In this document: one piece after another, positions 1-64,000 of the stretch
Numbering within the stretch: the stretch's first letter is position 1
Layout of the letters: each line of letters begins with the position of its first letter
The notes under the pieces: generated by a model
Told to the model about the DNA's origin: nothing
Seen by the model: only the letters and a program-made list of their open reading frames with translations
The model's database searches: none
Program-made: the position numbers and the translations under genes
Source: a virus
Lineage: Duplodnaviria; Caudoviricetes
DNA: 64,000 nt
Reading direction: 5' to 3' (one strand)
IMG/VR virus record: IMGVR_UViG_3300031993_000006
Location: 160,001 to 224,000 of that record

Positions 1-2609
1 ACTTCATTCGCGAAAGCGATAGTGGTAATGATTGCAGCCAGTCGCTCTATCAGGTCGAAATATCGCCGGATAGTCCCCCGGTTCTTTTTGCGGTCATCAA
101 TGTTGATGAACAGTATATCTCTGAGGATACTACTAAATCATACTCTACCGATTTTGCGCTTAAGCTTCTCGATGGGCAAGGTGACCGTATCTGCAAGAAT
201 CCGGAAGTCTACTACAACTTGGCTGAAAACGAGGCTCTTACTTGGTACCAGAACCAGTTGCTTGCTACGGCTGGCCTTTCGGAAGCTATCGTTGGCCTCG
301 GCGTCAATGTAGCGAACCTGATGAATAGGGAAGGCGGCAACAATAGTCAGTGTCCGTCCGGTAGCTCTTCTCTTGACGGGACTGAGTATGCGTCGAAGAG
401 TCACACGCACGACTATATGCGCAACCTTGTCGATGGTAAGGTGAACTCCGGGGCTGTCCGGGGTATCGATACCTTGCCGGAAGGCGATGGTATGACGGTC
501 GGCGAAGATTCCCTGATATTGGGTAAGAATACGGCCGGTGCTGGAAAGCTTTTGCTTATTCAGGGTGAAGATACTATATTGGATTATTCCTGTGCCGATA
601 GTGCTGCTATTGGGAATACCCGTCTCAGCGGGTCAAATGTTCACCGTTCATTGCTATTGGGTATGAAACCGGCGTCCCGTCAGGATGGTTCCGATGAAAC
701 AATGACGATTGAATGCGAAAATGTTATCGGGAGTACGGTAAGTGGCAATTTCGATGCGGTTAAGAATATAAAGAATTCTCTTGTATACGGTTATGGGATT
801 TCAGAGGTATCGGTTGGCTCCGCTAACGATATCGATGCAAATGATATTATCGCTACCGATACGGCTGAAACACTCGATACGATTGCTATGCTTGACGGTT
901 CCGAAACAGCCCCGGGTACAATGAAGTCGTTGCTTATCGGGGATAATGTCAGGTTTCCGTTTGCTACGAATGGTAGCTTGATAGTTTCTACAGATTCTAA
1001 CTTTGCCAACTTTGACACCTTGATGGATGCTGATGAGTTTAACGACAAGGTTGTTGACGGAACTATATTTGCAAATGGAAGCGGTTGGTATGTTCTTCGT
1101 ACGGTCGATGGTGGCACGAATACCGTAAAGGTATACGACGAGACGGCTCAGGCTTTCATCGATGTTCCTCTGGAAGAGGCCTCTGGACCCGATTGCACTC
1201 ATTACAATGCCGGAGTGTATGTTGATGCTGATACACTCAAGGTTAGCTATACCCCTTATTTTGTTAGAAATGCCGTGATACCTGGCATGTCAATCTATCG
1301 TACATTGACCCAAGGTAAGATGTCGCAGTATAGGGCTAATCCTGGACAGATGGAGCAATCCGTACTGATAGGGGATGATAATCATTTTGCATCTAATATG
1401 TTCCGAAGCATATTGATTGGTAATGAAAATGATTTCTCTCATTTTGATGTGACCGATTGTGTATTCATGGGTGATAGGTTGATTCACCACGAATACGAAA
1501 ACCAGGTTAACACTCTTGGAGTTAACTGGGATAATGCAAATCTTAGCTATGCAAATCATCGGCTTAATAATGTTAAGGTGTGGTCTAAATTGGGAAGTAA
1601 GGTACTTACGGCACTTTCTAAGGTGGATGATGAATTTGGGACTTCTCATTATAGCGATGCCTTTATATTCTTGGATGACGGATATAATACTCCGGAAACT
1701 ATTGGTATTTTCCCGGAGCCGACAAAGTTCAGGTCTTATGTGCCAAATACGGGTAATCCGAATGCTTCGCTTGCTGTGGTTGTTAATAGGTTAGAGAGTT
1801 TCTTCTACATCGACCCGACTCGATTTAATAGTGGCAATGACTCACGATATGAAGCGGTTCTAGGAACACACGATACTACTTCGGGTGATTATAATTCATA
1901 CGACAACAATAAAATCTTTGATTATTGTACGAAGGAACAAGTCGCTGCAATGATAAATAAGCCGGCCGCCCCGATGATTTATACTGGCGGTATATGCTTA
2001 GCCGGTAAACCGAATGGGGATAGGAGTAATTGGGGAACATCGGCGAGCGAAGACAATTCTGGTTTTATTAAGTTGGGTTCTGGCGTAGTCCCTTGTGCAT
2101 ATATTGATGCCCATCCTGTTTCAGACTGGAATGGCACGTCTTCGGATAGCTTTATTCCAATATCGGTTTCCGGCACGACCGTTAGTCCATATGCTGGAAT
2201 GGCTTTATGCATTGGTAATAAGCAAGAACCTGATGGAACCTTGCATCTTTCGTTATATCGCCGGCTTGGTCAGGCGCCGAATGTGTTTTCTACTTATTAT
2301 CAGGCTGATTTGCCTACCCCGTCATTTGGAACTATTTCGAAACCGTCGTATAATAGTCTGTCAATGGTTGATATGATAGATAAAGCGAATATGAGTCCGA
2401 TTTTGAGTTTTAATGTTCGCCCAACTAGTAATGATAAAGAACATTTTGCTCATCTAGTATTGGATAGTACGAGTGGGTCGGTGCGAATATTGTCATTTAA
2501 GGTGGAGCTGACTTCGGAAGACACCGAGGTTCCGTCAAATCGTATTGATGTCACAATAGATGGTTCTTCAATGAGTGCTGCGTTCAATACGTCGAACCAA
2601 TTTAAGTGA
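1..2609 (+). CDS. 5'-truncated large virion/tail-fibre-like protein
   Basis: The frame of ORF 219..2609 is open from position 3, so the gene starts before the window. It is G/S/T/N/D-rich with beta-helix-like repeats (SLLIGDN, SVLIGDDN, SILIGNEN) and lies in a block of fibre-like genes. Confidence 0.6.
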   Translation, partial: FIRESDSGNDCSQSLYQVEISPDSPPVLFAVINVDEQYISEDTTKSYSTDFALKLLDGQGDRICKNPEVYYNLAENEALTWYQNQLLATAGLSEAIVGLGVNVANLMNREGGNNSQCPSGSSSLDGTEYASKSHTHDYMRNLVDGKVNSGAVRGIDTLPEGDGMTVGEDSLILGKNTAGAGKLLLIQGEDTILDYSCADSAAIGNTRLSGSNVHRSLLLGMKPASRQDGSDETMTIECENVIGSTVSGNFDAVKNIKNSLVYGYGISEVSVGSANDIDANDIIATDTAETLDTIAMLDGSETAPGTMKSLLIGDNVRFPFATNGSLIVSTDSNFANFDTLMDADEFNDKVVDGTIFANGSGWYVLRTVDGGTNTVKVYDETAQAFIDVPLEEASGPDCTHYNAGVYVDADTLKVSYTPYFVRNAVIPGMSIYRTLTQGKMSQYRANPGQMEQSVLIGDDNHFASNMFRSILIGNENDFSHFDVTDCVFMGDRLIHHEYENQVNTLGVNWDNANLSYANHRLNNVKVWSKLGSKVLTALSKVDDEFGTSHYSDAFIFLDDGYNTPETIGIFPEPTKFRSYVPNTGNPNASLAVVVNRLESFFYIDPTRFNSGNDSRYEAVLGTHDTTSGDYNSYDNNKIFDYCTKEQVAAMINKPAAPMIYTGGICLAGKPNGDRSNWGTSASEDNSGFIKLGSGVVPCAYIDAHPVSDWNGTSSDSFIPISVSGTTVSPYAGMALCIGNKQEPDGTLHLSLYRRLGQAPNVFSTYYQADLPTPSFGTISKPSYNSLSMVDMIDKANMSPILSFNVRPTSNDKEHFAHLVLDSTSGSVRILSFKVELTSEDTEVPSNRIDVTIDGSSMSAAFNTSNQFK

Positions 2610-3879
2610 ACTACGCACAGCCTAAAGGCTGCGCGCTTCGCGTTAGCCCCGTAGGGGCGCCCGCGCCTTGGACCGCCGTTCCGGCGGCGAGAATTCTTTT
2701 ACCTTCGGCAAGGATGTTGATAGCGGCGTTGAAGTCCCTATTGTGGGAAGTGCCGCATTGCGGGCACTTCCACTCCCGAACATTCAAATCTTTAACAACT
2801 TCGTTCCTGAAGCCGCAGCAGTGGCAGATTTGCGAGGAAGGGAACCATCGTCCGACACGGACGATGGTCCTCCCATACCATTCAGCCTTGTACTTCAGCA
2901 TATTCAGGAACATTCCCCAACCAGTGTCGTGCTCTGACTTGGCAAGGTCGCCTTCGGCGACCTGCCTTACATCCAGGTCCTCGACTGCAATCGTTTGATT
3001 CTCGCGAATGAGTCGAAATGATAGCTTGTGGAGAAAATCCTTGCGTTGGCTAGCAATGTGCTCGTGGAGGCAGGCGATGCGCTTGCGCAGCGCCTCTCGA
3101 CGAGCAGACTTGCTCTTTTTCTTTGAAAAAAGCTTTCTGGAGGACCGCTAGGCGGTCCTCGGCAAGTTTCATATAGCGCGGGTTGGCGACGGCTTCGCCG
3201 TCGCTCGTCACGCAGAAGTCCTTTATTCCAATGTCGATGCCTACGGCATAATCGGATTTTGGAAGCGCCTTCGGCGCTTCCTCCTCGACCAATATCGAGG
3301 CATAGTATTTTCCGGCCCGTGACCGTGTAACGGTCACATGCCGGATAACCTTGTTGGTCCAGACAACCTCGGCATAGTTCTTGAACGGGACAAAGCCTAC
3401 CTTCGGTAGGCGGAGTCTCCCGTCAACTATGCGGATGTTATCGTTGACTACATAGCTTGTGTAGGAGTCGCGGTCGCGATGTTTGGCCTTGAACTTCGGA
3501 AAGCCGACTCTATCGGCTTTCCGCTCAAAGAAATTTTTGAACGCTAGGTTCAGGTGCAACTTTTCCGAACAAAGCGCCTGCGCGTCGACTTCCCGCAGGA
3601 ACGGGAAGTCATCATAAAAATCGGTTGGCTTGGACTTACCGGCCTTGCCGGTAAGTTCGTAATACTTCTTGCGGGCCTCAAGCATGCAGTTGTATACCTT
3701 ACGGCAGCAACCGAAAGTCTTGCCGAGCAAGACTTTCTGCTTCTCATTCGGATATAACCTCACATTGTAAGCTCGCTGAAACATATCTTTTGCTATACGT
3801 GTACTATGTCAAATATAGTTTATAATGAGCCGCCTGTCATATTCCACCCTAAAGGGTGGAATGTTTCCCGGCGGTATTT
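2606..3879 (-). mobile_element. IS200/IS605-family element, tnpB only (IS1341-type)
   Basis: Right-end hairpin GCGCAGCC-TTTA-GGCTGTGC followed by GTAGTTCAC (minus strand, ending at 2606). Left-end hairpin ATTCCACCCT-AA-AGGGTGGAAT at 3841-3862. Putative target motif TTTAG at 3880-3884 (minus). No tnpA. Confidence 0.8.
2611..3784 (-). pseudogene. tnpB: TnpB RNA-guided endonuclease split by a 1-nt frameshift (real or assembly error)
   Basis: ORFs 3050..3784 and 2611..2913 join if one A is removed from the A6 run at 3126-3131 (reads ...[21 protein letters not shown]...TIAVEDL...). HTH start RAYNVRLYP; RuvC motifs GIDIG, VEDL, RDFNAA; Zn finger CHCC/CPQC. Confidence 0.88.
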
Positions 3880-3901
3880 CTAAATATGGTAAAAATATGT
3901 G

Positions 3902-3935
3902 AAAACAACCGTTAAATGGCGGTTGTTTTTCTTTT
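3902..3935 (+). terminator. Intrinsic terminator (probably bidirectional)
   Basis: AAAACAACCGTT-AAAT-GGCGGTTGTTTT followed by a T-run. Confidence 0.7.
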
Positions 3936-4002
3936 TGCTCGTATTTTTCTCGCAAATGTCATAGTTTCCTCGTAGTAGAAGTCTACAAAAAGGAAATTTC
4001 AT

Positions 4003-4557
4003 ATGAAAATGACTGTTACTGAAGGCTATTTGGTCACGCTTGCCGCCATCTTGGCTAATCCGCCAGCAATCTTCGATGGTGACTGCAAGGGTTCTGTCGC
4101 AATGAACATCTACCTTGACCGGGAGTTGGCTAATCAGCACCGCGACGCTTTCCGTCAGGCTTACCCGGATGTTCCTGAGTACTATGACTACATCAAGGAA
4201 CGCAACCCCATATATGAGGCCGTCCATGTTGAGACGGTTGACCAGCTCAACAAACTTCCGGAAGAACAGCGCGCTGAAGTTATCAAAAAGGTAGCCGACC
4301 TCGATGCAAAGTACAAGGATGCTATCGAAAAGCAGCAGAAGGTTGAACGCGACCGCCGTGAAGCTCTCGCGGGTGAAGTTACGGTTGAACTCCATCAGGT
4401 TGACGCAACTGACATCAGCATCAAGACCGGCAGTATCAAGATTCCGGGCAGCGCAGCTAACCCGTGGGAAATCTGGCAGATTCTTTATGCCGATGGCAAT
4501 GGTATTATCCGTATGCCGCCTGCTACTACGGGGGCGGAGGAAAAGAAGGAGGGCTAA
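4003..4557 (+). CDS. Hypothetical protein, 184 aa
   Basis: ORF with AAGGA RBS; helical, charged. Confidence 0.75.
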   Translation: MKMTVTEGYLVTLAAILANPPAIFDGDCKGSVAMNIYLDRELANQHRDAFRQAYPDVPEYYDYIKERNPIYEAVHVETVDQLNKLPEEQRAEVIKKVADLDAKYKDAIEKQQKVERDRREALAGEVTVELHQVDATDISIKTGSIKIPGSAANPWEIWQILYADGNGIIRMPPATTGAEEKKEG

Positions 4558-4560
4558 TCT

Positions 4561-5703
4561 ATGGCTACTCTGGGCGCATGCCTTGTTGTTAAGAATGGCA
4601 AGAATAGCATACTCCGCTGTCTAGATGCGCTCATCCCTATGGTGGATGAGTATGTCGTTATTGACACGGGGTCGTACGACGGTACGATGGAATTGCTTGC
4701 CGACTGGCAGAAGAAGCATCCCAAGGCCAGGGTTCTTCTTGAAAAGGTCGGAAACCGGTTCCATGATGAGAAGGGCATTTTTGATTTTGGCGCGGCCAAG
4801 GGCTATGCGTTCACCCGGGCGACTACCGAGTATGTCATGTGGGTCGATGTAAACGATATCCTGCTTGACGGGGCTCACGCAAGGAAGCTCTTCGACAGTA
4901 TCGTTTCGAAATACCCGAACGCTGGAATCAGTATGCTTACGAAGGTTACTCCGACGCATACATTCCCTCGCCTAAGGATTCTCCCTAAGGCTAATGCGGC
5001 GTTCAAGGGTATCATCCACGAGATTGCCTACAATACCGACAGTACTGCACCGACTATCCACACTTCGCTTGTGTTCGAGAACTACAAGATGAGCCGTGAT
5101 GTCGTCAGGAATGTCGCCGCCTTGGAAAAGGCGTGGAAGGCCGAGCGTACACAGCGTACGGCGTTCTATATGGGCAATTCCTACTACGATATGAAGGATT
5201 TGCCCCGCGCATACGAATGGTATGTCGTGACGGCCGATACTTTCCCGGGCGAGCATAACGAGGACCGTCTCAAGGCGCTGGAACAGATTTGTGCTATCAT
5301 CGTGGCTACGAAGACTGACCTGGCTGAACTTGGGGAACGCTCCTTGCAGCTTATCGAGGAATTTCCGACCCGCGGCGAAGGGTACTACTATCGTGCCCGG
5401 TTTAACTTCGAGATGGGCGATATGACATATGCTCTCAAGTGTCTTGATAGGCTGATGACATTGCGTCCTCCGAAGCAGCACAACCTGTGGCTGGACCCGA
5501 AGGTCTATGACAAGGAACAGCTCCGGTCGCTAATCTTCTCAATCAAGGAGCAAATGCGGAGGGATATGTCGTCTCATTTGATGACGGCCGACCCTATGCA
5601 GCCCGACAATATCGATGCGGCTTACGGCTACAGCAGGATGGACGGGATGCCTGCAAACCTGAATTTCGGGACTACGGTCACTGGATTCCAGGAATTCATC
5701 TAA
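4561..5703 (+). CDS. Family 2 glycosyltransferase with C-terminal TPR-like repeats
   Basis: GT-A motifs CLVVKNG, VIDTGSYDGT, FDFGAAK, VMWVDVND, FKGIIHE. TPR-like helices follow (FYMGNSYYD, GYYYRARF). Confidence 0.85.
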   Translation: MATLGACLVVKNGKNSILRCLDALIPMVDEYVVIDTGSYDGTMELLADWQKKHPKARVLLEKVGNRFHDEKGIFDFGAAKGYAFTRATTEYVMWVDVNDILLDGAHARKLFDSIVSKYPNAGISMLTKVTPTHTFPRLRILPKANAAFKGIIHEIAYNTDSTAPTIHTSLVFENYKMSRDVVRNVAALEKAWKAERTQRTAFYMGNSYYDMKDLPRAYEWYVVTADTFPGEHNEDRLKALEQICAIIVATKTDLAELGERSLQLIEEFPTRGEGYYYRARFNFEMGDMTYALKCLDRLMTLRPPKQHNLWLDPKVYDKEQLRSLIFSIKEQMRRDMSSHLMTADPMQPDNIDAAYGYSRMDGMPANLNFGTTVTGFQEFI

Positions 5704-5705
5704 CC

Positions 5706-5732
5706 AAGGCGGCCCCTGGCCGCCTTTCTGTT
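5706..5732 (+). terminator. Intrinsic terminator
   Basis: AAGGCGGCC-CCT-GGCCGCCTT followed by TCTGTT. Confidence 0.65.
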
Positions 5733-5744
5733 CACCCATAATAG

Positions 5745-5759
5745 ATAAACTACGGAAAA
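5745..5759 (+). promoter_or_regulatory. Putative late promoter motif ATAAACTAYGGAAAA
   Basis: The same motif recurs at 10993 and 24361, with the core at 57317 and on the minus strand at 19935-19941. It is always intergenic, upstream of virion-like genes. Confidence 0.65.
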
Positions 5760-5778
5760 CTGATTAGGATTTTGCCGC

Positions 5779-8700
5779 ATGAACGATATGCATAACTTAC
5801 TTCTCAAAGTGGATTCATTGACCTACAACGCAATGCAGGTGCTCAATGCGCTTATCCGCTCCGCGGTCGCCTCGGGCTCATCCAGTGGATACAAGGTGAC
5901 CAAGTACGGTAACGAACTTGTGCTTACCCGTTCGGACATCTATAAGCTGAATAACTTCTACGAGCTGTGGGAAGCCGCGGGGTTCCCGTCTGACGAGACG
6001 ACATTCAACCGGATGCTTACCGAGGCAGATGCCCGCTGGCGGAAGGCTGGCGAGGACACTACGCTGGCTACCGATGCAGTGGTCAAGCATTCGCAGATTC
6101 TGTTCATGACGGAACGGGACTCCAATAAGGTCGGTGACGGCGATACTTCTTACTGGACCGACAAGGTTCGCACTTCTGGTACGCCGAAGGCTACCGTCGG
6201 CACTGCGCCGATTCCAATCAATCTTCGGACACCTCTTTATGATGAGAACTTGTCCACCAAGTCGTTCAGTCAGTATGAAACCTATTTGTTCCCGATGGGC
6301 TACCGCAGGGCGGAAATCCTCGGTACTCCGGGTAATGGCGATGACTATCTTGCCGGTGGCGCCAACTGGACTATCGACGCGAGTGAAATCCTGTTGTTGA
6401 AAGGCAACCATATTACGCTGGGCAACATAACAAATCCGCAGAATCGCATCGATAACTACAGGGATAGCGTGAATACTATCAGCTGGGGAGTCGAGAGCTA
6501 TGCGCTTAGGGACAATTCCCTTGCATTCGGGGTAAACTCGGCTGCCGTTGCCGAGAATGCGATTGTGTTCGGAGAACACTGCATTGGTTACGGCAAGGGT
6601 TCGTTCATTGGTGGCGGTTGCAATGCCATTACGCTTGGTACATATTCGTTTGCAGCTAATCAAGATACCCGTGCTGTGGGCTTTGATTCCTTTGCAGCAA
6701 ACCACTCGACACACGCCGGAACTTGGGCATATCCCTTTAGATTCCCGGCATCGAGTACATTGACTCCGACAAACTGTACTGCCGTTGTTACCGAAGACGC
6801 CTGCTATGTTACTGATGGTACCGCGGCGACCACGGTAACCAACTATAACATAATTCGGATTAACCAGTCGGATGTCGAATATTCGGCCATCGTCGAAAAT
6901 GGTGGGGCGGTGCTGGATATCAAGGTGGGTGACCGTATTGCGATTTACGATACCGTTTATCAGAAGGGAAATCTTCAGATAAGTCCGGTTGAACTTGATG
7001 GCTACGCTCGTGATATGTTTGATACCCGGGTGACCTCGATTACGGTAAATAGGGAAAACAACCGTATCGTTTCGTATGACATTACATTGGCTGACTCGAT
7101 ACCGGTGGATAATATCAAGTATAGCCCTATTATGGGCGGTTATGTTACCGTACTGCAGAGGCAGATACCTATCTACAATTCGAAAAATCGGGTAATCGAT
7201 ACCGATAGTATGTTCGTGGGAAGCCGCTCGGCATCATTTGGTGAATCGACTATTGCTCGTGGCGAATGCCAGGCTGTGTTTGGTGTAATGAATGTGCCTA
7301 ACGATTATGCCCGGATGATAGTCGGTATCGGTAGCTACATTGCCGATGAAAATAGCAGCCGCTATCGTGCAAATGGTCTTTTAATCAGTGACTTTTATAG
7401 CTACATGAAACTTCCGACTGGTTCAAGCGTAGTCGGTGTGTCTTGTGGAACATATTCGGCAAATGACGCTGAACGGACTGAACTTCATGAAGGTGCTTTC
7501 CTGAGTAGTTCTTATGTTGGATTTGGCGAAAGCCATGTTATTACGACTGGCCGTATCGCTACACTCAACGTAACTGACGATGACAAGAAAACGGTTGGGC
7601 GGGTTATTATTGCAAATGACCCGGTGTTGATTGAAACATCTCAGTTTGTTACTGCCGAGATGAGCGCTTATCGGGGATGCGCGGTTATTTCAAGTGGTTC
7701 TTACGTTTCGGGTGATGCCACTGCGGGTGTGTTGGTTAATACATTGATTACGGACTCTCCGGTAATCGGCGGTCCGGATGAACACGGTATCGCTATCTAT
7801 GCACAGGATGGCATTGATATCCGTAATACGGCTAATTCGAACGAGCGCGGTATTAACATCGAAACCTGCAGCTACTTGACCTTGAACTTTAAGGGACTTA
7901 CCCTGCACGGGAATACCTACGGGAGCTTGACGGCAAGCAATAATGCACGGTCGTTTATTCTTAAGGGTCGCCCGGGTGACGCCAACGGAAAGACTGGGCA
8001 GCAGAATGACATTCTTTACGCCCATACGGTTGGCCGTAGCGGTTTCTATGGTGGATTGATAGGTAGTGATTTCAATGTGTATGGTTCTAGCGGCTGGTCA
8101 GGACTTGCGGCTCATATCATCAGCAGTGCATTCTATGATGATACGATTAAGAAGATACAGGTTGCTTCTATTAGCATTCCGTCTAAGCCGTCTTCCCCAG
8201 TAGGTGTAGCCCGTCCTGTTGTAACGGTTGGTACTATTACACATCCTGGTAATGATAATCAGGTCGGGGATGTCTACACTAAGGAACTCGCTTATCTCGA
8301 TGATGCTAACGGGTGGTGTATGTCTCCAATGGCTGGGTTTGGATACATGCTTGTTAATCAGAATACTCTTCCGTATGATACGATGGTGCCACCGTCCACT
8401 AGTTATAGGAATATTTATCCGGTATCTTTACATAAAACTTCGGATAATACCTGGCATACCGAAATTAATGACGAAATGTTGTATGCTGAAGTAACTCCTA
8501 TAAATCCAGCAATTAATACGATGTTTACCGAATTGTATCGCACTCATGCATTTAGCTATAAAATAAAGTATGGTGATACAACGTTGTATGAATTTATTAT
8601 GAATTATTCATTGTCCGGAAATCATCTTGATTTAACGCTACATGCTGAAGTTGGAGTCGGTATGGGCGGGACTATTGCTGCATTGACAGGTTATGATTGG

Positions 8701-9120
8701 ATGCGAGTTCCGGCTCTTATAGGATGTGCAATTCGTGGTATTGACAATATGCCGGGTGCAATTTCGTGGAAGTATTCTATGGAGCCCCCAACAATTTTAT
8801 CTCCACAGCAACGAATTTTGAATACTGTCATGAGTGGCTCTAGTTATTATCCGAATTCGGTTGCTCCGACGTATAGATTTACTGCTAATGCATTGGAGAA
8901 TGGCATTATCGTTATGAATATTTCGCCGGTTTCGTCTACTTGGAGTGGCGGATTTTACGCTCAGTTCAGCGGTGCCGTTCCATTTGAAGCGGATAATCGT
9001 TGCCGTCACGGAAAGGTTAACGATGCTTGGCGGATTGCTATGTATGAGGCGTATAACGGTAAGGTCGTGATGCCGTACAGTAGTCTAAAATCATTCCTGA
9101 AATTTGAGAATTTGACCTAA
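5779..9120 (+). CDS. Tail fibre/adhesin-like protein with YadA-head-like repeats, 1113 aa
   Basis: About 14-aa repeats (NSLAFGVNSAAVAENAIVFGEHCIGYGKGSFIGGG, YSFAAN, DSFAAN, RSASFGES). Beta-rich; the C-terminal part is visibly more AT-rich. Confidence 0.7.
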   Translation: MNDMHNLLLKVDSLTYNAMQVLNALIRSAVASGSSSGYKVTKYGNELVLTRSDIYKLNNFYELWEAAGFPSDETTFNRMLTEADARWRKAGEDTTLATDAVVKHSQILFMTERDSNKVGDGDTSYWTDKVRTSGTPKATVGTAPIPINLRTPLYDENLSTKSFSQYETYLFPMGYRRAEILGTPGNGDDYLAGGANWTIDASEILLLKGNHITLGNITNPQNRIDNYRDSVNTISWGVESYALRDNSLAFGVNSAAVAENAIVFGEHCIGYGKGSFIGGGCNAITLGTYSFAANQDTRAVGFDSFAANHSTHAGTWAYPFRFPASSTLTPTNCTAVVTEDACYVTDGTAATTVTNYNIIRINQSDVEYSAIVENGGAVLDIKVGDRIAIYDTVYQKGNLQISPVELDGYARDMFDTRVTSITVNRENNRIVSYDITLADSIPVDNIKYSPIMGGYVTVLQRQIPIYNSKNRVIDTDSMFVGSRSASFGESTIARGECQAVFGVMNVPNDYARMIVGIGSYIADENSSRYRANGLLISDFYSYMKLPTGSSVVGVSCGTYSANDAERTELHEGAFLSSSYVGFGESHVITTGRIATLNVTDDDKKTVGRVIIANDPVLIETSQFVTAEMSAYRGCAVISSGSYVSGDATAGVLVNTLITDSPVIGGPDEHGIAIYAQDGIDIRNTANSNERGINIETCSYLTLNFKGLTLHGNTYGSLTASNNARSFILKGRPGDANGKTGQQNDILYAHTVGRSGFYGGLIGSDFNVYGSSGWSGLAAHIISSAFYDDTIKKIQVASISIPSKPSSPVGVARPVVTVGTITHPGNDNQVGDVYTKELAYLDDANGWCMSPMAGFGYMLVNQNTLPYDTMVPPSTSYRNIYPVSLHKTSDNTWHTEINDEMLYAEVTPINPAINTMFTELYRTHAFSYKIKYGDTTLYEFIMNYSLSGNHLDLTLHAEVGVGMGGTIAALTGYDWMRVPALIGCAIRGIDNMPGAISWKYSMEPPTILSPQQRILNTVMSGSSYYPNSVAPTYRFTANALENGIIVMNISPVSSTWSGGFYAQFSGAVPFEADNRCRHGKVNDAWRIAMYEAYNGKVVMPYSSLKSFLKFENLT

Positions 9121-9138
9121 GTTAGATGAGGTTTGTAC

Positions 9139-10923
9139 ATGGCTGCATCAGAATCATTTTCCCATAAAGTAAACATCAGGGACATCAGTCCGTTGTCTCA
9201 CATTACGGCAGACCTCACAAAGGCTCTTCATAACTACGAGGCTATACTGAATGGGATTGTTACATGGAACTCCACGGATAATCCAAATGTCACCGTAAGG
9301 TTGCTGACTGATTCCGAACCGTTCTTCGTTGATTATACATTCCCTTCCCGGAAGGCTTATGCGGGGGACAGTTCGGTTATCGGAACTTCGGATATTACGG
9401 CCGGCCATTTTGGGTATGGCACTCGCCTTACCTTACCGGCTACCCGTACGGACTTGACGAAACTCCGCATAACGCTCAATGCGTCTACACGGGTGAAATG
9501 GCGGCTCTATGAGGATGCCTACATTTACCAGGAAGATTCTGATATTGCGACTTCTGCCTATGAAATCGGCACCTTGATTGCCGTCAAGGATGGCGACGCT
9601 TCGGTTATCTACATGACTCGTGTCGCGGTCAGTGAGGGCGATAGCATATCGGCGGCTTCAATTCGCGCGGTCGATATATGGAAATCTTCTATGAAGCCGG
9701 TGTATCAGGAAACTCCGGGGTTGGTTACTTATGTCCGTAATGTAACCGGTACTTTGACAGGCGCGTATGTCCTCATTGACCCGTCTATGACTTATGGGCC
9801 GACTGCGCCCAGCAATGGCTGGCACCAGATTGCCTACAATATCAATGCCTATGACAAGGACCGGACGATTTCTACTGGACAGCTTTGCCTGTTCAGTAAG
9901 CGGAGTGACCATTCTGATGCTGCGTTGTATGCCTATATAGGTGAGTCGTTTGTAAAGAAGGCTAGTGAACCAGTTGACCCGTTCATCGACGGGGAACTCG
10001 ATACGGCAAACTGGGTAGGCCCCGTGATGGTAGTTCCGGTAAAGACATTCGATGATACCAATGTGGTTTCGCATACGCCGAAGACCGACATCAAGGGATA
10101 TGTTCTCGAGGCTTTAAGTAACGAGCCGAGCCAGGTTTCTATCTTGGGCAATGTGGTTGTTCGTGAGGGTACTTCCGAGCCGCATAAGGGTCTTGGTGTG
10201 TTCAATACTTGTAACTACATTTCCTGGCCTCAGTCCGAAATGCAGTTATGGCATGACAACAAGGTATATACCGATACTGATGAGCACACGGCAAAGATGA
10301 TATTCCATCACGCCGATGATGATGTCAAGATGGTGAATATCATCAACTATGACGGCCCTGATTTGGACCGTGGCTTGGCTATCTATCTTCCGGCAGAAGA
10401 TTTGGTTACCGGGGAGAACGGTGAACCTGCCTATGTCGAGGCTCAGGATGGTGCGACATTTGAATTTATGTTCCGTATCTGGCCGAATACCAAGTTGAAT
10501 GGTGCGGAAACTGCTGACCTGATAATAAACAAGGCGCAAATCTATGTGTACACTGTTCCTACTTCGGATAGTGAGGAAGGCGCTTCAATCCTTGTGAAGC
10601 TCAGTATGGCTCGTCTGACCAACTTCTACCTGTGGGCTGAGAATGTGGCCGTGCCGAACCGCCCGGTATTCTACAAGGCGAAATTCATTTATTCTAGGGA
10701 TGCTAAGGCATGGAAGACCGTGGACTATTACCAGATTCCTGACCACATCTTCCTCTCACCGAAGGGATTTGTTGACCCATCTGTGCGCGGCGAGGATGGG
10801 GTGTATGGCAATAGCGACCCGTTCTCCGGTGTTGAGACTGCCGGGTTCCCTCTTATGCAGGACCCGTTCGGTGGCATGGACTTGAGTCCAATCAAGCTGA
10901 ACAGGATAGAAACCGAGAGCTAG
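9139..10923 (+). CDS. Putative virion structural protein, about 594 aa
   Basis: Long beta-rich ORF in the fibre operon; GAGG RBS upstream of the ATG at 9139. Confidence 0.6.
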   Translation: MAASESFSHKVNIRDISPLSHITADLTKALHNYEAILNGIVTWNSTDNPNVTVRLLTDSEPFFVDYTFPSRKAYAGDSSVIGTSDITAGHFGYGTRLTLPATRTDLTKLRITLNASTRVKWRLYEDAYIYQEDSDIATSAYEIGTLIAVKDGDASVIYMTRVAVSEGDSISAASIRAVDIWKSSMKPVYQETPGLVTYVRNVTGTLTGAYVLIDPSMTYGPTAPSNGWHQIAYNINAYDKDRTISTGQLCLFSKRSDHSDAALYAYIGESFVKKASEPVDPFIDGELDTANWVGPVMVVPVKTFDDTNVVSHTPKTDIKGYVLEALSNEPSQVSILGNVVVREGTSEPHKGLGVFNTCNYISWPQSEMQLWHDNKVYTDTDEHTAKMIFHHADDDVKMVNIINYDGPDLDRGLAIYLPAEDLVTGENGEPAYVEAQDGATFEFMFRIWPNTKLNGAETADLIINKAQIYVYTVPTSDSEEGASILVKLSMARLTNFYLWAENVAVPNRPVFYKAKFIYSRDAKAWKTVDYYQIPDHIFLSPKGFVDPSVRGEDGVYGNSDPFSGVETAGFPLMQDPFGGMDLSPIKLNRIETES

Positions 10924-10946
10924 TCGCCTTGGTAAAGGATAGTTTA

Positions 10947-10975
10947 GTGGGTGGCGGATGCCGCCCGCTTCTTGT
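10947..10975 (+). terminator. Intrinsic terminator
   Basis: GTGGGTGGC-GGAT-GCCGCCCGC followed by TTCTTGT. Confidence 0.55.
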
Positions 10976-10992
10976 TTGGTAGGGCGGAATAC

Positions 10993-11007
10993 ATAAACTA
11001 TGGAAAA
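10993..11007 (+). promoter_or_regulatory. Putative late promoter motif
   Basis: ATAAACTATGGAAAA, ending 14 nt before the ATG at 11022. Confidence 0.65.
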
Positions 11008-11021
11008 CGAAGGTCTGATGT

Positions 11022-14000
11022 ATGAGCGAGATGAATCCACATATTGTTAAAGAAGCCGAGGGTGAAGCCTATACTATCCAACGATTCGTCACGGGGAAGC
11101 CTCTGACGGCCGATGAGATGCTCCCGGATGAACATGGGGTTTATCCGGTAAGCCCGTTAGGATTCCTTATGTCCGATGATGGGGTGCCGCTCACATCTGC
11201 ACCGCCGACTCAAATGGTGGTGACCTATCCTATTTACGACGCAAATAATGAGGAAATCACCCCGGAAAATCTGGACAATGACTGGCCGGCTATGCGGGAT
11301 TCACTTCTTGCTCAGGCTTATGTGACACAAGGCAAATATGAGATTTTCTATGGTGATACGGCCCGCTACCGCGTGATATCTCTTCGTAGGGAAGCTGATA
11401 CGCTTGTTGCGGTCATAGACGGGGAAATTATTACGTCTCGTGATAAGATTAAGTGTTTCTTCATCAATGCGACAACCGATGATTATGAACCGACGGGGAT
11501 ATTGTCGTCCGAGTCCAGAAAGTTGTTCGAGGTGGCGACCGATGGCATAACGGTTGGTGGCGACAGGACGACGATAACTCTTGATATCGGAGTGGATGAC
11601 ATAGCGTTTAGCGGAAAAGCGGGTGAAGGCAAGTTGATTCTTGGCGTTGTTGCGTATGCGAGTAATGCCTTTACCGACCAGATGAAATATATCGTTATCG
11701 ACCCGAGTAACGGTGATTCTGTTAGCGGTTTCTATATGTTTGGAGAAAGCCCCGAATCGCCGTATCGCAGGGTATTTACATACGAAACAATGTACCCTCC
11801 GGTTGAACCGGTCGATATGCCGAAATGTAATTCCCGGAACGGCTATAGCAACAAGGAAGTGGCCGATTGGGTGGAAGGTCATGTTTCCCCGATAATCCGC
11901 TATGGGTTGCATCCGTATTCCGAGGCTGGCGCTCTTGGGAAGGCTGGGGCATTCGTGCGTTGGTTCGCTTCTTGCGGTAAGGTCGATATTTCCGATGGTG
12001 GCGGCAACAATCCGGTGAGTGTGCAGGGCTTTGGGCTAGGCGCCGGATATACCGGAGAGTGTTCTGCCGGGTCGCGTGTCCCTAATGAGGGGAATCCTGA
12101 TGCCGGGTCTGTTCACAAGGAACTGGTGTTCGGCTATGGGACCAAGCACAATGCATTGCAGGTCGATGTGGGCAAGAGTGCCCTTCCTCTTGACTGGCCG
12201 TTTACTGACTTCAGCAATTACAACGGGGCTGACCGGGAGAACAACATTACAATTATTCGACACGGTGTTACTATCAACGGCGAGAAGTATGGCGCTCTGG
12301 AGAGAGAATCTACCGAGTGTCCGACTTGCCGTGGCACGGGTCTTGTCAGTGGCAATCCGTGCCCCGACTGCGGTGGCACAGGGGAATGCCCGGAATGCGA
12401 AGTATGTAACGGTACTGGCGAAGTCGATGGCCACGAATGCGAGAACTGCAAGGGTACCGGGCATACCGGGACTACCCATATCGTTATGGACCGGATGCAT
12501 GTCTGCCTATTCAATGATTTCCGCCCGAGCGATACTTTGCATGACCATGTTGATGGTACTACGGTACTGAAGAAGACGTTTATCAATCTTGCGACACCAA
12601 TTAATACGAATGACGGCGAGGAGTTCCAGGTTACTGTTTCCTTGCCGAATACCTTTATCGACTCGGCGTTCACCGGGAATGATGTCCTGAAGAACCTGAA
12701 TGGGTACTATGCGTTCATATCCCAGCCGCGCGTGTTTGTTGTGAGCGGTACCTGGAAGTTCAGCGAGACGCGGGTAACCTTTACGATTGACCGCGATATG
12801 CAGGAATTGACGCTTGACAAGCCGTTGCTCGACAAGGAAGGTAATGAACTTCCGCCCGATACTGCGGTGCGGATGAAGCTTTCCTTTGGGTGCTACCCGG
12901 CCAAGAAGTTTTCTGTTACGGGTACAGTCGATGGAACTACGGTAACGCTCGGTGAGCCTATTTCCGACAAGGCGCTCAAGGGAGCCCTTGCGCGTGAGGC
13001 TATGCGCGCGGTTCCCCGTTCGAATTCTGCCTGCGGTGCCGCTTATGTGGAGCCGAACAACGAGACTCTCCCTGAAGGTATTGAGAATCTTGGGTTGAAT
13101 GCTGTCCGTAACGAGAATGGCGCGCTCGGTGTAGATAACACGGGTGATGACGGTAATTATAACAAGGTTTACAATGCCCGCGGCGAGCACGGCCGACCGG
13201 GTGTACTCTATGAATCCGACGGTACTGCGCGGAAGGACCAGCGGCAGATAATCGCCACTGTATACCCGACAGTGACCAATACTTTCCCTTGGGCGCTCAC
13301 CCACCGCAGGAAGCTCAATGTTCTCGACCGTTTGATGACGATGGATGCCGACGCGGGTATCCATAGCCTCTATGCTAGGATTTTCAAGATGAATCAGGAT
13401 ATCGTTAACGAAATAGCCAAACACTTGAGGGTGGTGGTTGAGATTCCGGCGAAGACATATCCGATGGAAATCTTGAGCTATACCGACGGCATTCCTGCGG
13501 AGATACCTAACGATACCGATTTGTGTTCTTTTATTGGTGCAGTACTGAAGGTCGGTAAGGATGCCGAGCAGCCCGTGGCTCAGGCGAGAAGGGCGGTCGC
13601 GATGCTTGCCGAGGACTATCGGAATGCCCGCGTTAAGCGCGATACAGTAGGAAGCCTCAATGCATTGGGTATGCTTACTAGTGACTCTCCGCTTGATGAC
13701 AGTTGGAATTTTGGAACGCCGGTTTCTGCTGGTGCCGGAATGCCGAATGAGTATGATGAGATTGCGCGAAGCATCCGTCTGCGCAGCGTTCCCCCCATCT
13801 TGACTACGGCGGGTGCTTCTCCGTCGCAGGAACCTGATTCTCCGATTCTTCAGTGCTTCCCATTCCAGGACCCCGATTTTAGTTTCTATGCCGGGAATCC
13901 ATATGAATTCGGGTTGTATGATAGCGACGCGAGGACCGAGGAAGTTCCTTGCGAGATTGCGGACAAGCACAACACCCGTGCATTCGCGATGAACAGCATA

Positions 14001-15482
14001 GTCGATGCATGCTTGAAGACCGGATTCGACTGGCTCCAGTCTACCGATGCGGTCGATGACTTGATGCGCTCTGCTGAGCTTGCTGCCGTCGATATGCAGA
14101 ACGAGGCCGACCTGCTGAAGCCGCATGGCGAACGCGGCTCGGGATGTGGCTGGATGGAAGCTATTGACGCATTTACCAAGATTGTGTCCCCGGATAATAT
14201 CCCGGTTCCTCAGCTTGCTCCTGCGTATGAGTATTCCGATATTGAAGACAAGACTTATTTGACTTCCGGTGATGCTTATGGGCGCTACCGCTTGGAAAAT
14301 CCGACGGACGTTACCGGCGAGCGGTTTATCGCTACCGATTTGCCGACTAATGATGCGCTCGCTATGTTCCTGAGGGATTATGTTCCGTCCTATGCGGCTA
14401 CCCTTCCAAAGAGGAACTGGGATAGCTGGCGTGTCGTATTGCCTCAGGATGTCGGCACGGGCTCCTACAATGACGACCCGGTATATCAGACACGGGTATC
14501 TTGGAATCCGTTGGCGAATCCATTGACTTGCGACCCGGTTAGTCGAGGGAAGTATGCAGCGGATGATATTTTCATTGACCCACTTAATACTGGATTCAAT
14601 GACCCGAATATGAACCGTATCGAGCTTGACAATACGGTGAGCGTCGATGCTAGCACTCCGCCATACACTTGCGAGAGTGACTATGCTGAGAGCGCTCCGT
14701 TCTCTACCGAAACAGACAAGTGTTCCGTGAGTTACATCAGGGTATTTATGAAGTTTACCTTCTCTGCTGATGCGGGTAGGTGGTACTGCACGGATTATCG
14801 TCAGGCTCCGGTATCGTATCTCTCTCCGCTGTATGGAGCAAAGGCTCTCGAAGAGAAGCTTCCGCATACTGATGTGCGTATATGGAATCGTTCGGCTTGC
14901 GGTTCGTTTAGCTGGCGTGAGACTACTCGTCACCTGTATTCCGAATCGGCTCCGATGGAAATTAACGCGGATGCAATCGAGGCGGTTATGGGGACTGACC
15001 TCCGTCATCGCCGCCTGGCAACCCCGTATAACCCGGTGTTCTCTATGAGTAACGGAAAGACGGGTCTCGGATTGTCTGCACCTCTTGACAAGGAAGGGGA
15101 GCGTGGCGGGTTTGCTGTGCAGGAGTTCATACCGCATGCAAACTTTTGGAGCGTATATGAGCATATCCGCCCGGCGGTTAGCGTAATTCCGAAATCTGAT
15201 ATCCCGAGGTACTACAAGGATAGTGACGGGGTGAAGCATTACGACCATGAAGGTGGCATAATGTCCGATGCTGTTCTATGGGGTCAGTACGAATATCCGG
15301 AGAAGCGCAAGACCGAATATCATTTGCCGGATACTCAGATACCTGATGCTGACCTCACGATGCGTCGCTTGGTCTATGCTCAACGTAGCAATACGACCGG
15401 CGTAATGAATACCGGCGACATTCAGGTGGGTAGCAGCGCTACAACTGTACTCGCTTACTCAAATGGTGAATCACGAAATTAA
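11022..15482 (+). CDS. Large putative virion protein (1486 aa) with a DnaJ-type CxxCxGxG zinc finger
   Basis: Long acidic ORF; four CxxCxGxG motifs at 12318-12461. Confidence 0.65.
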   Translation: MSEMNPHIVKEAEGEAYTIQRFVTGKPLTADEMLPDEHGVYPVSPLGFLMSDDGVPLTSAPPTQMVVTYPIYDANNEEITPENLDNDWPAMRDSLLAQAYVTQGKYEIFYGDTARYRVISLRREADTLVAVIDGEIITSRDKIKCFFINATTDDYEPTGILSSESRKLFEVATDGITVGGDRTTITLDIGVDDIAFSGKAGEGKLILGVVAYASNAFTDQMKYIVIDPSNGDSVSGFYMFGESPESPYRRVFTYETMYPPVEPVDMPKCNSRNGYSNKEVADWVEGHVSPIIRYGLHPYSEAGALGKAGAFVRWFASCGKVDISDGGGNNPVSVQGFGLGAGYTGECSAGSRVPNEGNPDAGSVHKELVFGYGTKHNALQVDVGKSALPLDWPFTDFSNYNGADRENNITIIRHGVTINGEKYGALERESTECPTCRGTGLVSGNPCPDCGGTGECPECEVCNGTGEVDGHECENCKGTGHTGTTHIVMDRMHVCLFNDFRPSDTLHDHVDGTTVLKKTFINLATPINTNDGEEFQVTVSLPNTFIDSAFTGNDVLKNLNGYYAFISQPRVFVVSGTWKFSETRVTFTIDRDMQELTLDKPLLDKEGNELPPDTAVRMKLSFGCYPAKKFSVTGTVDGTTVTLGEPISDKALKGALAREAMRAVPRSNSACGAAYVEPNNETLPEGIENLGLNAVRNENGALGVDNTGDDGNYNKVYNARGEHGRPGVLYESDGTARKDQRQIIATVYPTVTNTFPWALTHRRKLNVLDRLMTMDADAGIHSLYARIFKMNQDIVNEIAKHLRVVVEIPAKTYPMEILSYTDGIPAEIPNDTDLCSFIGAVLKVGKDAEQPVAQARRAVAMLAEDYRNARVKRDTVGSLNALGMLTSDSPLDDSWNFGTPVSAGAGMPNEYDEIARSIRLRSVPPILTTAGASPSQEPDSPILQCFPFQDPDFSFYAGNPYEFGLYDSDARTEEVPCEIADKHNTRAFAMNSIVDACLKTGFDWLQSTDAVDDLMRSAELAAVDMQNEADLLKPHGERGSGCGWMEAIDAFTKIVSPDNIPVPQLAPAYEYSDIEDKTYLTSGDAYGRYRLENPTDVTGERFIATDLPTNDALAMFLRDYVPSYAATLPKRNWDSWRVVLPQDVGTGSYNDDPVYQTRVSWNPLANPLTCDPVSRGKYAADDIFIDPLNTGFNDPNMNRIELDNTVSVDASTPPYTCESDYAESAPFSTETDKCSVSYIRVFMKFTFSADAGRWYCTDYRQAPVSYLSPLYGAKALEEKLPHTDVRIWNRSACGSFSWRETTRHLYSESAPMEINADAIEAVMGTDLRHRRLATPYNPVFSMSNGKTGLGLSAPLDKEGERGGFAVQEFIPHANFWSVYEHIRPAVSVIPKSDIPRYYKDSDGVKHYDHEGGIMSDAVLWGQYEYPEKRKTEYHLPDTQIPDADLTMRRLVYAQRSNTTGVMNTGDIQVGSSATTVLAYSNGESRN

Positions 15483-15498
15483 AGGATAAGGTAACAAG

Positions 15499-17133
15499 AT
15501 GGCACAGGTTGAACAGAAACGGATAGGCGTCCTTACACCGCTAACCGATGATGAGGTCGATGACATTATCAAGTCTACCCAGGTCGCCGACGAGTGGTCG
15601 ATAGCGATGGACTATGTTGTCCCTGATACTGACGGGGAGCCTCCGCGAGACCAGGGTACGAAGAAAATTTCGGGCAGCCGAATCGGTTTCCTTACTCGGA
15701 ACCGCTTGGTTCCACAGAATATGCTCCCGAGCATCATTGCTGATGACGCTATTTATGATGGCGAGATGGTCAAGAATGGAAATACGATGACCTTCACTGT
15801 AACCGAGGTTGGTTCTGCGCAAGGTAAAAAGTTTGTCTGCCCAAAGCCAACCGCCTCGGGTGAGTATCTGCCGAGCATCGATACAATATATCGCGATGTG
15901 CTTACTGTAGACAACCGGAAAATTTATACTCAATACCGCTATATACCGAGAACTAATGCCGGAACTGCCGACGAAACCGGTGAGTTCGTTCCTATACCAA
16001 GCGACCTAGTTATGGTTGGCGGTGAGGGTACGGTCGTAAATGATGATGTCGTCAGTAGCTATAGCCGAAAGATTGATATCAATATTGGCACTCCGTCTCC
16101 AGAACCTAATGGCGGGACAAATGTTTTGTTCATTGATACGCAGGATAATAGTCGGAAACTCGTGCATTCTACTAGCGGAGTTACTGCCGGTACATATCCT
16201 GCTACCCAGAGTACGGCACCTGGTTTCGGTGCTACGTTCAATGTGCCTAAGCTTACTGTGAATCCGACTGGCCATATGACGGTAGCTGGTGCTGATGCGG
16301 TTACCGTGCCGGCCACGGCTGCCGGTGTAGGAACTGCAGGCTTGGTAGTAATAGGTACTGATGCGGATATCAGTCCGATTGGTGCTACTCCTCCTGGCCC
16401 TAGCATCGGGTCTATTCCAAGTAGCGGATATGTCAAGGTTGCTGCGGCAGACCATGTGCATACGGCAAGCAACTTTAATTTGTTGAATACCAATGACGGT
16501 AACAAGACATACAATGGTTCGGGACAGGTCGAATACGATTTCAGGAAGTTCCTTAAGACGATACTTCCGGCGAGCGCACCGGCGGCTAGCGGTACAAAGA
16601 TACTTGTGACTACTAGCGCATCTCCTGACAGCGCTGGCTACCGGAGTACGGCGTGGGTGGATATTGATAGTGTACTCATTCCTCGCTATGCATTTATTCC
16701 ACTCGCATCGTCCAATACCATTGCTACTACTGGTACTACGCTGTCTCTTGGGTCTACCTTGACAAAGTTTTCTGCGCTTACTTTGGTGACTCCTTCATCG
16801 GGGAGTCCGACGAAGATACAGGGTCTTGTTGCTGGTAAGCTGTATGTTGTTACATTTACGCTTGTTCTTGAAAGGACGAGTGCCGGTACATACTTGGATA
16901 ACTTTACATTTGCTGTGATGAATGGCTCTACCAACGCGGAAAATGCTAGGGTCAACTTAGTTATTGACGAAACTATTACTGGTACTGGGCGGATGCCGAA
17001 TTATGTGAATGGTACGATATTCTTTACTGCTGATTCCGGCCAGACACAATGCTATTTCAAGGTAACCATAGACCGCTCTGATTGGAAGGTGAATGGTACC
17101 GGTTCGTTGATTCAGGTTAGCGAGGTGAAGTAA
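15499..17133 (+). CDS. Tail-fibre-like protein A
   Basis: T/G/S/A-rich; fibre-type motifs TVNPTGH and AAADHVH; paralogous to the next gene. Confidence 0.65.
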   Translation: MAQVEQKRIGVLTPLTDDEVDDIIKSTQVADEWSIAMDYVVPDTDGEPPRDQGTKKISGSRIGFLTRNRLVPQNMLPSIIADDAIYDGEMVKNGNTMTFTVTEVGSAQGKKFVCPKPTASGEYLPSIDTIYRDVLTVDNRKIYTQYRYIPRTNAGTADETGEFVPIPSDLVMVGGEGTVVNDDVVSSYSRKIDINIGTPSPEPNGGTNVLFIDTQDNSRKLVHSTSGVTAGTYPATQSTAPGFGATFNVPKLTVNPTGHMTVAGADAVTVPATAAGVGTAGLVVIGTDADISPIGATPPGPSIGSIPSSGYVKVAAADHVHTASNFNLLNTNDGNKTYNGSGQVEYDFRKFLKTILPASAPAASGTKILVTTSASPDSAGYRSTAWVDIDSVLIPRYAFIPLASSNTIATTGTTLSLGSTLTKFSALTLVTPSSGSPTKIQGLVAGKLYVVTFTLVLERTSAGTYLDNFTFAVMNGSTNAENARVNLVIDETITGTGRMPNYVNGTIFFTADSGQTQCYFKVTIDRSDWKVNGTGSLIQVSEVK

Positions 17134-17134
17134 G

Positions 17135-18631
17135 ATGGACCCGCAAATCTACAAGAAGACCCATACGCGAATACGGGAGCTGAACGGGCTGCCCGATTCG
17201 GAAATCGACCCGTTGGTAACTAGCGTATCGCCAGAGATAACGGGGCCGTGGTATTTTGTAGCCGATTCTACAGAAGGCGATACGGCGGGTATCGAGGCTA
17301 GCCGTGTGCTTATACTTGGGCCACAGCGGAGAGTCCCGGCGGAAAATATGTTGTCGGCGATTTCGTATTTGCCTCCCGATGGCACGGCTGTCGTCGCGGT
17401 GGATACAATGGCTCAGTTGCCTGCCGTGGGTAGCATTGACAAGATTTACCGTATTGACCACGAGCCGGGTTGCTCCGTGTTCTATGTAAGGTGGGTGGAC
17501 CGGGATTTGGAAGACCCCCCTTATAACCCGAGGTACGCTTGGGTTGCAACAAATGTTCCGCTGGAGAAGGGTGACGGTACCGTAATATCCGATGTGGTAG
17601 TGCGCGCTGGATTGCCTTATGCTACCCGTGCTGTTGATATAAATATAGGTGCTCCTGAGGCTAGGGTTAATGACATTCTTCGGATTTCGGAGTCAACGAC
17701 TAAACGGCTTGTGCATTCAAAGAGCGGAGTTGGTGATTCCGGGGCATCGGCACCCGGGGCGCAGACTATTGCTACTTTTGGTGATGCTATAAAGGTTCCC
17801 GAGTATGAAGTCGATTCGACTGGTCATGTGAAGAATTTGACTTATTCTGAAGTGACTATGCCGGACACGCCGGCCTCTACGGCCAATGCCGGATTGGTAA
17901 TGGTTGGGCAGACTTCGGATATCAAGCAAATCGGGAGTTCCGCGTCAATAGGCACGGCGAATACTGATGGATATATGCTGATGGCGCCGGCTAACCATGT
18001 ACATACTGCCAGTAATCTCGTTTTTACTAATATCCCGGTAAGCGGAAGCTTGGAATATCAGATGTCAGGCGACAAGACTTTGGATATGCTTGACTTGCAT
18101 ATCTATCCGGCCACTAATAACCTGAACGCGATTGACGCGAATATGATGTTGACCAAGGTTTCTGCGAATACTTCATTGTGGCAACCTGACCGTACGGCAA
18201 TAGCGACCAATAGCTATTCTGGAGGTACGGGTACTTATGAGATTCCTGCGGACGGTACTTCGGTTGTGATGTCGCATATTTCGAATATTGCTGAACCTGG
18301 TATCTATTTGGCTACGGCTGAACTTGGCGTGTTTATTGGGATGGCTCCAGTCAGTGGAACCCCGGTAAATGTTCCATTCGAATATGCGTGTGAACTGAAT
18401 ATGACGGGAGACCCGATAACTAGGAAGTTCAACTTCTCGGGTACACATGGAATACCTACGGTGGTTTCAGGTGAGTATTATGATACTCAGCGGGTGACCG
18501 TTTCTGCATTGCTCGATTTGACCAGTGCAAATGCGGTTGACTTGACTGCAAAAATTCAGATATACGGAACCGGCGACGGGCGTATATTTAAGGGCAACTG
18601 TACATCGTTCAAGATAGTACGGCTTAAATAG
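17135..18631 (+). CDS. Tail-fibre-like protein B
   Basis: Shares the DINIG..LVHSxSGV..TGH..AGLVxxG..HVH block with the preceding gene. Confidence 0.65.
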   Translation: MDPQIYKKTHTRIRELNGLPDSEIDPLVTSVSPEITGPWYFVADSTEGDTAGIEASRVLILGPQRRVPAENMLSAISYLPPDGTAVVAVDTMAQLPAVGSIDKIYRIDHEPGCSVFYVRWVDRDLEDPPYNPRYAWVATNVPLEKGDGTVISDVVVRAGLPYATRAVDINIGAPEARVNDILRISESTTKRLVHSKSGVGDSGASAPGAQTIATFGDAIKVPEYEVDSTGHVKNLTYSEVTMPDTPASTANAGLVMVGQTSDIKQIGSSASIGTANTDGYMLMAPANHVHTASNLVFTNIPVSGSLEYQMSGDKTLDMLDLHIYPATNNLNAIDANMMLTKVSANTSLWQPDRTAIATNSYSGGTGTYEIPADGTSVVMSHISNIAEPGIYLATAELGVFIGMAPVSGTPVNVPFEYACELNMTGDPITRKFNFSGTHGIPTVVSGEYYDTQRVTVSALLDLTSANAVDLTAKIQIYGTGDGRIFKGNCTSFKIVRLK

Positions 18632-18937
18632 CTAGGCCGGAGTTCCCCCGAACTTCACCTTGTTGTGGATGAAGAACTTTATCGAGCATTCCGGGCACCC
18701 TCGGAATGTTCCTTTTATATCCACCGCGTCTGCGGGGATTTCAGGACCATCGGTATCCTGGCCGCATGATGGGCATTTGAACTTCGCTACGAACTCACCC
18801 AGCTTCCCCCGCTCGGGAATGGAAATGTCCACCGTGCCGTTGTCCCAGAACCGCACCGGGTAATCCGGATGTTCCTTCATGAACTTCGTTACGGAAACGA
18901 GCTTCGGGTTGATTTCTAGGAGTTCTTCTGGGGTCAT
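18632..18937 (-). CDS. Zn-ribbon protein, 101 aa
   Basis: CPSC...CPEC; the ATG overlaps the upstream stop (ATGA). Confidence 0.6.
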   Translation of the reverse strand: MTPEELLEINPKLVSVTKFMKEHPDYPVRFWDNGTVDISIPERGKLGEFVAKFKCPSCGQDTDGPEIPADAVDIKGTFRGCPECSIKFFIHNKVKFGGTPA

Positions 18938-19164
18938 ACGAGGTACTTGATTGCCGCGGCGACGCCGAAAACTCCGCCGACAAGGATTAAAATGATTATG
19001 GCTACCGCGAGCATCGCCCATATTATGCGGCGGGTGTGCCACTCGTCGGTTTCGATGTCGTATAGCTTGAGAAAGTTCATCGCGATGATGAATTCGGCTG
19101 TCGCAATGAGCCAAGCTTTTTCAAAAATATTAAGATACTGGTCGTCTGTAATTCGGGTAATCAT
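18934..19164 (-). CDS. Small membrane protein, 76 aa
   Basis: Long hydrophobic C-terminal segment. Confidence 0.6.
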   Translation of the reverse strand: MITRITDDQYLNIFEKAWLIATAEFIIAMNFLKLYDIETDEWHTRRIIWAMLAVAIIILILVGGVFGVAAAIKYLV

Positions 19165-19173
19165 ACTACAAAA

Positions 19174-19890
19174 CTACACCATTGACGAATTAAGGTCAAC
19201 ATCCTGACTCATGAAGTTGGCCTCCCCGTCTTCGTTCGTAGTTTCCGGGGTTTCGCCCGCATTGTCTACCCAGAGCTGAACGGGGATTTTTGAGGTCTTG
19301 TCGTCAAGCTGGGCAATGAACTGGTAGCCGCTCTTAGCGAGGTTCTCGATGCATTCCTTGTCGGTGCTGTCGGCGACGATGAATGTCGGCATGTCAAGCG
19401 CGTTAAGCTGTGCACGGAGTTCCTCGTTGACTCCCTGACCCTTGTACTGGTCCGATACCGCGAAGAATTCCTGCTGTACTCGCCCGTCGAGATTGAAACC
19501 GCTGAGAAGGCTATAGTAGCGCAGAGGGGCGATTCCGCGGAAGTCTTCCTTGGTGGGGTCGACGATATTTGCCGCGGCGATTGGCCACTCCTTGTCGGTA
19601 ATGTAGACGATTGCGACGGAGTTCAGTAGACGGTCGAGGGTACTCGGGGTCGCTACCGGAACACAGCTGTCGGCGGGAGGTTCGATGCTCCGCTTGCCGT
19701 CGATGACTGCCGCGATGTCCTTGAGGGTCTTCTCGTCGATATCTGAGGGGGACTTGACATATGCCTGGAACCGGCTAGGGTCGAGTTTTGGCGCTGCTTC
19801 TTGGGTGTTTTCCGGAAGGTCGCCGATGGCTTCGCAGATGGAGACTGCGGCGTCGAGGTTGTTCATCACAGTGAAGACATTATGTTCCAT
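19174..19890 (-). CDS. GNAT-fold acetyltransferase-like protein
   Basis: Motif-A-like FFAVSDQYKGQGV and later SGYQFI. Start chosen at MEHNV downstream of AAGGA; the longer ORF call overlaps a plus-strand gene. Confidence 0.5.
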   Translation of the reverse strand: MEHNVFTVMNNLDAAVSICEAIGDLPENTQEAAPKLDPSRFQAYVKSPSDIDEKTLKDIAAVIDGKRSIEPPADSCVPVATPSTLDRLLNSVAIVYITDKEWPIAAANIVDPTKEDFRGIAPLRYYSLLSGFNLDGRVQQEFFAVSDQYKGQGVNEELRAQLNALDMPTFIVADSTDKECIENLAKSGYQFIAQLDDKTSKIPVQLWVDNAGETPETTNEDGEANFMSQDVDLNSSMV

Positions 19891-19974
19891 AGGGCCAAAT
19901 CCTTGTTTTTTAAGCGGTTCGTGCATTTTTTGCAAGTTTATATGGCTGGAGGGGCCTCTGATAATGTAGTTTTG

Positions 19975-19984
19975 TGCTATATTT
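19975..19984 (+). promoter_or_regulatory. Recurrent early/host-type promoter TGCTATATTT(G), representative copy
   Basis: Intergenic copies at 19975, 26282, 29818, 30280, 35246, 37383, 42976, 45376, 45755 (one mismatch), 49641, 52709, 55391 and 56567, with a variant at 38881. The 37383 copy has TTGACA 16 nt upstream of TATATT. Confidence 0.85.
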
Positions 19985-20001
19985 AGAAGGAAGGGAATCC
20001 T

Positions 20002-20268
20002 ATGAATGCTAAGCTGGAAGATTTTAACGATAAGTATGTCGTTGTGCCTAATTTCAAGGCCGGCGGGTTTGGATTCATGACCATTGACCGCGGCGATATG
20101 ACCGACGCGGAATGGAAAACCTGGAATGAAATCCGGAGTACACCGGAAATCAAGGAAATTATCAACAAGACCAAGAACTCCGCCGCTATTGCTACGGCAG
20201 TAGAGACGCTGTTGGATGGCAAAGGAATAATGGTATGTCGTACAAATCAGGCTCGTCCTTCTATTTAA
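20002..20268 (+). CDS. Hypothetical protein, 88 aa (possibly the N-terminus of the next gene)
   Basis: Follows a promoter and RBS; overlaps the next ORF by 34 nt. Confidence 0.6.
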   Translation: MNAKLEDFNDKYVVVPNFKAGGFGFMTIDRGDMTDAEWKTWNEIRSTPEIKEIINKTKNSAAIATAVETLLDGKGIMVCRTNQARPSI

Positions 20269-21086
20269 CCGATGAAGATTGCGAAACGGCATTTTCCCAA
20301 TGTGAGTCTTGCCGGTTTGTAACTGAAAACACCCATTACAAGGAAGTTGTCGATGGGTGCTTCTTGCGGGTTGCGGCAACTGATGTGATAAATGCGTGTT
20401 GCGCTACGATATCCGACCCGGTTAGGTCATATCTTAGACGGAACATGCCGGGTGAGAATTGGAACAAGTACGACCATCTCCTTACCATTACGACCGGGAT
20501 GATGCGGTGGCTTACCGTTGTTGGCCATGTATGCGAATATATGGAGCGTACGCACAAGATTGGCGAAGCTAAGAAGATGCTCGAGTGGGCTAGCAAGCGT
20601 CTTACATCCTTCGAAGCCGGTTCTGATTTTGTCCAGCGCTTTCTTGACGAATTCAAGATTAAGTGTGATGGGCGTCGCGACGAGGTAGTTAGAATCTACT
20701 CTATCGCATGTGCTGCTTCGGTATTGGCTCACGAACTTGGTCATGCTTCGCTCGGGCATATGCACTATCATCATACGACACCGACAAGTATTGTGCGTAA
20801 TGATGAACGGGAAGCTGATTTGTTCGCGTCTTCCGTAATGCATTCAATCGGTAATGGCTATGTCGGGGCTATCGCAGCTGTCGCTGTCGAAGTATCCTTT
20901 GCGTGGATGACTGGTTCTAGTTCACTTTATGTCCCCAAGAAGGACCTGAAGAAACCAAATCATTATGCATCGCATCCGGTTTCATTCGAGCGTGTGCGTA
21001 ATGTCATTGAATCGTTTAATGCGGTTCTTAAGACATCCCCGAATACTGACAAGATGTTGATTAAGTTGATGGAGACGGGAAAATGA
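20235..21086 (+). CDS. Zinc metallopeptidase (HExxH; M48/Lit-like)
   Basis: LAHELGHASLGH, EREADLFA, ASHP..ERV. Confidence 0.75.
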   Translation: MSYKSGSSFYLTDEDCETAFSQCESCRFVTENTHYKEVVDGCFLRVAATDVINACCATISDPVRSYLRRNMPGENWNKYDHLLTITTGMMRWLTVVGHVCEYMERTHKIGEAKKMLEWASKRLTSFEAGSDFVQRFLDEFKIKCDGRRDEVVRIYSIACAASVLAHELGHASLGHMHYHHTTPTSIVRNDEREADLFASSVMHSIGNGYVGAIAAVAVEVSFAWMTGSSSLYVPKKDLKKPNHYASHPVSFERVRNVIESFNAVLKTSPNTDKMLIKLMETGK

Positions 21087-21592
21087 ATTCATCATCGCCG
21101 GAAATCGAGGTGGTAATCGACAAGTTTACCGTCCAGTATATGCTTAAGGACAAGATAAACGAGAAACCGTTTATGCTTCCCCTTAAGTCATATAAGACTT
21201 CGCTGACTATGAAGGTGCCCGAGTCTATCGCCCCGTTCATCCCGGCGTTCATCCGTGGTTTCCAGGGGCTTGACCCGGAAGCGGTCGAGGCTAGAATCAT
21301 TCCTGAGTACAATGCGCCAAAGAATGTGGTTGACCGCTGGCGAAGGTTCATCAGCGAACGCTACCCGGACGTGCTGGATGAAAAGACTAGCGCGGATGCA
21401 ATCATTGACTTGGCGGTGAGTTTCAGCGTCAAGGACAAGCTGGATGCCGTTATGGATAAGCTGTGGGATACCAAGCTTTGCGAGATGTTGAAGGCTACCC
21501 CTGAAGTGCCGGAGGGGTATGGGCTTGCTGGACGATACCTTCATATCATAAATTGGCACATCAAGAACCTAGAGGAACCTAAGGATGCATGA
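21083..21592 (+). CDS. Hypothetical protein
   Basis: Translationally coupled (ATGA overlap). Confidence 0.7.
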   Translation: MNSSSPEIEVVIDKFTVQYMLKDKINEKPFMLPLKSYKTSLTMKVPESIAPFIPAFIRGFQGLDPEAVEARIIPEYNAPKNVVDRWRRFISERYPDVLDEKTSADAIIDLAVSFSVKDKLDAVMDKLWDTKLCEMLKATPEVPEGYGLAGRYLHIINWHIKNLEEPKDA

Positions 21593-22445
21593 GTTTTTTC
21601 TGCGATATGAGAACGCCTTCGGGCGTATAAAGTGTGACCCGAAGTGGAATTCGTTCTATTTGAACGGAAACAAGATGCTCGGCGTCACTAAGTTTGTGGG
21701 TAGTTTCATCCCTCCCTTTGATGAAGCGAGGGCTTCCATTAGTACGGCCAAGAAATGGTCAGAGAATCAGGGCCGCGAGGTCACTCCGGAAGAAGTCATC
21801 CAGGCTTGGCACCATAAGAGGGATGTGTCGACTAACCTTGGAAATGCTGTTCACGGATATATTGAAGCGGCTCTGCAGAACAAGCCGTTTGCATATCCTA
21901 AGGATGCTATAGCAAAGGCGTTCCCGAATGATACGACGGACCCGGTTCGTGAAAAGTACGACAGCATCATCAAGCAGGTCAACATTTTCCGGGAAAATTC
22001 CCGCGGAAAGTTGATTCCGGTTAAATCCGAAGCGGTTATCGGTTCTCCAAAGTATCAGGTATGCGGCCTAGTTGACCAGATTTTCTGGAATGAGACCGCG
22101 AAGGAATTTCAGATTTGGGACTGGAAGACTAACGACAAGATGGATAGGTCTTCAAGTTATAAGTTTAATCCGCCATTCGATACGACTTTGGATAACTGCG
22201 ATTACCATAAGTATTCAATGCAGCTTACGCTGTACAAGAAGATATTTATGGAAGAAACCGGTATTCCAATCGGCCATTGCTTCCTTTGTTGGTTCTGCAG
22301 TGATATTCACCCGACTGAAGGCGGTCCGTTGGTGGAACATCCGGCCCAGTTCATTCCGATTAGGGAATTTAATGCTGAAGCTGACCAGATGCTCACGATT
22401 CGTGCCCGTGACCTCGGTATAGTTGACCAGGGGAGCGTATTCTAA
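21585..22445 (+). CDS. PD-(D/E)XK exonuclease (RecB/Cas4-like phage exonuclease)
   Basis: GNAVHGYIE, KSE, CGLVDQIF, IWDWKT, YSMQLTLY. Confidence 0.8.
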   Translation: MHEFFLRYENAFGRIKCDPKWNSFYLNGNKMLGVTKFVGSFIPPFDEARASISTAKKWSENQGREVTPEEVIQAWHHKRDVSTNLGNAVHGYIEAALQNKPFAYPKDAIAKAFPNDTTDPVREKYDSIIKQVNIFRENSRGKLIPVKSEAVIGSPKYQVCGLVDQIFWNETAKEFQIWDWKTNDKMDRSSSYKFNPPFDTTLDNCDYHKYSMQLTLYKKIFMEETGIPIGHCFLCWFCSDIHPTEGGPLVEHPAQFIPIREFNAEADQMLTIRARDLGIVDQGSVF

Positions 22446-22756
22446 TGGATGCGGCTAAGATTGAAGTCATAAAGAAATCCTTTACACCTGAACAGGCGGA
22501 AATCTTTAATATCTTGATGGGCGATAAGGAAAAGCTCCATCAGGAATGGCTCCTGTGTAACAATTTGTATGCCAAGTGCGCAGCCGTAATTAACGCCCCT
22601 ACTACGGGTCCGGAAGTGCGGCTCGTATTGCGTAAGGCTTCGACGGATTACTGGAGCCGCCGTAGGCTCGACCTCGAGCGTACGATGGAGGAACTCGGGA
22701 TGAACGATACTCTCGTCGAATGGCGGAAGGAAATCGCGGATGCCAAGAAAAAATGA
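22445..22756 (+). CDS. Hypothetical protein
   Basis: Coupled ORF (TAATG). Confidence 0.65.
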   Translation: MDAAKIEVIKKSFTPEQAEIFNILMGDKEKLHQEWLLCNNLYAKCAAVINAPTTGPEVRLVLRKASTDYWSRRRLDLERTMEELGMNDTLVEWRKEIADAKKK

Positions 22757-23201
22757 ACCCATCGGTGAAATCGATGTCGAATTGCTTGTTGCCGGTCAGC
22801 CGACGGTAAACACCGCCGGCAAGCCCGGAAATATTTATTCCCTTGCGCTACTCGAGAAGATTGCCAACGACATTAATGAGAAAGGTGTCGATATCGAGGA
22901 AGTCGCCCCTGCAGACCGGTACCACGCAAAGATTCCCCTGTGCTTCCCGTGGAAGGAAAGGGCTATGGCTGAGTCTACCAAGGCGGTCGTCGAGGACGGT
23001 CGCCTCAAGGTACACTTCAGTATTCTTGGAAACCGGTATGGCAACATTTTAAAGAAGACTATCGACAATAATAATGTAATTTATAAACCGGTGGGGAAGG
23101 GGAATGTAGTTCCGGAAAAGCCTGGGAACCCGACCTCGAACAATGTTGTGACTGATTTTGAAATCTACTATGTCACATTTGAGGTGCTGAAGGATGGCTA
23201 G
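22740..23201 (+). CDS. Hypothetical protein
   Basis: Operon-packed ORF with AAGGA RBS. Confidence 0.65.
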   Translation: MPRKNEPIGEIDVELLVAGQPTVNTAGKPGNIYSLALLEKIANDINEKGVDIEEVAPADRYHAKIPLCFPWKERAMAESTKAVVEDGRLKVHFSILGNRYGNILKKTIDNNNVIYKPVGKGNVVPEKPGNPTSNNVVTDFEIYYVTFEVLKDG

Positions 23202-24303
23202 ACTTAATGTAATAGCAAACTATAATTGCGATACTAAGACATTTGACAAGCGGAATGTTTTTTCGATTCAGGGAGTGTGGGATTGCCCTCCCATTGTTTC
23301 CTGTTTCTACGGGACGCTTGGGCTGATGAGCGGATTTATGAACCGTAACGGGGCGCACCCCGGAATCAAGTCGATTTGTCCGTTGACGCTTGCTGTGGAC
23401 GGCCCGTCGGAAAATCTTACTGCGCTTGCCCAGAAAATAGGTACTCTCGATAGCGATTCGGTCTATACGATGTTTCTCGATGAAAGTACTGTTGGCTTTA
23501 TGCTGACGATGGAAGAAGTGTTCCGGGTAAATATCGTGATTAATCGGGTTGGTGAAGGCTTTGAAAAGGAATTGCCTGCTTGCCGTGGATGGAAAGTTGT
23601 CGACCATAAAGATACTATGGGCGGATATTCGGTGTATACTTTGGAAAAAGATGCCGATGCTAAGCTTGGCGATGATGCGTTCAATCTTGACATCGATGCG
23701 CTTGAAAAGGAAATGAACCGTCCCGGTATAGCTGACCTTACTCCGGAATCGATAGAAAGTATCAATGAAATATTGAAGACTACCGAGGATGCATGGGTTG
23801 TATTTAAACGATACAACCGTGATATGATGGCATTCTTGGCGAATACTTCGGCTCCGGATGACAATGGCGAGTTCGGTGACGGATACGATGGGTGCCTGGA
23901 AGGTGGTGCTGAGGGCATGGAAGGCATTACTGATGATACGAGGAATACTCCGGCTTCTCTCGCTTTGGTCATAATATTGTCTAATACCCTTAAGCGACAG
24001 GCTGATATGGTCGTGGGAAACCGGAAGAGGATATGCGAATTGGCCAAGACTGTCGGTGCTCAGGGTGATGCAATTAAGGATATGAGTAAGAAGTTTGGCG
24101 AGTACGACCAGGTGGTATCGGATGCTTTCCGTAAGTTTGAGGAAGAGCAGGGATTGAAAAAGCAGTTTGACGAGGAGCGTTTGAGCGGTTTGACGAACCA
24201 GATAAGCCTCCTTGCGATGGAATTGCGCATCAAGTCGTGGACACCGGCGGTGTGTGCGGTAATATCCTTGGTTCTTCTTGCGGTATTCCTGTTCCTTAAA
24301 TAG
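23194..24303 (+). CDS. Hypothetical protein with coiled coil and C-terminal TM helix
   Basis: C-terminus AVCAVISLVLLAVFLFLK. Confidence 0.7.
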   Translation: MARLNVIANYNCDTKTFDKRNVFSIQGVWDCPPIVSCFYGTLGLMSGFMNRNGAHPGIKSICPLTLAVDGPSENLTALAQKIGTLDSDSVYTMFLDESTVGFMLTMEEVFRVNIVINRVGEGFEKELPACRGWKVVDHKDTMGGYSVYTLEKDADAKLGDDAFNLDIDALEKEMNRPGIADLTPESIESINEILKTTEDAWVVFKRYNRDMMAFLANTSAPDDNGEFGDGYDGCLEGGAEGMEGITDDTRNTPASLALVIILSNTLKRQADMVVGNRKRICELAKTVGAQGDAIKDMSKKFGEYDQVVSDAFRKFEEEQGLKKQFDEERLSGLTNQISLLAMELRIKSWTPAVCAVISLVLLAVFLFLK

Positions 24304-24330
24304 GAATACATTGCATTCCGTATATTTCGG

Positions 24331-24355
24331 GTCCGTCCTTCGGGGCGGACTTTTT
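24331..24355 (+). terminator. Intrinsic terminator
   Basis: GTCCGTCC-TTCG-GGGCGGAC-TTTTT. Confidence 0.85.
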
Positions 24356-24360
24356 GTCGT

Positions 24361-24375
24361 ATAAACTACGGAAAA
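24361..24375 (+). promoter_or_regulatory. Putative late promoter motif
   Basis: ATAAACTACGGAAAA immediately after the terminator. Confidence 0.65.
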
Positions 24376-24391
24376 AGCAAAGGAGGCCGCA

Positions 24392-25291
24392 ATGAGCTTG
24401 GCGTCTGACATTTTAGCTGGATATAAAATTCCTATCCGTTCGATGGCCGAGGCATTCGAGGGTGCATGTAATCTGTTGCTCGAGGCGACCGATACCACGG
24501 TAACCGCCACGCCGAACAACCAGACTCAGAATCAGGCAAACAATACGGTTTCCGTGAATGTCGGTAATGTCGTGCAGAGCCAAGAGGGTTCGACTATTGG
24601 CGCTCAGATGGCTAATGCTCAGGCGACGGCAAAGAAGGTTGCTGCCGCTGAAAAGACTTTGAATGACAATAAGCAGGTTCTTAATAATCAGATATCCGAT
24701 TTGCGAGATACCTTTGCTATTGCAAGCGAGGAAAATTCACCGGGAACCACCGCGACTTCCCCTACTTCGACGACTACGGCATCCACTAACACGAGTACGA
24801 AGCTAACCGAGAATAGCCAGTTCATGCCGGCCTCGGCCACCCGTCAGACGCCGGCGATAGACTACAAGGGCTTTATGCATACTGTTCCTCACGCCGCAAG
24901 TGGAACTAACCAGCCGGATGTCTGCCCGGCACAGGTCGGCGTCATAATCAATTCAGGGGCTACCCGCGATACCGGCGAGGAAACCACTAGGCAGAAGTGG
25001 GAACCGCCCGAGTTCGCCCAGTTCAAGCCGGGTGAGCTGAATGCAGCCTTGATGCACGGCAAGGTCGGCCCGACTCCCCGTCCGGAGAACTTCAACAGTT
25101 ACAACGGGGCTACCGTGGATGACCTGAAGGAGCACGGGCAGGAGAACCAGAAGGACCCGCTCTTTATGGGTGTACCGAACTGCACCATGCCGATGCGCTG
25201 CGGTTATACCATTACCAATCCGTTGAACGCTAACGGGGTCGATGTCGGGTATGCCGACGGTGGCTCCGCGGGAGGTGCTGCAGGTGGCTAA
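24392..25291 (+). CDS. Low-complexity late protein, possible internal head protein
   Basis: GGAGG RBS; T/N/Q/A-rich; AFEG and LLEA motifs near the N-terminus. Confidence 0.6.
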   Translation: MSLASDILAGYKIPIRSMAEAFEGACNLLLEATDTTVTATPNNQTQNQANNTVSVNVGNVVQSQEGSTIGAQMANAQATAKKVAAAEKTLNDNKQVLNNQISDLRDTFAIASEENSPGTTATSPTSTTTASTNTSTKLTENSQFMPASATRQTPAIDYKGFMHTVPHAASGTNQPDVCPAQVGVIINSGATRDTGEETTRQKWEPPEFAQFKPGELNAALMHGKVGPTPRPENFNSYNGATVDDLKEHGQENQKDPLFMGVPNCTMPMRCGYTITNPLNANGVDVGYADGGSAGGAAGG

Positions 25292-25559
25292 GAAGAAGGC
25301 TAGGGCGAGTCTCTGGACGCTGTTCAAGCGCCTGATGCGCTCGCTGAAGATTTTCAACTGGAAGAACGAAATCGCGCTGACCAACATCGCGATGTACATA
25401 GTTTTGTACAAGGTAGCCGTTACAGATATGGATGAAATGAGCATTGGCGAGGTGGCTACCGCGATGAGCGTACTCGGGCTTTACCTTGGGAAGAAGGTGC
25501 TCAACAAGGACCGCCCAATCGAACGGGTCAAGGACGAGGAAGGAGGCGAAGCGCCATGA
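25284..25559 (+). CDS. Putative holin (about 91 aa, two hydrophobic segments)
   Basis: GTG start after GGAGG; basic N-terminus, two hydrophobic stretches, charged C-terminus. Confidence 0.45.
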   Translation: MAKKKARASLWTLFKRLMRSLKIFNWKNEIALTNIAMYIVLYKVAVTDMDEMSIGEVATAMSVLGLYLGKKVLNKDRPIERVKDEEGGEAP

Positions 25560-26242
25560 ACAAGACGATGATTAATTGGATTCTCGGCATACTGATTGCG
25601 GTGCTTGCATTTGCTACCGTGGATGCTTTTCGTGTTTCGAGGCAGACTAATGCGACCAATGTCGAGTATGCTACCCGGATAGACGAGCTTACCGAAGCGC
25701 GTCATCTGGACAGTGTTGCCTACAGGTTGAACTTGGAAAGCATGAAGGCCGAATACGAGTCCCGTCTACAGGAAAAGGATTCGGTATACCGGGTAGCCAC
25801 ACAGAGTACCTCCACTCACAAGACGGTAATTCGCACTGTGTACAAGGACAGTATCCGCGAGGTGTATACCGAGAACACCGAATCGGTAGCTTATTACGAG
25901 GAGAAGATTGCTACCCTCAGGGATTCTCTCGGCAAGGCCCTCGCACAGAAGGACGGGGTTGAAGTCCAGTATGTCGAGAAGATTATCCGGGACACTATCT
26001 TTGTATATAAGACTGCAAAGGACAGCTCAGTCGCAACCAAGACTGAGATAGTGAGGCCCGCCCAGGGGAAGCTCGGCGTGTTCGTCGATGGGCATGCGTC
26101 CTATGGGAAGGACGGGTTCGGCTATGAGGCTACCGGTGGCGTCAAGTACCACATACTGGAACCTCTTTACCTGAAGGCCGGCGTACAGTACGACGGGGAC
26201 ATCCGTGGCGTTCTCGGGGGCGGCATAGAATTCCGTTTTTAG
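25556..26242 (+). CDS. Spanin-like protein: N-terminal TM, coiled coil, C-terminal amphipathic beta strands ending in Phe
   Basis: WILGILIAVLAFA; helical middle; GVFVDGHASY/FGYEATGGVKY/LYLKAGVQY/VLGGGIEFRF. Confidence 0.5.
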   Translation: MNKTMINWILGILIAVLAFATVDAFRVSRQTNATNVEYATRIDELTEARHLDSVAYRLNLESMKAEYESRLQEKDSVYRVATQSTSTHKTVIRTVYKDSIREVYTENTESVAYYEEKIATLRDSLGKALAQKDGVEVQYVEKIIRDTIFVYKTAKDSSVATKTEIVRPAQGKLGVFVDGHASYGKDGFGYEATGGVKYHILEPLYLKAGVQYDGDIRGVLGGGIEFRF

Positions 26243-26321
26243 GCATATAACACATACGGTTCGGATATGGCAACGGCAATTTGCTATATTTGTAATAGTA
26301 TCGAGGAGTTGAACAAGTTGA

Positions 26322-27623
26322 ATGAATAAAGCAGAGCGACATGTCTATGCGTGCAGCTACTCGTTGCCATTCAAGGGCAACGAGGTTATCCTGAGCGCGA
26401 TGCACAAGGCAAAATCGCTCTACAATGCGACATTGTGGCATTACCGGCAGGCACTCGACGAACACCATAAGGCCAAGGAAGAAGGCCGAGACCCGCTCAC
26501 CGAATATCCCGACTACTACAAGATGGAAAGGAAGTTCCGCGACGAAAGGCAGATTAACTACTTCTCCCTTCCACAGAAGGTAAGCCAGCAAGTGCTTCGC
26601 GACGTTCAGTCGGATTGGAAGTCCTATGTGGCCCATGTCGTAAGGAACAAGTCTTATCCGCCGGGAAGCCCGGAAAGAAAGGAGCAGGTAAACCCGCCGA
26701 AATACAAGTACCGTGACGGATATGCTAGGTTGAGGTACACAAAGCAAGCGATTTCGTTTGTAAAATACCCCGGCAAGGCAACCCCTAGCGGGATAGATGT
26801 CGGGCTTGTCATACCTCCATTCATCGACCCAAAGAAAATACAGCAGATTGACATAGAGCCGGACGGTGCCGACTATATCCGAGTGACATTCATCTACAAG
26901 GTCGAGCTGTGCGGCCTCCTTGTTGATAACGGACGTGTCATGGGCATCGACATGGGTGTCACTAACCTGGCGACGTGCGGGACGAACGTTGGCCGCGGTA
27001 TCATCATTAACGGACGGCCAGTGAAATCAATCAATCAGTTCTTCAACAAGAGACTGGCTGCATTGAAGTCGGAAAACGACATTCTTCTTAAAAAGGAGAA
27101 CGAACGGAAAGTACAGACACAGAGACATCGTATCACAAGGAACATGGAGAGGCTCTTCAGAAAACGCAAGTACAAGATAAAGGATTACCTGCACAAGGCT
27201 GCATGTCGCATATTCGACTTCGTAGCGGAAAGCGGCATCACCACGATAGTGGTCGGAAAGAATGTAGGCTGGAAGCAAGAGTGTAACATGCAGAAGCAGA
27301 ATAACCAGAACTTCGTACAGATTCCGCATGCCAGATTCATCGACATGCTCGCCTACAAGGCGAGGGAACGAGGTATCGCATTTCTCACTGCCGAGGAGTC
27401 GTATACTTCCAAATGCTCCTTCGTCGATGGCGAGGAATTGTGCCATCACGATAAATACGTCGGTCAAAGAATAAGAAGAGGACTGTTCAGGACATCGAAG
27501 GGAATCCTTGTCAATGCAGACCTGAACGGGGCGCTCAACATAATAAGAAAAGTAATCCCCAATGCATTCGCTGAGGGGATAGAGGCGGTTATAGTTCCGC
27601 CACTACGTGCTATTGTCGCGTAA
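26322..27623 (+). CDS. tnpB: Free-standing TnpB RNA-guided endonuclease
   Basis: KSLYN, RuvC-I MGIDMG, DYLHKA, IVVGKN.GWKQ, EESYTSKCS, RuvC-III NADLNGALNI. No tnpA nearby. Confidence 0.9.
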   Translation: MNKAERHVYACSYSLPFKGNEVILSAMHKAKSLYNATLWHYRQALDEHHKAKEEGRDPLTEYPDYYKMERKFRDERQINYFSLPQKVSQQVLRDVQSDWKSYVAHVVRNKSYPPGSPERKEQVNPPKYKYRDGYARLRYTKQAISFVKYPGKATPSGIDVGLVIPPFIDPKKIQQIDIEPDGADYIRVTFIYKVELCGLLVDNGRVMGIDMGVTNLATCGTNVGRGIIINGRPVKSINQFFNKRLAALKSENDILLKKENERKVQTQRHRITRNMERLFRKRKYKIKDYLHKAACRIFDFVAESGITTIVVGKNVGWKQECNMQKQNNQNFVQIPHARFIDMLAYKARERGIAFLTAEESYTSKCSFVDGEELCHHDKYVGQRIRRGLFRTSKGILVNADLNGALNIIRKVIPNAFAEGIEAVIVPPLRAIVA

Positions 27624-27661
27624 GCAAACCAGTTTCATTATTTTCTTTTAAAGTGGAAACT

Positions 27662-29776
27662 ATGATTACTTTTATCGAATATTCCAAAATTGTAGAAGCC
27701 ATGGGCGAATGGGCCAAGACCTACGCGGCTGGCGAGAATACGGTCCCCGATACTGTCTGGGACCATAACCTTGTACTTATCAAGGAGTTCGAGGCGGCCA
27801 ACCCGTCTTTCATCCTTGCGACCTCTCCGACTCGTCATGTCGAAGATGGCGCCACGGGATTCCGTAAGGTAAAGCACGATATCCCGATGATGTCCATCGA
27901 GAACTCGAACGGTATCGAACAGACCAAGGAATGGGCGAACGGTATGTTCAACGATGGCGTTAAGGCTTTTGAGGCCGAGTATAAGATTGATGGTCTCAGT
28001 CTCGCGCTTAAGTATAAGGAAGGCGTCCTTGTGGACGCGGTGACACGAGGTCAGGATAATGTCGGCGACTCCGTATTTGAGAACGCTCTTCGTGTGCAGG
28101 GGGTGATAAAGAAGATTCCTCTTGCCGACGAAGCCGAAATTCGCGGTGAAGTTGTCTGGAAATATGCAGACTTCGAACCGTACAATGACAAGCTTATCAC
28201 CGAAGGCAAGAAGGCGTTTGCAAATCCGAGAAACGGAGCGTCCGGTACTCTTAAGCTCCACGACCCGGATGAAGTCGAACGCCGTAAGCTTTCTTTCATC
28301 GGTTACTTGATTGTTAAGGGTTCCCCTAATCGTTACCAGACGGATGATATCAAGACGCTTGAATCGATGGGCTTTGAAGTGCCGGAACATCACACGGCTA
28401 CGAACTTGGATGACCTCGTTAAGTATGCCGAATCGATGCGCGAACGCCGCTTTGAGCAAGCATATCCGATTGATGGTGTCGTGCTGAAGGTCGACGATAA
28501 GGATGACCAGCCGCGTTTTGGCCGTGCAACCAAGTCCCCGAACTATTTCCGCGCATATAAGTTCCCTCCTGAAGAAAAGGAGACCGAACTCGTTGATGTC
28601 GTGCCGTCTATCGGTATGTCCGGCGCGAATACTCCGGTCTGCATCGTCAAGCCGGTGCAACTTGCGATGACTACCGTTACTCGTATCACCGGTCATAACT
28701 GGGATACAGTGGAGTACCTCGGGTTGTACAAGGGTTGCCATGTGGTAATCCGCAAGGGTGGTGAAATTATTCCGGACTTGGTAAAGTGCGTTGAAACGGG
28801 CCGTTCCAAGGACAGTTACGATGTCGAACGCGAACTCTGCGACAAGAACAAGATTCCTCATGTCAGCCCGTGGGTTCCGACGACTGAAGAAGAAAAGGCT
28901 CGCGAACGCTATATTCGCCCGGCGACTTGCCCGTGCTGTGGCAAGCCACTCAGATGTGCTGTAAACTCTGAAGGAAAGGAATTGGTCAGCTGGGTATGCA
29001 CTAACGAAAACTGCCGTGCTCAGATTGGCGGTAAGCTCGCAAATTTCGTGGGCCGTGAATGCATGAACATCATGGGTATCGGGCCGAGTATCATCGAAGA
29101 CTTGCTGGTTGCCGGAAAACTTACCTTCTTCGACGACTTCTATCATCTTACGATGCAGGATTTTGTCGATGCTTGCGGAAAGCGTGAATCCGGCGCGAAG
29201 AAACTTGTTGCCGCAATCGAGAAGTCCCGTGGCAATTATCTTCATCAGCTCATTGAAGGGTTCTCGATTTCCGGGCTCGGCCACCAGGCTGCCCCGGCGG
29301 TAGCCGACTGTGTTGACCAGGTGGGCGGCCTTGCTGCACTTGCATCGCAGGACGCCGAGTATGTTTCCGAGGTGGCGGGAAAGTTCCGTGACCTCGCCGA
29401 TACCAAGGGCGTATCCAAGGAACTTGTCGATAAGTTCCTTGACTTCATCTGGAGCAACGGGGAGCGCATCCGCGAACTCGTGATGCTTGATGTGGCACAG
29501 AAGGTGAAGCCCGTGGTGTCTATGAAGCTTGCCGGCAAGGTATGCATTATGACGGGAACATTCGACGCCCTCGCCCGCGATGTGTTCAAGAATATGGTTA
29601 CCGAGAATGGCGGTACCATCTGTGGCTCTATCACCAAGAAGTGCAACCTTGTGCTTATGGGTGACGGCGCCGGTCCGGCAAAGAAGGCAGCCATCGAGAA
29701 GCTGACCCGTGCAGGCCAGAAAATCGATGTGTACACCCCGGAAACCCTCCAGCAGTTCCTCGACTTGCTGAAGTAG
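27662..29776 (+). CDS. ligA: NAD-dependent DNA ligase
   Basis: EYKIDG, TRG, EIRGEV, NPRNGASG, IDGVVLK, AYKFP, Zn finger CPCC..C..C, HhH and a C-terminal BRCT. Confidence 0.96.
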   Translation: MITFIEYSKIVEAMGEWAKTYAAGENTVPDTVWDHNLVLIKEFEAANPSFILATSPTRHVEDGATGFRKVKHDIPMMSIENSNGIEQTKEWANGMFNDGVKAFEAEYKIDGLSLALKYKEGVLVDAVTRGQDNVGDSVFENALRVQGVIKKIPLADEAEIRGEVVWKYADFEPYNDKLITEGKKAFANPRNGASGTLKLHDPDEVERRKLSFIGYLIVKGSPNRYQTDDIKTLESMGFEVPEHHTATNLDDLVKYAESMRERRFEQAYPIDGVVLKVDDKDDQPRFGRATKSPNYFRAYKFPPEEKETELVDVVPSIGMSGANTPVCIVKPVQLAMTTVTRITGHNWDTVEYLGLYKGCHVVIRKGGEIIPDLVKCVETGRSKDSYDVERELCDKNKIPHVSPWVPTTEEEKARERYIRPATCPCCGKPLRCAVNSEGKELVSWVCTNENCRAQIGGKLANFVGRECMNIMGIGPSIIEDLLVAGKLTFFDDFYHLTMQDFVDACGKRESGAKKLVAAIEKSRGNYLHQLIEGFSISGLGHQAAPAVADCVDQVGGLAALASQDAEYVSEVAGKFRDLADTKGVSKELVDKFLDFIWSNGERIRELVMLDVAQKVKPVVSMKLAGKVCIMTGTFDALARDVFKNMVTENGGTICGSITKKCNLVLMGDGAGPAKKAAIEKLTRAGQKIDVYTPETLQQFLDLLK

Positions 29777-29867
29777 AAAAAATATAAGCAAATATAGCCT
29801 TCACGGTTTGGAGATTTTGCTATATTTGTAACATAAGGCGAGAGACGGTGACGCCATCGAGCCTTAC

Positions 29868-29940
29868 GCGGGAGTAGCTCAGTTGGTAGAGCGTCGCCTT
29901 CCCAAGGCGAATGTCGGGGGTTCGAGTCCCCTCTCCCGCT
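29868..29940 (+). tRNA. tRNA-Gly(CCC)
   Basis: Canonical cloverleaf; anticodon arm TCGCC-TTCCCAA-GGCGA; no CCA. Confidence 0.95.
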
Positions 29941-29946
29941 CTCTAT

Positions 29947-30278
29947 AAAGTTGGCATTGACGCGTAGCGTCCCATAAGTGACTGGCCAAATAGTGTCGTG
30001 GGGTCCTGCCGACCGAAGCGATGCTTCCCTTAGGGAGTCCGTGGATTCAGCAATGGATTTGCGGATTACTTATGGAATGGTAAGTCGGACATAGGATTGC
30101 ACACTGCACTCTAGCAAGGTGGCGTCCTGGTGGTCGTGCTTGACGGTGTTATGGCCCTGCCGAAAGGTGGAACGCGGCTATGGTGCTGTTGTGCGGTTGA
30201 TGTACTGAGCGACCCCCCGCGGTTGTGAGAAGGTCCGAAAATCTGACAAGCCGGACGCTACGTCTCAATGCCAACTTT
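29947..30278 (+). ncRNA. Unclassified 332-nt structured RNA closed by a roughly 25-bp stem
   Basis: 29947-29972 pairs with 30253-30278 (14 + 10 perfect bp). Internal helix CATAAGT/ACTTATG; GCAA- and GAAA-capped hairpins. Confidence 0.75.
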
Positions 30279-30338
30279 TTGCTATATTTGAGTAGAGCGC
30301 TAAAAAAAGCCTCTACTTTTTTCATATATAGGAATATT

Positions 30339-32963
30339 ATGGCACAGAAAGAACTTGGCCCGGGAAGTGAAGGGGATGCGTACCGATACACTAAGAAAGT
30401 GTTGAAGTCATTGCCGAATGCATCGAGAGTCGAACATATCTACCGTGAAATCGCGCACAACAAGGGAATCTCCTCGTGGACCCGTGCTTGCTATGAGGAA
30501 CTGAGAACGCAGGTCTTCCGTGACGGCCAGTGCAAAATCAAGTTTGCCCCGGGTGTCGCCCGAATAGCATACGGCGAGCTCGAGTTCGGTACTGGCGACG
30601 AAGACTTCCGTCAGCTGGCTGACCTTAGAGATTTTGTTAGAATTATTAGCATCGCGCACTTTGAAACATTTACCCGACATCTTGCGCTTGATGGCAAGGA
30701 ACTGTCATTCAAGGATTTGGTCGAGCGCTTCGGTAATACGGTTTCTGCCAACTGGAAGGAACTGAAGGCTGAACTGCGCAACATCAAGTATGGACCGCGC
30801 CGTTACCAGATAATCTGGCTGGATTCTTTCGCTACCGCGCACAAGTACTATGAATACACCAAGCCCCACAACTGGTGTCACTTGGGTAGCCTCAGCATGT
30901 TCCGAAGCTATTCATTCAACCGCAAGTCGTCCAAGGATGGCACTTCGCGCGTGTCCGTCGTGAAGCTTTATCTTGCTGTCCTTCCGGGATTCGAGACGAT
31001 GACCGAGGACAATCCGCTGTATGGCGAATCTATGCTCGGTATCGATATCGGGCCGGATGGCCGTCTCATCCATGTGAACAACAGGTGGAATCATTCGCAT
31101 GATAATGTTGACGACCGAAAGGGCGATAACAAGTATTCGGAGAAGGAACTTTCCGAGCTGCTCGGCGGTCCTTTCTACAAGATTTGCCCTCCGTTGACAA
31201 AGAGGGAAATGAACCACATTTCCGGCGAACTGAAGCGTCGCCGTGAAGAGGAGAACCGTGCGGCTGCTAACTGGGTTCGCGGGTTTGCCGACCGGGTTGC
31301 TAACGGTGTGCGCAGTAAGCCGGCCAAGGAAACTGAAAGTTTCGTCGATTCTCGCGATAATGTCGAATACCGTACCCGCAAGATTGGCGGGCTGCAGTGG
31401 ATGCTCGACCCGCTTTCACATATGATTATCTCTCCCATCAATACGCCGGAAAATATGGTGAAGCATAAGATGGCGGTCGCCAAAGATTGGGACGAGACGG
31501 ATAAGTTTAACGAGAAAGTTGCCAAGTTCAAAGCTGTTACGCAGGTGACCTATAACAAGGGCGAGGATAATACTGCGGACGATATCGATGAAGACTCTAC
31601 GGTTGAGACGGGCGAGATTGGGGAGGCAAAGTGGACCGAAGTGGGGGAGGAAGTGCGAACCTCGGAATCTTTATCTAGAGCCCCGTCTTATTGTCCGTTG
31701 GTATCAATGGAATCTGGCGGTCGACAGAATCTGTTCTTTGCTACGGACGTGACCAAGCTGTCCCGTGCATACCGTGGTTCGGCCGAACATATCGACCGAT
31801 ACCTTTCCGACTGCCTTGACTATCGCGAAAAGCGCTTGGCGGCGCTCAAGAAGAAGCCGGCGGAAAAACTCATGGGAGACGAGGTGAAGAAACCGTCCGT
31901 CTATAAGGATGATAACTATCTCACTGTGATGGAAAATGAACAGTGGAGCGCGGTCGAACTGATTACTCCGCTTGGATTCGAACCGTCGTCTCGTTCGGTT
32001 GAAAGCGGGTATAGAATAACTAATCAGAAAATGATTATCAACGATGTCAATCCGGGTAAGCAATTCGTGTACTACCAACCGGGCGATTTCGACAGCGTGA
32101 TTCCGGAAGGATGGCGCCTCCCCACGGTGGACGAGTTCGTTGCTATGGCGATGTCCTTTGGTGCAAAGGCGGTATTCCGTAGCAGTGTCGAATATGAGAA
32201 GGATAATTCAATTAATGTGTTCTGCCGTCTGAAAGCGGAAGATATCGTTGAAAAGGCTAGAAGGGCTCCGCATATCGAATTTTGCACGGCTGACCATCAG
32301 TTACGCCGCCGAATGTACGAAAGTGTCATTATTTCCGAAATCAAGAGGATTAGCGTAGATATCGATGATATTGTCGCACCTCCCAATACGCCGGATACAA
32401 TTGTTGTCGAGTCGAAACAGCCGGATGACCCGGATACCACTGAGCCGTTTCAGCACGACCCGACGGTTGACGATGAGCCGCAGGAAGTGATTGAAAACAT
32501 TCCTGCCGCGGTCGGGGTTAGGCTTCCGGACTTGGAGTTCGACATGGGCGATGCCGGGTTCGCTATTCCGAATTCGTCGAGTGCTCCGGCTGAGGCGGAA
32601 GACAGTGATGCCGCGGCGAAAATCCGTGACGGTGCGTTGTCGTTCACTAGATACCCGATTCTGCTGTCGCTTGCCGAAGAGTCTGACTTTGCCGATAACA
32701 AGTCGGTTAAGAAGTTTGACCGTATGTTCTATCGCTTTGACTCGGCGAAGGATGCTGTTCAGCAGCTTTACCTCGATGGTGACGAAGATGATGAGACTCG
32801 AGTGCTTGACTATAACCCGTTTCACCGGTCGACTAAGATTTTGCCTGTTCGGAAACGATATGCGTTTGCAAGGTGGGATTCCAAGCATAAGACATTCAGA
32901 ATCACGCCGTGCCAGAACGACCATAATTCGTCAAGGTATTGCCTGTTGTACGCGGTCAAGTAA
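30339..32963 (+). CDS. 874-aa multidomain protein with split FISUMP/Fib_succ_major-like motifs
   Basis: ATG after AGGA; FVDSRDNVEYRTRKIGGLQWM and IPEGWRLPTVDEF. Confidence 0.65.
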   Translation: MAQKELGPGSEGDAYRYTKKVLKSLPNASRVEHIYREIAHNKGISSWTRACYEELRTQVFRDGQCKIKFAPGVARIAYGELEFGTGDEDFRQLADLRDFVRIISIAHFETFTRHLALDGKELSFKDLVERFGNTVSANWKELKAELRNIKYGPRRYQIIWLDSFATAHKYYEYTKPHNWCHLGSLSMFRSYSFNRKSSKDGTSRVSVVKLYLAVLPGFETMTEDNPLYGESMLGIDIGPDGRLIHVNNRWNHSHDNVDDRKGDNKYSEKELSELLGGPFYKICPPLTKREMNHISGELKRRREEENRAAANWVRGFADRVANGVRSKPAKETESFVDSRDNVEYRTRKIGGLQWMLDPLSHMIISPINTPENMVKHKMAVAKDWDETDKFNEKVAKFKAVTQVTYNKGEDNTADDIDEDSTVETGEIGEAKWTEVGEEVRTSESLSRAPSYCPLVSMESGGRQNLFFATDVTKLSRAYRGSAEHIDRYLSDCLDYREKRLAALKKKPAEKLMGDEVKKPSVYKDDNYLTVMENEQWSAVELITPLGFEPSSRSVESGYRITNQKMIINDVNPGKQFVYYQPGDFDSVIPEGWRLPTVDEFVAMAMSFGAKAVFRSSVEYEKDNSINVFCRLKAEDIVEKARRAPHIEFCTADHQLRRRMYESVIISEIKRISVDIDDIVAPPNTPDTIVVESKQPDDPDTTEPFQHDPTVDDEPQEVIENIPAAVGVRLPDLEFDMGDAGFAIPNSSSAPAEAEDSDAAAKIRDGALSFTRYPILLSLAEESDFADNKSVKKFDRMFYRFDSAKDAVQQLYLDGDEDDETRVLDYNPFHRSTKILPVRKRYAFARWDSKHKTFRITPCQNDHNSSRYCLLYAVK

Positions 32964-32987
32964 TCGGCCTTTATTATCGGAGGAATA

Positions 32988-33752
32988 ATGACATCCAAAA
33001 ATCATGAGAAAATCCTTAAAATTAATGCACAGATAGAAGCGCTCGAGCGTCAGCGAGACACGTTGTTTGAAGAAGATTCTAAGCTGGAACAGAAGGCTAG
33101 GGAAGACGCTTGGAAGAAAGAAAATGATGATTGTATCAAGTTCTGGCAGACACTTGCCGGAAAGGCGTTTACCTTCGGTGAGGATATCATTAAGCATTAT
33201 TATTGGAAGCCGTTTGACAAGGCGACTGAGTACGACTATGTTAGTGTATATTTTCCGCTTAACATTGCCTATTATGATAAGTATAGGGTATCCCTTCTTT
33301 GCCGACATCTTTACACTGGCGAGCATAAAGCTATGCTGATGAATCAGAATCATATGGTTTTGAAAGTCTCTTATTTGGATGGAACATACAAGCCCTCCGA
33401 ACATGAGATTTATGAGGGTGCGGTTCATTTGTTAACTGATGATGAGCTTCAACTGGCGTTTGATTTCTGGCGGAAAAAAGCGAAGCAGTTTTTTGATGAT
33501 GAGTTCACTCGGCCGACGAATAAGCCCTGGGATTGCTCGTTTGACCCGGATAGGTTTAATCGTAGATTTGCGGGAATTGACTCTAGTGATGGGGAAGCGG
33601 TTACTAAGGCTGAACTCGACGAAGATGAAAAGTTTCGTAGGGACCGCGAAATGGTACTTTCTGCCAGGGAATATTATTATAGGGCAATCAAACAGAGTAC
33701 CTATGGAGAAATTCTTCAAGGCATAAGTGAGCGACTCGATGATATGTGTTAG
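32988..33752 (+). CDS. Hypothetical protein
   Basis: GGAGG RBS; 254 aa. Confidence 0.75.
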   Translation: MTSKNHEKILKINAQIEALERQRDTLFEEDSKLEQKAREDAWKKENDDCIKFWQTLAGKAFTFGEDIIKHYYWKPFDKATEYDYVSVYFPLNIAYYDKYRVSLLCRHLYTGEHKAMLMNQNHMVLKVSYLDGTYKPSEHEIYEGAVHLLTDDELQLAFDFWRKKAKQFFDDEFTRPTNKPWDCSFDPDRFNRRFAGIDSSDGEAVTKAELDEDEKFRRDREMVLSAREYYYRAIKQSTYGEILQGISERLDDMC

Positions 33753-33868
33753 TAGGTGCTAATTTGGTGATATAGTAAAGTTTTTTAACTTTTTTCATAA
33801 AATCCCTTGAAAATGAGAAAAACTTTACTACATTATATATAAACATTGAAGCGAAAAGGATTAAAACA

Positions 33869-34006
33869 ATGTCGAAGCAGCAATTAAATAACCGTTGTAT
33901 GTTGACAGCACTGAATGGTGCTCGTTATTTCGCATACGGTTTTTATGCATTCGCACAGTTTGCCGGTTTGGCCGGTAATGCGAATACGGAAGCTGCAACT
34001 GCATAG
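33869..34006 (+). CDS. Putative 45-aa attenuator leader peptide MSKQQLNNRCMLTALNGARYFAYGFYAFAQFAGLAGNANTEAATA
   Basis: AAGGA RBS; follows an AT-rich promoter region (TTGAAA at 33807); stops 25 nt before a terminator. Confidence 0.75.
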   Translation: MSKQQLNNRCMLTALNGARYFAYGFYAFAQFAGLAGNANTEAATA

Positions 34007-34063
34007 TGAGTCTTTTAAGTGGTTCAAAGACAGGCGGTTGCAGAAAAGCAACCGCCTTTCTTT
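33993..34063 (+). terminator. Attenuator: terminator with mutually exclusive antiterminator
   Basis: Terminator AGGCGGTTGC-AGAAAA-GCAACCGCCT-TTCTTT (34032-34063). CTGCAACTGC (33993-34002) can pair 10 bp with GCGGTTGCAG (34034-34043). Confidence 0.8.
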
Positions 34064-34067
34064 ATTA

Positions 34068-34140
34068 GCCGAGATAGCCAAGATGGTCACGGCGCCTGAC
34101 TGAAAATCAGGAGATTGTGGTTCGAGTCCGCATCTCGGCA
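34068..34140 (+). tRNA. tRNA-Phe(GAA)
   Basis: CCTGA-CTGAAAA-TCAGG; cloverleaf. Confidence 0.93.
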
Positions 34141-34153
34141 TAGATTATAATAT

Positions 34154-34228
34154 GGGCCTTTAGCTCAGCTTTGGAAGAGCGCCTGCTTTGCAAGCAGGAG
34201 GCCACCGGTTCGAGCCCGGTAGGGTCCA
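34154..34228 (+). tRNA. tRNA-Ala(TGC)
   Basis: CCTGC-TTTGCAA-GCAGG; G3:U70. Confidence 0.95.
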
Positions 34229-34241
34229 CTATAAATTTTGA

Positions 34242-34317
34242 GGGCTGTTAGCTCAGTTTTTGGTAGAGCGCCTGCATGGCATGCAGGAGGTCACCGGTTC
34301 GAACCCGGTATGGTCCA
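34242..34317 (+). tRNA. tRNA-Ala(GGC)
   Basis: CCTGC-ATGGCAT-GCAGG; G3:U70. Confidence 0.95.
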
Positions 34318-34321
34318 TTAA

Positions 34322-34404
34322 GCCGGTGTGTGCAGAGTGGCAATTGCAGCGGTCTGTAAAACCGCCGCCTAATGGCTTCGTAGGTTCGAGTCCTTCCGCC
34401 GGCA
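34322..34404 (+). tRNA. tRNA-Tyr(GTA)
   Basis: GCGGT-CTGTAAA-ACCGC; long variable arm. Confidence 0.93.
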
Positions 34405-34418
34405 TAATTATTTTGTTT

Positions 34419-34493
34419 GGGCCTTTAGCTCAGTTTTGGTAGAGCGTTCGCTTCGCATGCGAGAGGTCACCGGTTCGATTCCGGTAGGGTCCA
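34419..34493 (+). tRNA. tRNA-Ala(CGC)
   Basis: TTCGC-TTCGCAT-GCGAG; G3:U70. Confidence 0.93.
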
Positions 34494-34507
34494 CTATATA
34501 AATTCAT

Positions 34508-34626
34508 GGGCTTCAAATACAGATGGGTTCTGTGTGACAAGAGGATGAATTCCCGGCAAGTCGAGACAAAGGGCGATACTGCCGGGGCTCAAGCGCACGG
34601 GTCTGGTTCGAATCCAGGGGGGTCCA
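34508..34626 (+). ncRNA. 119-nt Ala-acceptor tRNA-like RNA resembling a tmRNA tRNA-like domain with no mRNA domain
   Basis: Acceptor GGGCTTC/GGGGTCC-A with G3:U70; no D-stem; T-arm TCTGG-TTCGAAT-CCAGG; a long irregular helix replaces the anticodon arm. Confidence 0.65.
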
Positions 34627-34658
34627 CTAGGTAGCCTTTGGTTACAAACAAATTATTT

Positions 34659-34731
34659 TCCACCTTAGCTCAGTTGGTAGAGCGTTCGCCTGTTAAGCGA
34701 AGGGTCCCTGGTTCGAGTCCAGGAGGTGGAG
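34659..34731 (+). tRNA. tRNA-Asn(GTT)
   Basis: TTCGC-CTGTTAA-GCGAA. Confidence 0.95.
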
Positions 34732-34746
34732 CTAAGAACAAATTAA

Positions 34747-34817
34747 TGGGGTGTGGTGTAACGGTAGCACCGCAGATTCTGAATCTGCTAGTTTTGGTTC
34801 GAGCCCAGGCGCCCCAA
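34747..34817 (+). tRNA. tRNA-Gln(CTG)
   Basis: GCAGA-TTCTGAA-TCTGC. Confidence 0.93.
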
Positions 34818-34822
34818 TAACT

Positions 34823-34902
34823 GCCGTGGTGGCGGAATAGGTAGACGCGATGCTCTCAAAAAGCATTTCGAAAGAGTGACAGTTCGAGTCTGTCCCACGG
34901 CA
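34823..34902 (+). tRNA. tRNA-Leu(CAA)
   Basis: ATGCT-CTCAAAA-AGCAT; variable arm. Confidence 0.93.
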
Positions 34903-34909
34903 CTAAACT

Positions 34910-34992
34910 CGGTTGGTGATGGAAGGGTAGACATAGGGTACTTAAAATCCCCCGGGAGCAACCCCGTGCGGGTCCGAGTCCCGCCCTGCCGA
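34910..34992 (+). tRNA. tRNA-Leu(TAA), somewhat divergent
   Basis: Loop CTTAAAA; single mismatches in the acceptor and anticodon stems; T-loop TCCGAGT. Confidence 0.78.
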
Positions 34993-35049
34993 CGGGACTA
35001 TGGAGGAACTATGGATAATGATTCTATTGTATCTGGACAACCGGGATTC

Positions 35050-35120
35050 TGGGCTGTAGTGTAATGGTAGCACTATAGATTTTGAATCTATTGGTCCAGG
35101 TTCGAACCCCGGCAGTCCAA
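35050..35120 (+). tRNA. tRNA-Gln(TTG)
   Basis: ATAGA-TTTTGAA-TCTAT. Confidence 0.92.
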
Positions 35121-35128
35121 TAAATTAT

Positions 35129-35200
35129 GGTGTGTTAGCCAAGTGGGAAGGCGGCGGTCTGCAAAACCGCCATGACCCGGTTCGATTCCGGGGTACACCT
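35129..35200 (+). tRNA. tRNA-Cys(GCA)
   Basis: GCGGT-CTGCAAA-ACCGC; U73. Confidence 0.93.
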
Positions 35201-35289
35201 CGAAACTTTTTGGCAAAAACCTCCCTCTGGGAATCAAGTTTTTTTTGCTATATTTGTAATATCAGGAGTTAGTAAAGCCGTAGTAAAAT

Positions 35290-36606
35290 CTATGGTTTAG
35301 TTTTTATCGAATCCGGGACTCCGAGCTCCGAACCATCCAACCGGAACAGTCCGGAAGTCAACCAGAAGAAGCCTTCTTTCTTGCTCAGGTTGGACAACAC
35401 ATCGCATCGAGGTATGGCGGGAAGGTCCGCTTCATGGTTTCTGGCGGCATTGATGTCGGCATCAATAACGAGGCCGCAATGCGGACAGATGTATTCCTTT
35501 CCCTTCCTAGATGCTTTGTGCACGAGGCCGCAATCTGAACACCGTTGAGAGCGATACGCGGAAGCCTGAAGCTGAACACGGACCCCGCGTTCCTCGCATT
35601 TCATCATGAGCGTATCTCGGATGATTGGATTGGACCAATGGCTCATCAGACGACTGGATTTCTGCTGATATCGGATATTAACGACATCCTCCAGTCCTAT
35701 TTCCTTCACTCCGTCGAGATTGAGCCGTTTCATGGCGAAGTTGACATAGTTCTTCCTTTCTTCTACAGCCTTCTTGAACGCCTTGGAACCCTTTTTCTTT
35801 TTGGACATCTTGTCCATTATGGTCATCAGGTTTATGGTCAGTTTACGGCCGGGACTCCCTTTCTTTGGCGCATTTACTATCAGGTCTGGTGTCACGTTTC
35901 CGTTGGACAGTGATATGGTGGTCTTTGCGCCCTGGTCGGCACCGATTTTGACACCATCATCTCGCAATGGAACATCCTTCTGCCAACGGAGCTGTATACC
36001 GTACTCGTCTATGAGGTATCCGTTGCACCGGGTCCATGTTCCGTCAAGGAACCTGTCAAGATGTCTATGCCGGCATACCGGAAGCTTGATGTGCTCGCCA
36101 CCGGTGCATTTCAGTCGGACATATCCATAGAAATATCCATCTTCGGTCAGTTCGAAATCAGCACATTTGCTGGATACTTCGATACCGGCATCGGATAAGT
36201 CTGGCTTACGTGGAATCGAAGATTCTATCTTGTCCCATAGCCGTTCGTTATATTTCCCTTCGCCGGCGAGCTTGTCGAACATCGCGACACGCTTTGCTTC
36301 CTTGGACAACACTGCGCGGAGCTTGCCGCACAGTTGGTTGGTCAGTGAATTCAGCATACGGGCACTTAACCATGTATCAACATCAAAATGATTGTAGTCA
36401 AGGTATTTTGGAAGTGCGAACTTGAACTTTGTAATGTTGAATTCATGCTCGATGCCATCTTCATACCATATGTATCCGTTCAACCACATGTCATCGCACA
36501 GCAATTGCATCACGCGACGCCATTCCGCAAGCAGAACTGACAGTTCATTCTGTTTGCACTGGTTTGCGTACTTGCTTATGATGTGATTGGTCGAACGAGT
36601 AAACAT
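35290..36606 (-). CDS. tnpB: IS607-associated TnpB
   Basis: IGADQG, IGLEDV, YRSQRCSDCG, CPHCG, DADINAARN; RuvC D-E-D intact. Confidence 0.9.
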   Translation of the reverse strand: MFTRSTNHIISKYANQCKQNELSVLLAEWRRVMQLLCDDMWLNGYIWYEDGIEHEFNITKFKFALPKYLDYNHFDVDTWLSARMLNSLTNQLCGKLRAVLSKEAKRVAMFDKLAGEGKYNERLWDKIESSIPRKPDLSDAGIEVSSKCADFELTEDGYFYGYVRLKCTGGEHIKLPVCRHRHLDRFLDGTWTRCNGYLIDEYGIQLRWQKDVPLRDDGVKIGADQGAKTTISLSNGNVTPDLIVNAPKKGSPGRKLTINLMTIMDKMSKKKKGSKAFKKAVEERKNYVNFAMKRLNLDGVKEIGLEDVVNIRYQQKSSRLMSHWSNPIIRDTLMMKCEERGVRVQLQASAYRSQRCSDCGLVHKASRKGKEYICPHCGLVIDADINAARNHEADLPAIPRCDVLSNLSKKEGFFWLTSGLFRLDGSELGVPDSIKTKP

Positions 36607-36608
36607 GA

Positions 36609-37196
36609 CTATTCTTCCTTGGCCTCCAGGGCTTCCTTCATCTTCTTGGCCTTATTCTGCCCGCGGCGTGCTCCGTATAGGCGACAGCAGAAACTTGTAA
36701 CTATGGCTATCATGTCTTTTATAATATCCTGCTCGTTTGTATCATTGGGATACATCACATCGACAGTACAGTTCAACCTTGATAGCAACCGTTCTATATA
36801 GTTAAACCCAAACCGAGTTAATCGGTCGCGGTTCTCGCAAATTACCGTCGTCGGGTTGCTTGAAATCATTTCCCAGAACTTTGGACGGTTGTCATTCATC
36901 CCCGATGCAATTTCCTTGTATATGGCGGCAACCTTGTATCCGTTCTTCGCGGCATAATCCTTGCACCGTTCTACTTGTCTTTCAAGGTCATCCTTCTTGT
37001 CATGGGTACTTACGCGAGTATAGATGACTACCCGTTCTTCCTTGACTAACGGATTGGCTATGTCCATGTCGACATAGATACTCTTGGTATCTGGGTCCTG
37101 AAAAGCACCCGGTATCTTTCCGGCATGGAACTTGTCGTTTGCCGTCTGGTAGCTCATGCCGTTTTCCTTGGCGTATTTGGATAACTTTACTTTCAT
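36609..37196 (-). CDS. tnpA: IS607 serine-recombinase transposase
   Basis: N-terminal HTH; IYTRVST, LERQ, EIASG, DRLTRFG, SFCCRLYG. Confidence 0.95.
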   Translation of the reverse strand: MKVKLSKYAKENGMSYQTANDKFHAGKIPGAFQDPDTKSIYVDMDIANPLVKEERVVIYTRVSTHDKKDDLERQVERCKDYAAKNGYKVAAIYKEIASGMNDNRPKFWEMISSNPTTVICENRDRLTRFGFNYIERLLSRLNCTVDVMYPNDTNEQDIIKDMIAIVTSFCCRLYGARRGQNKAKKMKEALEAKEE

Positions 37197-37438
37197 TTCT
37201 ATACCCAGTTTATATTTCCTACCATAGAAATTATCTCATATTTACATCATATAATGCATTGTTGTATTATTTTTTACTATATTTCTAGTATTATGATGAA
37301 GGACGATATATGGCATCTCACGGGAACCTCCCGGAAATCCTAAAGAAAACTTACGGAAACGAGTTGACAGGGTTTGAAAATTTGCTATATTTGAGTCAGC
37401 GGGGAATCCACCGAGGTTCCCGAGAAGTTTGACAAGAT

Positions 37439-37629
37439 GGCTGCGATGCCTTCCATATTCAGGTTAAATATGGCGTTGGGTACGATATCCCCGTGCCTGA
37501 ATTATTCAGGTGGCATTTTGGGAGCTTTACGAAACTCCACCGTGCCGTCCGGGAGACGGACGAAGCAGTGCCGAATGTGCATTGCAGGATACCCTTAGTG
37601 GAATAGTGAACACGCGCGGGGTCGCAGCC
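37439..37629 (+). ncRNA. Unclassified structured RNA of about 190 nt
   Basis: Closing helix GGCTGCGAT/GTCGCAGCC; nested GGGTA/TACCC, GGCATT/AGTGCC and CCATATT/AATATGG; follows the promoter at 37364-37393. Confidence 0.55.
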
Positions 37630-37670
37630 GCGAGATATCGCCTGCTCAGGGCGGTAGGGGAATTAAAACC

Positions 37671-37787
37671 GGCGTGATGCTGGCCTACTTGGAACCAATA
37701 CGGATGTTTTTGCCTTTTATCCTGGCTGTTTTACATCCGTCTCCTTTTGGTTGTATCGAACTTACTCCAAGTAGTCCAGCGTCCGCC
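37671..37787 (+). ncRNA. Long hairpin RNA with pyrimidine-rich loop and CUCCUUUU bulge
   Basis: TGCTGG-C-CTACTTGGA/TCCAAGTAG-T-CCAGCG and ACGGATGT/ACATCCGT. Confidence 0.55.
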
Positions 37788-37794
37788 TAGTGTT

Positions 37795-37896
37795 TGGATG
37801 CAATTTGGCGTCCGTTAAAAGGATGGTCAAATGTGCGTGAGCTACACGTCCATTTGTAGTCTCGAGAGGGACGACAAAACGCGCGCATTGCATCCA
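37795..37896 (+). ncRNA. Closed multibranch RNA of about 100 nt
   Basis: TGGATGCAAT/ATTGCATCCA closing stem; internal GAGA tetraloop hairpin. Confidence 0.5.
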
Positions 37897-37899
37897 TTA

Positions 37900-37988
37900 G
37901 CCAGCGAACGGTGTAGCTCAGCGAGGTAGAGCGGGGGAGGAAATATCCCAGGGTCGCCGGTTCGATTCCGGTCACCTTGTAGCTGGCA
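37900..37988 (+). ncRNA. tRNA mimic with extended, interrupted acceptor stem and non-canonical anticodon loop
   Basis: Intact D arm and T arm (GCCGG-TTCGATT-CCGGT). Acceptor GGTG/CACC, then an internal loop, then GCCAGC/GCTGGC. Loop GGAAATA. Confidence 0.65.
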
Positions 37989-38001
37989 AGCCTTTTATTA
38001 T

Positions 38002-38075
38002 CGCGGGGTGGAGCAGTTGGTAGCTCGTCGGGCCCATAACCCGAAGGTCGCGGCGTTCGAGTCCCGCTCCCGCTA
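38002..38075 (+). tRNA. Initiator tRNA-fMet(CAT), C33 variant
   Basis: C1:U72 mismatch; three G-C pairs in TCGGG-CCCATAA-CCCGA; bulged base in the T stem. Confidence 0.88.
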
Positions 38076-38178
38076 CGAAACCCAAACACCCAAATACACC
38101 CACGGCGAATCCTCGGAATCGCCCGCAGTGTTCATGGCCCGGGCCATGGATAATCCCCGGGGAAATTTTGATATGGAA

Positions 38179-38253
38179 GGAGTCATAGCTCAATTTGGTT
38201 AGAGCACCGGCCTGTCACGCCGGAGGTTACCGGTTCAAGTCCGGTTGGCTTCG
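38179..38253 (+). tRNA. tRNA-Asp(GTC)
   Basis: CCGGC-CTGTCAC-GCCGG; G73. Confidence 0.95.
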
Positions 38254-38256
38254 CTA

Positions 38257-38356
38257 AGCGATACCGCTTTATGTTCTTTTGGATGGATAATCATGGCGTC
38301 GACTCACCTCTTCGTTTTGACCTCCTTTTTGGCTTTCTGCAGCGAGCGGTATCGTT
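38257..38356 (+). ncRNA. Hairpin RNA with anti-Shine-Dalgarno-like loop
   Basis: 12-bp stem AGCGATACCGCT/AGCGGTATCGTT enclosing TCACCTC and ACCTCCTTTT. Confidence 0.55.
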
Positions 38357-38694
38357 TGAAGTTTGCCGATACATGTAGGTTGTTCCTTTTTCTCACTTGA
38401 AAAGTTTACAACCCGTGTCGGCTATCAATTTCCCGGACCTGTACAACTCTGTTAAAATTTTGTTCCGACTGGCTCATACAGGCCCGGGCAACCTCATTAA
38501 GTAGTGCCTTATTGTTAAATACGGTTCGAGTCCGGGCGGTCCTTTCCTCGCCAAAAGTAAGGAAATCTGGACAGCTAGAGGAGGAAATATGGTTGGCGAT
38601 TCCGGGTGCTATGATGTTTTGGACAGTGGCCACATAGGAAGTTCCTTTAATTTCGATTGGATGAATTTTACTTCCCGGCGTTCTGTCCTATCAT

Positions 38695-38770
38695 GTCCCG
38701 GTAGCTCAGTTGGACTCAGAGTGCAGCCCTCCGAAGGCTGAGGTCACAGGTTCGAGCCCTGTTCGGGACA
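38695..38770 (+). tRNA. tRNA-Arg(CCG)
   Basis: CAGCC-CTCCGAA-GGCTG. Confidence 0.93.
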
Positions 38771-38894
38771 CTACGATTGAATTTGATTTGTGCTATCCGG
38801 GTTGCTAGCAGTTAACGAAAATGTTAGCAAAACTTAACTAAATATAACGAAATATTCTATTGAAATACATAGAAAATAACCTATATTTAGAAAT

Positions 38895-39390
38895 GCCTAG
38901 TTTGACATGCCGACCGTGTTAAGGCTCTTCAGCAATGGAGTAGGACTAGGCAAGTTAGTCGTATTGCTTGATGCATATTAGGAATATCGCGTAGATGCGG
39001 CTGATTAAATGCCATTACGGCCTACCCAGCAATGGGCAAGGTAGGAAATCACATAGGTCTATCTCTTGGTAGATTTAAGTAGGTTTCAGTTAATGGTCTT
39101 CAGACTCTCCCAGTTAGCTTCTTAAGGGATGTCCTGTCGCATTACCAATACGCGGCGGTGAGTGGCAGGGCATCCCGCTTGAGTGTCTTCATTGGATAGA
39201 CGGGGACTCCCACTTTATGCACAGTAGGCCAAACGCACCTTCCAGCCAGGGTCACGATGCCCCTCCAGGTCCTGCCGGCGATATTGACGCCACGACTGAG
39301 GTGACGAGGTAACTGCGCAATATGAGGCGCCACGGCGCGGCGGTACCCACTGGCCGCGGGAGAAACAGTTGAGAGGCTGTTGCAGTGGGA
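38895..39390 (+). ncRNA. Ornate structured RNA region of about 500 nt (one large RNA or several)
   Basis: Begins just after the promoter variant at 38881. Helices GCCTAGT/ACTAGGC, a 15-bp helix at 39126-39140/39162-39176, and TCCCACT/AGTGGGA; CAGCAATG hairpins; no credible ORF. Confidence 0.6.
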
Positions 39391-39396
39391 CGGTTT

Positions 39397-39469
39397 TCCG
39401 GAATAGCTCAGTTGGTAGAGCGGCTGCATCGTAAGCAGCGGGTCGCTAGTTCGAGCCTGGCTTCCGGAG
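39397..39469 (+). tRNA. tRNA-Thr(CGT)
   Basis: GCTGC-ATCGTAA-GCAGC; U1-A72, G73. Confidence 0.9.
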
Positions 39470-39812
39470 TAACTGTGGAGATAGAATAGCTTGCGCGGCA
39501 TCGAGATGCCTGAATGTTGTCGCGTGGAGTTTCTTGGGGTGACAGGTATCTAGCCCCATGTTATTTTTTGGAGTTTTTCTCCCCTGCCTTTCGGGCGGAG
39601 GGTTCGCGCGTGGTCATCGAAGTGGTCACGCGAAGGTAAAACGATAACCGGGCGTTAATACCCGGACTATGTTTAAAAAACGCTTGTGTTCCTTTTGTAA
39701 TTTGGCCTTAAAAGGAATGAAAAGACTGGCTATATAGCGTGATGGCTAAAACCGTAATGCGGTGCGATTGATGCTGGTCAAAGAGGCAAGTTATGGCGTT
39801 TCTTGCCTTACC

Positions 39813-39886
39813 CGGGCGGGTAGCTCAGTTGGTAGAGCAGCGGTAGCGAATGCCGCGGGTCGCTGGTTCAAGTCCAAGTCGCTCCA
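39813..39886 (+). pseudogene. Degenerate tRNA or tRNA mimic (loop AGCGAAT, nominal CGA)
   Basis: Perfect D arm and anticodon stem; no U33; mismatched T and acceptor stems; short variable loop. Confidence 0.6.
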
Positions 39887-40255
39887 CTAAAGAATTTGAT
39901 AAAGTTTGCCGTGCAGACGAATGGTTTTCTCGTGGGTTTTCCTACTTCATTGAACGAGATTATCGTGAGTCTGCATTGAGAAAGCCCGTATAGCCATACG
40001 GGAAACCTCAGGGGTATGACAGGCACCCGGGCATACTTGTCTGTTTTACTATGTCTTCCGGGTAATTGTAGTGCAATGACAGTTTTCTCTTTTTGTTTCT
40101 TTTCGCATTACAGATATACGGGGTCCGGCTCCAAAGGTAATCTGGAAGCCGTGAGTACATTACATTATTGTGCATACCCGGGTGGCTCCGGGAGATTCCT
40201 GGGTTGAATTTCTTGGATGGCCGCTAGCAGGTTTTCAAGGGAAACAACCCATTCC

Positions 40256-40331
40256 GGTTCCGTAGCTCAGTTGGATTCAGAGCGTCTCGCTACGAACGAG
40301 GAGGTCCCAGGTTCGAGCCCTGGCGGAACTA
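40256..40331 (+). tRNA. tRNA-Arg(ACG)
   Basis: TCTCG-CTACGAA-CGAGG. Confidence 0.93.
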
Positions 40332-40463
40332 CTATTTTGATTTTTCTGAATCCCGCTAGGTACTTAGGGGGATAGGGCAGGACAGCGTGTCAGAAGCGTT
40401 GATTACCGGGGCGATGCATTGCCAATGGGAATCTAACTGACCCCGCGCGTTTGATTGTTTGAT

Positions 40464-40538
40464 GTTCCGGTAGCTCAACTTGGACAGAGCGTCTCCCTCC
40501 TAAGGAGAAGGTTGCGCGTTCGAGTCGCGCCCGGGATA
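40464..40538 (+). tRNA. tRNA-Arg(CCT)
   Basis: TCTCC-CTCCTAA-GGAGA. Confidence 0.93.
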
Positions 40539-40545
40539 CTAAACT

Positions 40546-40625
40546 CGGGGTGTAGTTCAGCCAGGTTATTATAGAGTGCTTGCTTTGGAAGCAAGATGTC
40601 GTCAGTTCGAATCTGGCTACCCCGA
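40546..40625 (+). tRNA. tRNA-Pro(TGG), A37 variant
   Basis: CTTGC-TTTGGAA-GCAAG; C1-G72; enlarged D loop. Confidence 0.88.
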
Positions 40626-40640
40626 CGAGAAGATTTTTAC

Positions 40641-40732
40641 GGAGGCGTGGACGAGTTGGTCTATGTCGCACCCCTGCTAAGGGTGTAGGGCAGATAAAAC
40701 TGCCCTCGCTAGTTCGAATCTAGCCGCCTCCT
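40641..40732 (+). tRNA. tRNA-Ser(GCT)
   Basis: CACCC-CTGCTAA-GGGTG; long variable arm. Confidence 0.93.
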
Positions 40733-40739
40733 CTAACTT

Positions 40740-40812
40740 TCCGGATTAGCTCAGCTGGTAGAGCACCTGATTTGTAATCAGGGGGTCGGCGGTTCGAGCC
40801 CGTCATCCGGAG
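40740..40812 (+). tRNA. tRNA-Thr(TGT)
   Basis: CCTGA-TTTGTAA-TCAGG; U1-A72, G73. Confidence 0.92.
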
Positions 40813-40909
40813 CGGATTTTGGGAGATTCCCGGCGGTTTCCCGAAGAACTGAGAAAGACTCATGTTATATGTCCTTGTGTGTCACCGGGGTCCCTTTTAG
40901 GTAACAACA

Positions 40910-41065
40910 ATGAAGAAGAAACCATACACTTCACCAAAGATGGAAGTCGTCAATTACGAAGCCGAAACAAGGCTTCTCGCAGGTTCTTCCACTGAAGACG
41001 ATGACCCGTACTGGAAACCGCCTGAGACTCCGGCAGGATGCCAGTCTGCATGGTGGTGCGGGTAA
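40910..41065 (+). CDS. 51-aa peptide with RiPP-leader-like N-terminus (MKKKPYTSPKMEVVNYEAETRLLAGS-STEDDDPYWKPPETPAGCQSAWWCG)
   Basis: Below the ORF-track cutoff and translated by hand; YxxP..LLAGS pattern; AGGT upstream. Confidence 0.75.
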   Translation: MKKKPYTSPKMEVVNYEAETRLLAGSSTEDDDPYWKPPETPAGCQSAWWCG

Positions 41066-41073
41066 GGCTTTAC

Positions 41074-41146
41074 GGCGCTATCGTCTAGTGGCCAAGGACA
41101 AGGCCCTCTCAAGGCTTAAACACCGGTTCAAATCCGGTTGGCGCTA
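41074..41146 (+). tRNA. tRNA-Glu(CTC)
   Basis: AGGCC-CTCTCAA-GGCTT. Confidence 0.93.
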
Positions 41147-41854
41147 TAGTTTAATCGTTCCGTTCGCAACCGAGATTCTCCGGAGAATATCCCGGGGGAC
41201 AACGAGGTTGATATGGAACTGGCCCTTCGTGGTACTTGCCGCGAAATACGGGCCGTAATCATCGAAGTTCCTCAGCAGGGTTCTCCCGTGGAATCTCGTG
41301 GTGCTCCCGTTGCGGACAGTATCCTCTCGTCGGGCGCGGTAGCCGTTATCTGCCCAGCATTCCTTTATTCGTTCGCACCGGTCGTTGATGCTTTCCATCG
41401 TGAGGCCGTATCGAGCGAGTTCGGCGAGAAGCCGGGGTTTTGCAACAAGGGCGTACTTGATTTCCTCTGGGTGCCACTCGGGTTCTGACCGGAAGCGGTC
41501 AATCCAGAGCAGCATATAGGAATCGGTGAGTATGTCCGGGTTGATGAACCATCCGGGCTTTCCCTCGGTATCATCCGGGGAATGCGTGGTGAAGAGTTCG
41601 AAGCTGTATGTCCGGAGGGCGTGGCCTTCACCGGTACAGGAATCGACTCCGTATGATGTCGCAGCCTTTTCGTCACACTGGTATGTTTTATTTTTGAGAT
41701 AGAACGATATGTCGATGCCCAGCTTCTGTGTGCTTGCGTCTTCATTGCGCTTGACTTCGGAGAATCCCCAGGTATCGGTATATAGGTTCGCGTCAAGTAT
41801 AGTACCGAGGTACTGTTCCTGAGCGTGGTCTTTCTTGTAAGAGTGATGGAACAT
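41144..41854 (-). CDS. Putative PD-(D/E)XK (restriction-endonuclease-fold) protein
   Basis: QKLGIDISF..YQCDEKA..SFE pattern; antisense to the tRNA array. Confidence 0.55.
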   Translation of the reverse strand: MFHHSYKKDHAQEQYLGTILDANLYTDTWGFSEVKRNEDASTQKLGIDISFYLKNKTYQCDEKAATSYGVDSCTGEGHALRTYSFELFTTHSPDDTEGKPGWFINPDILTDSYMLLWIDRFRSEPEWHPEEIKYALVAKPRLLAELARYGLTMESINDRCERIKECWADNGYRARREDTVRNGSTTRFHGRTLLRNFDDYGPYFAASTTKGQFHINLVVPRDILRRISVANGTIKL

Positions 41855-41874
41855 ACTTGATGTTTATAGATTTC

Positions 41875-42013
41875 GACCCGGTAGTTTAAATGAGCTATGG
41901 CTAAAGACCAAGTGCTTAGAACACTGGCGGCACGAGGGCGCAATGAAGTTTTGTCGAATAATGGATGTGTCAATCACCGCCGGCAATGCAGGTAATTAGT
42001 CCTGTCCGGTTTT
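41875..42013 (+). ncRNA. Degenerate tRNA-Leu(TAG)-like RNA with a variable region of about 60 nt
   Basis: GACCCGG-TAGTTTAA start; AGTG-CTTAGAA-CACT; T-like arm GCAGG/CCTGT followed by CCGGTTT. Confidence 0.35.
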
Positions 42014-42162
42014 CTTTTGTGCCTAGCTAAGGTACTGCGGAATCGTGGTATATCTGGCGCCCTGGTCAATGCGCAAGGCCCAAAGGTTCCCGATGAAGGT
42101 GGACGGGACAACGGCACTCTTTTGATATAATTTCCTGATTGTTATTGGTTTGAGGTAGGAAT

Positions 42163-42681
42163 ATGTCTGTATTGCATATAATGGTGGGAATACCGTCATC
42201 GGGGAAGAGTACATACGCCAAGAAGCTTGCCGAGGAAACCGGTGCTGTAATCATATCTAGCGACGGAATCCGCGCGGAACTGAGCGGTACCGAAGAGTAT
42301 AACGAAGCCCAGAATTACAAGGTGATTTGCACCATCCGTGGCAGGCTCCGCCATCTCATAAAGGACCACGATGTCATCATAGACGCTACCAATGTCCATG
42401 TTGCCGATTGGAGGGACTACATCGACCGATGCCCGCCCGATATCACCGTTAAGGTGCATTGGTTCGAGATTCCGCCTGAAGTCGCTATGCAGCGTATGGA
42501 GGGGCGTGAGCGCAAGGTCTGCAAGGAAGTTCTCCGGGACAAGTGGAACACGATGACCTCCAACAAGAAATTTCTCGAAAAATACATAAACCCGAAAATA
42601 TCGTGTACATTACGCCCGATATGCACTAGATTACCTCGTAGGATAACTAGAGGTATTGTATATGGCAAAGAAGAAGCGTGA
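42163..42681 (+). CDS. Polynucleotide-kinase-like P-loop kinase (AAA_33 type); C-terminus possibly frameshifted
   Basis: GIPSSGKST, ISSDGIR, VIIDATN. Confidence 0.85.
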   Translation: MSVLHIMVGIPSSGKSTYAKKLAEETGAVIISSDGIRAELSGTEEYNEAQNYKVICTIRGRLRHLIKDHDVIIDATNVHVADWRDYIDRCPPDITVKVHWFEIPPEVAMQRMEGRERKVCKEVLRDKWNTMTSNKKFLEKYINPKISCTLRPICTRLPRRITRGIVYGKEEA

Positions 42682-42841
42682 TTTTGTGCTTGAAACCGAC
42701 GAACAGCGTAAGGAACGCTGGGCCAAGCAGGCCAAGACGGTGAAGACTTTTGCCCGCGTCTGCGGCATCGATGCTAAGAAAATCAAGCGCGAACGCGAAT
42801 GGACTGAGAAGCTAGCCGAAATGGCCCGGAGGGATTACTAG
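42662..42841 (+). CDS. Small basic hypothetical protein
   Basis: GAGG RBS; MAKKKRD... Confidence 0.6.
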   Translation: MAKKKRDFVLETDEQRKERWAKQAKTVKTFARVCGIDAKKIKREREWTEKLAEMARRDY

Positions 42842-42850
42842 GGATTTACC

Positions 42851-42940
42851 GGCGGGTTGCCCGAGTGGTTATAAGGGAGCGGTCCTGAACACCGCCGACG
42901 TGCGTGAGTGCGTCCATCCGTTCGAATCGGATACCCGCTT
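42851..42940 (+). tRNA. tRNA-Ser(TGA), C33 variant
   Basis: GCGGT-CCTGAAC-ACCGC; long variable arm. Confidence 0.85.
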
Positions 42941-43010
42941 TTTCTAAGGCGCCGTGCAGAAATGCGCGGCGCTTTTGCTATATTTGTTAAATATAAATGA
43001 TGAGGAATTT

Positions 43011-44024
43011 ATGAGTAATAAGCCTAGTGTATATATTGGTGGTCCACTGGTTAACCAAGCGGACGAGGAAAAACAAGTACATGTGTCTGTGGAAACCGGG
43101 AGAAGGAATCAGCAGGTACTTCTTGTAAGTGGTATGCATGGCAATGAGCAGAATGCTGTACTTGCTTCGATAGGGGTGGTATCTTCCTGCACTTGGTCTG
43201 ATATCGATGTGTCGTATATAATTGGAGTTAACCGGAATGGGTTATTGCGGTCGGTTCGCGATTTTGCACCGGTTGACAATAAGCCGGTGACCGATATGAA
43301 CCGGGTATTCAATGTACTGACCGATAAGGACTTTCCTTCTCCAGAGGATATGCGGGATGGAATTGTACCGGTGATTTCTAAATCTGATATTGTTGTCGAT
43401 GTACACAATTCTCCAAGCTGTTCCAATATGGTTGTTATCGACAATAACGAGTATGCGGCCAATATCGTCAGGTTCTGCTTGGCTCACGGCATTCAGTACT
43501 ATGTTGCCAACAAGAGCAATCCGGGAACGCTGAAGCAGTACGCGTTCAGAATGAATAAGCTTGGGTTTACCGTGGAACTTAATGGGATGACCATCGGGCC
43601 TCTCCATGGTAAAGTGATTGCTTCCCAGAGAGCGTTCTTGATTAATCTCCTTGCTGCGCTCAATACGACATCGGCCACAGAAATAAAAGGACTTCCGTGC
43701 GAACCCATCCCGTATGAAAAGGCTACCCGTGAAATATACAACTGCGGCGGGTATGGGATTGTTGAGTTTGATGAGCGGGTTTTCGCGGGCGATATGTCCA
43801 GAGAACTGTTCAGGAAGGGCGAAACTTTTGCACATATCATTGATATGGAATCCCACGAATCCCGCGAACTCAAGATGCCTTGCGATGGGTGGGTAATTGA
43901 TATTGATGCTGCCGTCGATTCCAAGACGGATTCTTCCATCTTTGCTGTTCCGGGAAAGGCTATCTGTACTGTTCAGCCGAAAATCAACTATACTGACCTC
44001 CCGGTACATAAGGCGGAAGCTTGA
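43011..44024 (+). CDS. M14-family AstE/AspA-like zinc deacylase
   Basis: GMHGNE, DMNRVF, DVHN, FTVEL. Confidence 0.8.
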   Translation: MSNKPSVYIGGPLVNQADEEKQVHVSVETGRRNQQVLLVSGMHGNEQNAVLASIGVVSSCTWSDIDVSYIIGVNRNGLLRSVRDFAPVDNKPVTDMNRVFNVLTDKDFPSPEDMRDGIVPVISKSDIVVDVHNSPSCSNMVVIDNNEYAANIVRFCLAHGIQYYVANKSNPGTLKQYAFRMNKLGFTVELNGMTIGPLHGKVIASQRAFLINLLAALNTTSATEIKGLPCEPIPYEKATREIYNCGGYGIVEFDERVFAGDMSRELFRKGETFAHIIDMESHESRELKMPCDGWVIDIDAAVDSKTDSSIFAVPGKAICTVQPKINYTDLPVHKAEA

Positions 44025-44872
44025 TGAAGATTCTGATGATATCCGACCTTCATCTCGAAGGCTATACCGTGCTGTCCGACAACCCGAAGACTCTCCGTGA
44101 CGAGTTCGAGCAGATATACGAGAAGATGTTTACCCCGGCTGATGCAGTGTGTATCGCGGGGGACATCGCCGAATACGAGATGCTGCAGGTGAACTTCCTG
44201 AAGTTCATATCCGAAAAGTATTCACAGGTGTACTATGTATTTGGCAACCACGAGCTGGTGGTGAAGCGGATATTCCCGCCCGAGAGGTTCAAGACATCCG
44301 AGCAGCGTATCCACTTTGTCAAGAATGCAATCAGCAACTACCCGAATATCCACATCCTTGATGGCACGGTTAGCCCCGACGGTCTCGTTGGTGGTACTAT
44401 GGGAATGACCGACTTGCGCTACAAGGTGCCGAATCCGGTAAAGGGAAAGAAGCCGTTTAACCCGGCCTCCTATTGGAAGAACGGGTGGCATGATGGGCGT
44501 CACTGGAACTACTTTTCACAGAACATAGCTACTATATTCGACCACGAGATGGAGAAGCTCGCCGCGGTATGCGAGAAGCGTCCGCGGATAGTGATGACAC
44601 ATTTTTGCCCCGACCAGATTGGGGTTGCCGAGCAGTATGCTAATGACCCGGTATCCGCGATGTTCTACTTCAATGCGGCCAAGTATCTTGAGATGCTCGA
44701 CAATGGCACTATATGGTTGTGCGGACATACCCATTCGCAACGGGACACTACTTGGTCGAGTCTCGACCATAGCAAGAAAGTCCGGCTATTGTGCAACCCT
44801 GTGGGCCATCCGGAAGAAAGGAATCTTTTTGCGATATGCCGGAAAGAATCCGTATACCTATTGGATGTGTAG
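44024..44872 (+). CDS. Calcineurin-like metallophosphoesterase
   Basis: SDLH, AGD, GNHE, MTH, GHTH. Confidence 0.9.
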   Translation: MKILMISDLHLEGYTVLSDNPKTLRDEFEQIYEKMFTPADAVCIAGDIAEYEMLQVNFLKFISEKYSQVYYVFGNHELVVKRIFPPERFKTSEQRIHFVKNAISNYPNIHILDGTVSPDGLVGGTMGMTDLRYKVPNPVKGKKPFNPASYWKNGWHDGRHWNYFSQNIATIFDHEMEKLAAVCEKRPRIVMTHFCPDQIGVAEQYANDPVSAMFYFNAAKYLEMLDNGTIWLCGHTHSQRDTTWSSLDHSKKVRLLCNPVGHPEERNLFAICRKESVYLLDV

Positions 44873-44880
44873 GAGGCAAT

Positions 44881-45363
44881 ATGGCGTCTGAAGATGATGA
44901 ATTTGGGTTGAGGGCGTCCCTTGCGAAGACGGAGAAGGAATATGCCGAAAGCGTGGCTCGGCGTGAACAGTGGGTCAAGGAGGCTAAACACCGGTTTGAC
45001 GGTCGTTGGATTCGTAATACGATTAATGGGAACTTATATCAGGTTCTTGAGATAATCAAATGCGAGAACCCGTGGGTCGGTGGACATTTCAAGAATACAC
45101 CATCGGAGTCCAAAACGAATATGCTCTATACGGTAAAGGTTGCTGCCGAGATTGACCCTAACTTTGAGGGGGTTAATCGGTATGATAATTTTGCTGAAGT
45201 CGGGATTTCGATTATGGACGGCAAGTGGGTAGTTGCCACTAAGCGTGAAGTCGCCAAGGCCGCAATGGAACTCTCGGATAAGATTAATGCGAAGATATCG
45301 AAAGAACTGGACACGGTTTCTACACTGATGACGATATACCGGTTGTCCAAGGGACTCACGTAG
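44881..45363 (+). CDS. Hypothetical protein
   Basis: GGAGG RBS; start MASEDD. Confidence 0.7.
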   Translation: MASEDDEFGLRASLAKTEKEYAESVARREQWVKEAKHRFDGRWIRNTINGNLYQVLEIIKCENPWVGGHFKNTPSESKTNMLYTVKVAAEIDPNFEGVNRYDNFAEVGISIMDGKWVVATKREVAKAAMELSDKINAKISKELDTVSTLMTIYRLSKGLT

Positions 45364-45423
45364 TTCTTTCAAAATTGCTATATTTGAAATATCAAAAGGA
45401 GTTTTTATGAAAGGGATACTAAT

Positions 45424-45738
45424 ATGATTTCGGTAAGAGAAGCAGCAGAAAGTATTGCAGATGAATATTTCGGCAGGGGCCGTTCGGCATCATTGAAGGA
45501 TGCCGATGCTATCGCCGATGGAATCAAGGAAGGTCTTAAGAAGCTGGGATGCTCCGATTCGATTGTTGATGACTTTGACGGTCCGCGTCGTAAGCATATC
45601 AGTGATTTGAATGATGCATCCGAACAGCTTATCGAGAAGTACCTTCACTCTGAACCGTCGGTTGGCGAAATCGATATCTTGAAGCAGAGTATCGTTGACG
45701 CGGTTAAAAAGAACGGGTTTACCGGTATGATTTGGTGA
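45424..45738 (+). CDS. Hypothetical protein
   Basis: Follows the promoter at 45376. Confidence 0.7.
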   Translation: MISVREAAESIADEYFGRGRSASLKDADAIADGIKEGLKKLGCSDSIVDDFDGPRRKHISDLNDASEQLIEKYLHSEPSVGEIDILKQSIVDAVKKNGFTGMIW

Positions 45739-45805
45739 GGCTGCCATAACAATTTGCTATCTTTGAATGTGGCCACCGTGGCCACATTTTTTGTGAGAAT
45801 ATATT

Positions 45806-46114
45806 ATGATTGGATTTTTGATACATAACGCGATTGCTATCCGTATACGGCAGAAGCTGTTTGGGTGGAAGGTCGCCCAACGGCATGGGGTGGAGATTTG
45901 GTTCCAGAAGATTCGTGTGTACCCCGGGTATAGGGAATATGACTATGAGCCGATGCTTGAACGGGCTTGGATGATTGCCAGGAAGAATAAGAAGAAGTTC
46001 CCTGGCTTGAAGGTGGCTGTGAAGGTCGAGACATTCTATTCCAGCGGACGACCGGGTATCGGTGTCCGTAAGGTTCACTATACTATAATGCCCTATAAGG
46101 AAGTATTTGGATGA
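45806..46114 (+). CDS. Basic hypothetical protein
   Basis: Follows the promoter at 45755; coupled to the next gene. Confidence 0.6.
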   Translation: MIGFLIHNAIAIRIRQKLFGWKVAQRHGVEIWFQKIRVYPGYREYDYEPMLERAWMIARKNKKKFPGLKVAVKVETFYSSGRPGIGVRKVHYTIMPYKEVFG

Positions 46115-48075
46115 TTAATTCCGCCAAAGTTGATGCCGCTAGGGCTGCAATGCGCCGGTCAGCAATGATTATGTCCCGGGTAGTCCCTGGGATGCTCCCG
46201 GTGTATCTGTCGACTAGGCTCATACCGACAGAGGACCCGGAGGTACTGCTGCGCGTTGGCGTGGAGTGCGGGGTGGCCGTGATGGAGTTTAATGTGGATG
46301 TCGCCTTGAGGCTCGAAAAGTCGCTACTCGGGTCGCTCATCTATATGGGGTGCCTGAAGATAGGGTTGCATCACTGTGACCAGCGAAAGCAGGAACCGAT
46401 TGAGCTGCTCAAGCTTGCCAGTGATATCGTCGTAGCCGAATATGCCAAGAAGGTCGTCGATATATCTGTGGGGAGAAACTTGGAGATTCTGAACCAGCTG
46501 TTCCCCTCGTATATGAACTACTGGCAAGTTCTTAAGAAGCACGATTTCCACCCGGAAGTCGACCTCACCCTTGAAAAGCTGTTCAAGATTTTCAAGGAAG
46601 AGTATGCTGAAATGAAGAAGCAGATGCCTCAGGAAAGCGAGGACGAGAAAAAGGAAGAAAATCCTCAGACTAATCAGGACGATTCTACCGAGGGCAAGAA
46701 GTCTAGCGATTCCAAGCAGGGAGAGGATGGAAAGGGAAAGGGAAAGCCGTCCGATAATCAGAAGGCTGATGGGAATGAACAGCAGGGCGGTCAAGGTGGC
46801 AAGGGCGATTCCAAGGAAGGTTCTCCTGAAAGTAAGGGTCAGGAAGGCCAGGACGGAAAGGGCGAAAGCGACAGCAAGGAAGGCGAGTCCGGTAAGGATG
46901 GAAAGGACGGAAAGGGTGAGTCCGGCGGTAAAGGTGAATCGGAAGGTAGTAAGGATGGTAAAGGTGATTCCGATGCCGATGGTTCCCCGGATGGCTCCAG
47001 TGATGAATCCGGGGATGAATCCGGCGAGCCGTCTAATGATGACTCGGTGGGGAAGCCTGACAGCAAGGGCGGAAACGGCCAGCCTAGCGGGAATAATCCC
47101 CAAGACCAGCAGCCGCAGCAGAATGACACTCCGCAGGACAACGGACCGCAGGATTCCGGGATGGGTGGCGACGGTTCTAGCGGCGAGGGTGCCGATGGCG
47201 GTTCTCAGGCTGGAAACAAATCTGGCGACGGTGCTAGTGGTGACGGCGAGGGAACTGACGGTGACAAGACTGATGGCGAGGGTGGTACCGAAAGCGAAAG
47301 CGGCGCCCCGGATTCTTCCAAGCAGGGTTCCGGTAGTGGCTCCCCGTCTGCCCCGAAGGATGACTTCTCTAGTATGTCCAGATTCTTCTCATTGACCAAC
47401 GCGGCCAATGACTTGGCTAAGTGGGACCAGGATGAACTTGCGCAGGATGCGACCAATGCCAAGGTAAGGGAAAGTTTGGATAAGGGCCTGTTTAATAAGT
47501 CCCGCAGTAACCTACCGATTATGCTGCGTAATGCAGCCCGTGTCAAGGTGGATACCACGGCGATGTTTAAGCATTTTATGCGCAACCTCCAAGATGACGA
47601 GCCGATTGCCACTTGGAGTCGCAGGAACAGAAAGTACTTGAAGTATGGGATGATTGCCCCGGGCTACATCTATGACGAGATACCGAAGATACTGTGCTGT
47701 ATCGACGTGTCCGGCTCGATGTATCAGGGTAATGTCCTTGCAAACTGCCTTACGGTGATGGAGAATGCTCTTGACGGGGTGTCTATCGACTTGGTATATT
47801 GGGATGCTGTCTGCAGTCCGATATTCAGTACGCTGAAGACGATATCGGAGATGGCTATTTACGGTGGCGGTCGGACGGACCCCGACTGCGTTCTGCAGAA
47901 GCTTGGGCCAGAGCGTTTCAAGTATGACGGGCTGGTATTCATCACCGACTGCGTGTTTGAGTGGCCGGAACCGCCTAAGTCCAAGCAGATAATGATATTG
48001 CGCTCTAACGGGAATGCTCCGTTCCCGGACTGGTGCCGCTACACTGAAGACCTCGACACATTTATAGGTAATTGA
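46111..48075 (+). CDS. VWA-domain protein (DUF2201-like) with a long G/D/S/E/K low-complexity linker
   Basis: MIDAS motif CIDVSGSM, GGGRTD, FITD; WSRRNRK..PG. Confidence 0.8.
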   Translation: MINSAKVDAARAAMRRSAMIMSRVVPGMLPVYLSTRLIPTEDPEVLLRVGVECGVAVMEFNVDVALRLEKSLLGSLIYMGCLKIGLHHCDQRKQEPIELLKLASDIVVAEYAKKVVDISVGRNLEILNQLFPSYMNYWQVLKKHDFHPEVDLTLEKLFKIFKEEYAEMKKQMPQESEDEKKEENPQTNQDDSTEGKKSSDSKQGEDGKGKGKPSDNQKADGNEQQGGQGGKGDSKEGSPESKGQEGQDGKGESDSKEGESGKDGKDGKGESGGKGESEGSKDGKGDSDADGSPDGSSDESGDESGEPSNDDSVGKPDSKGGNGQPSGNNPQDQQPQQNDTPQDNGPQDSGMGGDGSSGEGADGGSQAGNKSGDGASGDGEGTDGDKTDGEGGTESESGAPDSSKQGSGSGSPSAPKDDFSSMSRFFSLTNAANDLAKWDQDELAQDATNAKVRESLDKGLFNKSRSNLPIMLRNAARVKVDTTAMFKHFMRNLQDDEPIATWSRRNRKYLKYGMIAPGYIYDEIPKILCCIDVSGSMYQGNVLANCLTVMENALDGVSIDLVYWDAVCSPIFSTLKTISEMAIYGGGRTDPDCVLQKLGPERFKYDGLVFITDCVFEWPEPPKSKQIMILRSNGNAPFPDWCRYTEDLDTFIGN

Positions 48076-48076
48076 G

Positions 48077-49306
48077 ATGCGAGAGATGGTTATTAAGGAG
48101 GCTTTGCAGTTCGATATGCTCAAGAGGGGCATTGAACTGGCAAAGAAGATTGAGTCATACGGATATAGCGCCATGCTTGTCGGCGGGTGTGTAAGGGACC
48201 TTGTGCGCTGGACGATGAACCGGTGCGGCGAGCCGTCCTTTCATGATGTCGATATAGCGACCAACATGCCTATGGATGAACTCTATAAGCACTTTACCTG
48301 TGCGAGCAACAATGGGGAAGCCCACGGGACCATCCTTGTCCAGCACGACAGGGTGTATTTCGAGGTAACCCAGTACCGTAGCGACGGCGCATATGAGGAC
48401 GGTAGGCACCCTTCCGAAGTTAAGTGGGCGGAAACTTTCGAGGAGGATTCCCGTCGTAGGGATTTCACTATGAACGCCCTTGGGCTTGATACCGGGTGTA
48501 AGGTAATCGACTACCATATGGGCATCGACTCGATATATGTCCGTACAGTAGCGACGGTAGGTGATGCCGCTGACCGGTTCGGTGAGGATGCGTTGCGCAT
48601 ACTTAGGGCTTGCCGATTTGCCGCCCGCTTTGATTATCGGATGGAACCGCATATGAAGCAGGTCGCTAATGATATGGCAGACCGCCTGGAAAAGATTTCG
48701 ATGGAGCGTATCCACGACGAGTTCTGTAAGTGTGCCGAGTACGGGGTGCGTCCATTCTGCCGCATGCTGGATTTACTCGATGGGCCTATCGGAAAGTCCA
48801 TTTGTTCGGACATCGACTGGTGCATGGCATTTACCCGGTTCAACCGTCTGCAGTACAGTCATTGGGAGGTTGGGTATTTGTTCCCGTTGCTGCTGGAGAA
48901 TATTGCTCAGTTCCGCAAGTTTAAGTGCAGTACCGAGGATATGGCCGCGTTCCGGTTTATCCAGAAGTACTACCCGAAGTATATCGCGGGTACCCTTGAT
49001 TTCGTCGATATGGTCGAGGGGATGAAGAGTCCATATTGGGAAGTGTTCCGCGCATACATTAAGTCACGGTTGGACGGAGTAGCTATCTCGCGCAAGCACG
49101 AAGAAAAGGTGAAGGCTATCGGTGCGCTGCACCCCGATGAGGGTGATATCTCACAGCTGATGCTGGATAACGGTTGGAATCCGGGTCCTGCGTTCGGCGT
49201 GGTACGCCGGGCGGTAAGGCTTGCCGTATTGACTGAAATGTACGAGGGGCGGACGCCGGACAATGAGTGGATATTGGATAAACTGAGTACGTTTACGAAG
49301 GTATAG
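48077..49306 (+). CDS. cca: Class II tRNA nucleotidyltransferase (CCA-adding enzyme)
   Basis: LVGGCVRD, DVDIAT, RRDFTMNAL, FGEDALRILRACRFAARF, SMERI. Confidence 0.88.
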   Translation: MREMVIKEALQFDMLKRGIELAKKIESYGYSAMLVGGCVRDLVRWTMNRCGEPSFHDVDIATNMPMDELYKHFTCASNNGEAHGTILVQHDRVYFEVTQYRSDGAYEDGRHPSEVKWAETFEEDSRRRDFTMNALGLDTGCKVIDYHMGIDSIYVRTVATVGDAADRFGEDALRILRACRFAARFDYRMEPHMKQVANDMADRLEKISMERIHDEFCKCAEYGVRPFCRMLDLLDGPIGKSICSDIDWCMAFTRFNRLQYSHWEVGYLFPLLLENIAQFRKFKCSTEDMAAFRFIQKYYPKYIAGTLDFVDMVEGMKSPYWEVFRAYIKSRLDGVAISRKHEEKVKAIGALHPDEGDISQLMLDNGWNPGPAFGVVRRAVRLAVLTEMYEGRTPDNEWILDKLSTFTKV

Positions 49307-49310
49307 CTCT

Positions 49311-49601
49311 ATGTTGATGTTCATTCTCGGAATCATCTGTTTTGTCCTCAGTATTGCCGGCGCTCTGGCATTTGCGTTCAACCTATTGCCGCAGTTCATT
49401 GATGCCTGCAAGACGAAGAAGACCGGACTTACCGATGGGTATTTTGTGTTGGCGTTCATTGGGAACATCGGGTCTGCTGCGGGGGTATTCTGGAATAACC
49501 TGCAGACCGGGGTGTGGCAGTGGCCGCTCTACGGGAACTACCTGGTGGCGTTCTCGTTCACCCTTGCGCTGTTCATTATGCGTATCAAGTACAAAAAGTG
49601 A
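49311..49601 (+). CDS. PQ-loop/SemiSWEET-like membrane protein
   Basis: Three TM segments; LLPQ..KTKKT.GL. Confidence 0.75.
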   Translation: MLMFILGIICFVLSIAGALAFAFNLLPQFIDACKTKKTGLTDGYFVLAFIGNIGSAAGVFWNNLQTGVWQWPLYGNYLVAFSFTLALFIMRIKYKK

Positions 49602-49679
49602 GAAAAAATTAACCCGGCCGTCGGCGCCGGGTTTTTCATTTGCTATATTTCTAATAGAACCTATGGAGAATTATAGCCG

Positions 49680-50957
49680 ATGAGTGAAGAGTATTTAGGC
49701 GGTATTGCCGGCCGGGACGGCATATCGTTCGCTCAGTTTTATGATTTGATGGAAGTTTGTGGTCCGGGTACCGCCGTCCTTATGGAGGGCGAGACGGGTA
49801 TCGGTAAGTCTACTGTTGCTGCCCATTTTGCTCGGGATATCGTCAAGCTTCCTTTATGTACGATTCAGGTGTCCGAAAGTACGGATATGACCGATGTGTT
49901 CGGTTTGCCTGACATCGATGGTGACCATACCATCTACAAACCGCCTTCATGGTATATACCGGGTCAGAAGTGTGTCCTGTTTATGGATGAAGTCAACCGT
50001 AACAAGGTTGTTATGAAGGGCCTTATGCGCCTTGCTACTGACGGGCGTATCGGTGACATTCAGCTGCCTGAAGGTAGCTATATCCTTGCAGCTATCAACC
50101 CCGAATATGGCAATATGTATCAGGTCGTCGAGATGGACCCGGCACATCGCGCCCGTTTCCAGGTTGCGTTGCTCAAGCCGACCGTCGACGAGTGGATTAG
50201 CCATGCCACGGAAGAGGGTGTTCCTGATATTATTACCCGATACGTAAAAAACCATCCGGATGACTTGGATACTTATGCCGATACGCGTAATGTTGCGCAG
50301 GCCAAGGGTAAGTACTATCATCATGTCCTCCCGTGCCGCCGCCAGTGGAGCGAGTTTGCTAAGGAGATGGTTCGTGGCGAGAATTTCCGCAATACTGGCA
50401 AGTCTAGGTTTGACCCTATGCTGTATGATGATGCGGAGAATTTCCTTTATGCGGTTGCCGCTGGCCGTCTTGGTGTAGGCGTCGCCACAAAATTTGTCAA
50501 GTATTATTACATCATGAAGGGCTGCCAGACTGAAATAACAGCGGAGAAGCTGTTGTTTGGAACGGATAAGGAATGGAAGAGTGATGGCCCACTCGTAAAG
50601 ACTTTGCAGACATTGGCTGAGAAGGATATGAATTCCCTCACTGTGCTTGGCGAAGAATTATTCGGGTTGATAAAGGACAACGAGCCGGATATGTGGAATG
50701 CAAAGCATAATGGCCATAGCGACCGGGCTGTCAAGTTTGCGGTAAATACATATAAGTTTTTAAAGCTTGTTCCGCCCGAAGTACTGAGTAGCCTTTACTA
50801 TACTTGTATACGGCCGGCATCTGATTATGTCGACGAGGCGAAGGAAAAGGCAGCTAAATATGGCGTGGTAGACGACGCCCCGAGATGGCCGAGGTTGTTG
50901 TGCCGGGCATTGCCTAAGCTCAATACTTTGCTGGACGAAGTAATCTTGCACGACTAG
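49680..50957 (+). CDS. MoxR-like AAA+ ATPase
   Basis: GETGIGKST, DVFGLP, LFMDEVNR, AAINP, MDPAHRARF. Confidence 0.88.
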   Translation: MSEEYLGGIAGRDGISFAQFYDLMEVCGPGTAVLMEGETGIGKSTVAAHFARDIVKLPLCTIQVSESTDMTDVFGLPDIDGDHTIYKPPSWYIPGQKCVLFMDEVNRNKVVMKGLMRLATDGRIGDIQLPEGSYILAAINPEYGNMYQVVEMDPAHRARFQVALLKPTVDEWISHATEEGVPDIITRYVKNHPDDLDTYADTRNVAQAKGKYYHHVLPCRRQWSEFAKEMVRGENFRNTGKSRFDPMLYDDAENFLYAVAAGRLGVGVATKFVKYYYIMKGCQTEITAEKLLFGTDKEWKSDGPLVKTLQTLAEKDMNSLTVLGEELFGLIKDNEPDMWNAKHNGHSDRAVKFAVNTYKFLKLVPPEVLSSLYYTCIRPASDYVDEAKEKAAKYGVVDDAPRWPRLLCRALPKLNTLLDEVILHD

Positions 50958-50970
50958 TAAGGAGAGTGAT

Positions 50971-51546
50971 ATGGGAACCGATGAAGAGCAGAATCAGGAA
51001 CTTGTTTGTACTCCGGACAATAAATCCGGAATTACCCGTGTCGAGAGTCTTGATGAGGAAGATTACATTACCCCGTTGACCTCGGACGAGATTTCGTCCT
51101 TTATGGCCGAAATGCGGAAGAAGTACAGCGCTCTAGTAGTTGACCGTATAGAAGAAACGGGCGAGCACGACGAGGAAACCGGTGGCCGCAATATCGTGGT
51201 TATCGACGGTATGGAAGATGCTATGATTGGCACGGTAAACATCCCGCTTGACAAATCAAAGCTTGCCAAGGATAAGCAGGGAAAGTACTACGGGAAATCC
51301 GAGTCCGAAATACCGGGTAGCATATGCGTGGCAGTGTACGAGGAAGAACTTTGTGTCGAGGCTCTAGCTCGGAAGTATATAAAGAGCGGCGATTATGAGA
51401 CCGAAGAGAAAGCCTACGAGGCCGCACGGGAAAATTTCGGATATAATACGGTGGGTTACTACCCGAATTGGAAACAGCGCGCCCCGCTGATGATTCGCGG
51501 GTTCAATGTGGACCGAGACAAGTGGGAGGCTTTCCTAGATGCCTAA
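50971..51546 (+). CDS. Hypothetical phage protein
   Basis: AAGGAG RBS; acidic. Confidence 0.7.
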   Translation: MGTDEEQNQELVCTPDNKSGITRVESLDEEDYITPLTSDEISSFMAEMRKKYSALVVDRIEETGEHDEETGGRNIVVIDGMEDAMIGTVNIPLDKSKLAKDKQGKYYGKSESEIPGSICVAVYEEELCVEALARKYIKSGDYETEEKAYEAARENFGYNTVGYYPNWKQRAPLMIRGFNVDRDKWEAFLDA

Positions 51547-52225
51547 TGCAATAAGTTACGAGCGTGTGTTGCAGATTGCCCGTTCATTGGGCTTTAGTCT
51601 GTCTAAGAATGCTGTCGGGCCGGCATTGGTATACCGTTCCAGTCTCGGCATCGTCAGGGAATTTACTGTTCCTTGGCTCCAGCAGGGGAAGTTCTACCCT
51701 GATGACCAGGTTCGAAGCCAGTTAGAGGGGATGCACAAGTCAGCGAAGGCCGAGGACGATATCGTCATTTTCCTGAAGAATCAGTCGAATGTCGATGCAA
51801 TCAATGAAGCCTGCGTTGAGTTCGGAATGGTGTACGACCAGGAAGACCGGCGGTTCTACTATGTAGTCAACCATGTGGCTCTGTTCGGCCTAGACCACGA
51901 CTATATTGCCAGCCTGTTGCTTACCAAGTCTGCGTCCGTGATGGACCTGATGTGCGCCGACTCTAAAGATGGGAAGTTGCCGGCTATGAATATGGGTAAC
52001 TCCAAGGAAGTCATCAAGACCGCCGTGAAGTCTATCCTCGCCGCCCACAAGATGGACGCCGAGGAGAGCCGGAAGAATACCCGTGCTGCTTCCGGGGAGG
52101 ACCTGGTGGGCAAGCCGATTAAGGGGACGCTTAAGAAGAAACCTGAACCGACCAAGGTGGCCACTCCGGCCAAGAAGAGGACCAATGCTAAGTCTGCTAA
52201 CAAAAACAAAAAGAAAAAGAAGTGA
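51539..52225 (+). CDS. Hypothetical protein with Lys-rich tail
   Basis: GGAGG RBS; operon-packed. Confidence 0.7.
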   Translation: MPNAISYERVLQIARSLGFSLSKNAVGPALVYRSSLGIVREFTVPWLQQGKFYPDDQVRSQLEGMHKSAKAEDDIVIFLKNQSNVDAINEACVEFGMVYDQEDRRFYYVVNHVALFGLDHDYIASLLLTKSASVMDLMCADSKDGKLPAMNMGNSKEVIKTAVKSILAAHKMDAEESRKNTRAASGEDLVGKPIKGTLKKKPEPTKVATPAKKRTNAKSANKNKKKKK

Positions 52226-52676
52226 GCTTCCATCGCTTACCATCGCGGTTGATTTTGACGGGACGCTCGCGCACGGCGCTTGGCCGTTCATCAACGAGCG
52301 GTCTAAGTGGAATGACATACTGGCCAAGTGGCTGGTCCGTCAGCGGGACACGAAGGGGGATACCCTTCTTCTATGGACATGCCGCGAGAACTACGGCGGG
52401 GTGAACTATCCGGACGGCGAGTACCTCGATATGGCGGTATCCTACTGTGGTGAGCACAAGCTGTTCTTCAGTGGAATCAATGTGTCCAAGGGGGAAACGG
52501 TAGGGGAGTACCAGCTGGGTTCCAGGCGCTTCGGGCGGAAGATAATGGCCGATGTCTATATCGACGATAAGTCGCTCCCGTTTAGCCCCAACGGGTTCCT
52601 GTCGGGTCTAAAGTGGCGAATATACCTATGGATGCTAGGCAGACGGATGCGAAAGATGCGTATCGCCAAGCAGTAA
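52185..52676 (+). CDS. HAD-superfamily phosphatase (start uncertain)
   Basis: IAVDFDGTL, LWTCR, KIMADVYIDDK. Confidence 0.8.
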   Translation: MLSLLTKTKRKRSELPSLTIAVDFDGTLAHGAWPFINERSKWNDILAKWLVRQRDTKGDTLLLWTCRENYGGVNYPDGEYLDMAVSYCGEHKLFFSGINVSKGETVGEYQLGSRRFGRKIMADVYIDDKSLPFSPNGFLSGLKWRIYLWMLGRRMRKMRIAKQ

Positions 52677-52685
52677 TGAACTATG

Positions 52686-52709
52686 ACCGCTCCACGAGGG
52701 GCGGTTTTT
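52686..52709 (+). terminator. Intrinsic terminator overlapping the next promoter
   Basis: ACCGCTCC-ACGA-GGGGCGGT-TTTT running into TGCTATATTTG. Confidence 0.75.
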
Positions 52710-52752
52710 GCTATATTTGGTATTAGGCGAATACAAGTAAAATTAAAGAACG

Positions 52753-53106
52753 ATGTCACACAAAGATAGACATAATTCCGAATCCAATCAGGATAACAAG
52801 GAATTACGCAAAGAAATCGAAAGGCTCCGCAAGGTTATCGACAATATGCGGAGTCGTTCGGGTGTATATGAATTAAAGTATACTATTGAAGACGGCGAGG
52901 TCGTCAAGACATTCCGCACTACCTACTGGAAGCGCAAGGATGCGATGAACGACCTTGGCGTATATGGACGAAAGTTCGACAAGAACTCAAAGAATCATAC
53001 AACCGCACAGCCTAACAACGTGTCGCCCAAGAAGACCGTGTTGAAGTTCACTCGGGAAGACGGGTCTACATTTGATGGGTATGTCTTACGAATAAAACCA
53101 ATATGA
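52753..53106 (+). CDS. Hypothetical protein
   Basis: Follows the promoter at 52709. Confidence 0.65.
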   Translation: MSHKDRHNSESNQDNKELRKEIERLRKVIDNMRSRSGVYELKYTIEDGEVVKTFRTTYWKRKDAMNDLGVYGRKFDKNSKNHTTAQPNNVSPKKTVLKFTREDGSTFDGYVLRIKPI

Positions 53107-53116
53107 GGATAACATT

Positions 53117-53659
53117 ATGCCAGTACCTCTTTCTCGAATTATGAAACTAGGAACTCCGAAAATGGACTTGGCCCCCGGCGCCTATCCGGCTCACATTGTA
53201 GCAGTGGTGTATCCGAAGGAACCCAACGGTACTTGCCGTCGTACTTTCGGTGAATTTCTCCTCCAGGTACACAAGGGGGATGGGGTGTGCTATGTTCCTA
53301 CAAAACTGTTTGACATTTCGATTAATGAGCAGAGCCCGATGTTCCACTTGCTGAGTGGTCTTACGGGTACTCACAACAGTACTGAGCTGTTCAAGTGGCT
53401 CCAGAAAAAGAACATGCTTGGTGAAGATGAATTTGACGAAACCAACTTCCTTGGCTCGCCGGTACTGGCCCAGGTTGACCGTCTTACAAGGAATAGCGAC
53501 AAGTACCCAGGAACATACAATGTCGTTACCGGGTTCGCTCCGCTTCCAAGCCATCTAGAACCTAACTTGGTGACCGACAGGTTAATCCCGTACAGCTTTG
53601 CCAAATTTGACAAGTTTGTAATTGAAAAATTACCCGAACTTGATATCGATAACGGGTAG
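53117..53659 (+). CDS. Hypothetical protein (possible OB-fold/SSB-like)
   Basis: GAGG RBS; LAPGAYPAHI..FLGSPV..YNVV pattern is only weakly suggestive. Confidence 0.55.
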   Translation: MPVPLSRIMKLGTPKMDLAPGAYPAHIVAVVYPKEPNGTCRRTFGEFLLQVHKGDGVCYVPTKLFDISINEQSPMFHLLSGLTGTHNSTELFKWLQKKNMLGEDEFDETNFLGSPVLAQVDRLTRNSDKYPGTYNVVTGFAPLPSHLEPNLVTDRLIPYSFAKFDKFVIEKLPELDIDNG

Positions 53660-53662
53660 TGG

Positions 53663-53968
53663 ATGGCTAACGATGGACCTGAAATGGTGATTGCCGATGC
53701 CATGATGCAGATGTGCGACGGCATCCACCATACAACAAAGATGATGTCCTTGGGAAAGGACAATAAGATTGCCTATCTCGAACTCGACCAGTTGAAGGAC
53801 GATATGGGCAAGAAGCTTACTCGAATGAGCCGAAAGGATTTCCTCGACCGCATAGAGGCTGCCGGGGCGACCGACGGGGATATGGAGAGGGTATACGGCG
53901 AATATAACTCGTATGCGATTGCACCCGAGACTGGTGAACTTTTTGCATGGTACAACAATGACAGATAA
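53663..53968 (+). CDS. Hypothetical protein
   Basis: Operon-packed ORF. Confidence 0.65.
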   Translation: MANDGPEMVIADAMMQMCDGIHHTTKMMSLGKDNKIAYLELDQLKDDMGKKLTRMSRKDFLDRIEAAGATDGDMERVYGEYNSYAIAPETGELFAWYNNDR

Positions 53969-54560
53969 TCAAAGAAATCGTCCGCGTGACAGCGGAAAGA
54001 CTACTGAACTTAGTGATGACCTTTTGAAGCGCGCTAAGGAGATGTGGGGCGAAGTGTCCAACAACTGTGTCGTCGAGCAGATTGAGGGCGACGCGTGGAA
54101 CTACCGTCTGAAGTGGCGCGATATGGAAGTTGCTCTCCTCACGCAGATGGAGAACGATGTCGCCGTCACATTTAAGGTCGATATCAATCCGGCCACATTG
54201 CGACTGAACGACGCTATCATCCAGCTTTCCGAAGACCGCGGCAAGGAAAAATTTGGGAAGTTCTGTGGCGAGGTTTCCTTTAGTGAAAGTACGTTACGGC
54301 TCTGGCCTTCGGTCAAGCGCGACGAGGGCGGAAATTACATTTGTGGTGATGGCAAGGGCGAGTATGCCCGAGTGCTGTGTACTATGAGCGAAATCAAGTA
54401 CACCATCATTACCCAGTATACGCCCGGCACGAAGGATGGAAGATGGCAATATGTCGATTCAAGAAGGTTCAGCGAGTACACCCACACGATTCTGAACCTG
54501 TTCAAGAAGAACGAGGACAACAGGGAGAAGCGAAGCCTGGATGCCTTGATGGAACTATAG
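53958..54560 (+). CDS. Hypothetical protein, probably continuing past a frameshift near 54548
   Basis: Start MTDNQ; the -1 frame continues as a coiled coil DGTIDWAERQISETEKELEE. Confidence 0.6.
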   Translation: MTDNQRNRPRDSGKTTELSDDLLKRAKEMWGEVSNNCVVEQIEGDAWNYRLKWRDMEVALLTQMENDVAVTFKVDINPATLRLNDAIIQLSEDRGKEKFGKFCGEVSFSESTLRLWPSVKRDEGGNYICGDGKGEYARVLCTMSEIKYTIITQYTPGTKDGRWQYVDSRRFSEYTHTILNLFKKNEDNREKRSLDALMEL

Positions 54561-54773
54561 ACTGGGCCGAAAGGCAGATATCCGAAACCGAGAAGGAACT
54601 GGAGGAACGCTCCACTCCTTTGCGACTGAGGGATAAGCGGGTGGCATCTGATGATGGATACCCGGATTATCTCACTGTGGCCGAAGAGCTTACCCGCTCG
54701 GTAAGGGTAGCTGCATCGAAGGAGAAACTTAACTTACTCAAGTCGTTCAAGAATGACATGAAGGAAATATCAG

Positions 54774-55052
54774 ATGGCAACAGTAGATGTGGAAACCTAT
54801 GTAAAACAGATAAAAGGCCGACCGTTCATCAGTGTCGCGACCGAACTCGTACGAGACGGCTTTTCCGAACGGAAGAATGTCCGCCTGCATGGGACGACGA
54901 TGAGGAATAGGGCCAGGTATACCCGAGGGACGTATGGTGCGTCGACTAATATCGACATCGAATACGACTGGGTTGACAAGATGAAGACCGGGGTTTGCAC
55001 TCCGGGTAAAGTCCTGAAGGCGACAATCGTAAGGGAGAAGAATAAAGGATGA
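54774..55052 (+). CDS. Hypothetical protein
   Basis: AAGGA RBS; coupled to the next gene. Confidence 0.6.
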   Translation: MATVDVETYVKQIKGRPFISVATELVRDGFSERKNVRLHGTTMRNRARYTRGTYGASTNIDIEYDWVDKMKTGVCTPGKVLKATIVREKNKG

Positions 55053-55369
55053 CAATCACAGAAGCATTCAATGAACTCTTCGCGGCATGCGAAGATAATA
55101 AGGCAAAGGCCAATGTGGCTAACTTGTTCGGGTCTGTAGGGGTGCATTACCCGGAATCCGAGGATGGTCCAGACTTTACATTTGTCCAGTCTGAGTTCAA
55201 GGTACTCGTCGGTATGGCCTTGGTGAACAACAAGACCGTCAAGGTTAGCGAGGAGGCGGCAACCGCGTTCAAGACCGGTTACCACCTGATGCTCTCCGGG
55301 AAACCCGCGGAAGGCATCAGTGATGCCGCTATGGACAAGGACATTGACGACAACCTGGATATGCTCTAG
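55049..55369 (+). CDS. Hypothetical protein
   Basis: ATGA coupling. Confidence 0.65.
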   Translation: MTITEAFNELFAACEDNKAKANVANLFGSVGVHYPESEDGPDFTFVQSEFKVLVGMALVNNKTVKVSEEAATAFKTGYHLMLSGKPAEGISDAAMDKDIDDNLDML

Positions 55370-55427
55370 ACCGTCAGGTAATCAGAAAATTGCTATATTT
55401 GTAATACAACCAAAAAGAGGTACAATA

Positions 55428-55718
55428 ATGACTAATACTCAAATTAAAATCGTTGCAGTAAGCGCAGTGAGCGTTGCTGCTGTCACCGGTATCGTGTTCG
55501 GCATCCGCAAGGTAGCCAAGAAGATTGGCGAAACGCTCAGTGAATTGGCTAGCAGCGCCGAAATCAACGCTGAACCGAATGAACAGAACAACGAAGTGCT
55601 CGCTGAAGCATCCGCTGAAAATGTTTGCGGTTGCCACTGTGAAACACCGTCTGACGCTATGAGACCCCGCGACGCAGTTGAAACCTGCGGTGATTCCGCC
55701 GAAGGCTGCTCCGCATAA
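55428..55718 (+). CDS. Small protein with N-terminal TM helix
   Basis: Promoter at 55391; GAGG RBS; IVAVSAVSVAAVTGIVFGI. Confidence 0.7.
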   Translation: MTNTQIKIVAVSAVSVAAVTGIVFGIRKVAKKIGETLSELASSAEINAEPNEQNNEVLAEASAENVCGCHCETPSDAMRPRDAVETCGDSAEGCSA

Positions 55719-55798
55719 TAGAGCTTCTATTGGGACAGAATATAAGGGGAGGGCGGAAGCTCTCCCCCTATAAACTTTTTACACTTACGGAGGATTTC

Positions 55799-56509
55799 AT
55801 GGCTGCTACTGTCATTTATTCTGATATGGGCGATGTGGATTGCGCAAGCATCCCGCTTCTTTGGGAAGGTATTCCCGATATCAAGCTTTACCGTCTTACC
55901 CGGGAAAAGTCGTATTTTAAGGAAGAGCTGAAGAAGGCTATCGAGGATGAGGACGATACGCTCATCATTTGCGGTCATGGTACTCCGGATGGGCTGCTTG
56001 GGTATCTGAATACGAAGGATTCTGGCAGTAGCCGCTTTTGGCTCGATGATGATTCCCGCGATGCCGATTATGAGCGACTCCGTAAGGCTGGCGGTGACCG
56101 TGCCGGTGTGCTTGGACCGTCTGCTAGGAGGAATCGCCCTGCCGAGCAACCTACTGTCCGTACGATGTTGGATACGGCAGTAGACCGCGATATGGCTAAG
56201 TTGTTCCACGCAAACCGAGTGATTTGTGTATGGTGCCACGCATCCGATTATGCGGAAGCGACGGGTCTTTACGGGTTCTGGTCGTCTATGTTCATCTCGA
56301 ATGTCGGCGAAGCGCACTGGTGCAACATCAATGATGTGGACCAGGAAACCATCGTATCCGAGACCTACAAGTTCTGGCGGGATGCCAACAAGTTGCTCCG
56401 TGAGAATGTCCCTCTCGACCAGTGGATTGAGAAGCTTGTTGAAGTCGGGAATATGCAGTACGCTACCACCCGGTTCAACTATGGTGGACTCCGGTACTAC
56501 GCTAAATAG
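55799..56509 (+). CDS. Hypothetical phage protein
   Basis: GGAGG RBS; ICGHGTPDGL, VWCHASDY. Confidence 0.75.
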   Translation: MAATVIYSDMGDVDCASIPLLWEGIPDIKLYRLTREKSYFKEELKKAIEDEDDTLIICGHGTPDGLLGYLNTKDSGSSRFWLDDDSRDADYERLRKAGGDRAGVLGPSARRNRPAEQPTVRTMLDTAVDRDMAKLFHANRVICVWCHASDYAEATGLYGFWSSMFISNVGEAHWCNINDVDQETIVSETYKFWRDANKLLRENVPLDQWIEKLVEVGNMQYATTRFNYGGLRYYAK

Positions 56510-56606
56510 AGTTTTGTAAAATTAAACTTACAATTAATCCTACTTGATGCTCATCGGTGGGATTTTTGCTATATTTGTAATATCGATACAACACAAGGAG
56601 TTCATT

Positions 56607-57242
56607 ATGTACAAAAATACCTTTCACATCATTGGCCGCAAGTGGGTTACCCGTGAACAGATTGAATTGGTTCTCAAGGAGTTTCCGGCAGATTCATATA
56701 GCGTCTATGTAGTGTTTGCGGACAAGTCTGCCAAGGCGTTGTCCCACTGTACCGGTAGCGAAACGAATATCGACAGTATCTATATCGGCTATAGGGATGG
56801 CTCGCTTTCAATTGACCGGGAACCGTACAGATTTATTGTCACTCGTCCGTTCGACGCCGGTTTCTTCCTTACTCTTGGAATCAAGGACTACTTCATCAAG
56901 CGCAGCAAGGATAAGGAACTGTACCCGCAGACACGCAACGAGGACCCTGACTTTGAAGAAAGGATTCGCTGTGAGGTGATGACCAAGTTCCTTGGATATG
57001 TTCACATGAACGGGGTTGACCCGCAGGGCGTAAAGTCCAAGGTCGTCCGTATTCCGGTGAACTGCTTCGACCCGGAAGGCAGAAGCAACCTGCTCAGGTT
57101 CCTGGCCAACCTTGACAATGACGGAATCCAGACCTTTATTGATGTCCATTTCGACCACGCTACGGTTGACCAGCTCCAGCGTCTCGATACGATGATGGAG
57201 TTCGGTGACATTGCCGATGTTCTCAAGATGGCCGGCGAATAG
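56607..57242 (+). CDS. Hypothetical protein
   Basis: Promoter at 56567; AAGGAG RBS. Confidence 0.75.
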   Translation: MYKNTFHIIGRKWVTREQIELVLKEFPADSYSVYVVFADKSAKALSHCTGSETNIDSIYIGYRDGSLSIDREPYRFIVTRPFDAGFFLTLGIKDYFIKRSKDKELYPQTRNEDPDFEERIRCEVMTKFLGYVHMNGVDPQGVKSKVVRIPVNCFDPEGRSNLLRFLANLDNDGIQTFIDVHFDHATVDQLQRLDTMMEFGDIADVLKMAGE

Positions 57243-57366
57243 AAAAATTAAAATATTTTTTGAGTACCACGGTCTCATCCGGATAACCCCGGATGAGATT
57301 TTTTGTACCCGGGGATATAAACTACCTGCAATCATGATTAGTAACTCACCAACAGGAGTTTTCCAT

Positions 57367-58407
57367 ATGGATAAGAATTTTGAAACATATCTCGCTATGC
57401 TCGAAAGCGCCGCCCCGGCATCCAAGAAGGCTGATTTCCATGCAGCCCGGGAGCTTTATGCCAAGCGCGCTCGTCTTGAAAGCGACAGCATTGGCCTCAG
57501 CAATGCCGCATCTTGGGGTAAGTCTGATACGGCTACCTTCGGCGGTTCGCATCTAGGTGTCCCGGGAGCAAAGCGTGACCCTGAACAGGTGAAGGCCGAC
57601 AATGCTCGTGCTGAAAAGCTTCTTGGCGCCGACCGCGGCTTTGATTCTGCCGCCGATACGGTCATCAGCGTGGCTCAGCAGGACCCGGGTAAGGTAGACG
57701 CATGGGTTGATTACCGTTTGAAGCCGGCTATCCAGCGCGCCCGTGAAACTGGCAACATCGCTACTACGCCGGAAGAGTTCACGCAGGCTTCCAAGGAAAC
57801 CTATAACGAATGGGCTGAAAAATATAAGACTGAAGACCGCGAAAAGAGAGAAACCGAAGAGCGTCTCCGTAAGGAAACTATCGCCAAGGCTGACGATATT
57901 GCAAGGCAGAAGGCTAACGGTGAACGCATTGCCGCTGATGTCAAGGCTGGTAAGAAGCTTAACAAGGCCGACCAGGCCATTTGGGATACGCAGCGCGCCG
58001 AAGAGAAGAAAGCTGGTGAGGAAAAGAATAGGCTCGGCGGCATCGCTGACCGTCTCAACTTCCCGGGCGTCGAGGATGGTAGCCCGATGTCCGAAAAGGA
58101 ATTTGCTGGTGTTCAGGCCGAAAAGGCCCGTCTTGGCGGTATTGCCGACAATACCAAGGATGAAGGCTACGAGGCCGGCAATCCGATTTCCGAGGATGAA
58201 TTTGCCGCTAATAAGGCTGCTGAAAAGGCCGAGCAGGACAAGTATGCTAACCTCGCCGATACATTCGATTTCGATATGTTTGAAAGCGTTGCTACCCACA
58301 AGCTCCGTGCCGCTTTCGAAAGCGTCTATGGCTCTTCTCGTGGCATGAGCGATGCCGAGATTCGCACCATCTGCGAATCCTGCTACCGCCGCTCCAAACA
58401 GCGCTAA
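57367..58407 (+). CDS. Late helical protein with internal repeats, possible internal head protein
   Basis: ATAAACTA at 57317; AGGAG RBS; RLGGIAD repeat; five xxES motifs. Confidence 0.65.
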   Translation: MDKNFETYLAMLESAAPASKKADFHAARELYAKRARLESDSIGLSNAASWGKSDTATFGGSHLGVPGAKRDPEQVKADNARAEKLLGADRGFDSAADTVISVAQQDPGKVDAWVDYRLKPAIQRARETGNIATTPEEFTQASKETYNEWAEKYKTEDREKRETEERLRKETIAKADDIARQKANGERIAADVKAGKKLNKADQAIWDTQRAEEKKAGEEKNRLGGIADRLNFPGVEDGSPMSEKEFAGVQAEKARLGGIADNTKDEGYEAGNPISEDEFAANKAAEKAEQDKYANLADTFDFDMFESVATHKLRAAFESVYGSSRGMSDAEIRTICESCYRRSKQR

Positions 58408-58431
58408 TCGGGAAAACAAAAAAAAATAAAT

Positions 58432-58458
58432 AAAGCCCCGGGGATTCCCGGGGCTTTT
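58432..58458. terminator. Bidirectional terminator between convergent blocks
   Basis: AAAGCCCCGGG-GATT-CCCGGGGCTTTT with an A-run upstream. Confidence 0.88.
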
Positions 58459-58474
58459 CAATTATAAAAAATAT

Positions 58475-58930
58475 TTAAATGTTGCCGTTGACTGTAAGCG
58501 TGGATGCAGCGTCGTAAGAAATCTTGGATTCCGGTTCGCACTGAGCTTCCGTAACCTGCTGTTCGTTGATATCCTTGACCTGCTGTTCTACATGGAGTAC
58601 GCCGTCCAGAGTTCCTTCGGGGTACTGCGTGAGCGTGTTGAACCATCTTTCAAGGGAATTTCCGCGTTCCCCTTCGGTAGCCCTTACGCTGGCGACAAGT
58701 TCATCGAATGCCTTTGCTGTTGCCGAGTCAATATGGATGGGTTTTCCGTGCATGTCGATGTGGCTGTATGCATAACGGTCCATCAGGCCATAGAAGTCGT
58801 TTTCTATAGCTTCCAACTGGTTAGTTACTTCCGGCGCAAGCTTACCATCGGACTTGCCGTTTTCGTCGATATGGGCTGCAAGCGCGTTGATGAACTTTGA
58901 TATCTTGTGGAGTGATTTGGTCTTGAACAT
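58475..58930 (-). CDS. Hypothetical protein
   Basis: AAGGA RBS; start MFKTK. Confidence 0.7.
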   Translation of the reverse strand: MFKTKSLHKISKFINALAAHIDENGKSDGKLAPEVTNQLEAIENDFYGLMDRYAYSHIDMHGKPIHIDSATAKAFDELVASVRATEGERGNSLERWFNTLTQYPEGTLDGVLHVEQQVKDINEQQVTEAQCEPESKISYDAASTLTVNGNI

Positions 58931-58953
58931 TGGCTTATCCTTGAAATTGAAAA

Positions 58954-59727
58954 TTAAAGTACGCTTTGGTCGATGCACCAGTCCCTGTCGAGGTTGAGCT
59001 GGGTCTTCATCTTGGCGAGCGCATTGCGGTGGATGCGGGCGAGGATATCCTTGCTACGCCCGGTATGTCTTGCAAAGGAGCTGACAGACCAGCAATGGTT
59101 GGTTGGAAGTCCTTTGTCGTCCGGCTCGAGTTCAAAGAAGCACTTGTCGACGATTTCCTTTTCGTCGCTCGTAAGGGCGCTAAGGAGTCGGGTAGTGATA
59201 TCCACATACTGGGACTGTGTAGCATCTTCGATGATTGTGCTTGCGGTGTCTCCCTGAAGCACATCGAACATGGAGGTCTTGCCATCGCCGCCTTTGAGCG
59301 GGGCATGGCCGGATTCGACCTTACCAAATTCATCGCGACGGTTTTCCTTGACATAGTTTTCCGGGACATGCACGAGGGTATCCTCGTACTTCTCCTTGTT
59401 CATTTCGGACCTAGCCCTACCCTGGAGGAATGTCCAAAAGCGGTTGTTCGTGCTAAGGTCAAAGTCGTTAATTACGTTGTCCATAACGGTAAGGGCGCGG
59501 GCGACAAGTTCAGCCGCGTTGCCCTTGAATACCTGATAGCTGTTTCCGCTTGCAAACTTGATGAGTGCCGGGAGCTGCTTTTCGAAAAGCGTGTTGCGAG
59601 CGCTGATGTCCCCGTTCTTTGCACGACGGATAAATTCTCTTTCAATCTCGGCGTTGGGGATTAGTTTGGATGCCCTGTCGTAGGCTATCCGTACTTCGTC
59701 CTTAAAGGTGTCGGTTGCCTTTTCCAT
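58954..59727 (-). CDS. Sigma-70-family RNA polymerase sigma factor
   Basis: AKNGDISARNTL, FDLSTNNRFWTF, LSALTSDEKEIV, RIHRNALAKMK (regions 2 and 4). Confidence 0.82.
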   Translation of the reverse strand: MEKATDTFKDEVRIAYDRASKLIPNAEIEREFIRRAKNGDISARNTLFEKQLPALIKFASGNSYQVFKGNAAELVARALTVMDNVINDFDLSTNNRFWTFLQGRARSEMNKEKYEDTLVHVPENYVKENRRDEFGKVESGHAPLKGGDGKTSMFDVLQGDTASTIIEDATQSQYVDITTRLLSALTSDEKEIVDKCFFELEPDDKGLPTNHCWSVSSFARHTGRSKDILARIHRNALAKMKTQLNLDRDWCIDQSVL

Positions 59728-59873
59728 GATAGTTCCTGTCTCCTTCGGTGGCGGTCTTTATCCGCCGGTTGTATCGTTTGTTTGTACAAACAAATAATGC
59801 CTGTACAGTTTTAAATATAGATAAAATGTAATCCTTTTGGTAATGTTTTTGTAATTTAGATGTAAAAAGATAT

Positions 59874-60482
59874 TTACTGTTTCTTGCGTTCGTCAAAGAC
59901 GCTCGGGTACTCCTTTCGCATTGACTTTACCCCTTCCGAGGATATCACGATGCTGTCGAGGAGGTGAATACCCAACGATGAGGCATTTTTGTAAAGCTTG
60001 CGCGCACTGTCGATATCCTGCTTGCTGAAGTCGAGGGTTCCGGATGGGTGGTTGTGTGCGATGATGATGCTCGTGGCACCGTCGGCAAGGGTCTTGGCAA
60101 GGAGGTCGCGCTTTGACACGCTGACGCACTCCGCGGTGCCGATACCGCACTCATGGCGGTTGATTAGGGTGCGGTCCTTGGTGAGTGTGAGAAGTACATA
60201 GTGTTCCACACGGCAGTCCTTGAGGTCGCACAGGTATGCGCCGACAAGGGACGGGTCGTTAATAATGATTGGGTTGCGGTTCAGGAGATACTGGAAGGAG
60301 AGTTGCGCACATGCGTAAATCTTCTCCGCCACGGAATGGGGTATTGCGAGCGCCTTTTCGATAGCGTCAACGGCGGGTACGCGCTGTTGCTTGGCGAGGT
60401 ATGCGATGGCGCATTCTGCCGTGACACGGCGTCCCAATACCTTAGAGAGTAGGTCGATTGCGGTTTGGTTGTTCTTGTTCAT
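59874..60482 (-). CDS. radC: RadC-like JAB/MPN domain protein
   Basis: VEH, GT, IIIAHNHPSG, SKQD, LLDSIVI. Confidence 0.88.
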   Translation of the reverse strand: MNKNNQTAIDLLSKVLGRRVTAECAIAYLAKQQRVPAVDAIEKALAIPHSVAEKIYACAQLSFQYLLNRNPIIINDPSLVGAYLCDLKDCRVEHYVLLTLTKDRTLINRHECGIGTAECVSVSKRDLLAKTLADGATSIIIAHNHPSGTLDFSKQDIDSARKLYKNASSLGIHLLDSIVISSEGVKSMRKEYPSVFDERKKQ

Positions 60483-60492
60483 AAGGGTTCTC

Positions 60493-61764
60493 CTAGTATT
60501 TCCAGTTCTTTTGTGCGAACTCGCGCATTGCGATAAGGTCAGCCTGTGTCAGCATGCACCCGTGTAGCCTCTTCGGAATGTCCGTATCGGGCCCGACATA
60601 GAGCATATCACCGTGGCCACAGAGCGATTCCGCGCCCGGGCAGTCGATGATGACCTGTGAATCCACCCGGGAGGCTACTTTGAGGGCTATTCGGGTGGAC
60701 AGGTTGGCCTTTAGTGCACCTCTGATAACATCCGTCGATGGTCGCTGTGTTGCGAGAATGAGGTGTATTCCCGTGCTACGGGCCTTTGCGGCCAGCAAGG
60801 AAATCGGGTCTTCGAGCTTGGGGTAGTTCATGAGCAGGTCATAGAACTCGTCGATGACCAATACTTTCAGCGCCCCGCGGTCATTGGGACCGCAGTCCTT
60901 GTGGATGTTGCATTCGCCGTCGAGGTGCGCGATGGTGCGGTGGTGGTGGAAGTTGTCGAAGTGGTTTGCCTTGAAGAACGCGAGCCTGTTGTTCATGAGG
61001 TTCACGAAGTAGTCAAGTGTATCGCCAGCTTCCTCCGATGAGCGGATTGTTCCGTCGCATTTCCCGTCTGCTCGTTCGATGCCGATGTGCGGAGTTCCCT
61101 CGAAGTAGTTGAATTCCGTACCCTTCGGGTCGATGATGCACACATCGCAGTTGCCGTAGAAAGCGTTCCCGATAAGCCCCGCGATTAGGGAGTTGAGGAA
61201 TACGGACTTTCCGCTACCGCTCTGGCCCGCCACGAGGATGTGCGGTGCTTTGGCAATGTCGATGCAGAACGGGCGCCCTGCTGTGTCTACGCCGAGGTTC
61301 ACGAGTTCCGTGGCTATCGACGAAATGTCGGGTGTGTTTCCGCTAAGGTAATCATCGAGTCCGAGGTTGTATGCCCTTGCGGTCTTTTTGTAGACCGAAT
61401 CGAAATCGATTGGGATGACTGTCTCGGGAGGGACGATTACGCGGTTCTTGTTCGGGATTTCGATGGAGAGTGCTACCTTTCCCTGCCATTCGGTTTCACC
61501 GATAAGCACCCTGGAAGCCCCGATTCCGAGACGGATGCCGAGGTCACGCTTGAGCTTCTCAACTGCGGCAATGCGCTGTGTATCGTCAAGAAGCTCAAAG
61601 ACATACTTGGAGACCACCGGGCCGCATTCCATGCCGATGACTTTCATTTTCACATTATTGACCGTGAAAAAGTTCTCGATGCGCTTCGCGGTTTCCTGCG
61701 AATCGGTCGGGGTAGCAAAAGACATCGGCTTAAAAGTGAAAAAATTTCTGTTGTACATGCTCAT
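60493..61764 (-). CDS. FtsK/SpoIIIE-family ATPase (motor domains only)
   Basis: GPVVSKY, IEIPN, PHILVAGQSGSGKS, IDPK, VIDEF, KARSTGIHLILATQRPS, GAESLCGHGDML. Confidence 0.92.
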   Translation of the reverse strand: MSMYNRNFFTFKPMSFATPTDSQETAKRIENFFTVNNVKMKVIGMECGPVVSKYVFELLDDTQRIAAVEKLKRDLGIRLGIGASRVLIGETEWQGKVALSIEIPNKNRVIVPPETVIPIDFDSVYKKTARAYNLGLDDYLSGNTPDISSIATELVNLGVDTAGRPFCIDIAKAPHILVAGQSGSGKSVFLNSLIAGLIGNAFYGNCDVCIIDPKGTEFNYFEGTPHIGIERADGKCDGTIRSSEEAGDTLDYFVNLMNNRLAFFKANHFDNFHHHRTIAHLDGECNIHKDCGPNDRGALKVLVIDEFYDLLMNYPKLEDPISLLAAKARSTGIHLILATQRPSTDVIRGALKANLSTRIALKVASRVDSQVIIDCPGAESLCGHGDMLYVGPDTDIPKRLHGCMLTQADLIAMREFAQKNWKY

Positions 61765-61786
61765 CGTATTACCTGAAAGTTAAAAA

Positions 61787-62431
61787 TTAAAGTCCGTCCC
61801 ACTGGTCCGATTCGGTGTCGAAGTCGTTTCGGATATCCCCGGGTTGTGCGCTGAATCCGAACCAGTAGTCAATCTGTCTCCTGTACCGGGGTCCACCGCA
61901 TTTGTCCACGAGGGTCGGCTCTGTGACGAACAGGAGGTCTATCAGGGAGCCGTTTCGGAAGTAGGGGGTGGCATCCTCGTAAGGTCGGAAGTCCTTGGCA
62001 GCGACAACCTGCATCCTCCCGTTCTCTACCACGGTGGCGATGATGTCGGGACAGTATGGCACGAGGTCCGTAGTCAGCTGCGAGCCTCCCCCGGGAACCG
62101 CTATGTCGTACCCGCATATCATCCCCTCGCACTTGCCGCCGTATCGCTGTATGTCGATTGAGTGGATGTGCCTGACCGTGATGGCGGGACAGTAGTATGC
62201 GTTGGCCCGACGGTCGTACTTCGCGGGAAATACGAGGTCCCCAAGGTACGAGCATGTGGGGCTACCCGAGGCGTCCCTGTAGAGCCTCGCGTTGGTCGCG
62301 TTGAGGTACCACGCGGTACCTTTGCGGGGGACGATGCCGAATGTGAACTTGGGTGGCAGCCCCTTTACATTTCCTGCGCTCGCTATGGCCATTCCGGTCC
62401 ATAGGGCTATTAGTGTATTCCTGATGCTCAT
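61787..62431 (-). CDS. Putative exported protein
   Basis: Signal-peptide-like N-terminus ending IASA; Cys pairs. Confidence 0.6.
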   Translation of the reverse strand: MSIRNTLIALWTGMAIASAGNVKGLPPKFTFGIVPRKGTAWYLNATNARLYRDASGSPTCSYLGDLVFPAKYDRRANAYYCPAITVRHIHSIDIQRYGGKCEGMICGYDIAVPGGGSQLTTDLVPYCPDIIATVVENGRMQVVAAKDFRPYEDATPYFRNGSLIDLLFVTEPTLVDKCGGPRYRRQIDYWFGFSAQPGDIRNDFDTESDQWDGL

Positions 62432-62829
62432 TAAGCCCTCCTAGCCCCGAAAGCGGCCAAAAGAAGGGTATGCGCGTCTTGCCCGAACGGGCCTGAATAC
62501 TTCTTGAGTCCATGTCTGAAGAAATGGATGGCGCCTTCGATTCCTCCCTTGATGGTCTTGGAGAATAGCGCCCTCGTGTGTATCGGGGTGCCTTCTTTCG
62601 AGCGTCCGTCGATTGAAATGAGGGGGTCTTGGTAGATTCCGTCCGTGCGCAATACATTGAAGCTACCGCGGATGGTTACCGTGGAGTCTGCGGGGATTCC
62701 GTGTTCGGCTAGGAATGTCGTGCGTTCTTCGTCGCTATCGAAGGATAGTCTGCTGACTAGCATAAGGGCGTCCTGTGTATTTGCGCTCGGGCATCGTGGG
62801 ATGCAGCTTTCAATTTTGTCAAACTTCAT
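62431..62829 (-). CDS. Hypothetical protein
   Basis: GAGGTG RBS; TAATG coupling. Confidence 0.6.
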   Translation of the reverse strand: MKFDKIESCIPRCPSANTQDALMLVSRLSFDSDEERTTFLAEHGIPADSTVTIRGSFNVLRTDGIYQDPLISIDGRSKEGTPIHTRALFSKTIKGGIEGAIHFFRHGLKKYSGPFGQDAHTLLLAAFGARRA

Positions 62830-62980
62830 ATACACCTCATTTCGTTGATGGATTCAATATGTCCCTAGAGTGTCCCCCCGTGGCTCCCCATGGGAAAACC
62901 CGATGAGTTACCTGGGCTGCTGACGGGCGGAAACAGAAACGGAGGCCGGGTGGCCTCCGTCTAGATTCGGTATAGCTTTG

Positions 62981-63490
62981 TTATTCGATACCGATTTCGG
63001 GGCCGATAACAAAGTGTCCGTTAGGGAGTTCCTTGGCGTACATGTAGTGCCGGTACACATATTCGAGCGTTGGCGGCTCATATTCGCCGGTTTCGCTATT
63101 GAAGAGGTCGTCATCATGTTCTACGGCGGCGAGGAGTTCCGCTTCGGTATCGTATTCGTAGAACGAACTGTCAAGCGAGACGGCCATTGCATAAGCATCG
63201 CGCATATCTTCATCGTCAGGACGGGTGCTGATGATGTAGTCTGCCGCTTCCGGGGTGAAGCCGTGGGTATCGATAAGGAGTTGCGTGACGATAATGTGGG
63301 AGAGTACCCTAGCGGCGAACCTGCGGGCTTCCGGGGAGACCTTCATGTAGTCCGGGATGTAGCGGATGGGCATATCCTTGAACTGTATTGCCGGTTCTTC
63401 GCGGTCTTCGTGCTTTTCTGGGATAGGGATTCGGCGGATTGTAGCTACTCTCGATTCGGGTACATATACCTTGAGTTCTTGTTCAGCCAT
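62981..63490 (-). CDS. Acidic hypothetical protein
   Basis: GGAGG RBS; start MAEQELK. Confidence 0.7.
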   Translation of the reverse strand: MAEQELKVYVPESRVATIRRIPIPEKHEDREEPAIQFKDMPIRYIPDYMKVSPEARRFAARVLSHIIVTQLLIDTHGFTPEAADYIISTRPDDEDMRDAYAMAVSLDSSFYEYDTEAELLAAVEHDDDLFNSETGEYEPPTLEYVYRHYMYAKELPNGHFVIGPEIGIE

Positions 63491-63491
63491 C

Positions 63492-63980
63492 TTATGCCTC
63501 CAGTTCGGCGCCAAGTTCCTTGGCGACCTGTTCGAGTGTTTTGTTTTCGCGTTTGGCCTCGCGGGTAGCCATCGCGGTGAATTTTTTGTTGAGGATGCTG
63601 ACCACTTTGTTGCAGTCTGCTTCGGACACAAAGTACGAGTCCACGAACTTCCTCGCGGGGAACCCGTCGTCCATGCTACCGTCGTCCTCTTGGTACACCC
63701 ACGGGAGAAATCCGGCGGGCGGAACGCTGTCCTTGATAAGCTTGGTGACTTCGGGTTGCCTGATGCTGGAGCAGTTAAGTTTGTCTGCAATCCATTCATT
63801 AGACAAATATTCCCCGTCAGGATTTGTAATCGCGAAAATCTTGTTGGAGAGTACGGAATTGTCTATTGTGTAGGGCTTGATACTTTTACCGTAACCCATA
63901 ACTTCAAGTTTCGTCTTTCCCTTGAAAGGGGTTTGTCCGCGGGCAATGCTTTTGGCGTGGAAGAAAATTAATTTTGCCAT
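63492..63980 (-). CDS. Hypothetical protein
   Basis: GAGG RBS; 162 aa. Confidence 0.7.
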   Translation of the reverse strand: MAKLIFFHAKSIARGQTPFKGKTKLEVMGYGKSIKPYTIDNSVLSNKIFAITNPDGEYLSNEWIADKLNCSSIRQPEVTKLIKDSVPPAGFLPWVYQEDDGSMDDGFPARKFVDSYFVSEADCNKVVSILNKKFTAMATREAKRENKTLEQVAKELGAELEA

Positions 63981-64000
63981 TGGTTACCTCATTCCGAAAA

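Follow-up and report, generated by a model that had tools for sequence, protein, structure and literature searches.

The gene for a structured RNA of a new family lies directly behind a tRNA gene in a jumbo phage. On balance, comparison of homologs suggests that the gene specifies a stable RNA that acts in trans and associates with itself into homodimers or larger assemblies. New here are three single-stranded sites in the 5' domain that carry lineage-specific words and are still palindromic. These sites, which a sequence-only reading of the same DNA had missed, are the first mechanistic lead. The window (the whole stretch of 64,000 nucleotides that was analyzed) comprises bases 160001 to 224000 of a 259,974-bp IMG/VR virus record that is 91% complete according to CheckV, and positions given below are those of the window.

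Genomic setting and transcription

ARAGORN places 24 tRNA genes in the window, with tRNA-Gly(CCC) upstream of the structured RNA and 23 more downstream (Table 1). As the end of tRNA-Gly(CCC) falls at 29941 (ARAGORN) or 29940 (Rfam), the closing stem of the RNA begins 5 to 6 nt further on, in line with the spacing of 6 nt claimed by the sequence-only reading. The bases beyond the discriminator, read directly from the sequence, are not CCA. Rfam additionally calls a tRNA at 40546 to 40625 (49.2 bits) that is missing from the ARAGORN list and may be a 25th tRNA or a tRNA-like gene. Also within the tRNA island is an ORF-poor, promoter-preceded stretch, 38895 to 39390, with no Rfam match at the gathering score; the only element it shares with the RNA studied here is a common GCAA hairpin word, which is not significant. 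The corresponding CAGCAAUG hairpin is not significantly enriched, with 9 copies seen versus 4 expected and 3 of 100 shuffles reaching 9.

A promoter-like box, TTTTGCTATATTTG, precedes tRNA-Gly(CCC), and the identical 14-mer recurs at the 3' end of the RNA, where the U-run (30275 to 30279) overlaps the box, as the sequence-only reading had also seen. The 12-nt core of the box, TTGCTATATTTG, is found 12 times in the window, versus 0.33 expected, always on the + strand and at sites from 26281 to 56577. The copies stand upstream of genes and tRNA blocks. This core is likely the main promoter motif of the phage, which we take to be of the TAnnTTTG type known from Bacteroidota. The box is conserved before tRNA-Gly in relatives, and the order of promoter box, tRNA-Gly(CCC), and RNA is kept in all loci except that of relative L274. 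The arrangement suggests that the RNA is co-transcribed with tRNA-Gly(CCC) from the upstream box.

A hairpin also occupies the terminator position in most relatives; its sequence is not that of the window, and a U-rich run comes after it in all of them but L140. The hairpin of the window was missed by an automated terminator scan with a loop limit of 8 nt. At 30277 to 30322, and at the equivalent position in relatives, a terminator-like hairpin of phage-specific sequence comes immediately after a promoter box. Since the likely start site lies inside the 5' arm of the hairpin, transcripts arriving from upstream would stop there, while transcripts starting at the box would lack the hairpin.

Further upstream, at 26281 to 27623, the window carries a TnpB gene (433 aa; OrfB_IS605 and Cas12f1-like TNB domains) with its own promoter box, located between an ORF of 228 aa and ligA. 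In the close relative L132, ligA comes directly after the 228-aa ORF, indicating that the tnpB unit is a recent insertion in the phage of the window.

Table 1. Features of the structured RNA locus, in window coordinates
Feature	Position	Strand	Basis or remark
Promoter-like box TTTTGCTATATTTG, 14 nt	29815-29828	+	Before tRNA-Gly; identical 14-mer at 30277-30290
tRNA-Gly(CCC)	29868-29941	+	ARAGORN; Rfam tRNA, 71.8 bits; no encoded CCA
Structured RNA, long form, about 332 nt	29947-30278	+	Fold and homologs
P1, 5' strand; pairs with 30254-30278, 24 bp in consensus fold	29947-29971	+	Arms and consensus
P2, 5' strand; pairs with 30067-30075, 9 bp; closes 5' domain	29972-29980	+	Consensus fold
Site A, single-stranded palindrome UGGCCA	29983-29988	+	Palindrome comparison
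P2a hairpin, 8 bp plus 4 bp, loop 30006-30010	29992-30025	+	Consensus; stem covariation
Site C, loop hexamer CUGCCG	30006-30011	+	One base off CUGCAG of three closest relatives
Site B, UCCC-UUA-GGGA; mini-hairpin or near-palindrome with central U.U	30026-30036	+	Consensus and palindrome comparison
P2b hairpin, GCAA tetraloop 30050-30053	30037-30066	+	Long form only; absent from short, L140, L274, and mini forms
3' domain: P3 stack (30079-30104 with 30225-30252) around P4 hairpin, P5 rod, and small hairpins	30079-30252	+	Consensus fold
P5: 15-bp helix with 7 G.U pairs, 5-bp tip stem, GAAA loop 30162-30165, 5-nt bulge	30142-30190	+	Consensus fold
P1, 3' strand, then U-run	30254-30278	+	Arms and consensus
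Second promoter-like box TTTTGCTATATTTG, for next gene	30277-30290	+	Follows RNA in most relatives, but not in L140 or L275
Terminator-like hairpin: 6-bp stem 30292-30297 with 30311-30316, 13-nt loop, then U6	30292-30322	+	Sequence read
874-aa ORF, neighbor, not shown to be a partner	30339-32963	+	82 homologs

Fold of the window copy

The ends of the RNA had been said to pair over about 25 bp and to enclose multibranch domains with GNRA loops. Both points hold. The arms, 29947 to 29972 and 30253 to 30278, are 26 nt each and form 24 Watson-Crick pairs, one G:U pair, and one C.C mismatch, and the enclosed fold is multibranched, with GCAA and GAAA tetraloops at the positions given in Table 1. For a 344-nt stretch compared with 100 dinucleotide shuffles, the minimum free energy is -145.8 kcal/mol on the + strand (z = -6.15) and -117.7 kcal/mol on the - strand (z = -5.6). 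As the - strand value is also low, the z-score reflects the inverted repeat and by itself picks no strand. The four long forms yielded a consensus with 115 pairs, which was mapped onto the coordinates of the window. At about 30194 to 30195 in the 3' domain, the window is without a 7-nt tandem duplication (GGUUGCU) that is seen in its two closest relatives, L263 and L132; the length of the indel is not divisible by three, which fits a noncoding region.

Homologs in related jumbo phages

Relatives were reached through the neighboring NAD-ligase and 874-aa ORF on contigs from IMG/VR, JGI, ENA, and Logan assemblies. This gave 20 distinct homologs of about 223 to 347 nt, falling into five lineages (Table 2), all from related jumbo phages of rumen or bovine metagenomes. 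Several contigs are labeled bovine metagenome or have Fib_succ_major domains nearby, from which we infer that the host is probably a rumen Fibrobacter-like bacterium. The RNA is present as a single copy in the 260-kb record and in each genome searched.

The gap between tRNA-Gly(CCC) and the RNA is 1 to 7 nt in all loci except L274. There, a DUF559 / MTES_1575 homing-endonuclease-like gene (303 to 1535 of L274) is located between the two, and a promoter box that serves the RNA itself is found shortly before P1, which supports a discrete RNA with its 5' end at the stem. DUF559 / MTES_1575-like genes are also found near the tRNA islands of L136, L137, and L275. In a more distant phage (G002), an ORF comes directly after tRNA-Gly(CCC). 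In G001, the RNA was not found by covariance model R1 (described below) alone, which is weak evidence, as R1 also misses members of the mini group (L275 and L271); the RNA of L271 was recognized by sequence reading.

Searches outside this group were negative. A blastn search of the RNA against 50,697 GenBank phage records gave no match, and a scan of IMG/VR for the promoter-junction pattern returned only two known relatives and one chance match. A P1 pattern retrieved 93 stretches from IMG/VR, with a matching 3' arm in none of the 92 that were read, a result of uncertain recall given that the known member G004 is not among the 93. In these searches, the family appears to be confined to a clade of rumen jumbo phages.

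Table 2. Lineages of the RNA and the words found at sites A, B, and C
Lineage	Members	Length	Site A	Site B	Site C (P2a loop)
Long	Window, L263, L132, L134	339-347 nt as trimmed	UGGCCA	12-nt perfect palindrome (L134); elsewhere near-palindrome	CUGCAG (L134, L132, L263); CUGCCG (window)
Short	12 sequences	about 260 nt	UGGCCA	CCUAGG	G-UUCGAA-A
L140 / L270	2 sequences	about 268 nt	GUAUAC (L140)	CCUAGG (L140)	UUGCAA (L140)
L274	1 sequence	262 nt	GGGCCC / UGGGCCCA	CUCGAG	G-UUCGAA-A
Mini	L275, L288, L271	about 223 nt	GUGCAC	near-palindrome	UUGCAA

Covariation and the RNA strand

RNAalifold on the 12 short forms predicted 91 pairs, and a covariance model, R1, was built from these 12 sequences. Compensatory double changes occur in 24 of the 91 pairs within the short group. 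R1 aligns L140, L270, and L274 at 62 to 67 bits and the long forms at 28 to 33 bits, the latter through P1, P2, and P3. In a 15-sequence alignment of three lineages, which was fitted to R1 and somewhat favors it, 94.5% of cells are paired, compared to 83% in shuffles and about 40% with the partners slid, and 48 of the 91 pairs change on both sides; none of 500 shuffles reaches any of these measures.

The individual helices tell the same story. P1 has 21 to 26 pairs in every lineage, with different sequences, and P2 is complementary in six different sequences across lineages, with a single mismatch in L134. For the P2a stem, covariation is seen when the window is compared with L134 and also within the mini group. 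Hand-checked representatives of all five lineages keep P1, P2, and P2a complementary with different sequences, and single mismatches are seen only in L134 (P2 and P2a) and L276 (P2a). The lineages share a common plan of P1, followed by a 5' domain under P2 with segment A, P2a and its loop C, and segment B, and then by a 3' rod; hairpin P2b and further branches of the 3' domain are additions of the long form. At the tip of the rod, the signature GGCC, GNRA hairpin, bulge (5 to 7 nt), GGCU is common to four of the five lineages, while L140 pairs only 2 of 3.

Across the 20 homologous loci, compensatory changes put the fold far beyond chance, with the number of independent events limited by the origin of all five lineages in one phage clade. 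As for orientation, R1 scores 296 bits on the + strand versus 33 bits on the - strand, and 7 of the 15 pairs of P5 are G.U and would be A.C on the other strand, which identifies + as the RNA strand. We conclude that this is almost certainly a real structured RNA encoded on the + strand.

Comparison with catalogued RNA families

Using cmscan, none of the 4,227 families of Rfam 15 matches the RNA at the gathering score, and with permissive filters none matches at E <= 10 in the 801 nt from 29700 to 30500 except tRNA. Representatives of the four other lineages likewise gave no match to the RNA at E <= 1. One 33-nt cmsearch match obtained with filters off is spurious and probably reflects a hit-length limit. 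The sequence-only reading had reported that the RNase P motif and tmRNA ends are lacking, and the model searches agree: the GAGGAAAGUCC-type CR-I and CR-V core is absent from the window RNA and the short forms, with no RNase P model match, and neither ARAGORN nor the Rfam tmRNA models identify a tmRNA on the RNA. There is no match to the YrlA model (RF02553), and the TROVE domain is absent from the phage record. The models for 6S, SRP, intron, and OLE RNAs are without a match in any lineage tested. Taken with the strong covariation among homologs and the separate promoter of L274, these results uphold the earlier proposal of a discrete large noncoding RNA outside the known classes.

The RNA very probably belongs to no catalogued family. 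We found no paper describing it; the unnamed candidates of PMC10690425, which number in the thousands, may include it.

Palindromic sites in the 5' domain

Three unpaired sites, located about 40, 62, and 85 nt into each sequence as trimmed, contain palindromes of at least 6 nt whose words differ by lineage (Table 2). Site A is a perfect palindrome of at least 6 nt in every copy tested, with four words. Site C, with three words, is palindromic in all tested copies but that of the window, where one base breaks the palindrome; the loop of L273, which was outside the palindrome test, is likewise interrupted by one base. At site B, three words are perfectly palindromic; elsewhere the site is a near-palindrome with a central U.U or wobble, and in the long form it can alternatively fold as an intramolecular mini-hairpin of 4 bp.

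In composition-preserving shuffles, the probability of a palindrome per segment is 0.03 to 0.30. Counting distinct words as independent events, sites A and C are each near 1e-3 or below, in a test that was made post hoc and on segments delimited by hand. The signal lies in the fixed positions and not in the number of palindromes, as the total of hexamer palindromes per RNA is not above that of shuffles. L274, for example, has four hexamer palindromes, three of which coincide exactly with sites A, B, and C.

Symmetric kissing loops are expected to be unpaired and to stay palindromic while their sequence changes, and this is what the family shows at sites A and C; in the window, site A is intact. 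A palindrome of 6 nt is unable to fold back on itself in a single molecule. Contact from one chain to another is therefore the simplest interpretation, and we consider it probable that copies of the RNA self-associate through the palindromes. An alternative in which site A pairs with the tip-helix GGCC was considered as well; it is possible in three lineages and impossible in L140 and the mini group, and was rejected.

The neighboring 874-aa ORF

The ORF downstream of the RNA has no Pfam, PHROG, or PDB sequence match, and a contig search with its product found no relative in 185,579 species genomes. Among 25 homologs, the N-terminal region of about 290 aa is extremely conserved, with many invariant residues, while the C-terminal part is variable; some homologs carry Fib_succ_major. 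A structural model of the N-terminal region (pLDDT 82) had no match in Foldseek, and VIA-align matched only its long helix (Z < 5). Scores from the ESM Atlas reached only about 0.8.

Proposed mechanism and alternatives

We propose that the RNA is transcribed from the phage promoter together with tRNA-Gly(CCC). As this tRNA has no encoded CCA, the 5' end of the RNA would be released by processing of the tRNA 3' end, and the 3' end would be set by the P1 stem and U-run or by the hairpin terminator just downstream. As the covariation shows, P1 holds together two domains, a 5' domain presenting sites A, B, and C and a 3' domain consisting of a G.U-rich rod with a GNRA hairpin beside a purine-rich bulge. 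Two or more copies would bind through these sites, and the product would be a homodimer or a larger assembly made of RNA only, comparable to OLE, ROOL, and GOLLD. Candidate roles include scaffolding, caging, or acting as a decoy for something tied to the phage tRNAs or to the takeover of translation. A bolder version, which we think rather unlikely, is a compact, protein-free, self-assembling particle in which three two-fold contacts per chain of 223 to 347 nt could generate a closed cage or lattice. If true, its building block would be much smaller than ROOL or GOLLD and would be made along with phage tRNA during infection.

The palindromes could instead belong to a monomeric RNA with a protein or RNA partner, such as an RNP scaffold, sponge, or decoy, and bind a symmetric protein dimer or other RNAs, for example the T-loops of tRNAs. 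The short-form loop G-UUCGAA-A does resemble a T-loop, the gene lies in a tRNA context, and a conserved 874-aa protein usually adjoins the RNA. However, the variation of the words between lineages speaks against both a T-loop target and a protein site of defined sequence, and UUGCAA and CUGCAG are not T-loop-like. In L288, L271, and L274, two extra ORFs part the RNA from the 874-aa ORF, so the constant partner is the tRNA and not this ORF. Moreover, Ro60/TROVE, reverse transcriptase (PF00078, in a search that detected its controls), RNase III, and RtcB are all absent from the 260-kb phage record. We therefore regard a monomer with a partner as unlikely. It is less likely still, and in our view improbable, that the RNA is a cis-acting element of the tRNA-Gly transcript, either an RNase III-type processing stalk or a leader that controls the ORF behind it, and that the free molecule has no function. 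Some room for a cis role is left by L275, where the ribosome-binding site of the next ORF follows directly after P1 with no promoter between, and by L140, which is also without the box; a duplex of 21 to 26 bp joining both RNA ends would suit a stalk. Against this, a promoter box and terminator-like hairpin separate the RNA from the ORF in the window and most relatives, the gene that lies downstream varies from locus to locus, and the covarying internal structure of about 200 to 280 nt with conserved loops goes far beyond what a processing stem needs.

The remaining explanations fare much worse. A retron-like msr-msd or other template RNA is suggested by the architecture, with P1, a 5' domain, and a 3' rod, and by the ORF that comes after the RNA, but with no reverse transcriptase domain in the 260-kb genome or in the 874-aa neighbor this idea is close to refuted. 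The RNA might also be a divergent representative of an established class (RNase P RNA, tmRNA, 6S, SRP, group I intron, ROOL, GOLLD, or Y RNA); its size and closing stem are compatible with several of these, and by eye a stretch of the long form is faintly like the P4 region of RNase P. That stretch is absent from the short forms, and the model and ARAGORN searches described above make such membership very improbable. Lastly, the 26-bp terminal inverted repeats and several 6-bp palindromes might mark a DNA-level element, namely a MITE with inverted ends, which the sequence-only reading had named as an alternative, or a site of replication or packaging. The MITE fails since the RNA is single copy, occupies the same locus in all relatives, and shows no target-site duplication, its flanks being different. 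A DNA-level function in general is practically refuted, as the numerous G:U pairs would turn into A.C mismatches in DNA and on the opposite strand, and the model score depends so strongly on the strand.

Relationship to known RNAs

The self-associating RNA that we favor has partial counterparts among phage and bacterial systems. Similar in setting are the T4 species 1 and 2 RNAs, which are stable non-tRNA genes in or near the phage tRNA genes, released by tRNA processing. The tRNA cluster setting is similar here, but there is no sequence relationship (blastn, 50,697 phage records), and hosts and folds differ. In retron msr-msd RNAs, the ends pair in a long a1/a2 stem around a 5' stem-loop part and a long 3' hairpin, much as P1 encloses the 5' domain and 3' rod. 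This is a resemblance only, as the phage record lacks a reverse transcriptase and the neighboring ORF is without a Pfam domain. The pRNA of phi29 is a phage RNA that oligomerizes via loop-loop pairing as part of the packaging motor. Its two loops are different and complementary and are not palindromes, and we see no link to packaging in the RNA described here. In its geometry, site C is like the HIV-1 dimerization initiation site: a 6-nt palindrome with unpaired flanks in a hairpin loop of 8 to 10 nt, which is the arrangement of a kissing-loop dimer. The molecules are unrelated.

The switching of palindromes has a precedent in OLE, described in PMC3413148 as a bacterial RNA of extremophilic anaerobes. 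Kretsch and co-workers argued from palindrome switching for intermolecular contacts at OLE L9.3 and GOLLD L21a, contacts that are seen by cryo-EM (bioRxiv 10.1101/2024.12.08.627333). In the OLE dimer loop L9.3, the inner bases switch palindromes between species (bioRxiv 10.1101/2024.12.08.627333), as they do at sites A, B, and C between lineages. OLE works with protein partners, and there is no homology between it and the RNA of the window.

ROOL (RF03087) and GOLLD (RF02032) are like the window RNA in being phage-encoded, often beside tRNA genes, with an elaborate covarying fold and no known protein partner. They share no sequence or covariance-model similarity with it. ROOL is roughly 580 nt in length. 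GOLLD exceeds 800 nt in many members (bioRxiv 10.1101/2024.12.08.627333), compared to 223 to 347 nt here. Both large RNAs form RNA-only cages whose copies are held together by self-complementary or kissing loops (bioRxiv 10.1101/2024.12.08.627333), whereas the RNA of the window has a simple two-domain plan under a long stem, and its assembly is predicted from sequence. It is a well-supported family that would be new to Rfam and to the annotation of rumen jumbo phages. With 223 to 347 nt, two domains, and three candidate interfaces open to designed mutation and rescue, it should be easier to study than ROOL or GOLLD. A third, unrelated, and much smaller family with the genomic habit and the pairing signature of ROOL and GOLLD suggests that self-assembling RNAs are a recurrent invention of phages.

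Follow-up and report, generated by a model that had tools for sequence, protein, structure and literature searches.

The window analysed here, a stretch of 64,000 nucleotides that forms part of a 260 kb phage record, contains a cassette consisting, in order, of a promoter region, a ribosome binding site (RBS), an open reading frame (ORF) of 45 codons and a strong terminator, followed by 11 tRNA genes. A sequence-only reading of this DNA had proposed that the ORF is the leader of an attenuator placed in front of the tRNAs. The parts on which it relied are all present: the ORF (33869-34006) starts with ATG and has an AAGGA 8 nt upstream; its stop codon lies 25 nt before the terminator stem; and the intrinsic terminator (stem 34032-34057 with a U-rich tail to 34067, -21.4 kcal/mol) is strong and ends about 1-4 nt before the start of tRNA-Phe (34068). 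The features are listed here, with MFE denoting the minimum free energy fold.

33804..33845, plus strand: putative promoter region, with a conserved CCCTTG box, a sigma-70-like pair and the ATATAAAC motif
33807-33812 and 33829-33834, plus strand: the sigma-70-like pair, TTGAAA and TACATT, separated by 16 nt, from a promoter scan match
33837-33844, plus strand: the phage-wide motif ATATAAAC, which recurs throughout the genome
33855..33881, plus strand: segment 1, from MFE folds, comprising the RBS (AAGGA, 33856-33860), the start codon and the first four codons
33869..34006, plus strand: leader ORF, 45 codons with stop TAG, supported by its RBS, conservation and coding selection
33992..34016, plus strand: segment 2, comprising the last four codons, the stop codon and the next 10 nt, which pairs either with segment 1 or with the 5' arm of the terminator
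34032..34067, plus strand: terminator (segments 3 and 4), with stem 34032-34041/34048-34057, loop 34042-34047 and U-rich tail 34058-34067
34068..35201, plus strand: the tRNA block proposed to be regulated (block 1), with 11 tRNAs and a tRNA-like element

The promoter-like elements at 33807-33844 are putative, and which one fires is unresolved. A sigma-70-like match is found at the homologous place in the relative L018, and the ATATAAAC motif lies 10-45 nt upstream of some 15 long ORFs genome-wide, often directly after terminators. The conserved block begins at about 33775 in all relatives, irrespective of the upstream sequence. Shine-Dalgarno-like motifs precede 48% of the long ORFs of the phage, against 9% in a control window. 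Scanning of the window, L018, L024 and L114 revealed no sigma-70-like promoter between the terminator and the first tRNA. Elsewhere in the phage there are intrinsic terminators with promoters after them; given this usage, and since the phage yielded no Pfam match to an RNA polymerase or sigma factor, transcription by the host polymerase is likely.

Block 1 runs in the order Phe, Ala(tgc), Ala(ggc), Tyr, Ala(cgc), a tRNA-like element, Asn, Gln(ctg), Leu(caa), Leu(taa), Gln(ttg) and Cys. Relatives such as L001 have 14 tRNAs in this block, the extra ones being Leu(cag), Gly(gcc) and Leu(tag), and the window phage is missing the roughly 300 nt that carry these three. The content of the array also differs between more distant relatives: the arrays of clades B and C include Lys, Ile and Gly(tcc) tRNAs, while clade D alone has three tRNA-Ser, a tRNA-His and Arg(acg) in block 1. 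A candidate terminator at the end of block 1 (35196-35262) lacks support (z -0.7), and inspection of the wider gaps within the L022, L023, L114, L116 and window arrays revealed no additional cassette of leader and terminator.

Rumen metagenomes yielded five sequence clades in which this cassette stands at the head of the tRNA array, namely W (which includes the window phage) and B to E. Across them the neighbouring 912-aa protein is only 41-45% identical, and in the distant relatives the gene order is tRNA-Gly(ccc), the 912-aa gene, the cassette and the tRNA array. The terminator stands directly before the first tRNA in the clades examined, as an attenuator would demand. In clades B and C the U-tracts are interrupted, and a simple terminator scan calls only the terminator of the window. 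Searches of INPHARED DNA and proteins returned generic tRNA matches only, or nothing, and three IMG/VR scans, using the 254-aa protein encoded upstream of the cassette, a leader alignment and a degenerate leader pattern, added no relatives; the degenerate pattern gave 87 matches, of which L101 alone is genuine, and this is the same contig as L018. The more distant homologues of the flanking genes (L013, L014 and L117) have no tRNA array nearby, and are therefore uninformative on the cassette.

Folding of the leader identifies three helices. The end of the ORF had been proposed to pair over 10 bp with the 5' arm of the terminator, and this pairing, between 33993-34002 and 34034-34043, is real, with one G-U pair and a duplex energy of -17.2 to -18.3 kcal/mol. 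Shuffled sequences give an equally strong duplex with the terminator arm in only 0.3-1.2% of cases, and real 62-nt windows of the genome in 0.6-0.7%. Within the 62 nt upstream, it is the ORF end with its stop codon that pairs best with the 5' half of the terminator, and this holds for every clade. Within each clade this 2:3 antiterminator has an energy of -14 to -21 kcal/mol and always maps to the ORF end, and yet the nucleotides of the arm and loop differ among W, B/C, D and E; two positions from the anchor, for example, the pair is C-G, A-U or G-C. The comparison was made using the energies of own versus cross duplexes and not by counting alignment columns, because MAFFT cannot align the antiterminator pairs of W and B, which differ in register.

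In the second helix (1:2), which is absent from the sequence-only description, the RBS and start region pair with the ORF end and the region after the stop codon, so hiding the RBS in the finished RNA. It is present in the MFE fold of all clades, at -15 to -18 kcal/mol for own pairs (-18.3 in the window; shuffle P 0.001-0.009). Cross pairs of W against B, C and D reach only about -8 to -12 kcal/mol, whereas own and cross energies are similar among B to E, and also for segment 1 of E with segment 2 of W. The third helix is the terminator hairpin, whose stem has 10 bp, 7 of them GC, and which shows compensatory double changes at 10 of 16 pairs in an alignment of eight relatives. Overall, the leaders of four clades fold far better than shuffled sequences (z -6.0, -5.7, -5.1 and -5.3) and into a common architecture, in which the whole leader ORF is one long hairpin. 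The three helices are thus preserved through different sequences across clades, and the layout, as judged from sequence, is that of the trp, his and ilv attenuators. It is worth adding that an Rfam cmscan of 29000-44000 with E up to 1 returned only tRNAs and two chance matches, with no His, Leu, Thr or Trp leader and no T-box.

Folds with and without a ribosome footprint proved uninformative on the switch. Equilibrium folding gives the terminator as the MFE under every mask, without a switch, and before the 3' arm exists the 5' arm of the terminator is predicted to pair upstream even without a ribosome. Any switch must therefore be kinetic, and the default state of the attenuator is uncertain.

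Taking these features together, we consider it probable that the cassette is a ribosome-dependent (leader-peptide) transcription attenuator, which gates the entry of polymerase into the first tRNA block of this rumen jumbo phage, with the proviso that there are no expression data. In such a mechanism, transcription would start some 20-30 nt upstream of the RBS, and a ribosome would load while the RBS is still free and translate the 45-codon leader. With fast decoding, a ribosome would arrive at the stop codon and cover segment 2 (33992-34016), allowing the terminator to form and stop transcription 1-4 nt before tRNA-Phe. Without any ribosome loading, segment 2 would pair with segment 1 (the RBS and start) and the terminator would form again. 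If a ribosome is held within the leader, however, segment 1 would be occupied or unwound and segment 2 left free to pair with the emerging 5' arm and loop of the terminator; no terminator would then form, and polymerase would read through into the tRNA genes. Which way the switch works, the kinetic competition on which it depends and the kind of signal it reads are all inferred from this geometry, and readthrough on stalling is likewise an inference, the host being unknown and expression data lacking. Those predictions of the attenuator reading that could be tested in silico all held, and the reading is supported to that extent.

The codon content of the leader provides clues as to the signal. 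The codon tally of the sequence-only reading is exact: Phe 4, Ala 11 (GCA 6, GCC 2, GCT 2, GCG 1), Tyr 3, Asn 5, Gln 3, Leu TTR 3 and Cys 1, giving 30 of 45 codons and covering all 11 anticodons of the block. Also correct is its statement that CGT, ACA and ACG match the later tRNAs Arg(acg), Thr(tgt) and Thr(cgt). That this match might be no better than chance can be discounted for the window, as the cognate codons make up 26-27% of the coding codons of the phage (binomial P 4e-8) and a count of 30 is reached by only 0.04-0.05% of the 45-codon windows in its long ORFs. Each clade was compared with its own block 1. The matches are 30/44 for the window (background 0.26), 36/44 for L001, representing clade W (0.32), 27/34 for B (0.48), 27/34 for C (0.45), 28/34 for D (0.62) and 15/30 for E (0.20), with window-based P values of 1e-4 to 6e-3 for W, B and C. 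The distinct block-1 anticodons covered number 11/11, 14/14, 17/18 and 17/18. As anticipated if leader and array evolve together, the match beats chance in each clade and follows the differences in tRNA content. The leader of clade D has four Ser, two His and three Arg codons, matching the Ser, His and Arg(acg) tRNAs of its block 1, and in B and C the leader codons for Lys and Ile and the GGA codons match tRNAs of their arrays. When leaders are assigned to arrays, the true assignment is the best of 120 permutations (the best of 24 with four clades), although by normalised score the clade D leader does not have its best match in its own block.

With two thirds to four fifths of the leader codons being read by the block tRNAs, the supply of those tRNAs is inferred to be the most likely signal. 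This would constitute negative feedback, the array being on when host or phage tRNAs for the leader codons are scarce, and off when they are plentiful. More tentatively, and at somewhat less than even confidence, the leader may be a multivalent test peptide that autoregulates the array: it would sample nearly all of the block tRNAs, co-evolve with the repertoire, switch the array on when any of them runs short (for example through cleavage by host anticodon nucleases or a mismatch in codon usage), and switch it off once decoding is restored. Host anticodon nucleases as the trigger remain an untested speculation, and homeostatic feedback on tRNA supply or a sensing of general translation speed fits equally well.

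The latter raises the main alternative, namely that the same attenuator hardware senses general translation (the coupling of ribosome to polymerase, and its speed) and not particular tRNAs, with the amino-acid bias being a by-product of RNA structure and ancestry. When the peptide is held fixed and synonymous codons are resampled, nearly the same match is obtained (P 0.004-0.02 for W, and 0.17-0.7 for B, C and L019). This weak gain implies that the signal is mostly one of amino-acid composition, and hence the match of leader to array is mainly at the amino-acid level and not in the choice of synonymous codons; the composition could in turn be shaped partly by the abundance of hairpins in the RNA or by some role of the peptide. 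The ORF is indeed a single long hairpin, which constrains its sequence. Furthermore, the window leader retains CTG and four GGT codons despite the loss of Leu(cag), Gly(gcc) and Leu(tag), and because the clades are related, the enrichment tests are not independent and could reflect a single ancestral accident. Against this, the enrichment holds in each clade against its own, different block and survives the removal of Ala; the residues that distinguish the clades (Ser and His in D, Lys and Ile together with GGA codons in B and C, and Arg in E) have their counterparts in clade-specific block-1 tRNAs; and no permutation of leaders and arrays scores better than the true one. We therefore regard general sensing as unlikely, though it deserves to be kept in mind.

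The second alternative turns on the peptide. The sequence-only reading would have fallen had the leader not been translated or conserved, and it is retained in all relatives, with homologous ORFs of 31-35 codons in clades B to E. Between the window and L018 (clade W versus B) pS is 0.89 and pN 0.28; between the window and L011 dN/dS is 0.2, with 10 of 17 substitutions at codon position 3. An AGG(A) is conserved 8-10 nt before the ATG in all clades, and the ATG, the RBS spacing and the open frame are maintained in all five despite saturated synonymous change. The leader thus evolves as a translated ORF under purifying selection, on evidence that is evolutionary only, without ribosome data. This is also what would be expected of a small phage gene of the usual kind with a trans-acting peptide, a somewhat leaky terminator of its own, and a 5'-3' closing helix that serves mRNA stability or translational silencing, the tRNAs being made by constitutive readthrough and RNase P. 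There is precedent in Stp of phage T4, a 26-residue peptide acting on host tRNA-directed defence. The residue order is partly conserved (the motifs R-Y-F/S and F/C-A-G), the promoter and RBS are as in other phage genes, and the RBS is sequestered in the finished RNA. Nevertheless, such a gene does not account for the complementarity, maintained in every clade though by different sequences, between its last four codons and the 5' arm and loop of the terminator, for the constant position of the cassette directly against the first tRNA without an intervening promoter, or for a composition that follows the tRNA block. In addition, dN/dS between clades B and C is 0.64, no homologues of the peptide outside this phage group and no domains were found, and a profile search of 1.8 billion proteins gave no family. 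We consider this explanation distinctly unlikely on its own. By analogy, a trans role and attenuation might coexist, as for peTrpL, which has a trans role alongside attenuation (PMC7298713).

An RBS-hiding 5'-3' helix is also a feature of type I toxin-antitoxin mRNAs, which encode a small hydrophobic membrane peptide and are accompanied by an antisense RNA. However, no antisense promoter was flagged in 33800-34070, and the peptides of clades B to E have Lys, Asp, Glu, Gln, His and Ser throughout, with no uninterrupted hydrophobic stretch; these observations count against such a reading without excluding it.

Finally, a non-coding structured RNA (a precursor leader, a processing site or a small RNA released by RNase P) with an incidental open frame is highly improbable: the folding is very strong (z -5 to -6), RNase P cutting at tRNA-Phe would yield nearly the same RNA as termination, and within the clade of the window the leader is better conserved than neighbouring genes and some tRNAs (33800-34000 is 98-100% identical to L001 and L007, against 82-94% for the flanking 254-aa gene at 32988-33752 and 84-97% per 100-nt bin of the tRNA region), but the upkeep of ATG, RBS spacing and frame in five clades, the low pN relative to pS and the third-position bias speak against it, and there is no Rfam family match.

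Returning to the attenuator, its closest known counterparts are the multivalent leaders of enterobacteria, in which the ilvGMEDA leader has Ile, Val and Leu codons and the thr leader Thr and Ile codons. The shared features are a short translated leader near the promoter, 1:2, 2:3 and 3:4 pairings of four segments, a terminator directly before the regulated genes, and leader codons for several amino acids. The phage cassette differs in that its targets are tRNA genes and not biosynthetic enzymes; in its wider panel (7-12 amino acids and 11-18 anticodons, without tandem codon runs); in a segment 1 that includes the RBS and start codon; and in its location in a phage. With trpL, hisL, pheL and leuL it shares the dependence on ribosome position relative to terminator and antiterminator, a stop codon beside the antiterminator strand, and a terminator more stable than the antiterminator, from which it follows that control is kinetic; those leaders, however, read one amino acid through clustered codons and have 14-30 codons, as against 31-45 in the phage. 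The pheST operon of E. coli, with its pheM leader, likewise applies attenuation to a component of the decoding machinery and reads the supply of charged tRNA, but its target is a synthetase and its signal one amino acid only, whereas in the phage the genes under control would make the very molecule that is sensed, tRNA, and so close a direct feedback loop. T-box riboswitches also control a terminator and antiterminator by tRNA status, but they contain no ORF, sense uncharged tRNA by binding it directly, and act on synthetase and amino-acid genes. In the resistance leaders of ermC/ermB and bmrCD, drug-bound ribosomes stall on specific nascent peptides (PMC8274638, PMC4191407); in these, slow translation of a short ORF remodels the downstream RNA, as is inferred for the phage, but there is no sign of a drug or arrest motif in the phage leader.

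tRNA genes are usually seen as controlled at their promoters, via growth rate or the stringent response. A literature search on attenuation of phage tRNA genes found nothing relevant, and no published description of leader control of tRNA genes. Discussion of phage tRNAs has treated them as supplements that are made constitutively, or as decoys that counter tRNA-cleaving defences (PMC10264068, PMC11464382). Given that the leader consists mostly of codons read by the tRNAs of the array, the phage probably adjusts its tRNA production to the decoding of those codons. If this is true, phages measure decoding capacity and supply tRNAs on demand, and classical attenuation extends to a new class of target, in which the molecule sensed is the product. 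If the leader is indeed a test peptide, attenuation would here control tRNA genes for the first time, and their product would feed back directly on its own synthesis. The cassette would also be a compact and portable multi-codon sensor of translation status, and the five leader clades, with their different tRNA blocks, form a ready set of natural variants for reporter tests.

The element at the head of the tRNA array is best explained as a leader-peptide transcription attenuator, although only its geometry indicates what the default state is and in which direction it regulates; neither has been demonstrated. The leader ORF (33869-34006, 45 codons) has AAGGA 8 nt upstream of its ATG and is followed by an intrinsic terminator (stem 34032-34057, with a U-rich tail extending to 34067), directly behind which tRNA-Phe starts at 34068. 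The end of the ORF (33993-34002) is complementary over 10 bp to the terminator 5' arm (34034-34043); an equally strong duplex with the arm was obtained in 0.3-1.2% of shuffles and in about 0.6% of real 62-nt windows. These features had been proposed in the sequence-only reading and are confirmed here.

The cassette is almost invariant within clade W, the window's own clade (L001-L012, L015-L017 and the window), 33800-34000 being 98-100% identical to L001 and L007; the corresponding values are 82-94% for the adjacent 254-aa gene (32988-33752) and 84-97% per 100-nt bin for the tRNA region. The conserved block starts at about 33775, independent of the upstream sequence, and the 254-aa gene is an indel between the neighbouring 912-aa gene and the cassette, missing from L008-L012 and L016. 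Distant homologues of the 254-aa gene (L013, L014) are placed in other contexts, and clade B has an unrelated 116-aa gene at its position.

Clades B (L018, L019, L022, L116, L118), C (L023), D (L024, L114) and E (L115) were identified by scanning metagenomes with the neighbouring 912-aa protein and by looking up its homologues; the relatives, close and distant, are from rumen-type metagenomes. The 912-aa protein in the further clades has only 41-45% identity to the window copy, and that of clade E has 54% identity to the copy in clade D. Clades B-E all keep the gene order: tRNA-Gly(ccc), large gene, promoter-like box, RBS, ORF of 31-35 codons, GC-rich hairpin with a U-rich tail, and an array of 12-36 tRNAs. 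Which tRNA comes first depends on the clade (Phe, Ala or Arg), so the cassette goes with the array head rather than with any single tRNA. No extra leader/terminator cassettes were found inside arrays (larger gaps in L022, L023, L114, L116 and the window), so this phage family has a single cassette, at the array head. No homologues of the leader peptide were found outside this phage group. In every clade tRNA-Gly(ccc) precedes the 912-aa gene; this tRNA and the sequence just after it (29800-30000) share 99-100% identity with L001 and L007, the genes around them being about 90% identical.

The window belongs to a single IMG/VR virus record of 259,974 bp, estimated 91% complete, and all 24 tRNA genes found in the record by ARAGORN lie within the window. 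The record yielded no Pfam domain of a sigma-70 factor or of a T7-type or multisubunit RNA polymerase, many long ORFs are preceded by an intrinsic terminator and then a recurrent motif, ATATAAAC, and an SD-like motif stands before 48% of long ORFs, the figure for a control window being 9%. It is therefore reasonable to assume transcription and termination of the host type, and SD-dependent initiation. Genome-wide, about 15 long ORFs have the motif ATATAAAC(T) 10-45 nt in front of them (e.g. 33837-33844 and 57315), often immediately behind a GC-rich hairpin with a T run; the motif is probably a phage promoter class. The second tRNA block seems to be under its own, different control, because a near-consensus sigma-70-like promoter (TTGACA, 16 nt, TATATT; 11/12 matches) is located about 500 nt upstream of it, at 37364-37391.

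The earlier count of 30 cognate codons among the 45 of the leader proved exact. Cognate codons account for 26-27% of all coding codons in this phage, and a count of at least 30 is reached by only 0.04-0.05% of the 45-codon windows taken from long ORFs, placing the match above chance relative to genome-wide usage. Block 1, defined as the tRNAs behind the terminator up to the first gap >300 nt, gave similar comparisons in the relatives.

Leader codons cognate to the leader's own block 1, with background
Window leader: 30/44; background 0.26
L001 leader: 36/44; background about 0.33
Clade B leader: 27/34; background about 0.47
Clade C leader: 27/34; background about 0.44
Clade D leader: 28/34; background 0.62
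Clade E leader: 15/30; background 0.20

Window-based P values, where tested, were 1e-4 to 6e-3, and the match holds without any Ala codons; leaders touch 11/11, 14/14, 17/18 and 17/18 of the distinct block-1 anticodons. The match is mostly an effect of amino-acid composition, because resampling synonymous codons with the peptide fixed leaves weak or no excess (P 0.004-0.02 in W, 0.17-0.7 in the other clades).

The leaders also vary with tRNA content. L001-type arrays have additional Leu(cag), Gly(gcc) and Leu(tag), and the W leader contains CTG and four GGT codons. B and C arrays have additional Ile, two Lys, Gly(tcc), Leu(gag) and Arg(tct), and their leaders contain ATT, AAA/AAG, GGA and CTC, with AGA additionally in C. 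Clade D block 1 opens with Arg(acg) and Glu(ttc) and also has tRNA-His and three tRNA-Ser, and the clade D leader includes three CGY, GAA, two His codons and four Ser codons covering all three Ser tRNAs. In clade E, where the block is short (three Ala, Arg(acg), Phe, Asn), the leader before it contains Ala x8, Arg x4, Asn x3 and Phe x2. When all leaders were scored against all arrays, the true assignment ranked first of 120 permutations, and first of 24 with B and C as one clade. The co-variation suggested in the sequence-only reading is thus supported overall, but with two counter-examples: about 300 nt of its close relatives (L001 7195-7499, against window 34994-35049) with tRNA-Leu(cag), tRNA-Gly(gcc) and tRNA-Leu(tag) are missing from the window phage while its leader is unchanged, and the clade D leader, by normalised score, is not best matched to its own block.

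Because of this codon content, the attenuator most probably senses the decoding speed of codons served by its own array, which would give feedback control over tRNA synthesis. A general translation-speed sensor is one rival; the permutation ranking speaks against it, and the unchanged leader of the window phage speaks for it.

From RBS to terminator, the fold is much more stable than that of shuffles in four clades (z -6.0, -5.7, -5.1 and -5.3), with the same plan each time. The ORF forms one long irregular hairpin, at the base of which segment 1 (RBS/start) pairs with segment 2 (last codons, stop codon and next 10 nt), and the terminator (segments 3:4) comes next. Helix 1:2 has -15 to -18 kcal/mol for own pairs and about -8 to -12 for cross pairs of W with B, C or D; cross pairs among B-E, and of E segment 1 with W segment 2, are close to own-pair energies. 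In each clade, the terminator 5' half pairs best, within the 62 nt upstream, with the last four codons and stop codon. A five-base anchor is common to these 2:3 pairings. Beyond it, W adds pairs in the arm, B takes in six bases of the loop and D three, and E uses a different stem sequence. Two positions off the anchor the pair is C-G, A-U or G-C among W, B and D, and the B-type ORF end pairs at -17 to -21 kcal/mol with its own terminator and only -9 with that of W. The terminator hairpin has compensatory double changes in 10/16 pairs. Classical attenuators have the same four-segment layout.

Given that the stop codon lies 24-35 nt upstream of the terminator 5' arm in all clades, a ribosome terminating there would cover segment 2 and leave the terminator uncovered. 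Folding with ribosome footprints, also suggested earlier, was run and did not by itself show a switch: the full terminator was the MFE under every mask tried. As long as the 3' arm has not been made, the 5' arm is predicted to pair upstream even without a ribosome. Because of these two modelling results, the decision must on this model be kinetic, as it is in the trp attenuator.

The proposal of a translated, conserved leader is supported by evolutionary evidence, there being no direct evidence. In all clades the ORF keeps its start codon and frame, with AGG(A) 8-10 nt ahead of it; W vs B gives pS 0.89 (synonymous sites saturated) and pN 0.28, and window vs L011 gives dN/dS 0.2, with 10/17 substitutions at codon position 3. 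The leaders can be aligned as peptides, which fits the rival of a trans-acting small peptide with a leaky terminator, but that rival does not explain the pairing of the ORF end with the terminator in every clade. A non-coding leader, the remaining rival, has the finding of pN << pS against it.

The element matches none of the Rfam leader and T-box models, and full-text literature searches turned up no description of phage tRNA genes controlled in this way. In its inferred working the phage element resembles the multivalent ilv/thr attenuators and pheM-pheST. Phage tRNAs counteract tRNA-targeting defences (PMC10264068, PMC11464382); the anticodon-nuclease link is only context, there being no evidence here on that trigger.

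Some further features of the tRNA island were observed. A tRNA-like element with an acceptor-like end and T arm (34506-34630), called by neither ARAGORN nor Rfam, lies in block 1 between tRNA-Ala(cgc) and tRNA-Asn. At 40546-40625, Rfam identifies a tRNA (49 bits) missed by ARAGORN, whose L001 counterpart is tRNA-Pro(tgg). ARAGORN found no tmRNA gene in the window; clade B and D relatives have a full one deeper in the array, with ADNAFAY.AAA-type tags. The island is split by an IS607-like insertion (35290-37196, - strand) carrying a serine recombinase (Resolvase N-terminal domain) and TnpB (Cas12f1-like TNB domain); L001 is uninterrupted at this point, and the arrays of L115 and one close relative likewise contain TnpB insertions. 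Finally, in arrays of relatives, a gene for a peptidyl-tRNA hydrolase (PTH2) and ORFs resembling DUF559 endonucleases lie amid the tRNA genes (L116 15060-15497; L118 16139-16576 and 14407-15381; L114 14680-15729).

Follow-up and report, generated by a model that had tools for sequence, protein, structure and literature searches.

An anticodon-less RNA with an alanine-type acceptor and a tmRNA-like layout in the tRNA arrays of related rumen jumbo phages

The window analysed here is a 64,000-nt stretch comprising bases 160001–224000 of a 260-kb IMG/VR phage record that is 91 per cent complete, and it carries within a tRNA array a 119-nt RNA gene in which an alanine-type acceptor stem and a canonical T arm are joined to a long, conserved and irregular arm. 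The RNA is probably alanine-chargeable and non-decoding. It is a tRNA-like domain (TLD) by architecture, and by sequence it cannot be filed as tmRNA. We infer, with middling confidence, that it is a tagless, alanine-chargeable TLD-like RNA acting on SmpB and the trans-translation machinery. The parts of the gene are as follows, in window coordinates.

34508–34626, + strand: whole tRNA-like RNA gene, 119 nt from position 1 to discriminator A73 (from sequence; 93–98 per cent conserved in L121, L141, L143 and L144)
34508–34514, + strand: 5′ strand of the acceptor stem, GGGCUUC, with G3 at 34510
34515–34529, + strand: D region, 15 nt (AAAUACAGAUGGGUU), with an invariant GG at 34526–34527 (alignment A3)
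34530–34536, + strand: 5′ strand of helix H1, CUGUGUG, in the place of the anticodon stem, pairing with 34594–34601
34541–34543, + strand: 5′ strand of the middle helix, GAG, pairing with CUC at 34588–34590 (predicted fold; invariant among homologues)
34552–34586, + strand: distal helix CCCGGCA/UGCCGGG (34552–34558 with 34580–34586), closing a 21-nt loop
34588–34590, + strand: 3′ strand of the middle helix, CUC, pairing with GAG at 34541–34543
34594–34601, + strand: 3′ strand of helix H1, CGCACGGG, including a G able to bulge; joins the T stem directly
34602–34618, + strand: T arm UCUGG-UUCGAAU-CCAGG (from sequence; the T stem covaries between forms)
34619–34626, + strand: 3′ strand of the acceptor stem, GGGGUCC (U70 at 34623), plus discriminator A73 (34626)

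The seven acceptor pairs are G1–C72, G2–C71, G3.U70 and C4–G69, followed by U.G, U.G and C–G. The alanine identity set that the initial annotation had read from these letters, G3:U70 with A73, is indeed present (GGGCTTC/GGGGTCC, with A at 34626), and so is the canonical T arm that it described (TCTGG-TTCGAAT-CCAGG at 34602–34618), which lies immediately 5′ of the acceptor 3′ strand. Acceptor pairs 1–4, A73 and the CUA trailer are shared without change by the adjacent tRNA-Ala genes of the same phage; CCA is not encoded after A73 (CTA follows), and the same is true of these neighbours. The D region ends GGGTT, then C, and holds most of the substitutions seen among homologues in alignment A3. 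An irregular arm of ∼65 nt replaces the anticodon arm, and both of the helices that had been proposed within it can be placed, TGTGTG/CGCACG at 34531–34536 and 34594–34599 and CCCGGCA/TGCCGGG at 34552–34558 and 34580–34586. The 21-nt distal loop contains a small hairpin, GUCG/CGAU (34560–34563 with 34574–34577), and the distal-helix pair 34557/34581 is not kept across homologues (C–G, U.G, A.G and C.A).

A 7-nt anticodon loop on a 5-bp stem is absent from 34508–34626. Beyond position 41 the 119-nt RNA has no stop codon in any frame, and its single AUG-led frame is not conserved, a UAA being gained in the homologue L143; a small ORF or tag frame was rejected on these two grounds. The RNA thus has none of the mRNA-like domain, resume codon, tag ORF with a stop, or pseudoknots of tmRNA, and the earlier description of it as having neither anticodon nor coding domain agrees with the silence of ARAGORN and with the want of a conserved tag frame.

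Relatives were recruited through a neighbouring 912-aa protein from viral contigs, metagenome contigs and public assemblies, and the resulting sample comprises five near-identical sequences of the window type and three of a longer type. Four contigs from independent metagenomes (L121, L141, L143 and L144) carry the 119-nt RNA at the same place with 93–98 per cent identity to the window (alignment A3). The most informative of these comparisons is with L143, in which the neighbouring 912-aa protein is only 61 per cent identical and the spacer downstream of the RNA has been replaced or lost, while the RNA itself retains 111 of 119 positions, against 62/73 for tRNA-Phe, 64/76 for tRNA-Ala(cgc) and 73/83 for tRNA-Tyr. 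The arm is conserved as much as the tRNA-like ends. Variation is confined to twelve columns (11, 16, 17, 18, 33, 47, 50, 58, 60, 66, 74 and 113), eight of which fall in predicted loops; in the D region G19 and G20 never vary, and L121 carries two helix-breaking changes. A decaying pseudogene is excluded because the RNA is conserved like the flanking tRNAs while the neighbouring protein diverges, and sequence conservation of this kind marks the 119-nt RNA as a real gene under strong purifying selection. The initial annotation had considered that homologues might prove to be ordinary tRNA-Ala genes with a recent insertion; instead they keep both the RNA and its arm. Because the arm occurs only once in the 260-kb genome and likewise in the related loci, a mobile element or MITE lodged in a tRNA gene was also rejected. 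Pattern scans for further homologues, with three patterns in viral contigs and one in genome contigs, returned chance matches only, and a fourth viral-contig pattern matched only an unrelated phage tmRNA, at its 3′ end.

Longer RNAs with the same ends (GGGCUGC...GCGGUCC-A, with G3:U70, A73 and a canonical T arm) occur beside tRNA-Ala genes in further relatives.

L002: long form, 183 nt
L126, identical to L155–157: long form, 160 nt
Outgroup jumbo phage G002: long form, 158 nt

In a fourth relative, L003, there is only a possible remnant, a degenerate piece of 70 nt that resembles the others at its 5′ end and terminates in GCUCCACCA. MAFFT aligns the window RNA with the long forms at a 5′ segment (GGG-NN-CUG...GAC-A-GA) and at a 3′ segment (ACU-N-CCGGG...GCG...T arm). 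Since both end segments align, the window and long forms are regarded as homologous, with the apical part of the arm deleted or replaced. Their sequences together define a family of 119–183-nt RNAs with a TLD-like layout, adjoining tRNA-Ala genes in related rumen jumbo phages.

Aberrant genes of alanine type seem to recur in the phage group to which the window belongs. A degenerate tRNA-Ala-like gene of phage G002 (L164 2615–2700, − strand; GGGCAUUAGCUCAG...), whose ‘anticodon’ loop has 5 nt and whose T loop is non-canonical, sits between tRNA-Ala(tgc) and tRNA-Ala(ggc). In L002 (13257–13329) and L147/L148 (13755–13827) there is a 73-nt tRNA-like gene with G3:U70 and A73 (GGGGGCG...CGCUUCC-A, T loop UUCGAUU) that is not called by ARAGORN.

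The fold of the RNA bears directly on its likeness to a TLD, and of the stemless D region ending GGGTTC that had been described for it, the ending holds, while the lack of a stem has a competitor. A D-region hairpin, AUACAGA/UCUGUGU (4–7 bp, formed with 34530–34535), competes with the long helix H1 and is the MFE fold of the window sequence. In four of five homologues most of the ensemble has the long helix (probability 0.7–0.98), and the changes in L143 weaken the D hairpin. A hairpin is possible in each form, but the possible D hairpins lie in different, non-homologous registers, and it is instead the long helix that is positionally conserved across the divergent forms; a true tRNA D stem was rejected accordingly. 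The alternative hairpin, where it forms, could block binding of the SmpB type.

Covariation, which the initial annotation had proposed to look for in homologues, is seen between the two types and not within the window type, where, among five near-identical sequences, all pairs are invariant or merely broken. RNAalifold applied to the three long forms predicts an acceptor stem, an essentially unpaired D region, a 10-bp helix running straight into the T stem, and further helices, with double changes at 10 of 45 pairs; the D region of these forms is 14 nt, with a hairpin insert in L002, and only two weak pairs are predicted in it. The window form can be written in the long-form register with the same junction (C–G, U.G, a bulged G and five more pairs), and this H1 register with its bulged G is common to all forms. 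Compensatory differences between window and long forms are found at pair 4 (U–A versus C–G), pair 5 (G–C versus C–G or U.G) and pair 7 (G–C versus A–U), and the inner distal pairs GGCA/UGCC of the window match GGAA/UUCC and GUAA/UUAC of the long forms. When window and long forms were folded together from the mixed MAFFT alignment, RNAalifold recovered only the acceptor stem and T arm, owing to gap placement. These compensatory changes support a helix that stands in for the anticodon arm and runs up against the T stem. The best-supported model has an acceptor stem, a D loop of ∼15 nt with GG, a long arm 0–1 nt from the T stem, and a T arm, which is the layout that the RF00023 consensus structure gives for a tmRNA TLD. 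A K-turn in the GGAUGAA loop was rejected by eye, as the opposite strand lacks the required G.A/A.G partners.

The detectors that had been suggested as a check, namely ARAGORN and the Rfam tmRNA, mt-tmRNA and tRNA models, call neither a tRNA nor a tmRNA. ARAGORN returns nothing at 34508–34626 in tRNA, intron, tmRNA or mitochondrial modes. The best Rfam match at E ≤ 10 is tRNA-Sec (RF01852) at 16.8 bits (E = 0.5), against a gathering score of 47; at the same threshold the tmRNA-family models (RF00023, clan CL00001), that for mt-tmRNA included, do not match the window RNA, and the Rfam tmRNA models do not match the long forms. The canonical tRNA model (RF00005) has no match at 34508–34626, where a cloverleaf with an anticodon arm is lacking. 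Under the same conditions RF00023 scores a positive control, the TLD-only RNA of mycobacteriophage DS6A, at 34.7 bits (E = 7e-13). Because the tmRNA models fail on the window RNA and yet score that of DS6A, the conserved TLD sequence signature, to which the contacts to SmpB presumably belong, is absent. The match to the tmRNA TLD claimed at the outset therefore stands for the acceptor, D region, helix and T arm and fails for the sequence signature, which the covariance models do not recognise. As to origin, the RNA could have come from a tRNA-Ala, or it could be a tmRNA diverged beyond recognition.

Several other identities were tried and rejected. A tRNA-Sec or allo-tRNA is contradicted by the 16.8 bits against a gathering score of 47 and by a 44-nt insertion where the anticodon arm would be expected, and an intron-containing tRNA by the negative ARAGORN -i run, by the lack of any anticodon stem or loop once the arm is removed, and by the lack of a bulge–helix–bulge motif. 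Local alignment found no sequence similarity between the window RNA and the full tmRNA of sister phages, and its scores lay within the range of shuffled sequences, so that a deletion derivative of the clade’s tmRNA was discarded. Low-scoring tmRNA-model matches in G001 and G002 were, among those inspected, all ordinary tRNAs, a single 76-nt match in G003 standing apart. With its long conserved arm, its missing tmRNA signature and its place among the tRNA-Ala genes of rumen jumbo phages, the family is absent from Rfam and undescribed.

Phage RNAs of this general kind are already known, and the concept has a published precedent. Mycobacteriophage DS6A has a ‘TLD only’ tmRNA, and a similar molecule inhibits tmRNA, perhaps by titrating SmpB (PMC4131195; PMC11915505); the DS6A form has been listed among CDS-less forms (PMC11915505). 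We located the DS6A gene at JN698994 28478–28557. Like the window RNA it is phage-encoded, has G3:U70 and A73, no tag frame and no encoded CCA (CTA follows), and combines a GG-containing, unpaired D region of ∼14 nt with a helix that stands where the anticodon arm would be and borders on a canonical T arm. In contrast, the DS6A RNA is 80 nt long with a 5-bp helix and is recognised by RF00023, whereas that of the window measures 119 nt, has a conserved multi-helix arm of ∼65 nt and matches no tmRNA model, so that it does not belong to the DS6A type; it also differs in lying inside a tRNA array beside tRNA-Ala genes.

The likeness to the TLD of bacterial and phage tmRNA (SsrA) extends to the alanine identity, the T arm, the elbow-forming GG and the geometry of a P2-like helix. 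As in tmRNA, a D region of 14–15 nt without a stem is followed by a P2a-like helix 0–1 nt from the T stem, subject to the competing D hairpin in the window form, and the tmRNAs of the phage group, like the window RNA, are located in tRNA islands. Unlike SsrA, the window RNA is without mRNA-like domain, resume codon, tag, pseudoknots and TLD sequence signature. Reduced organellar tmRNAs, which include apparently CDS-less plastid forms of ∼65 bp in Mallomonadaceae and mitochondrial forms (PMC11915505), likewise have a tRNA-like domain with little or no coding part, but they retain detectable tmRNA homology, which the window RNA lacks even against the Rfam mt-tmRNA model.

A further comparison is offered by RNAC and RNAD (species 1 and 2) of T4, stable RNAs in the T4 tRNA cluster whose roles are still unknown (PMC3014915). 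They lie at NC_000866 70908–71171, and RNAC ends in a canonical T arm and an imperfect acceptor-like stem. Both are, like the window RNA, small RNAs encoded in a phage tRNA cluster and free of an anticodon; they differ from it in having no G3:U70 or alanine identity and another internal fold, and there is no relationship beyond the generic T arm. The window RNA falls into a descriptive class of phage tRNA-cluster RNAs (acceptor/T end, no anticodon, no ORF), which is not a homology family.

The gene is set in a tight array of eleven tRNA genes spanning 34068–35201 (ARAGORN, Rfam), ahead of which are a promoter-like site at 33807 and a strong terminator-like hairpin at 34032–34057. It begins 13 nt after tRNA-Ala(cgc) and ends 32 nt before tRNA-Asn, a tRNA-like spacing within the array, and no promoter of its own was found at the locus. 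The adjoining elements are as follows.

34154–34494, + strand: three canonical tRNA-Ala genes (tgc, ggc, cgc) with tRNA-Tyr among them, directly upstream in the common array (ARAGORN, Rfam)
34631–34645, + strand: small hairpin GUAGCC-UUU-GGUUAC followed by an A/U-rich stretch, between the 119-nt RNA and tRNA-Asn

The three neighbouring tRNA-Ala genes noted at the outset are thus confirmed directly upstream, with anticodons tgc, ggc and cgc. The spacer hairpin at 34631–34645 has a version with a UUCG loop in L121, and the spacer is replaced or absent in L141, L143 and L144; many other hairpins are present in the tRNA spacers of the window phage. In L141 (14256–14345) and L144 (5789–5878) a structured insert of ∼95 nt (GAAATGGCACTAATC...GGTTAAGCGGCCAC), perhaps another small RNA, stands before tRNA-Asn instead of the short hairpin spacer. 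The related contigs come from bovine and rumen metagenomes.

The distribution of the RNA among these phages was compared with that of full tmRNA. In the sister phages L002, L123 and L145–L149 a full tmRNA, whose tag is ADNAFAYAAAA or a variant of it, follows tRNA-Thr(cgt); in L002 it lies at 19736–20097 (101 bits). No tmRNA, SmpB or PTH2 was found in the window genome (91 per cent complete), and no tmRNA in L141, L126/L155, the L003 record or G002 (93 per cent complete). An RNA with the alanine acceptor is present in all four tmRNA-less lineages (the window clade, the L126 clade, L003, in which only the 70-nt remnant is left, and G002) and in one of seven tmRNA-bearing contigs or records, namely L002; in G001, which has a tmRNA, the tRNA array contains no such RNA. 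A naive Fisher test of RNA presence against tmRNA absence gives p = 0.015, and in a quick, unfinished tree the ingroup phages with tmRNA form one clade, so that few independent events lie behind the distribution. Because L002 carries both the full tmRNA and the long form, the two are not strict alternatives. The opposite distribution is a hint of a functional link and not proof of one.

The region in which the sister phages keep their tmRNA has features of its own. In the window (39471–39565), L002 (19640–19735) and L003 (19847–19935), tRNA-Thr(cgt) is followed by a non-coding element of ∼95 nt that is conserved among the three. Immediately after this element comes the full tmRNA in L002 and its relatives, and an unrelated, hairpin-rich stretch of ∼250 nt in the window. 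After the tmRNA position a large non-coding region is conserved between L002 (20100–20540) and L003 (19980–20500) (e.g. GGCCACGCGAGCGTAAAGCGGTAAGGGCCCGCTAATAGGCCCAGTG) and matches no Rfam family at the gathering threshold. A PTH2 (peptidyl-tRNA hydrolase) gene lies inside the tRNA island of sister phages (L145 14927–15367, L146, L147, L149 and L155 10725–11162).

How such an RNA would be matured and charged can be read from the established biochemistry of tRNA and tmRNA. RNase P and the 3′ processing enzymes need only an acceptor/T minihelix, and AlaRS charges any acceptor helix with G3:U70. In the reading that we prefer, the 119-nt RNA would be transcribed as part of the tRNA array, released by RNase P and the 3′ processing enzymes, given its tail by the CCA enzyme, as the neighbouring tRNAs also require, and alanylated by the host AlaRS through the acceptor stem with G3:U70. 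Without an anticodon it would be unable to decode a codon or enter normal decoding, and its GG-containing D loop may form an elbow with the T arm. Binding of SmpB could then make the RNA a tag-free acceptor of nascent chains in stalled ribosomes, or it could titrate SmpB from the host tmRNA, and in the window lineage the RNA would take the place held by the full tmRNA gene in sister lineages. A wider version of this proposal, about which we are doubtful, would have a whole family of tagless rescue or SmpB-hijacking RNAs, drawn from tRNA-Ala or from an unrecognisable tmRNA, replacing tmRNA in several jumbo-phage lineages, with the arm recruiting an additional factor.

The conserved arm (34536–34593) has no role in a pure TLD model, and it is because the arm is conserved and the TLD signature missing that a decoy or partner role apart from SmpB is kept as a tentative possibility. 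The RNA would then be a non-decoding paralogue of tRNA-Ala outside trans-translation, matured and probably alanylated. It would act as a decoy, soaking up a host factor that reads the acceptor, T arm or elbow of tRNAs (AlaRS, EF-Tu, a modification enzyme or a defence nuclease directed at tRNA), or it would donate alanine independently of the ribosome, and its arm would bind a phage or host protein. We consider this conceivable rather than probable. The identity of acceptor pairs 1–4 and A73 to the phage’s own tRNA-Ala genes and the failure of the tmRNA models are consistent with such a paralogue, as is T4 RNAC, an anticodon-less tRNA-cluster RNA in a phage without a tmRNA link (PMC3014915), and an arm conserved as well as the tRNA-like part points to a specific extra ligand. 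However, no candidate partner gene is linked to the RNA, a short minihelix would be enough for a decoy of AlaRS or EF-Tu and yet the TLD-like junction is conserved across forms, and the distribution opposite to tmRNA would be left unexplained.

Two further accounts place the RNA outside any function in trans. It is unlikely that the locus is a structural or processing element of the polycistronic tRNA transcript, which would recruit RNase P or RNase Z or stabilise the precursor and leave a mature RNA without a role of its own: its close packing in the array, the lack of a separate promoter and the abundance of other spacer hairpins would suit such an element, but the G3:U70/A73 set and the whole 65-nt arm are kept at no less than 93 per cent identity where true spacers are changed or replaced, and the ordinary tRNAs of the array already supply processing sites. 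A tRNA-Ala pseudogene in decay, or a tRNA-Ala gene split by an intron or by a mobile insertion, is very improbable. The three adjoining tRNA-Ala genes, the aberrant tRNA-Ala-like genes of relatives and the two helix-breaking changes in L121 could be read in its favour; against these stand conservation equal to or above that of most flanking functional tRNAs, the single-copy arm and the negative intron mode of ARAGORN, and removal of the arm leaves a 3-bp stem with no anticodon loop and no bulge–helix–bulge motif. A group I intron would also have to be far longer than the arm.

Phage tRNA arrays are usually annotated from the calls of tRNA and tmRNA finders only, and RNAs of this kind consequently go unseen. 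If the preferred reading is correct and SmpB or stalled ribosomes are engaged, giant phages would manipulate ribosome rescue in two interchangeable ways, by a full tmRNA or by a tagless mimic, and the window RNA would provide a natural system for what a TLD alone does in vivo. If they are not engaged, it would be a tRNA mimic with an unknown partner, like RNAC and RNAD of T4.

Directly after tRNA-Cys, at the end of the array, the window has an IS607-type pair (35290–37196, − strand).

36609–37196, − strand: TnpA, serine recombinase, of the IS607-type pair
35290–36606, − strand: TnpB with a Cas12f1-like TNB domain, of the IS607-type pair

An 830-aa TnpB-like gene is found at a similar place in the related phages L144, L145 and L158, and DUF559-type ORFs lie within the tRNA arrays of L144, L147 and L158. 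In L002 (13990–14725) and L003 (13997–14840) a free-standing ORF of ∼240–280 aa, which may be a homing endonuclease, breaks the tRNA array just before tRNA-Asn and occupies the position that the 119-nt RNA has in the window. Further along the window, at 39813–39887 (+ strand), ARAGORN reports a 75-nt ‘tRNA-Ser(cga)’ without the long variable arm that Ser tRNAs have; its position 33 is G, its acceptor (GGG...UCC-A, G3.U70-like) is mismatched and its T stem is poor. This gene scores below the Rfam gathering threshold and is conserved in L141 (17487–17561). At 40546–40625 (+ strand) Rfam calls a tRNA at 49.2 bits that is missing from the ARAGORN list.
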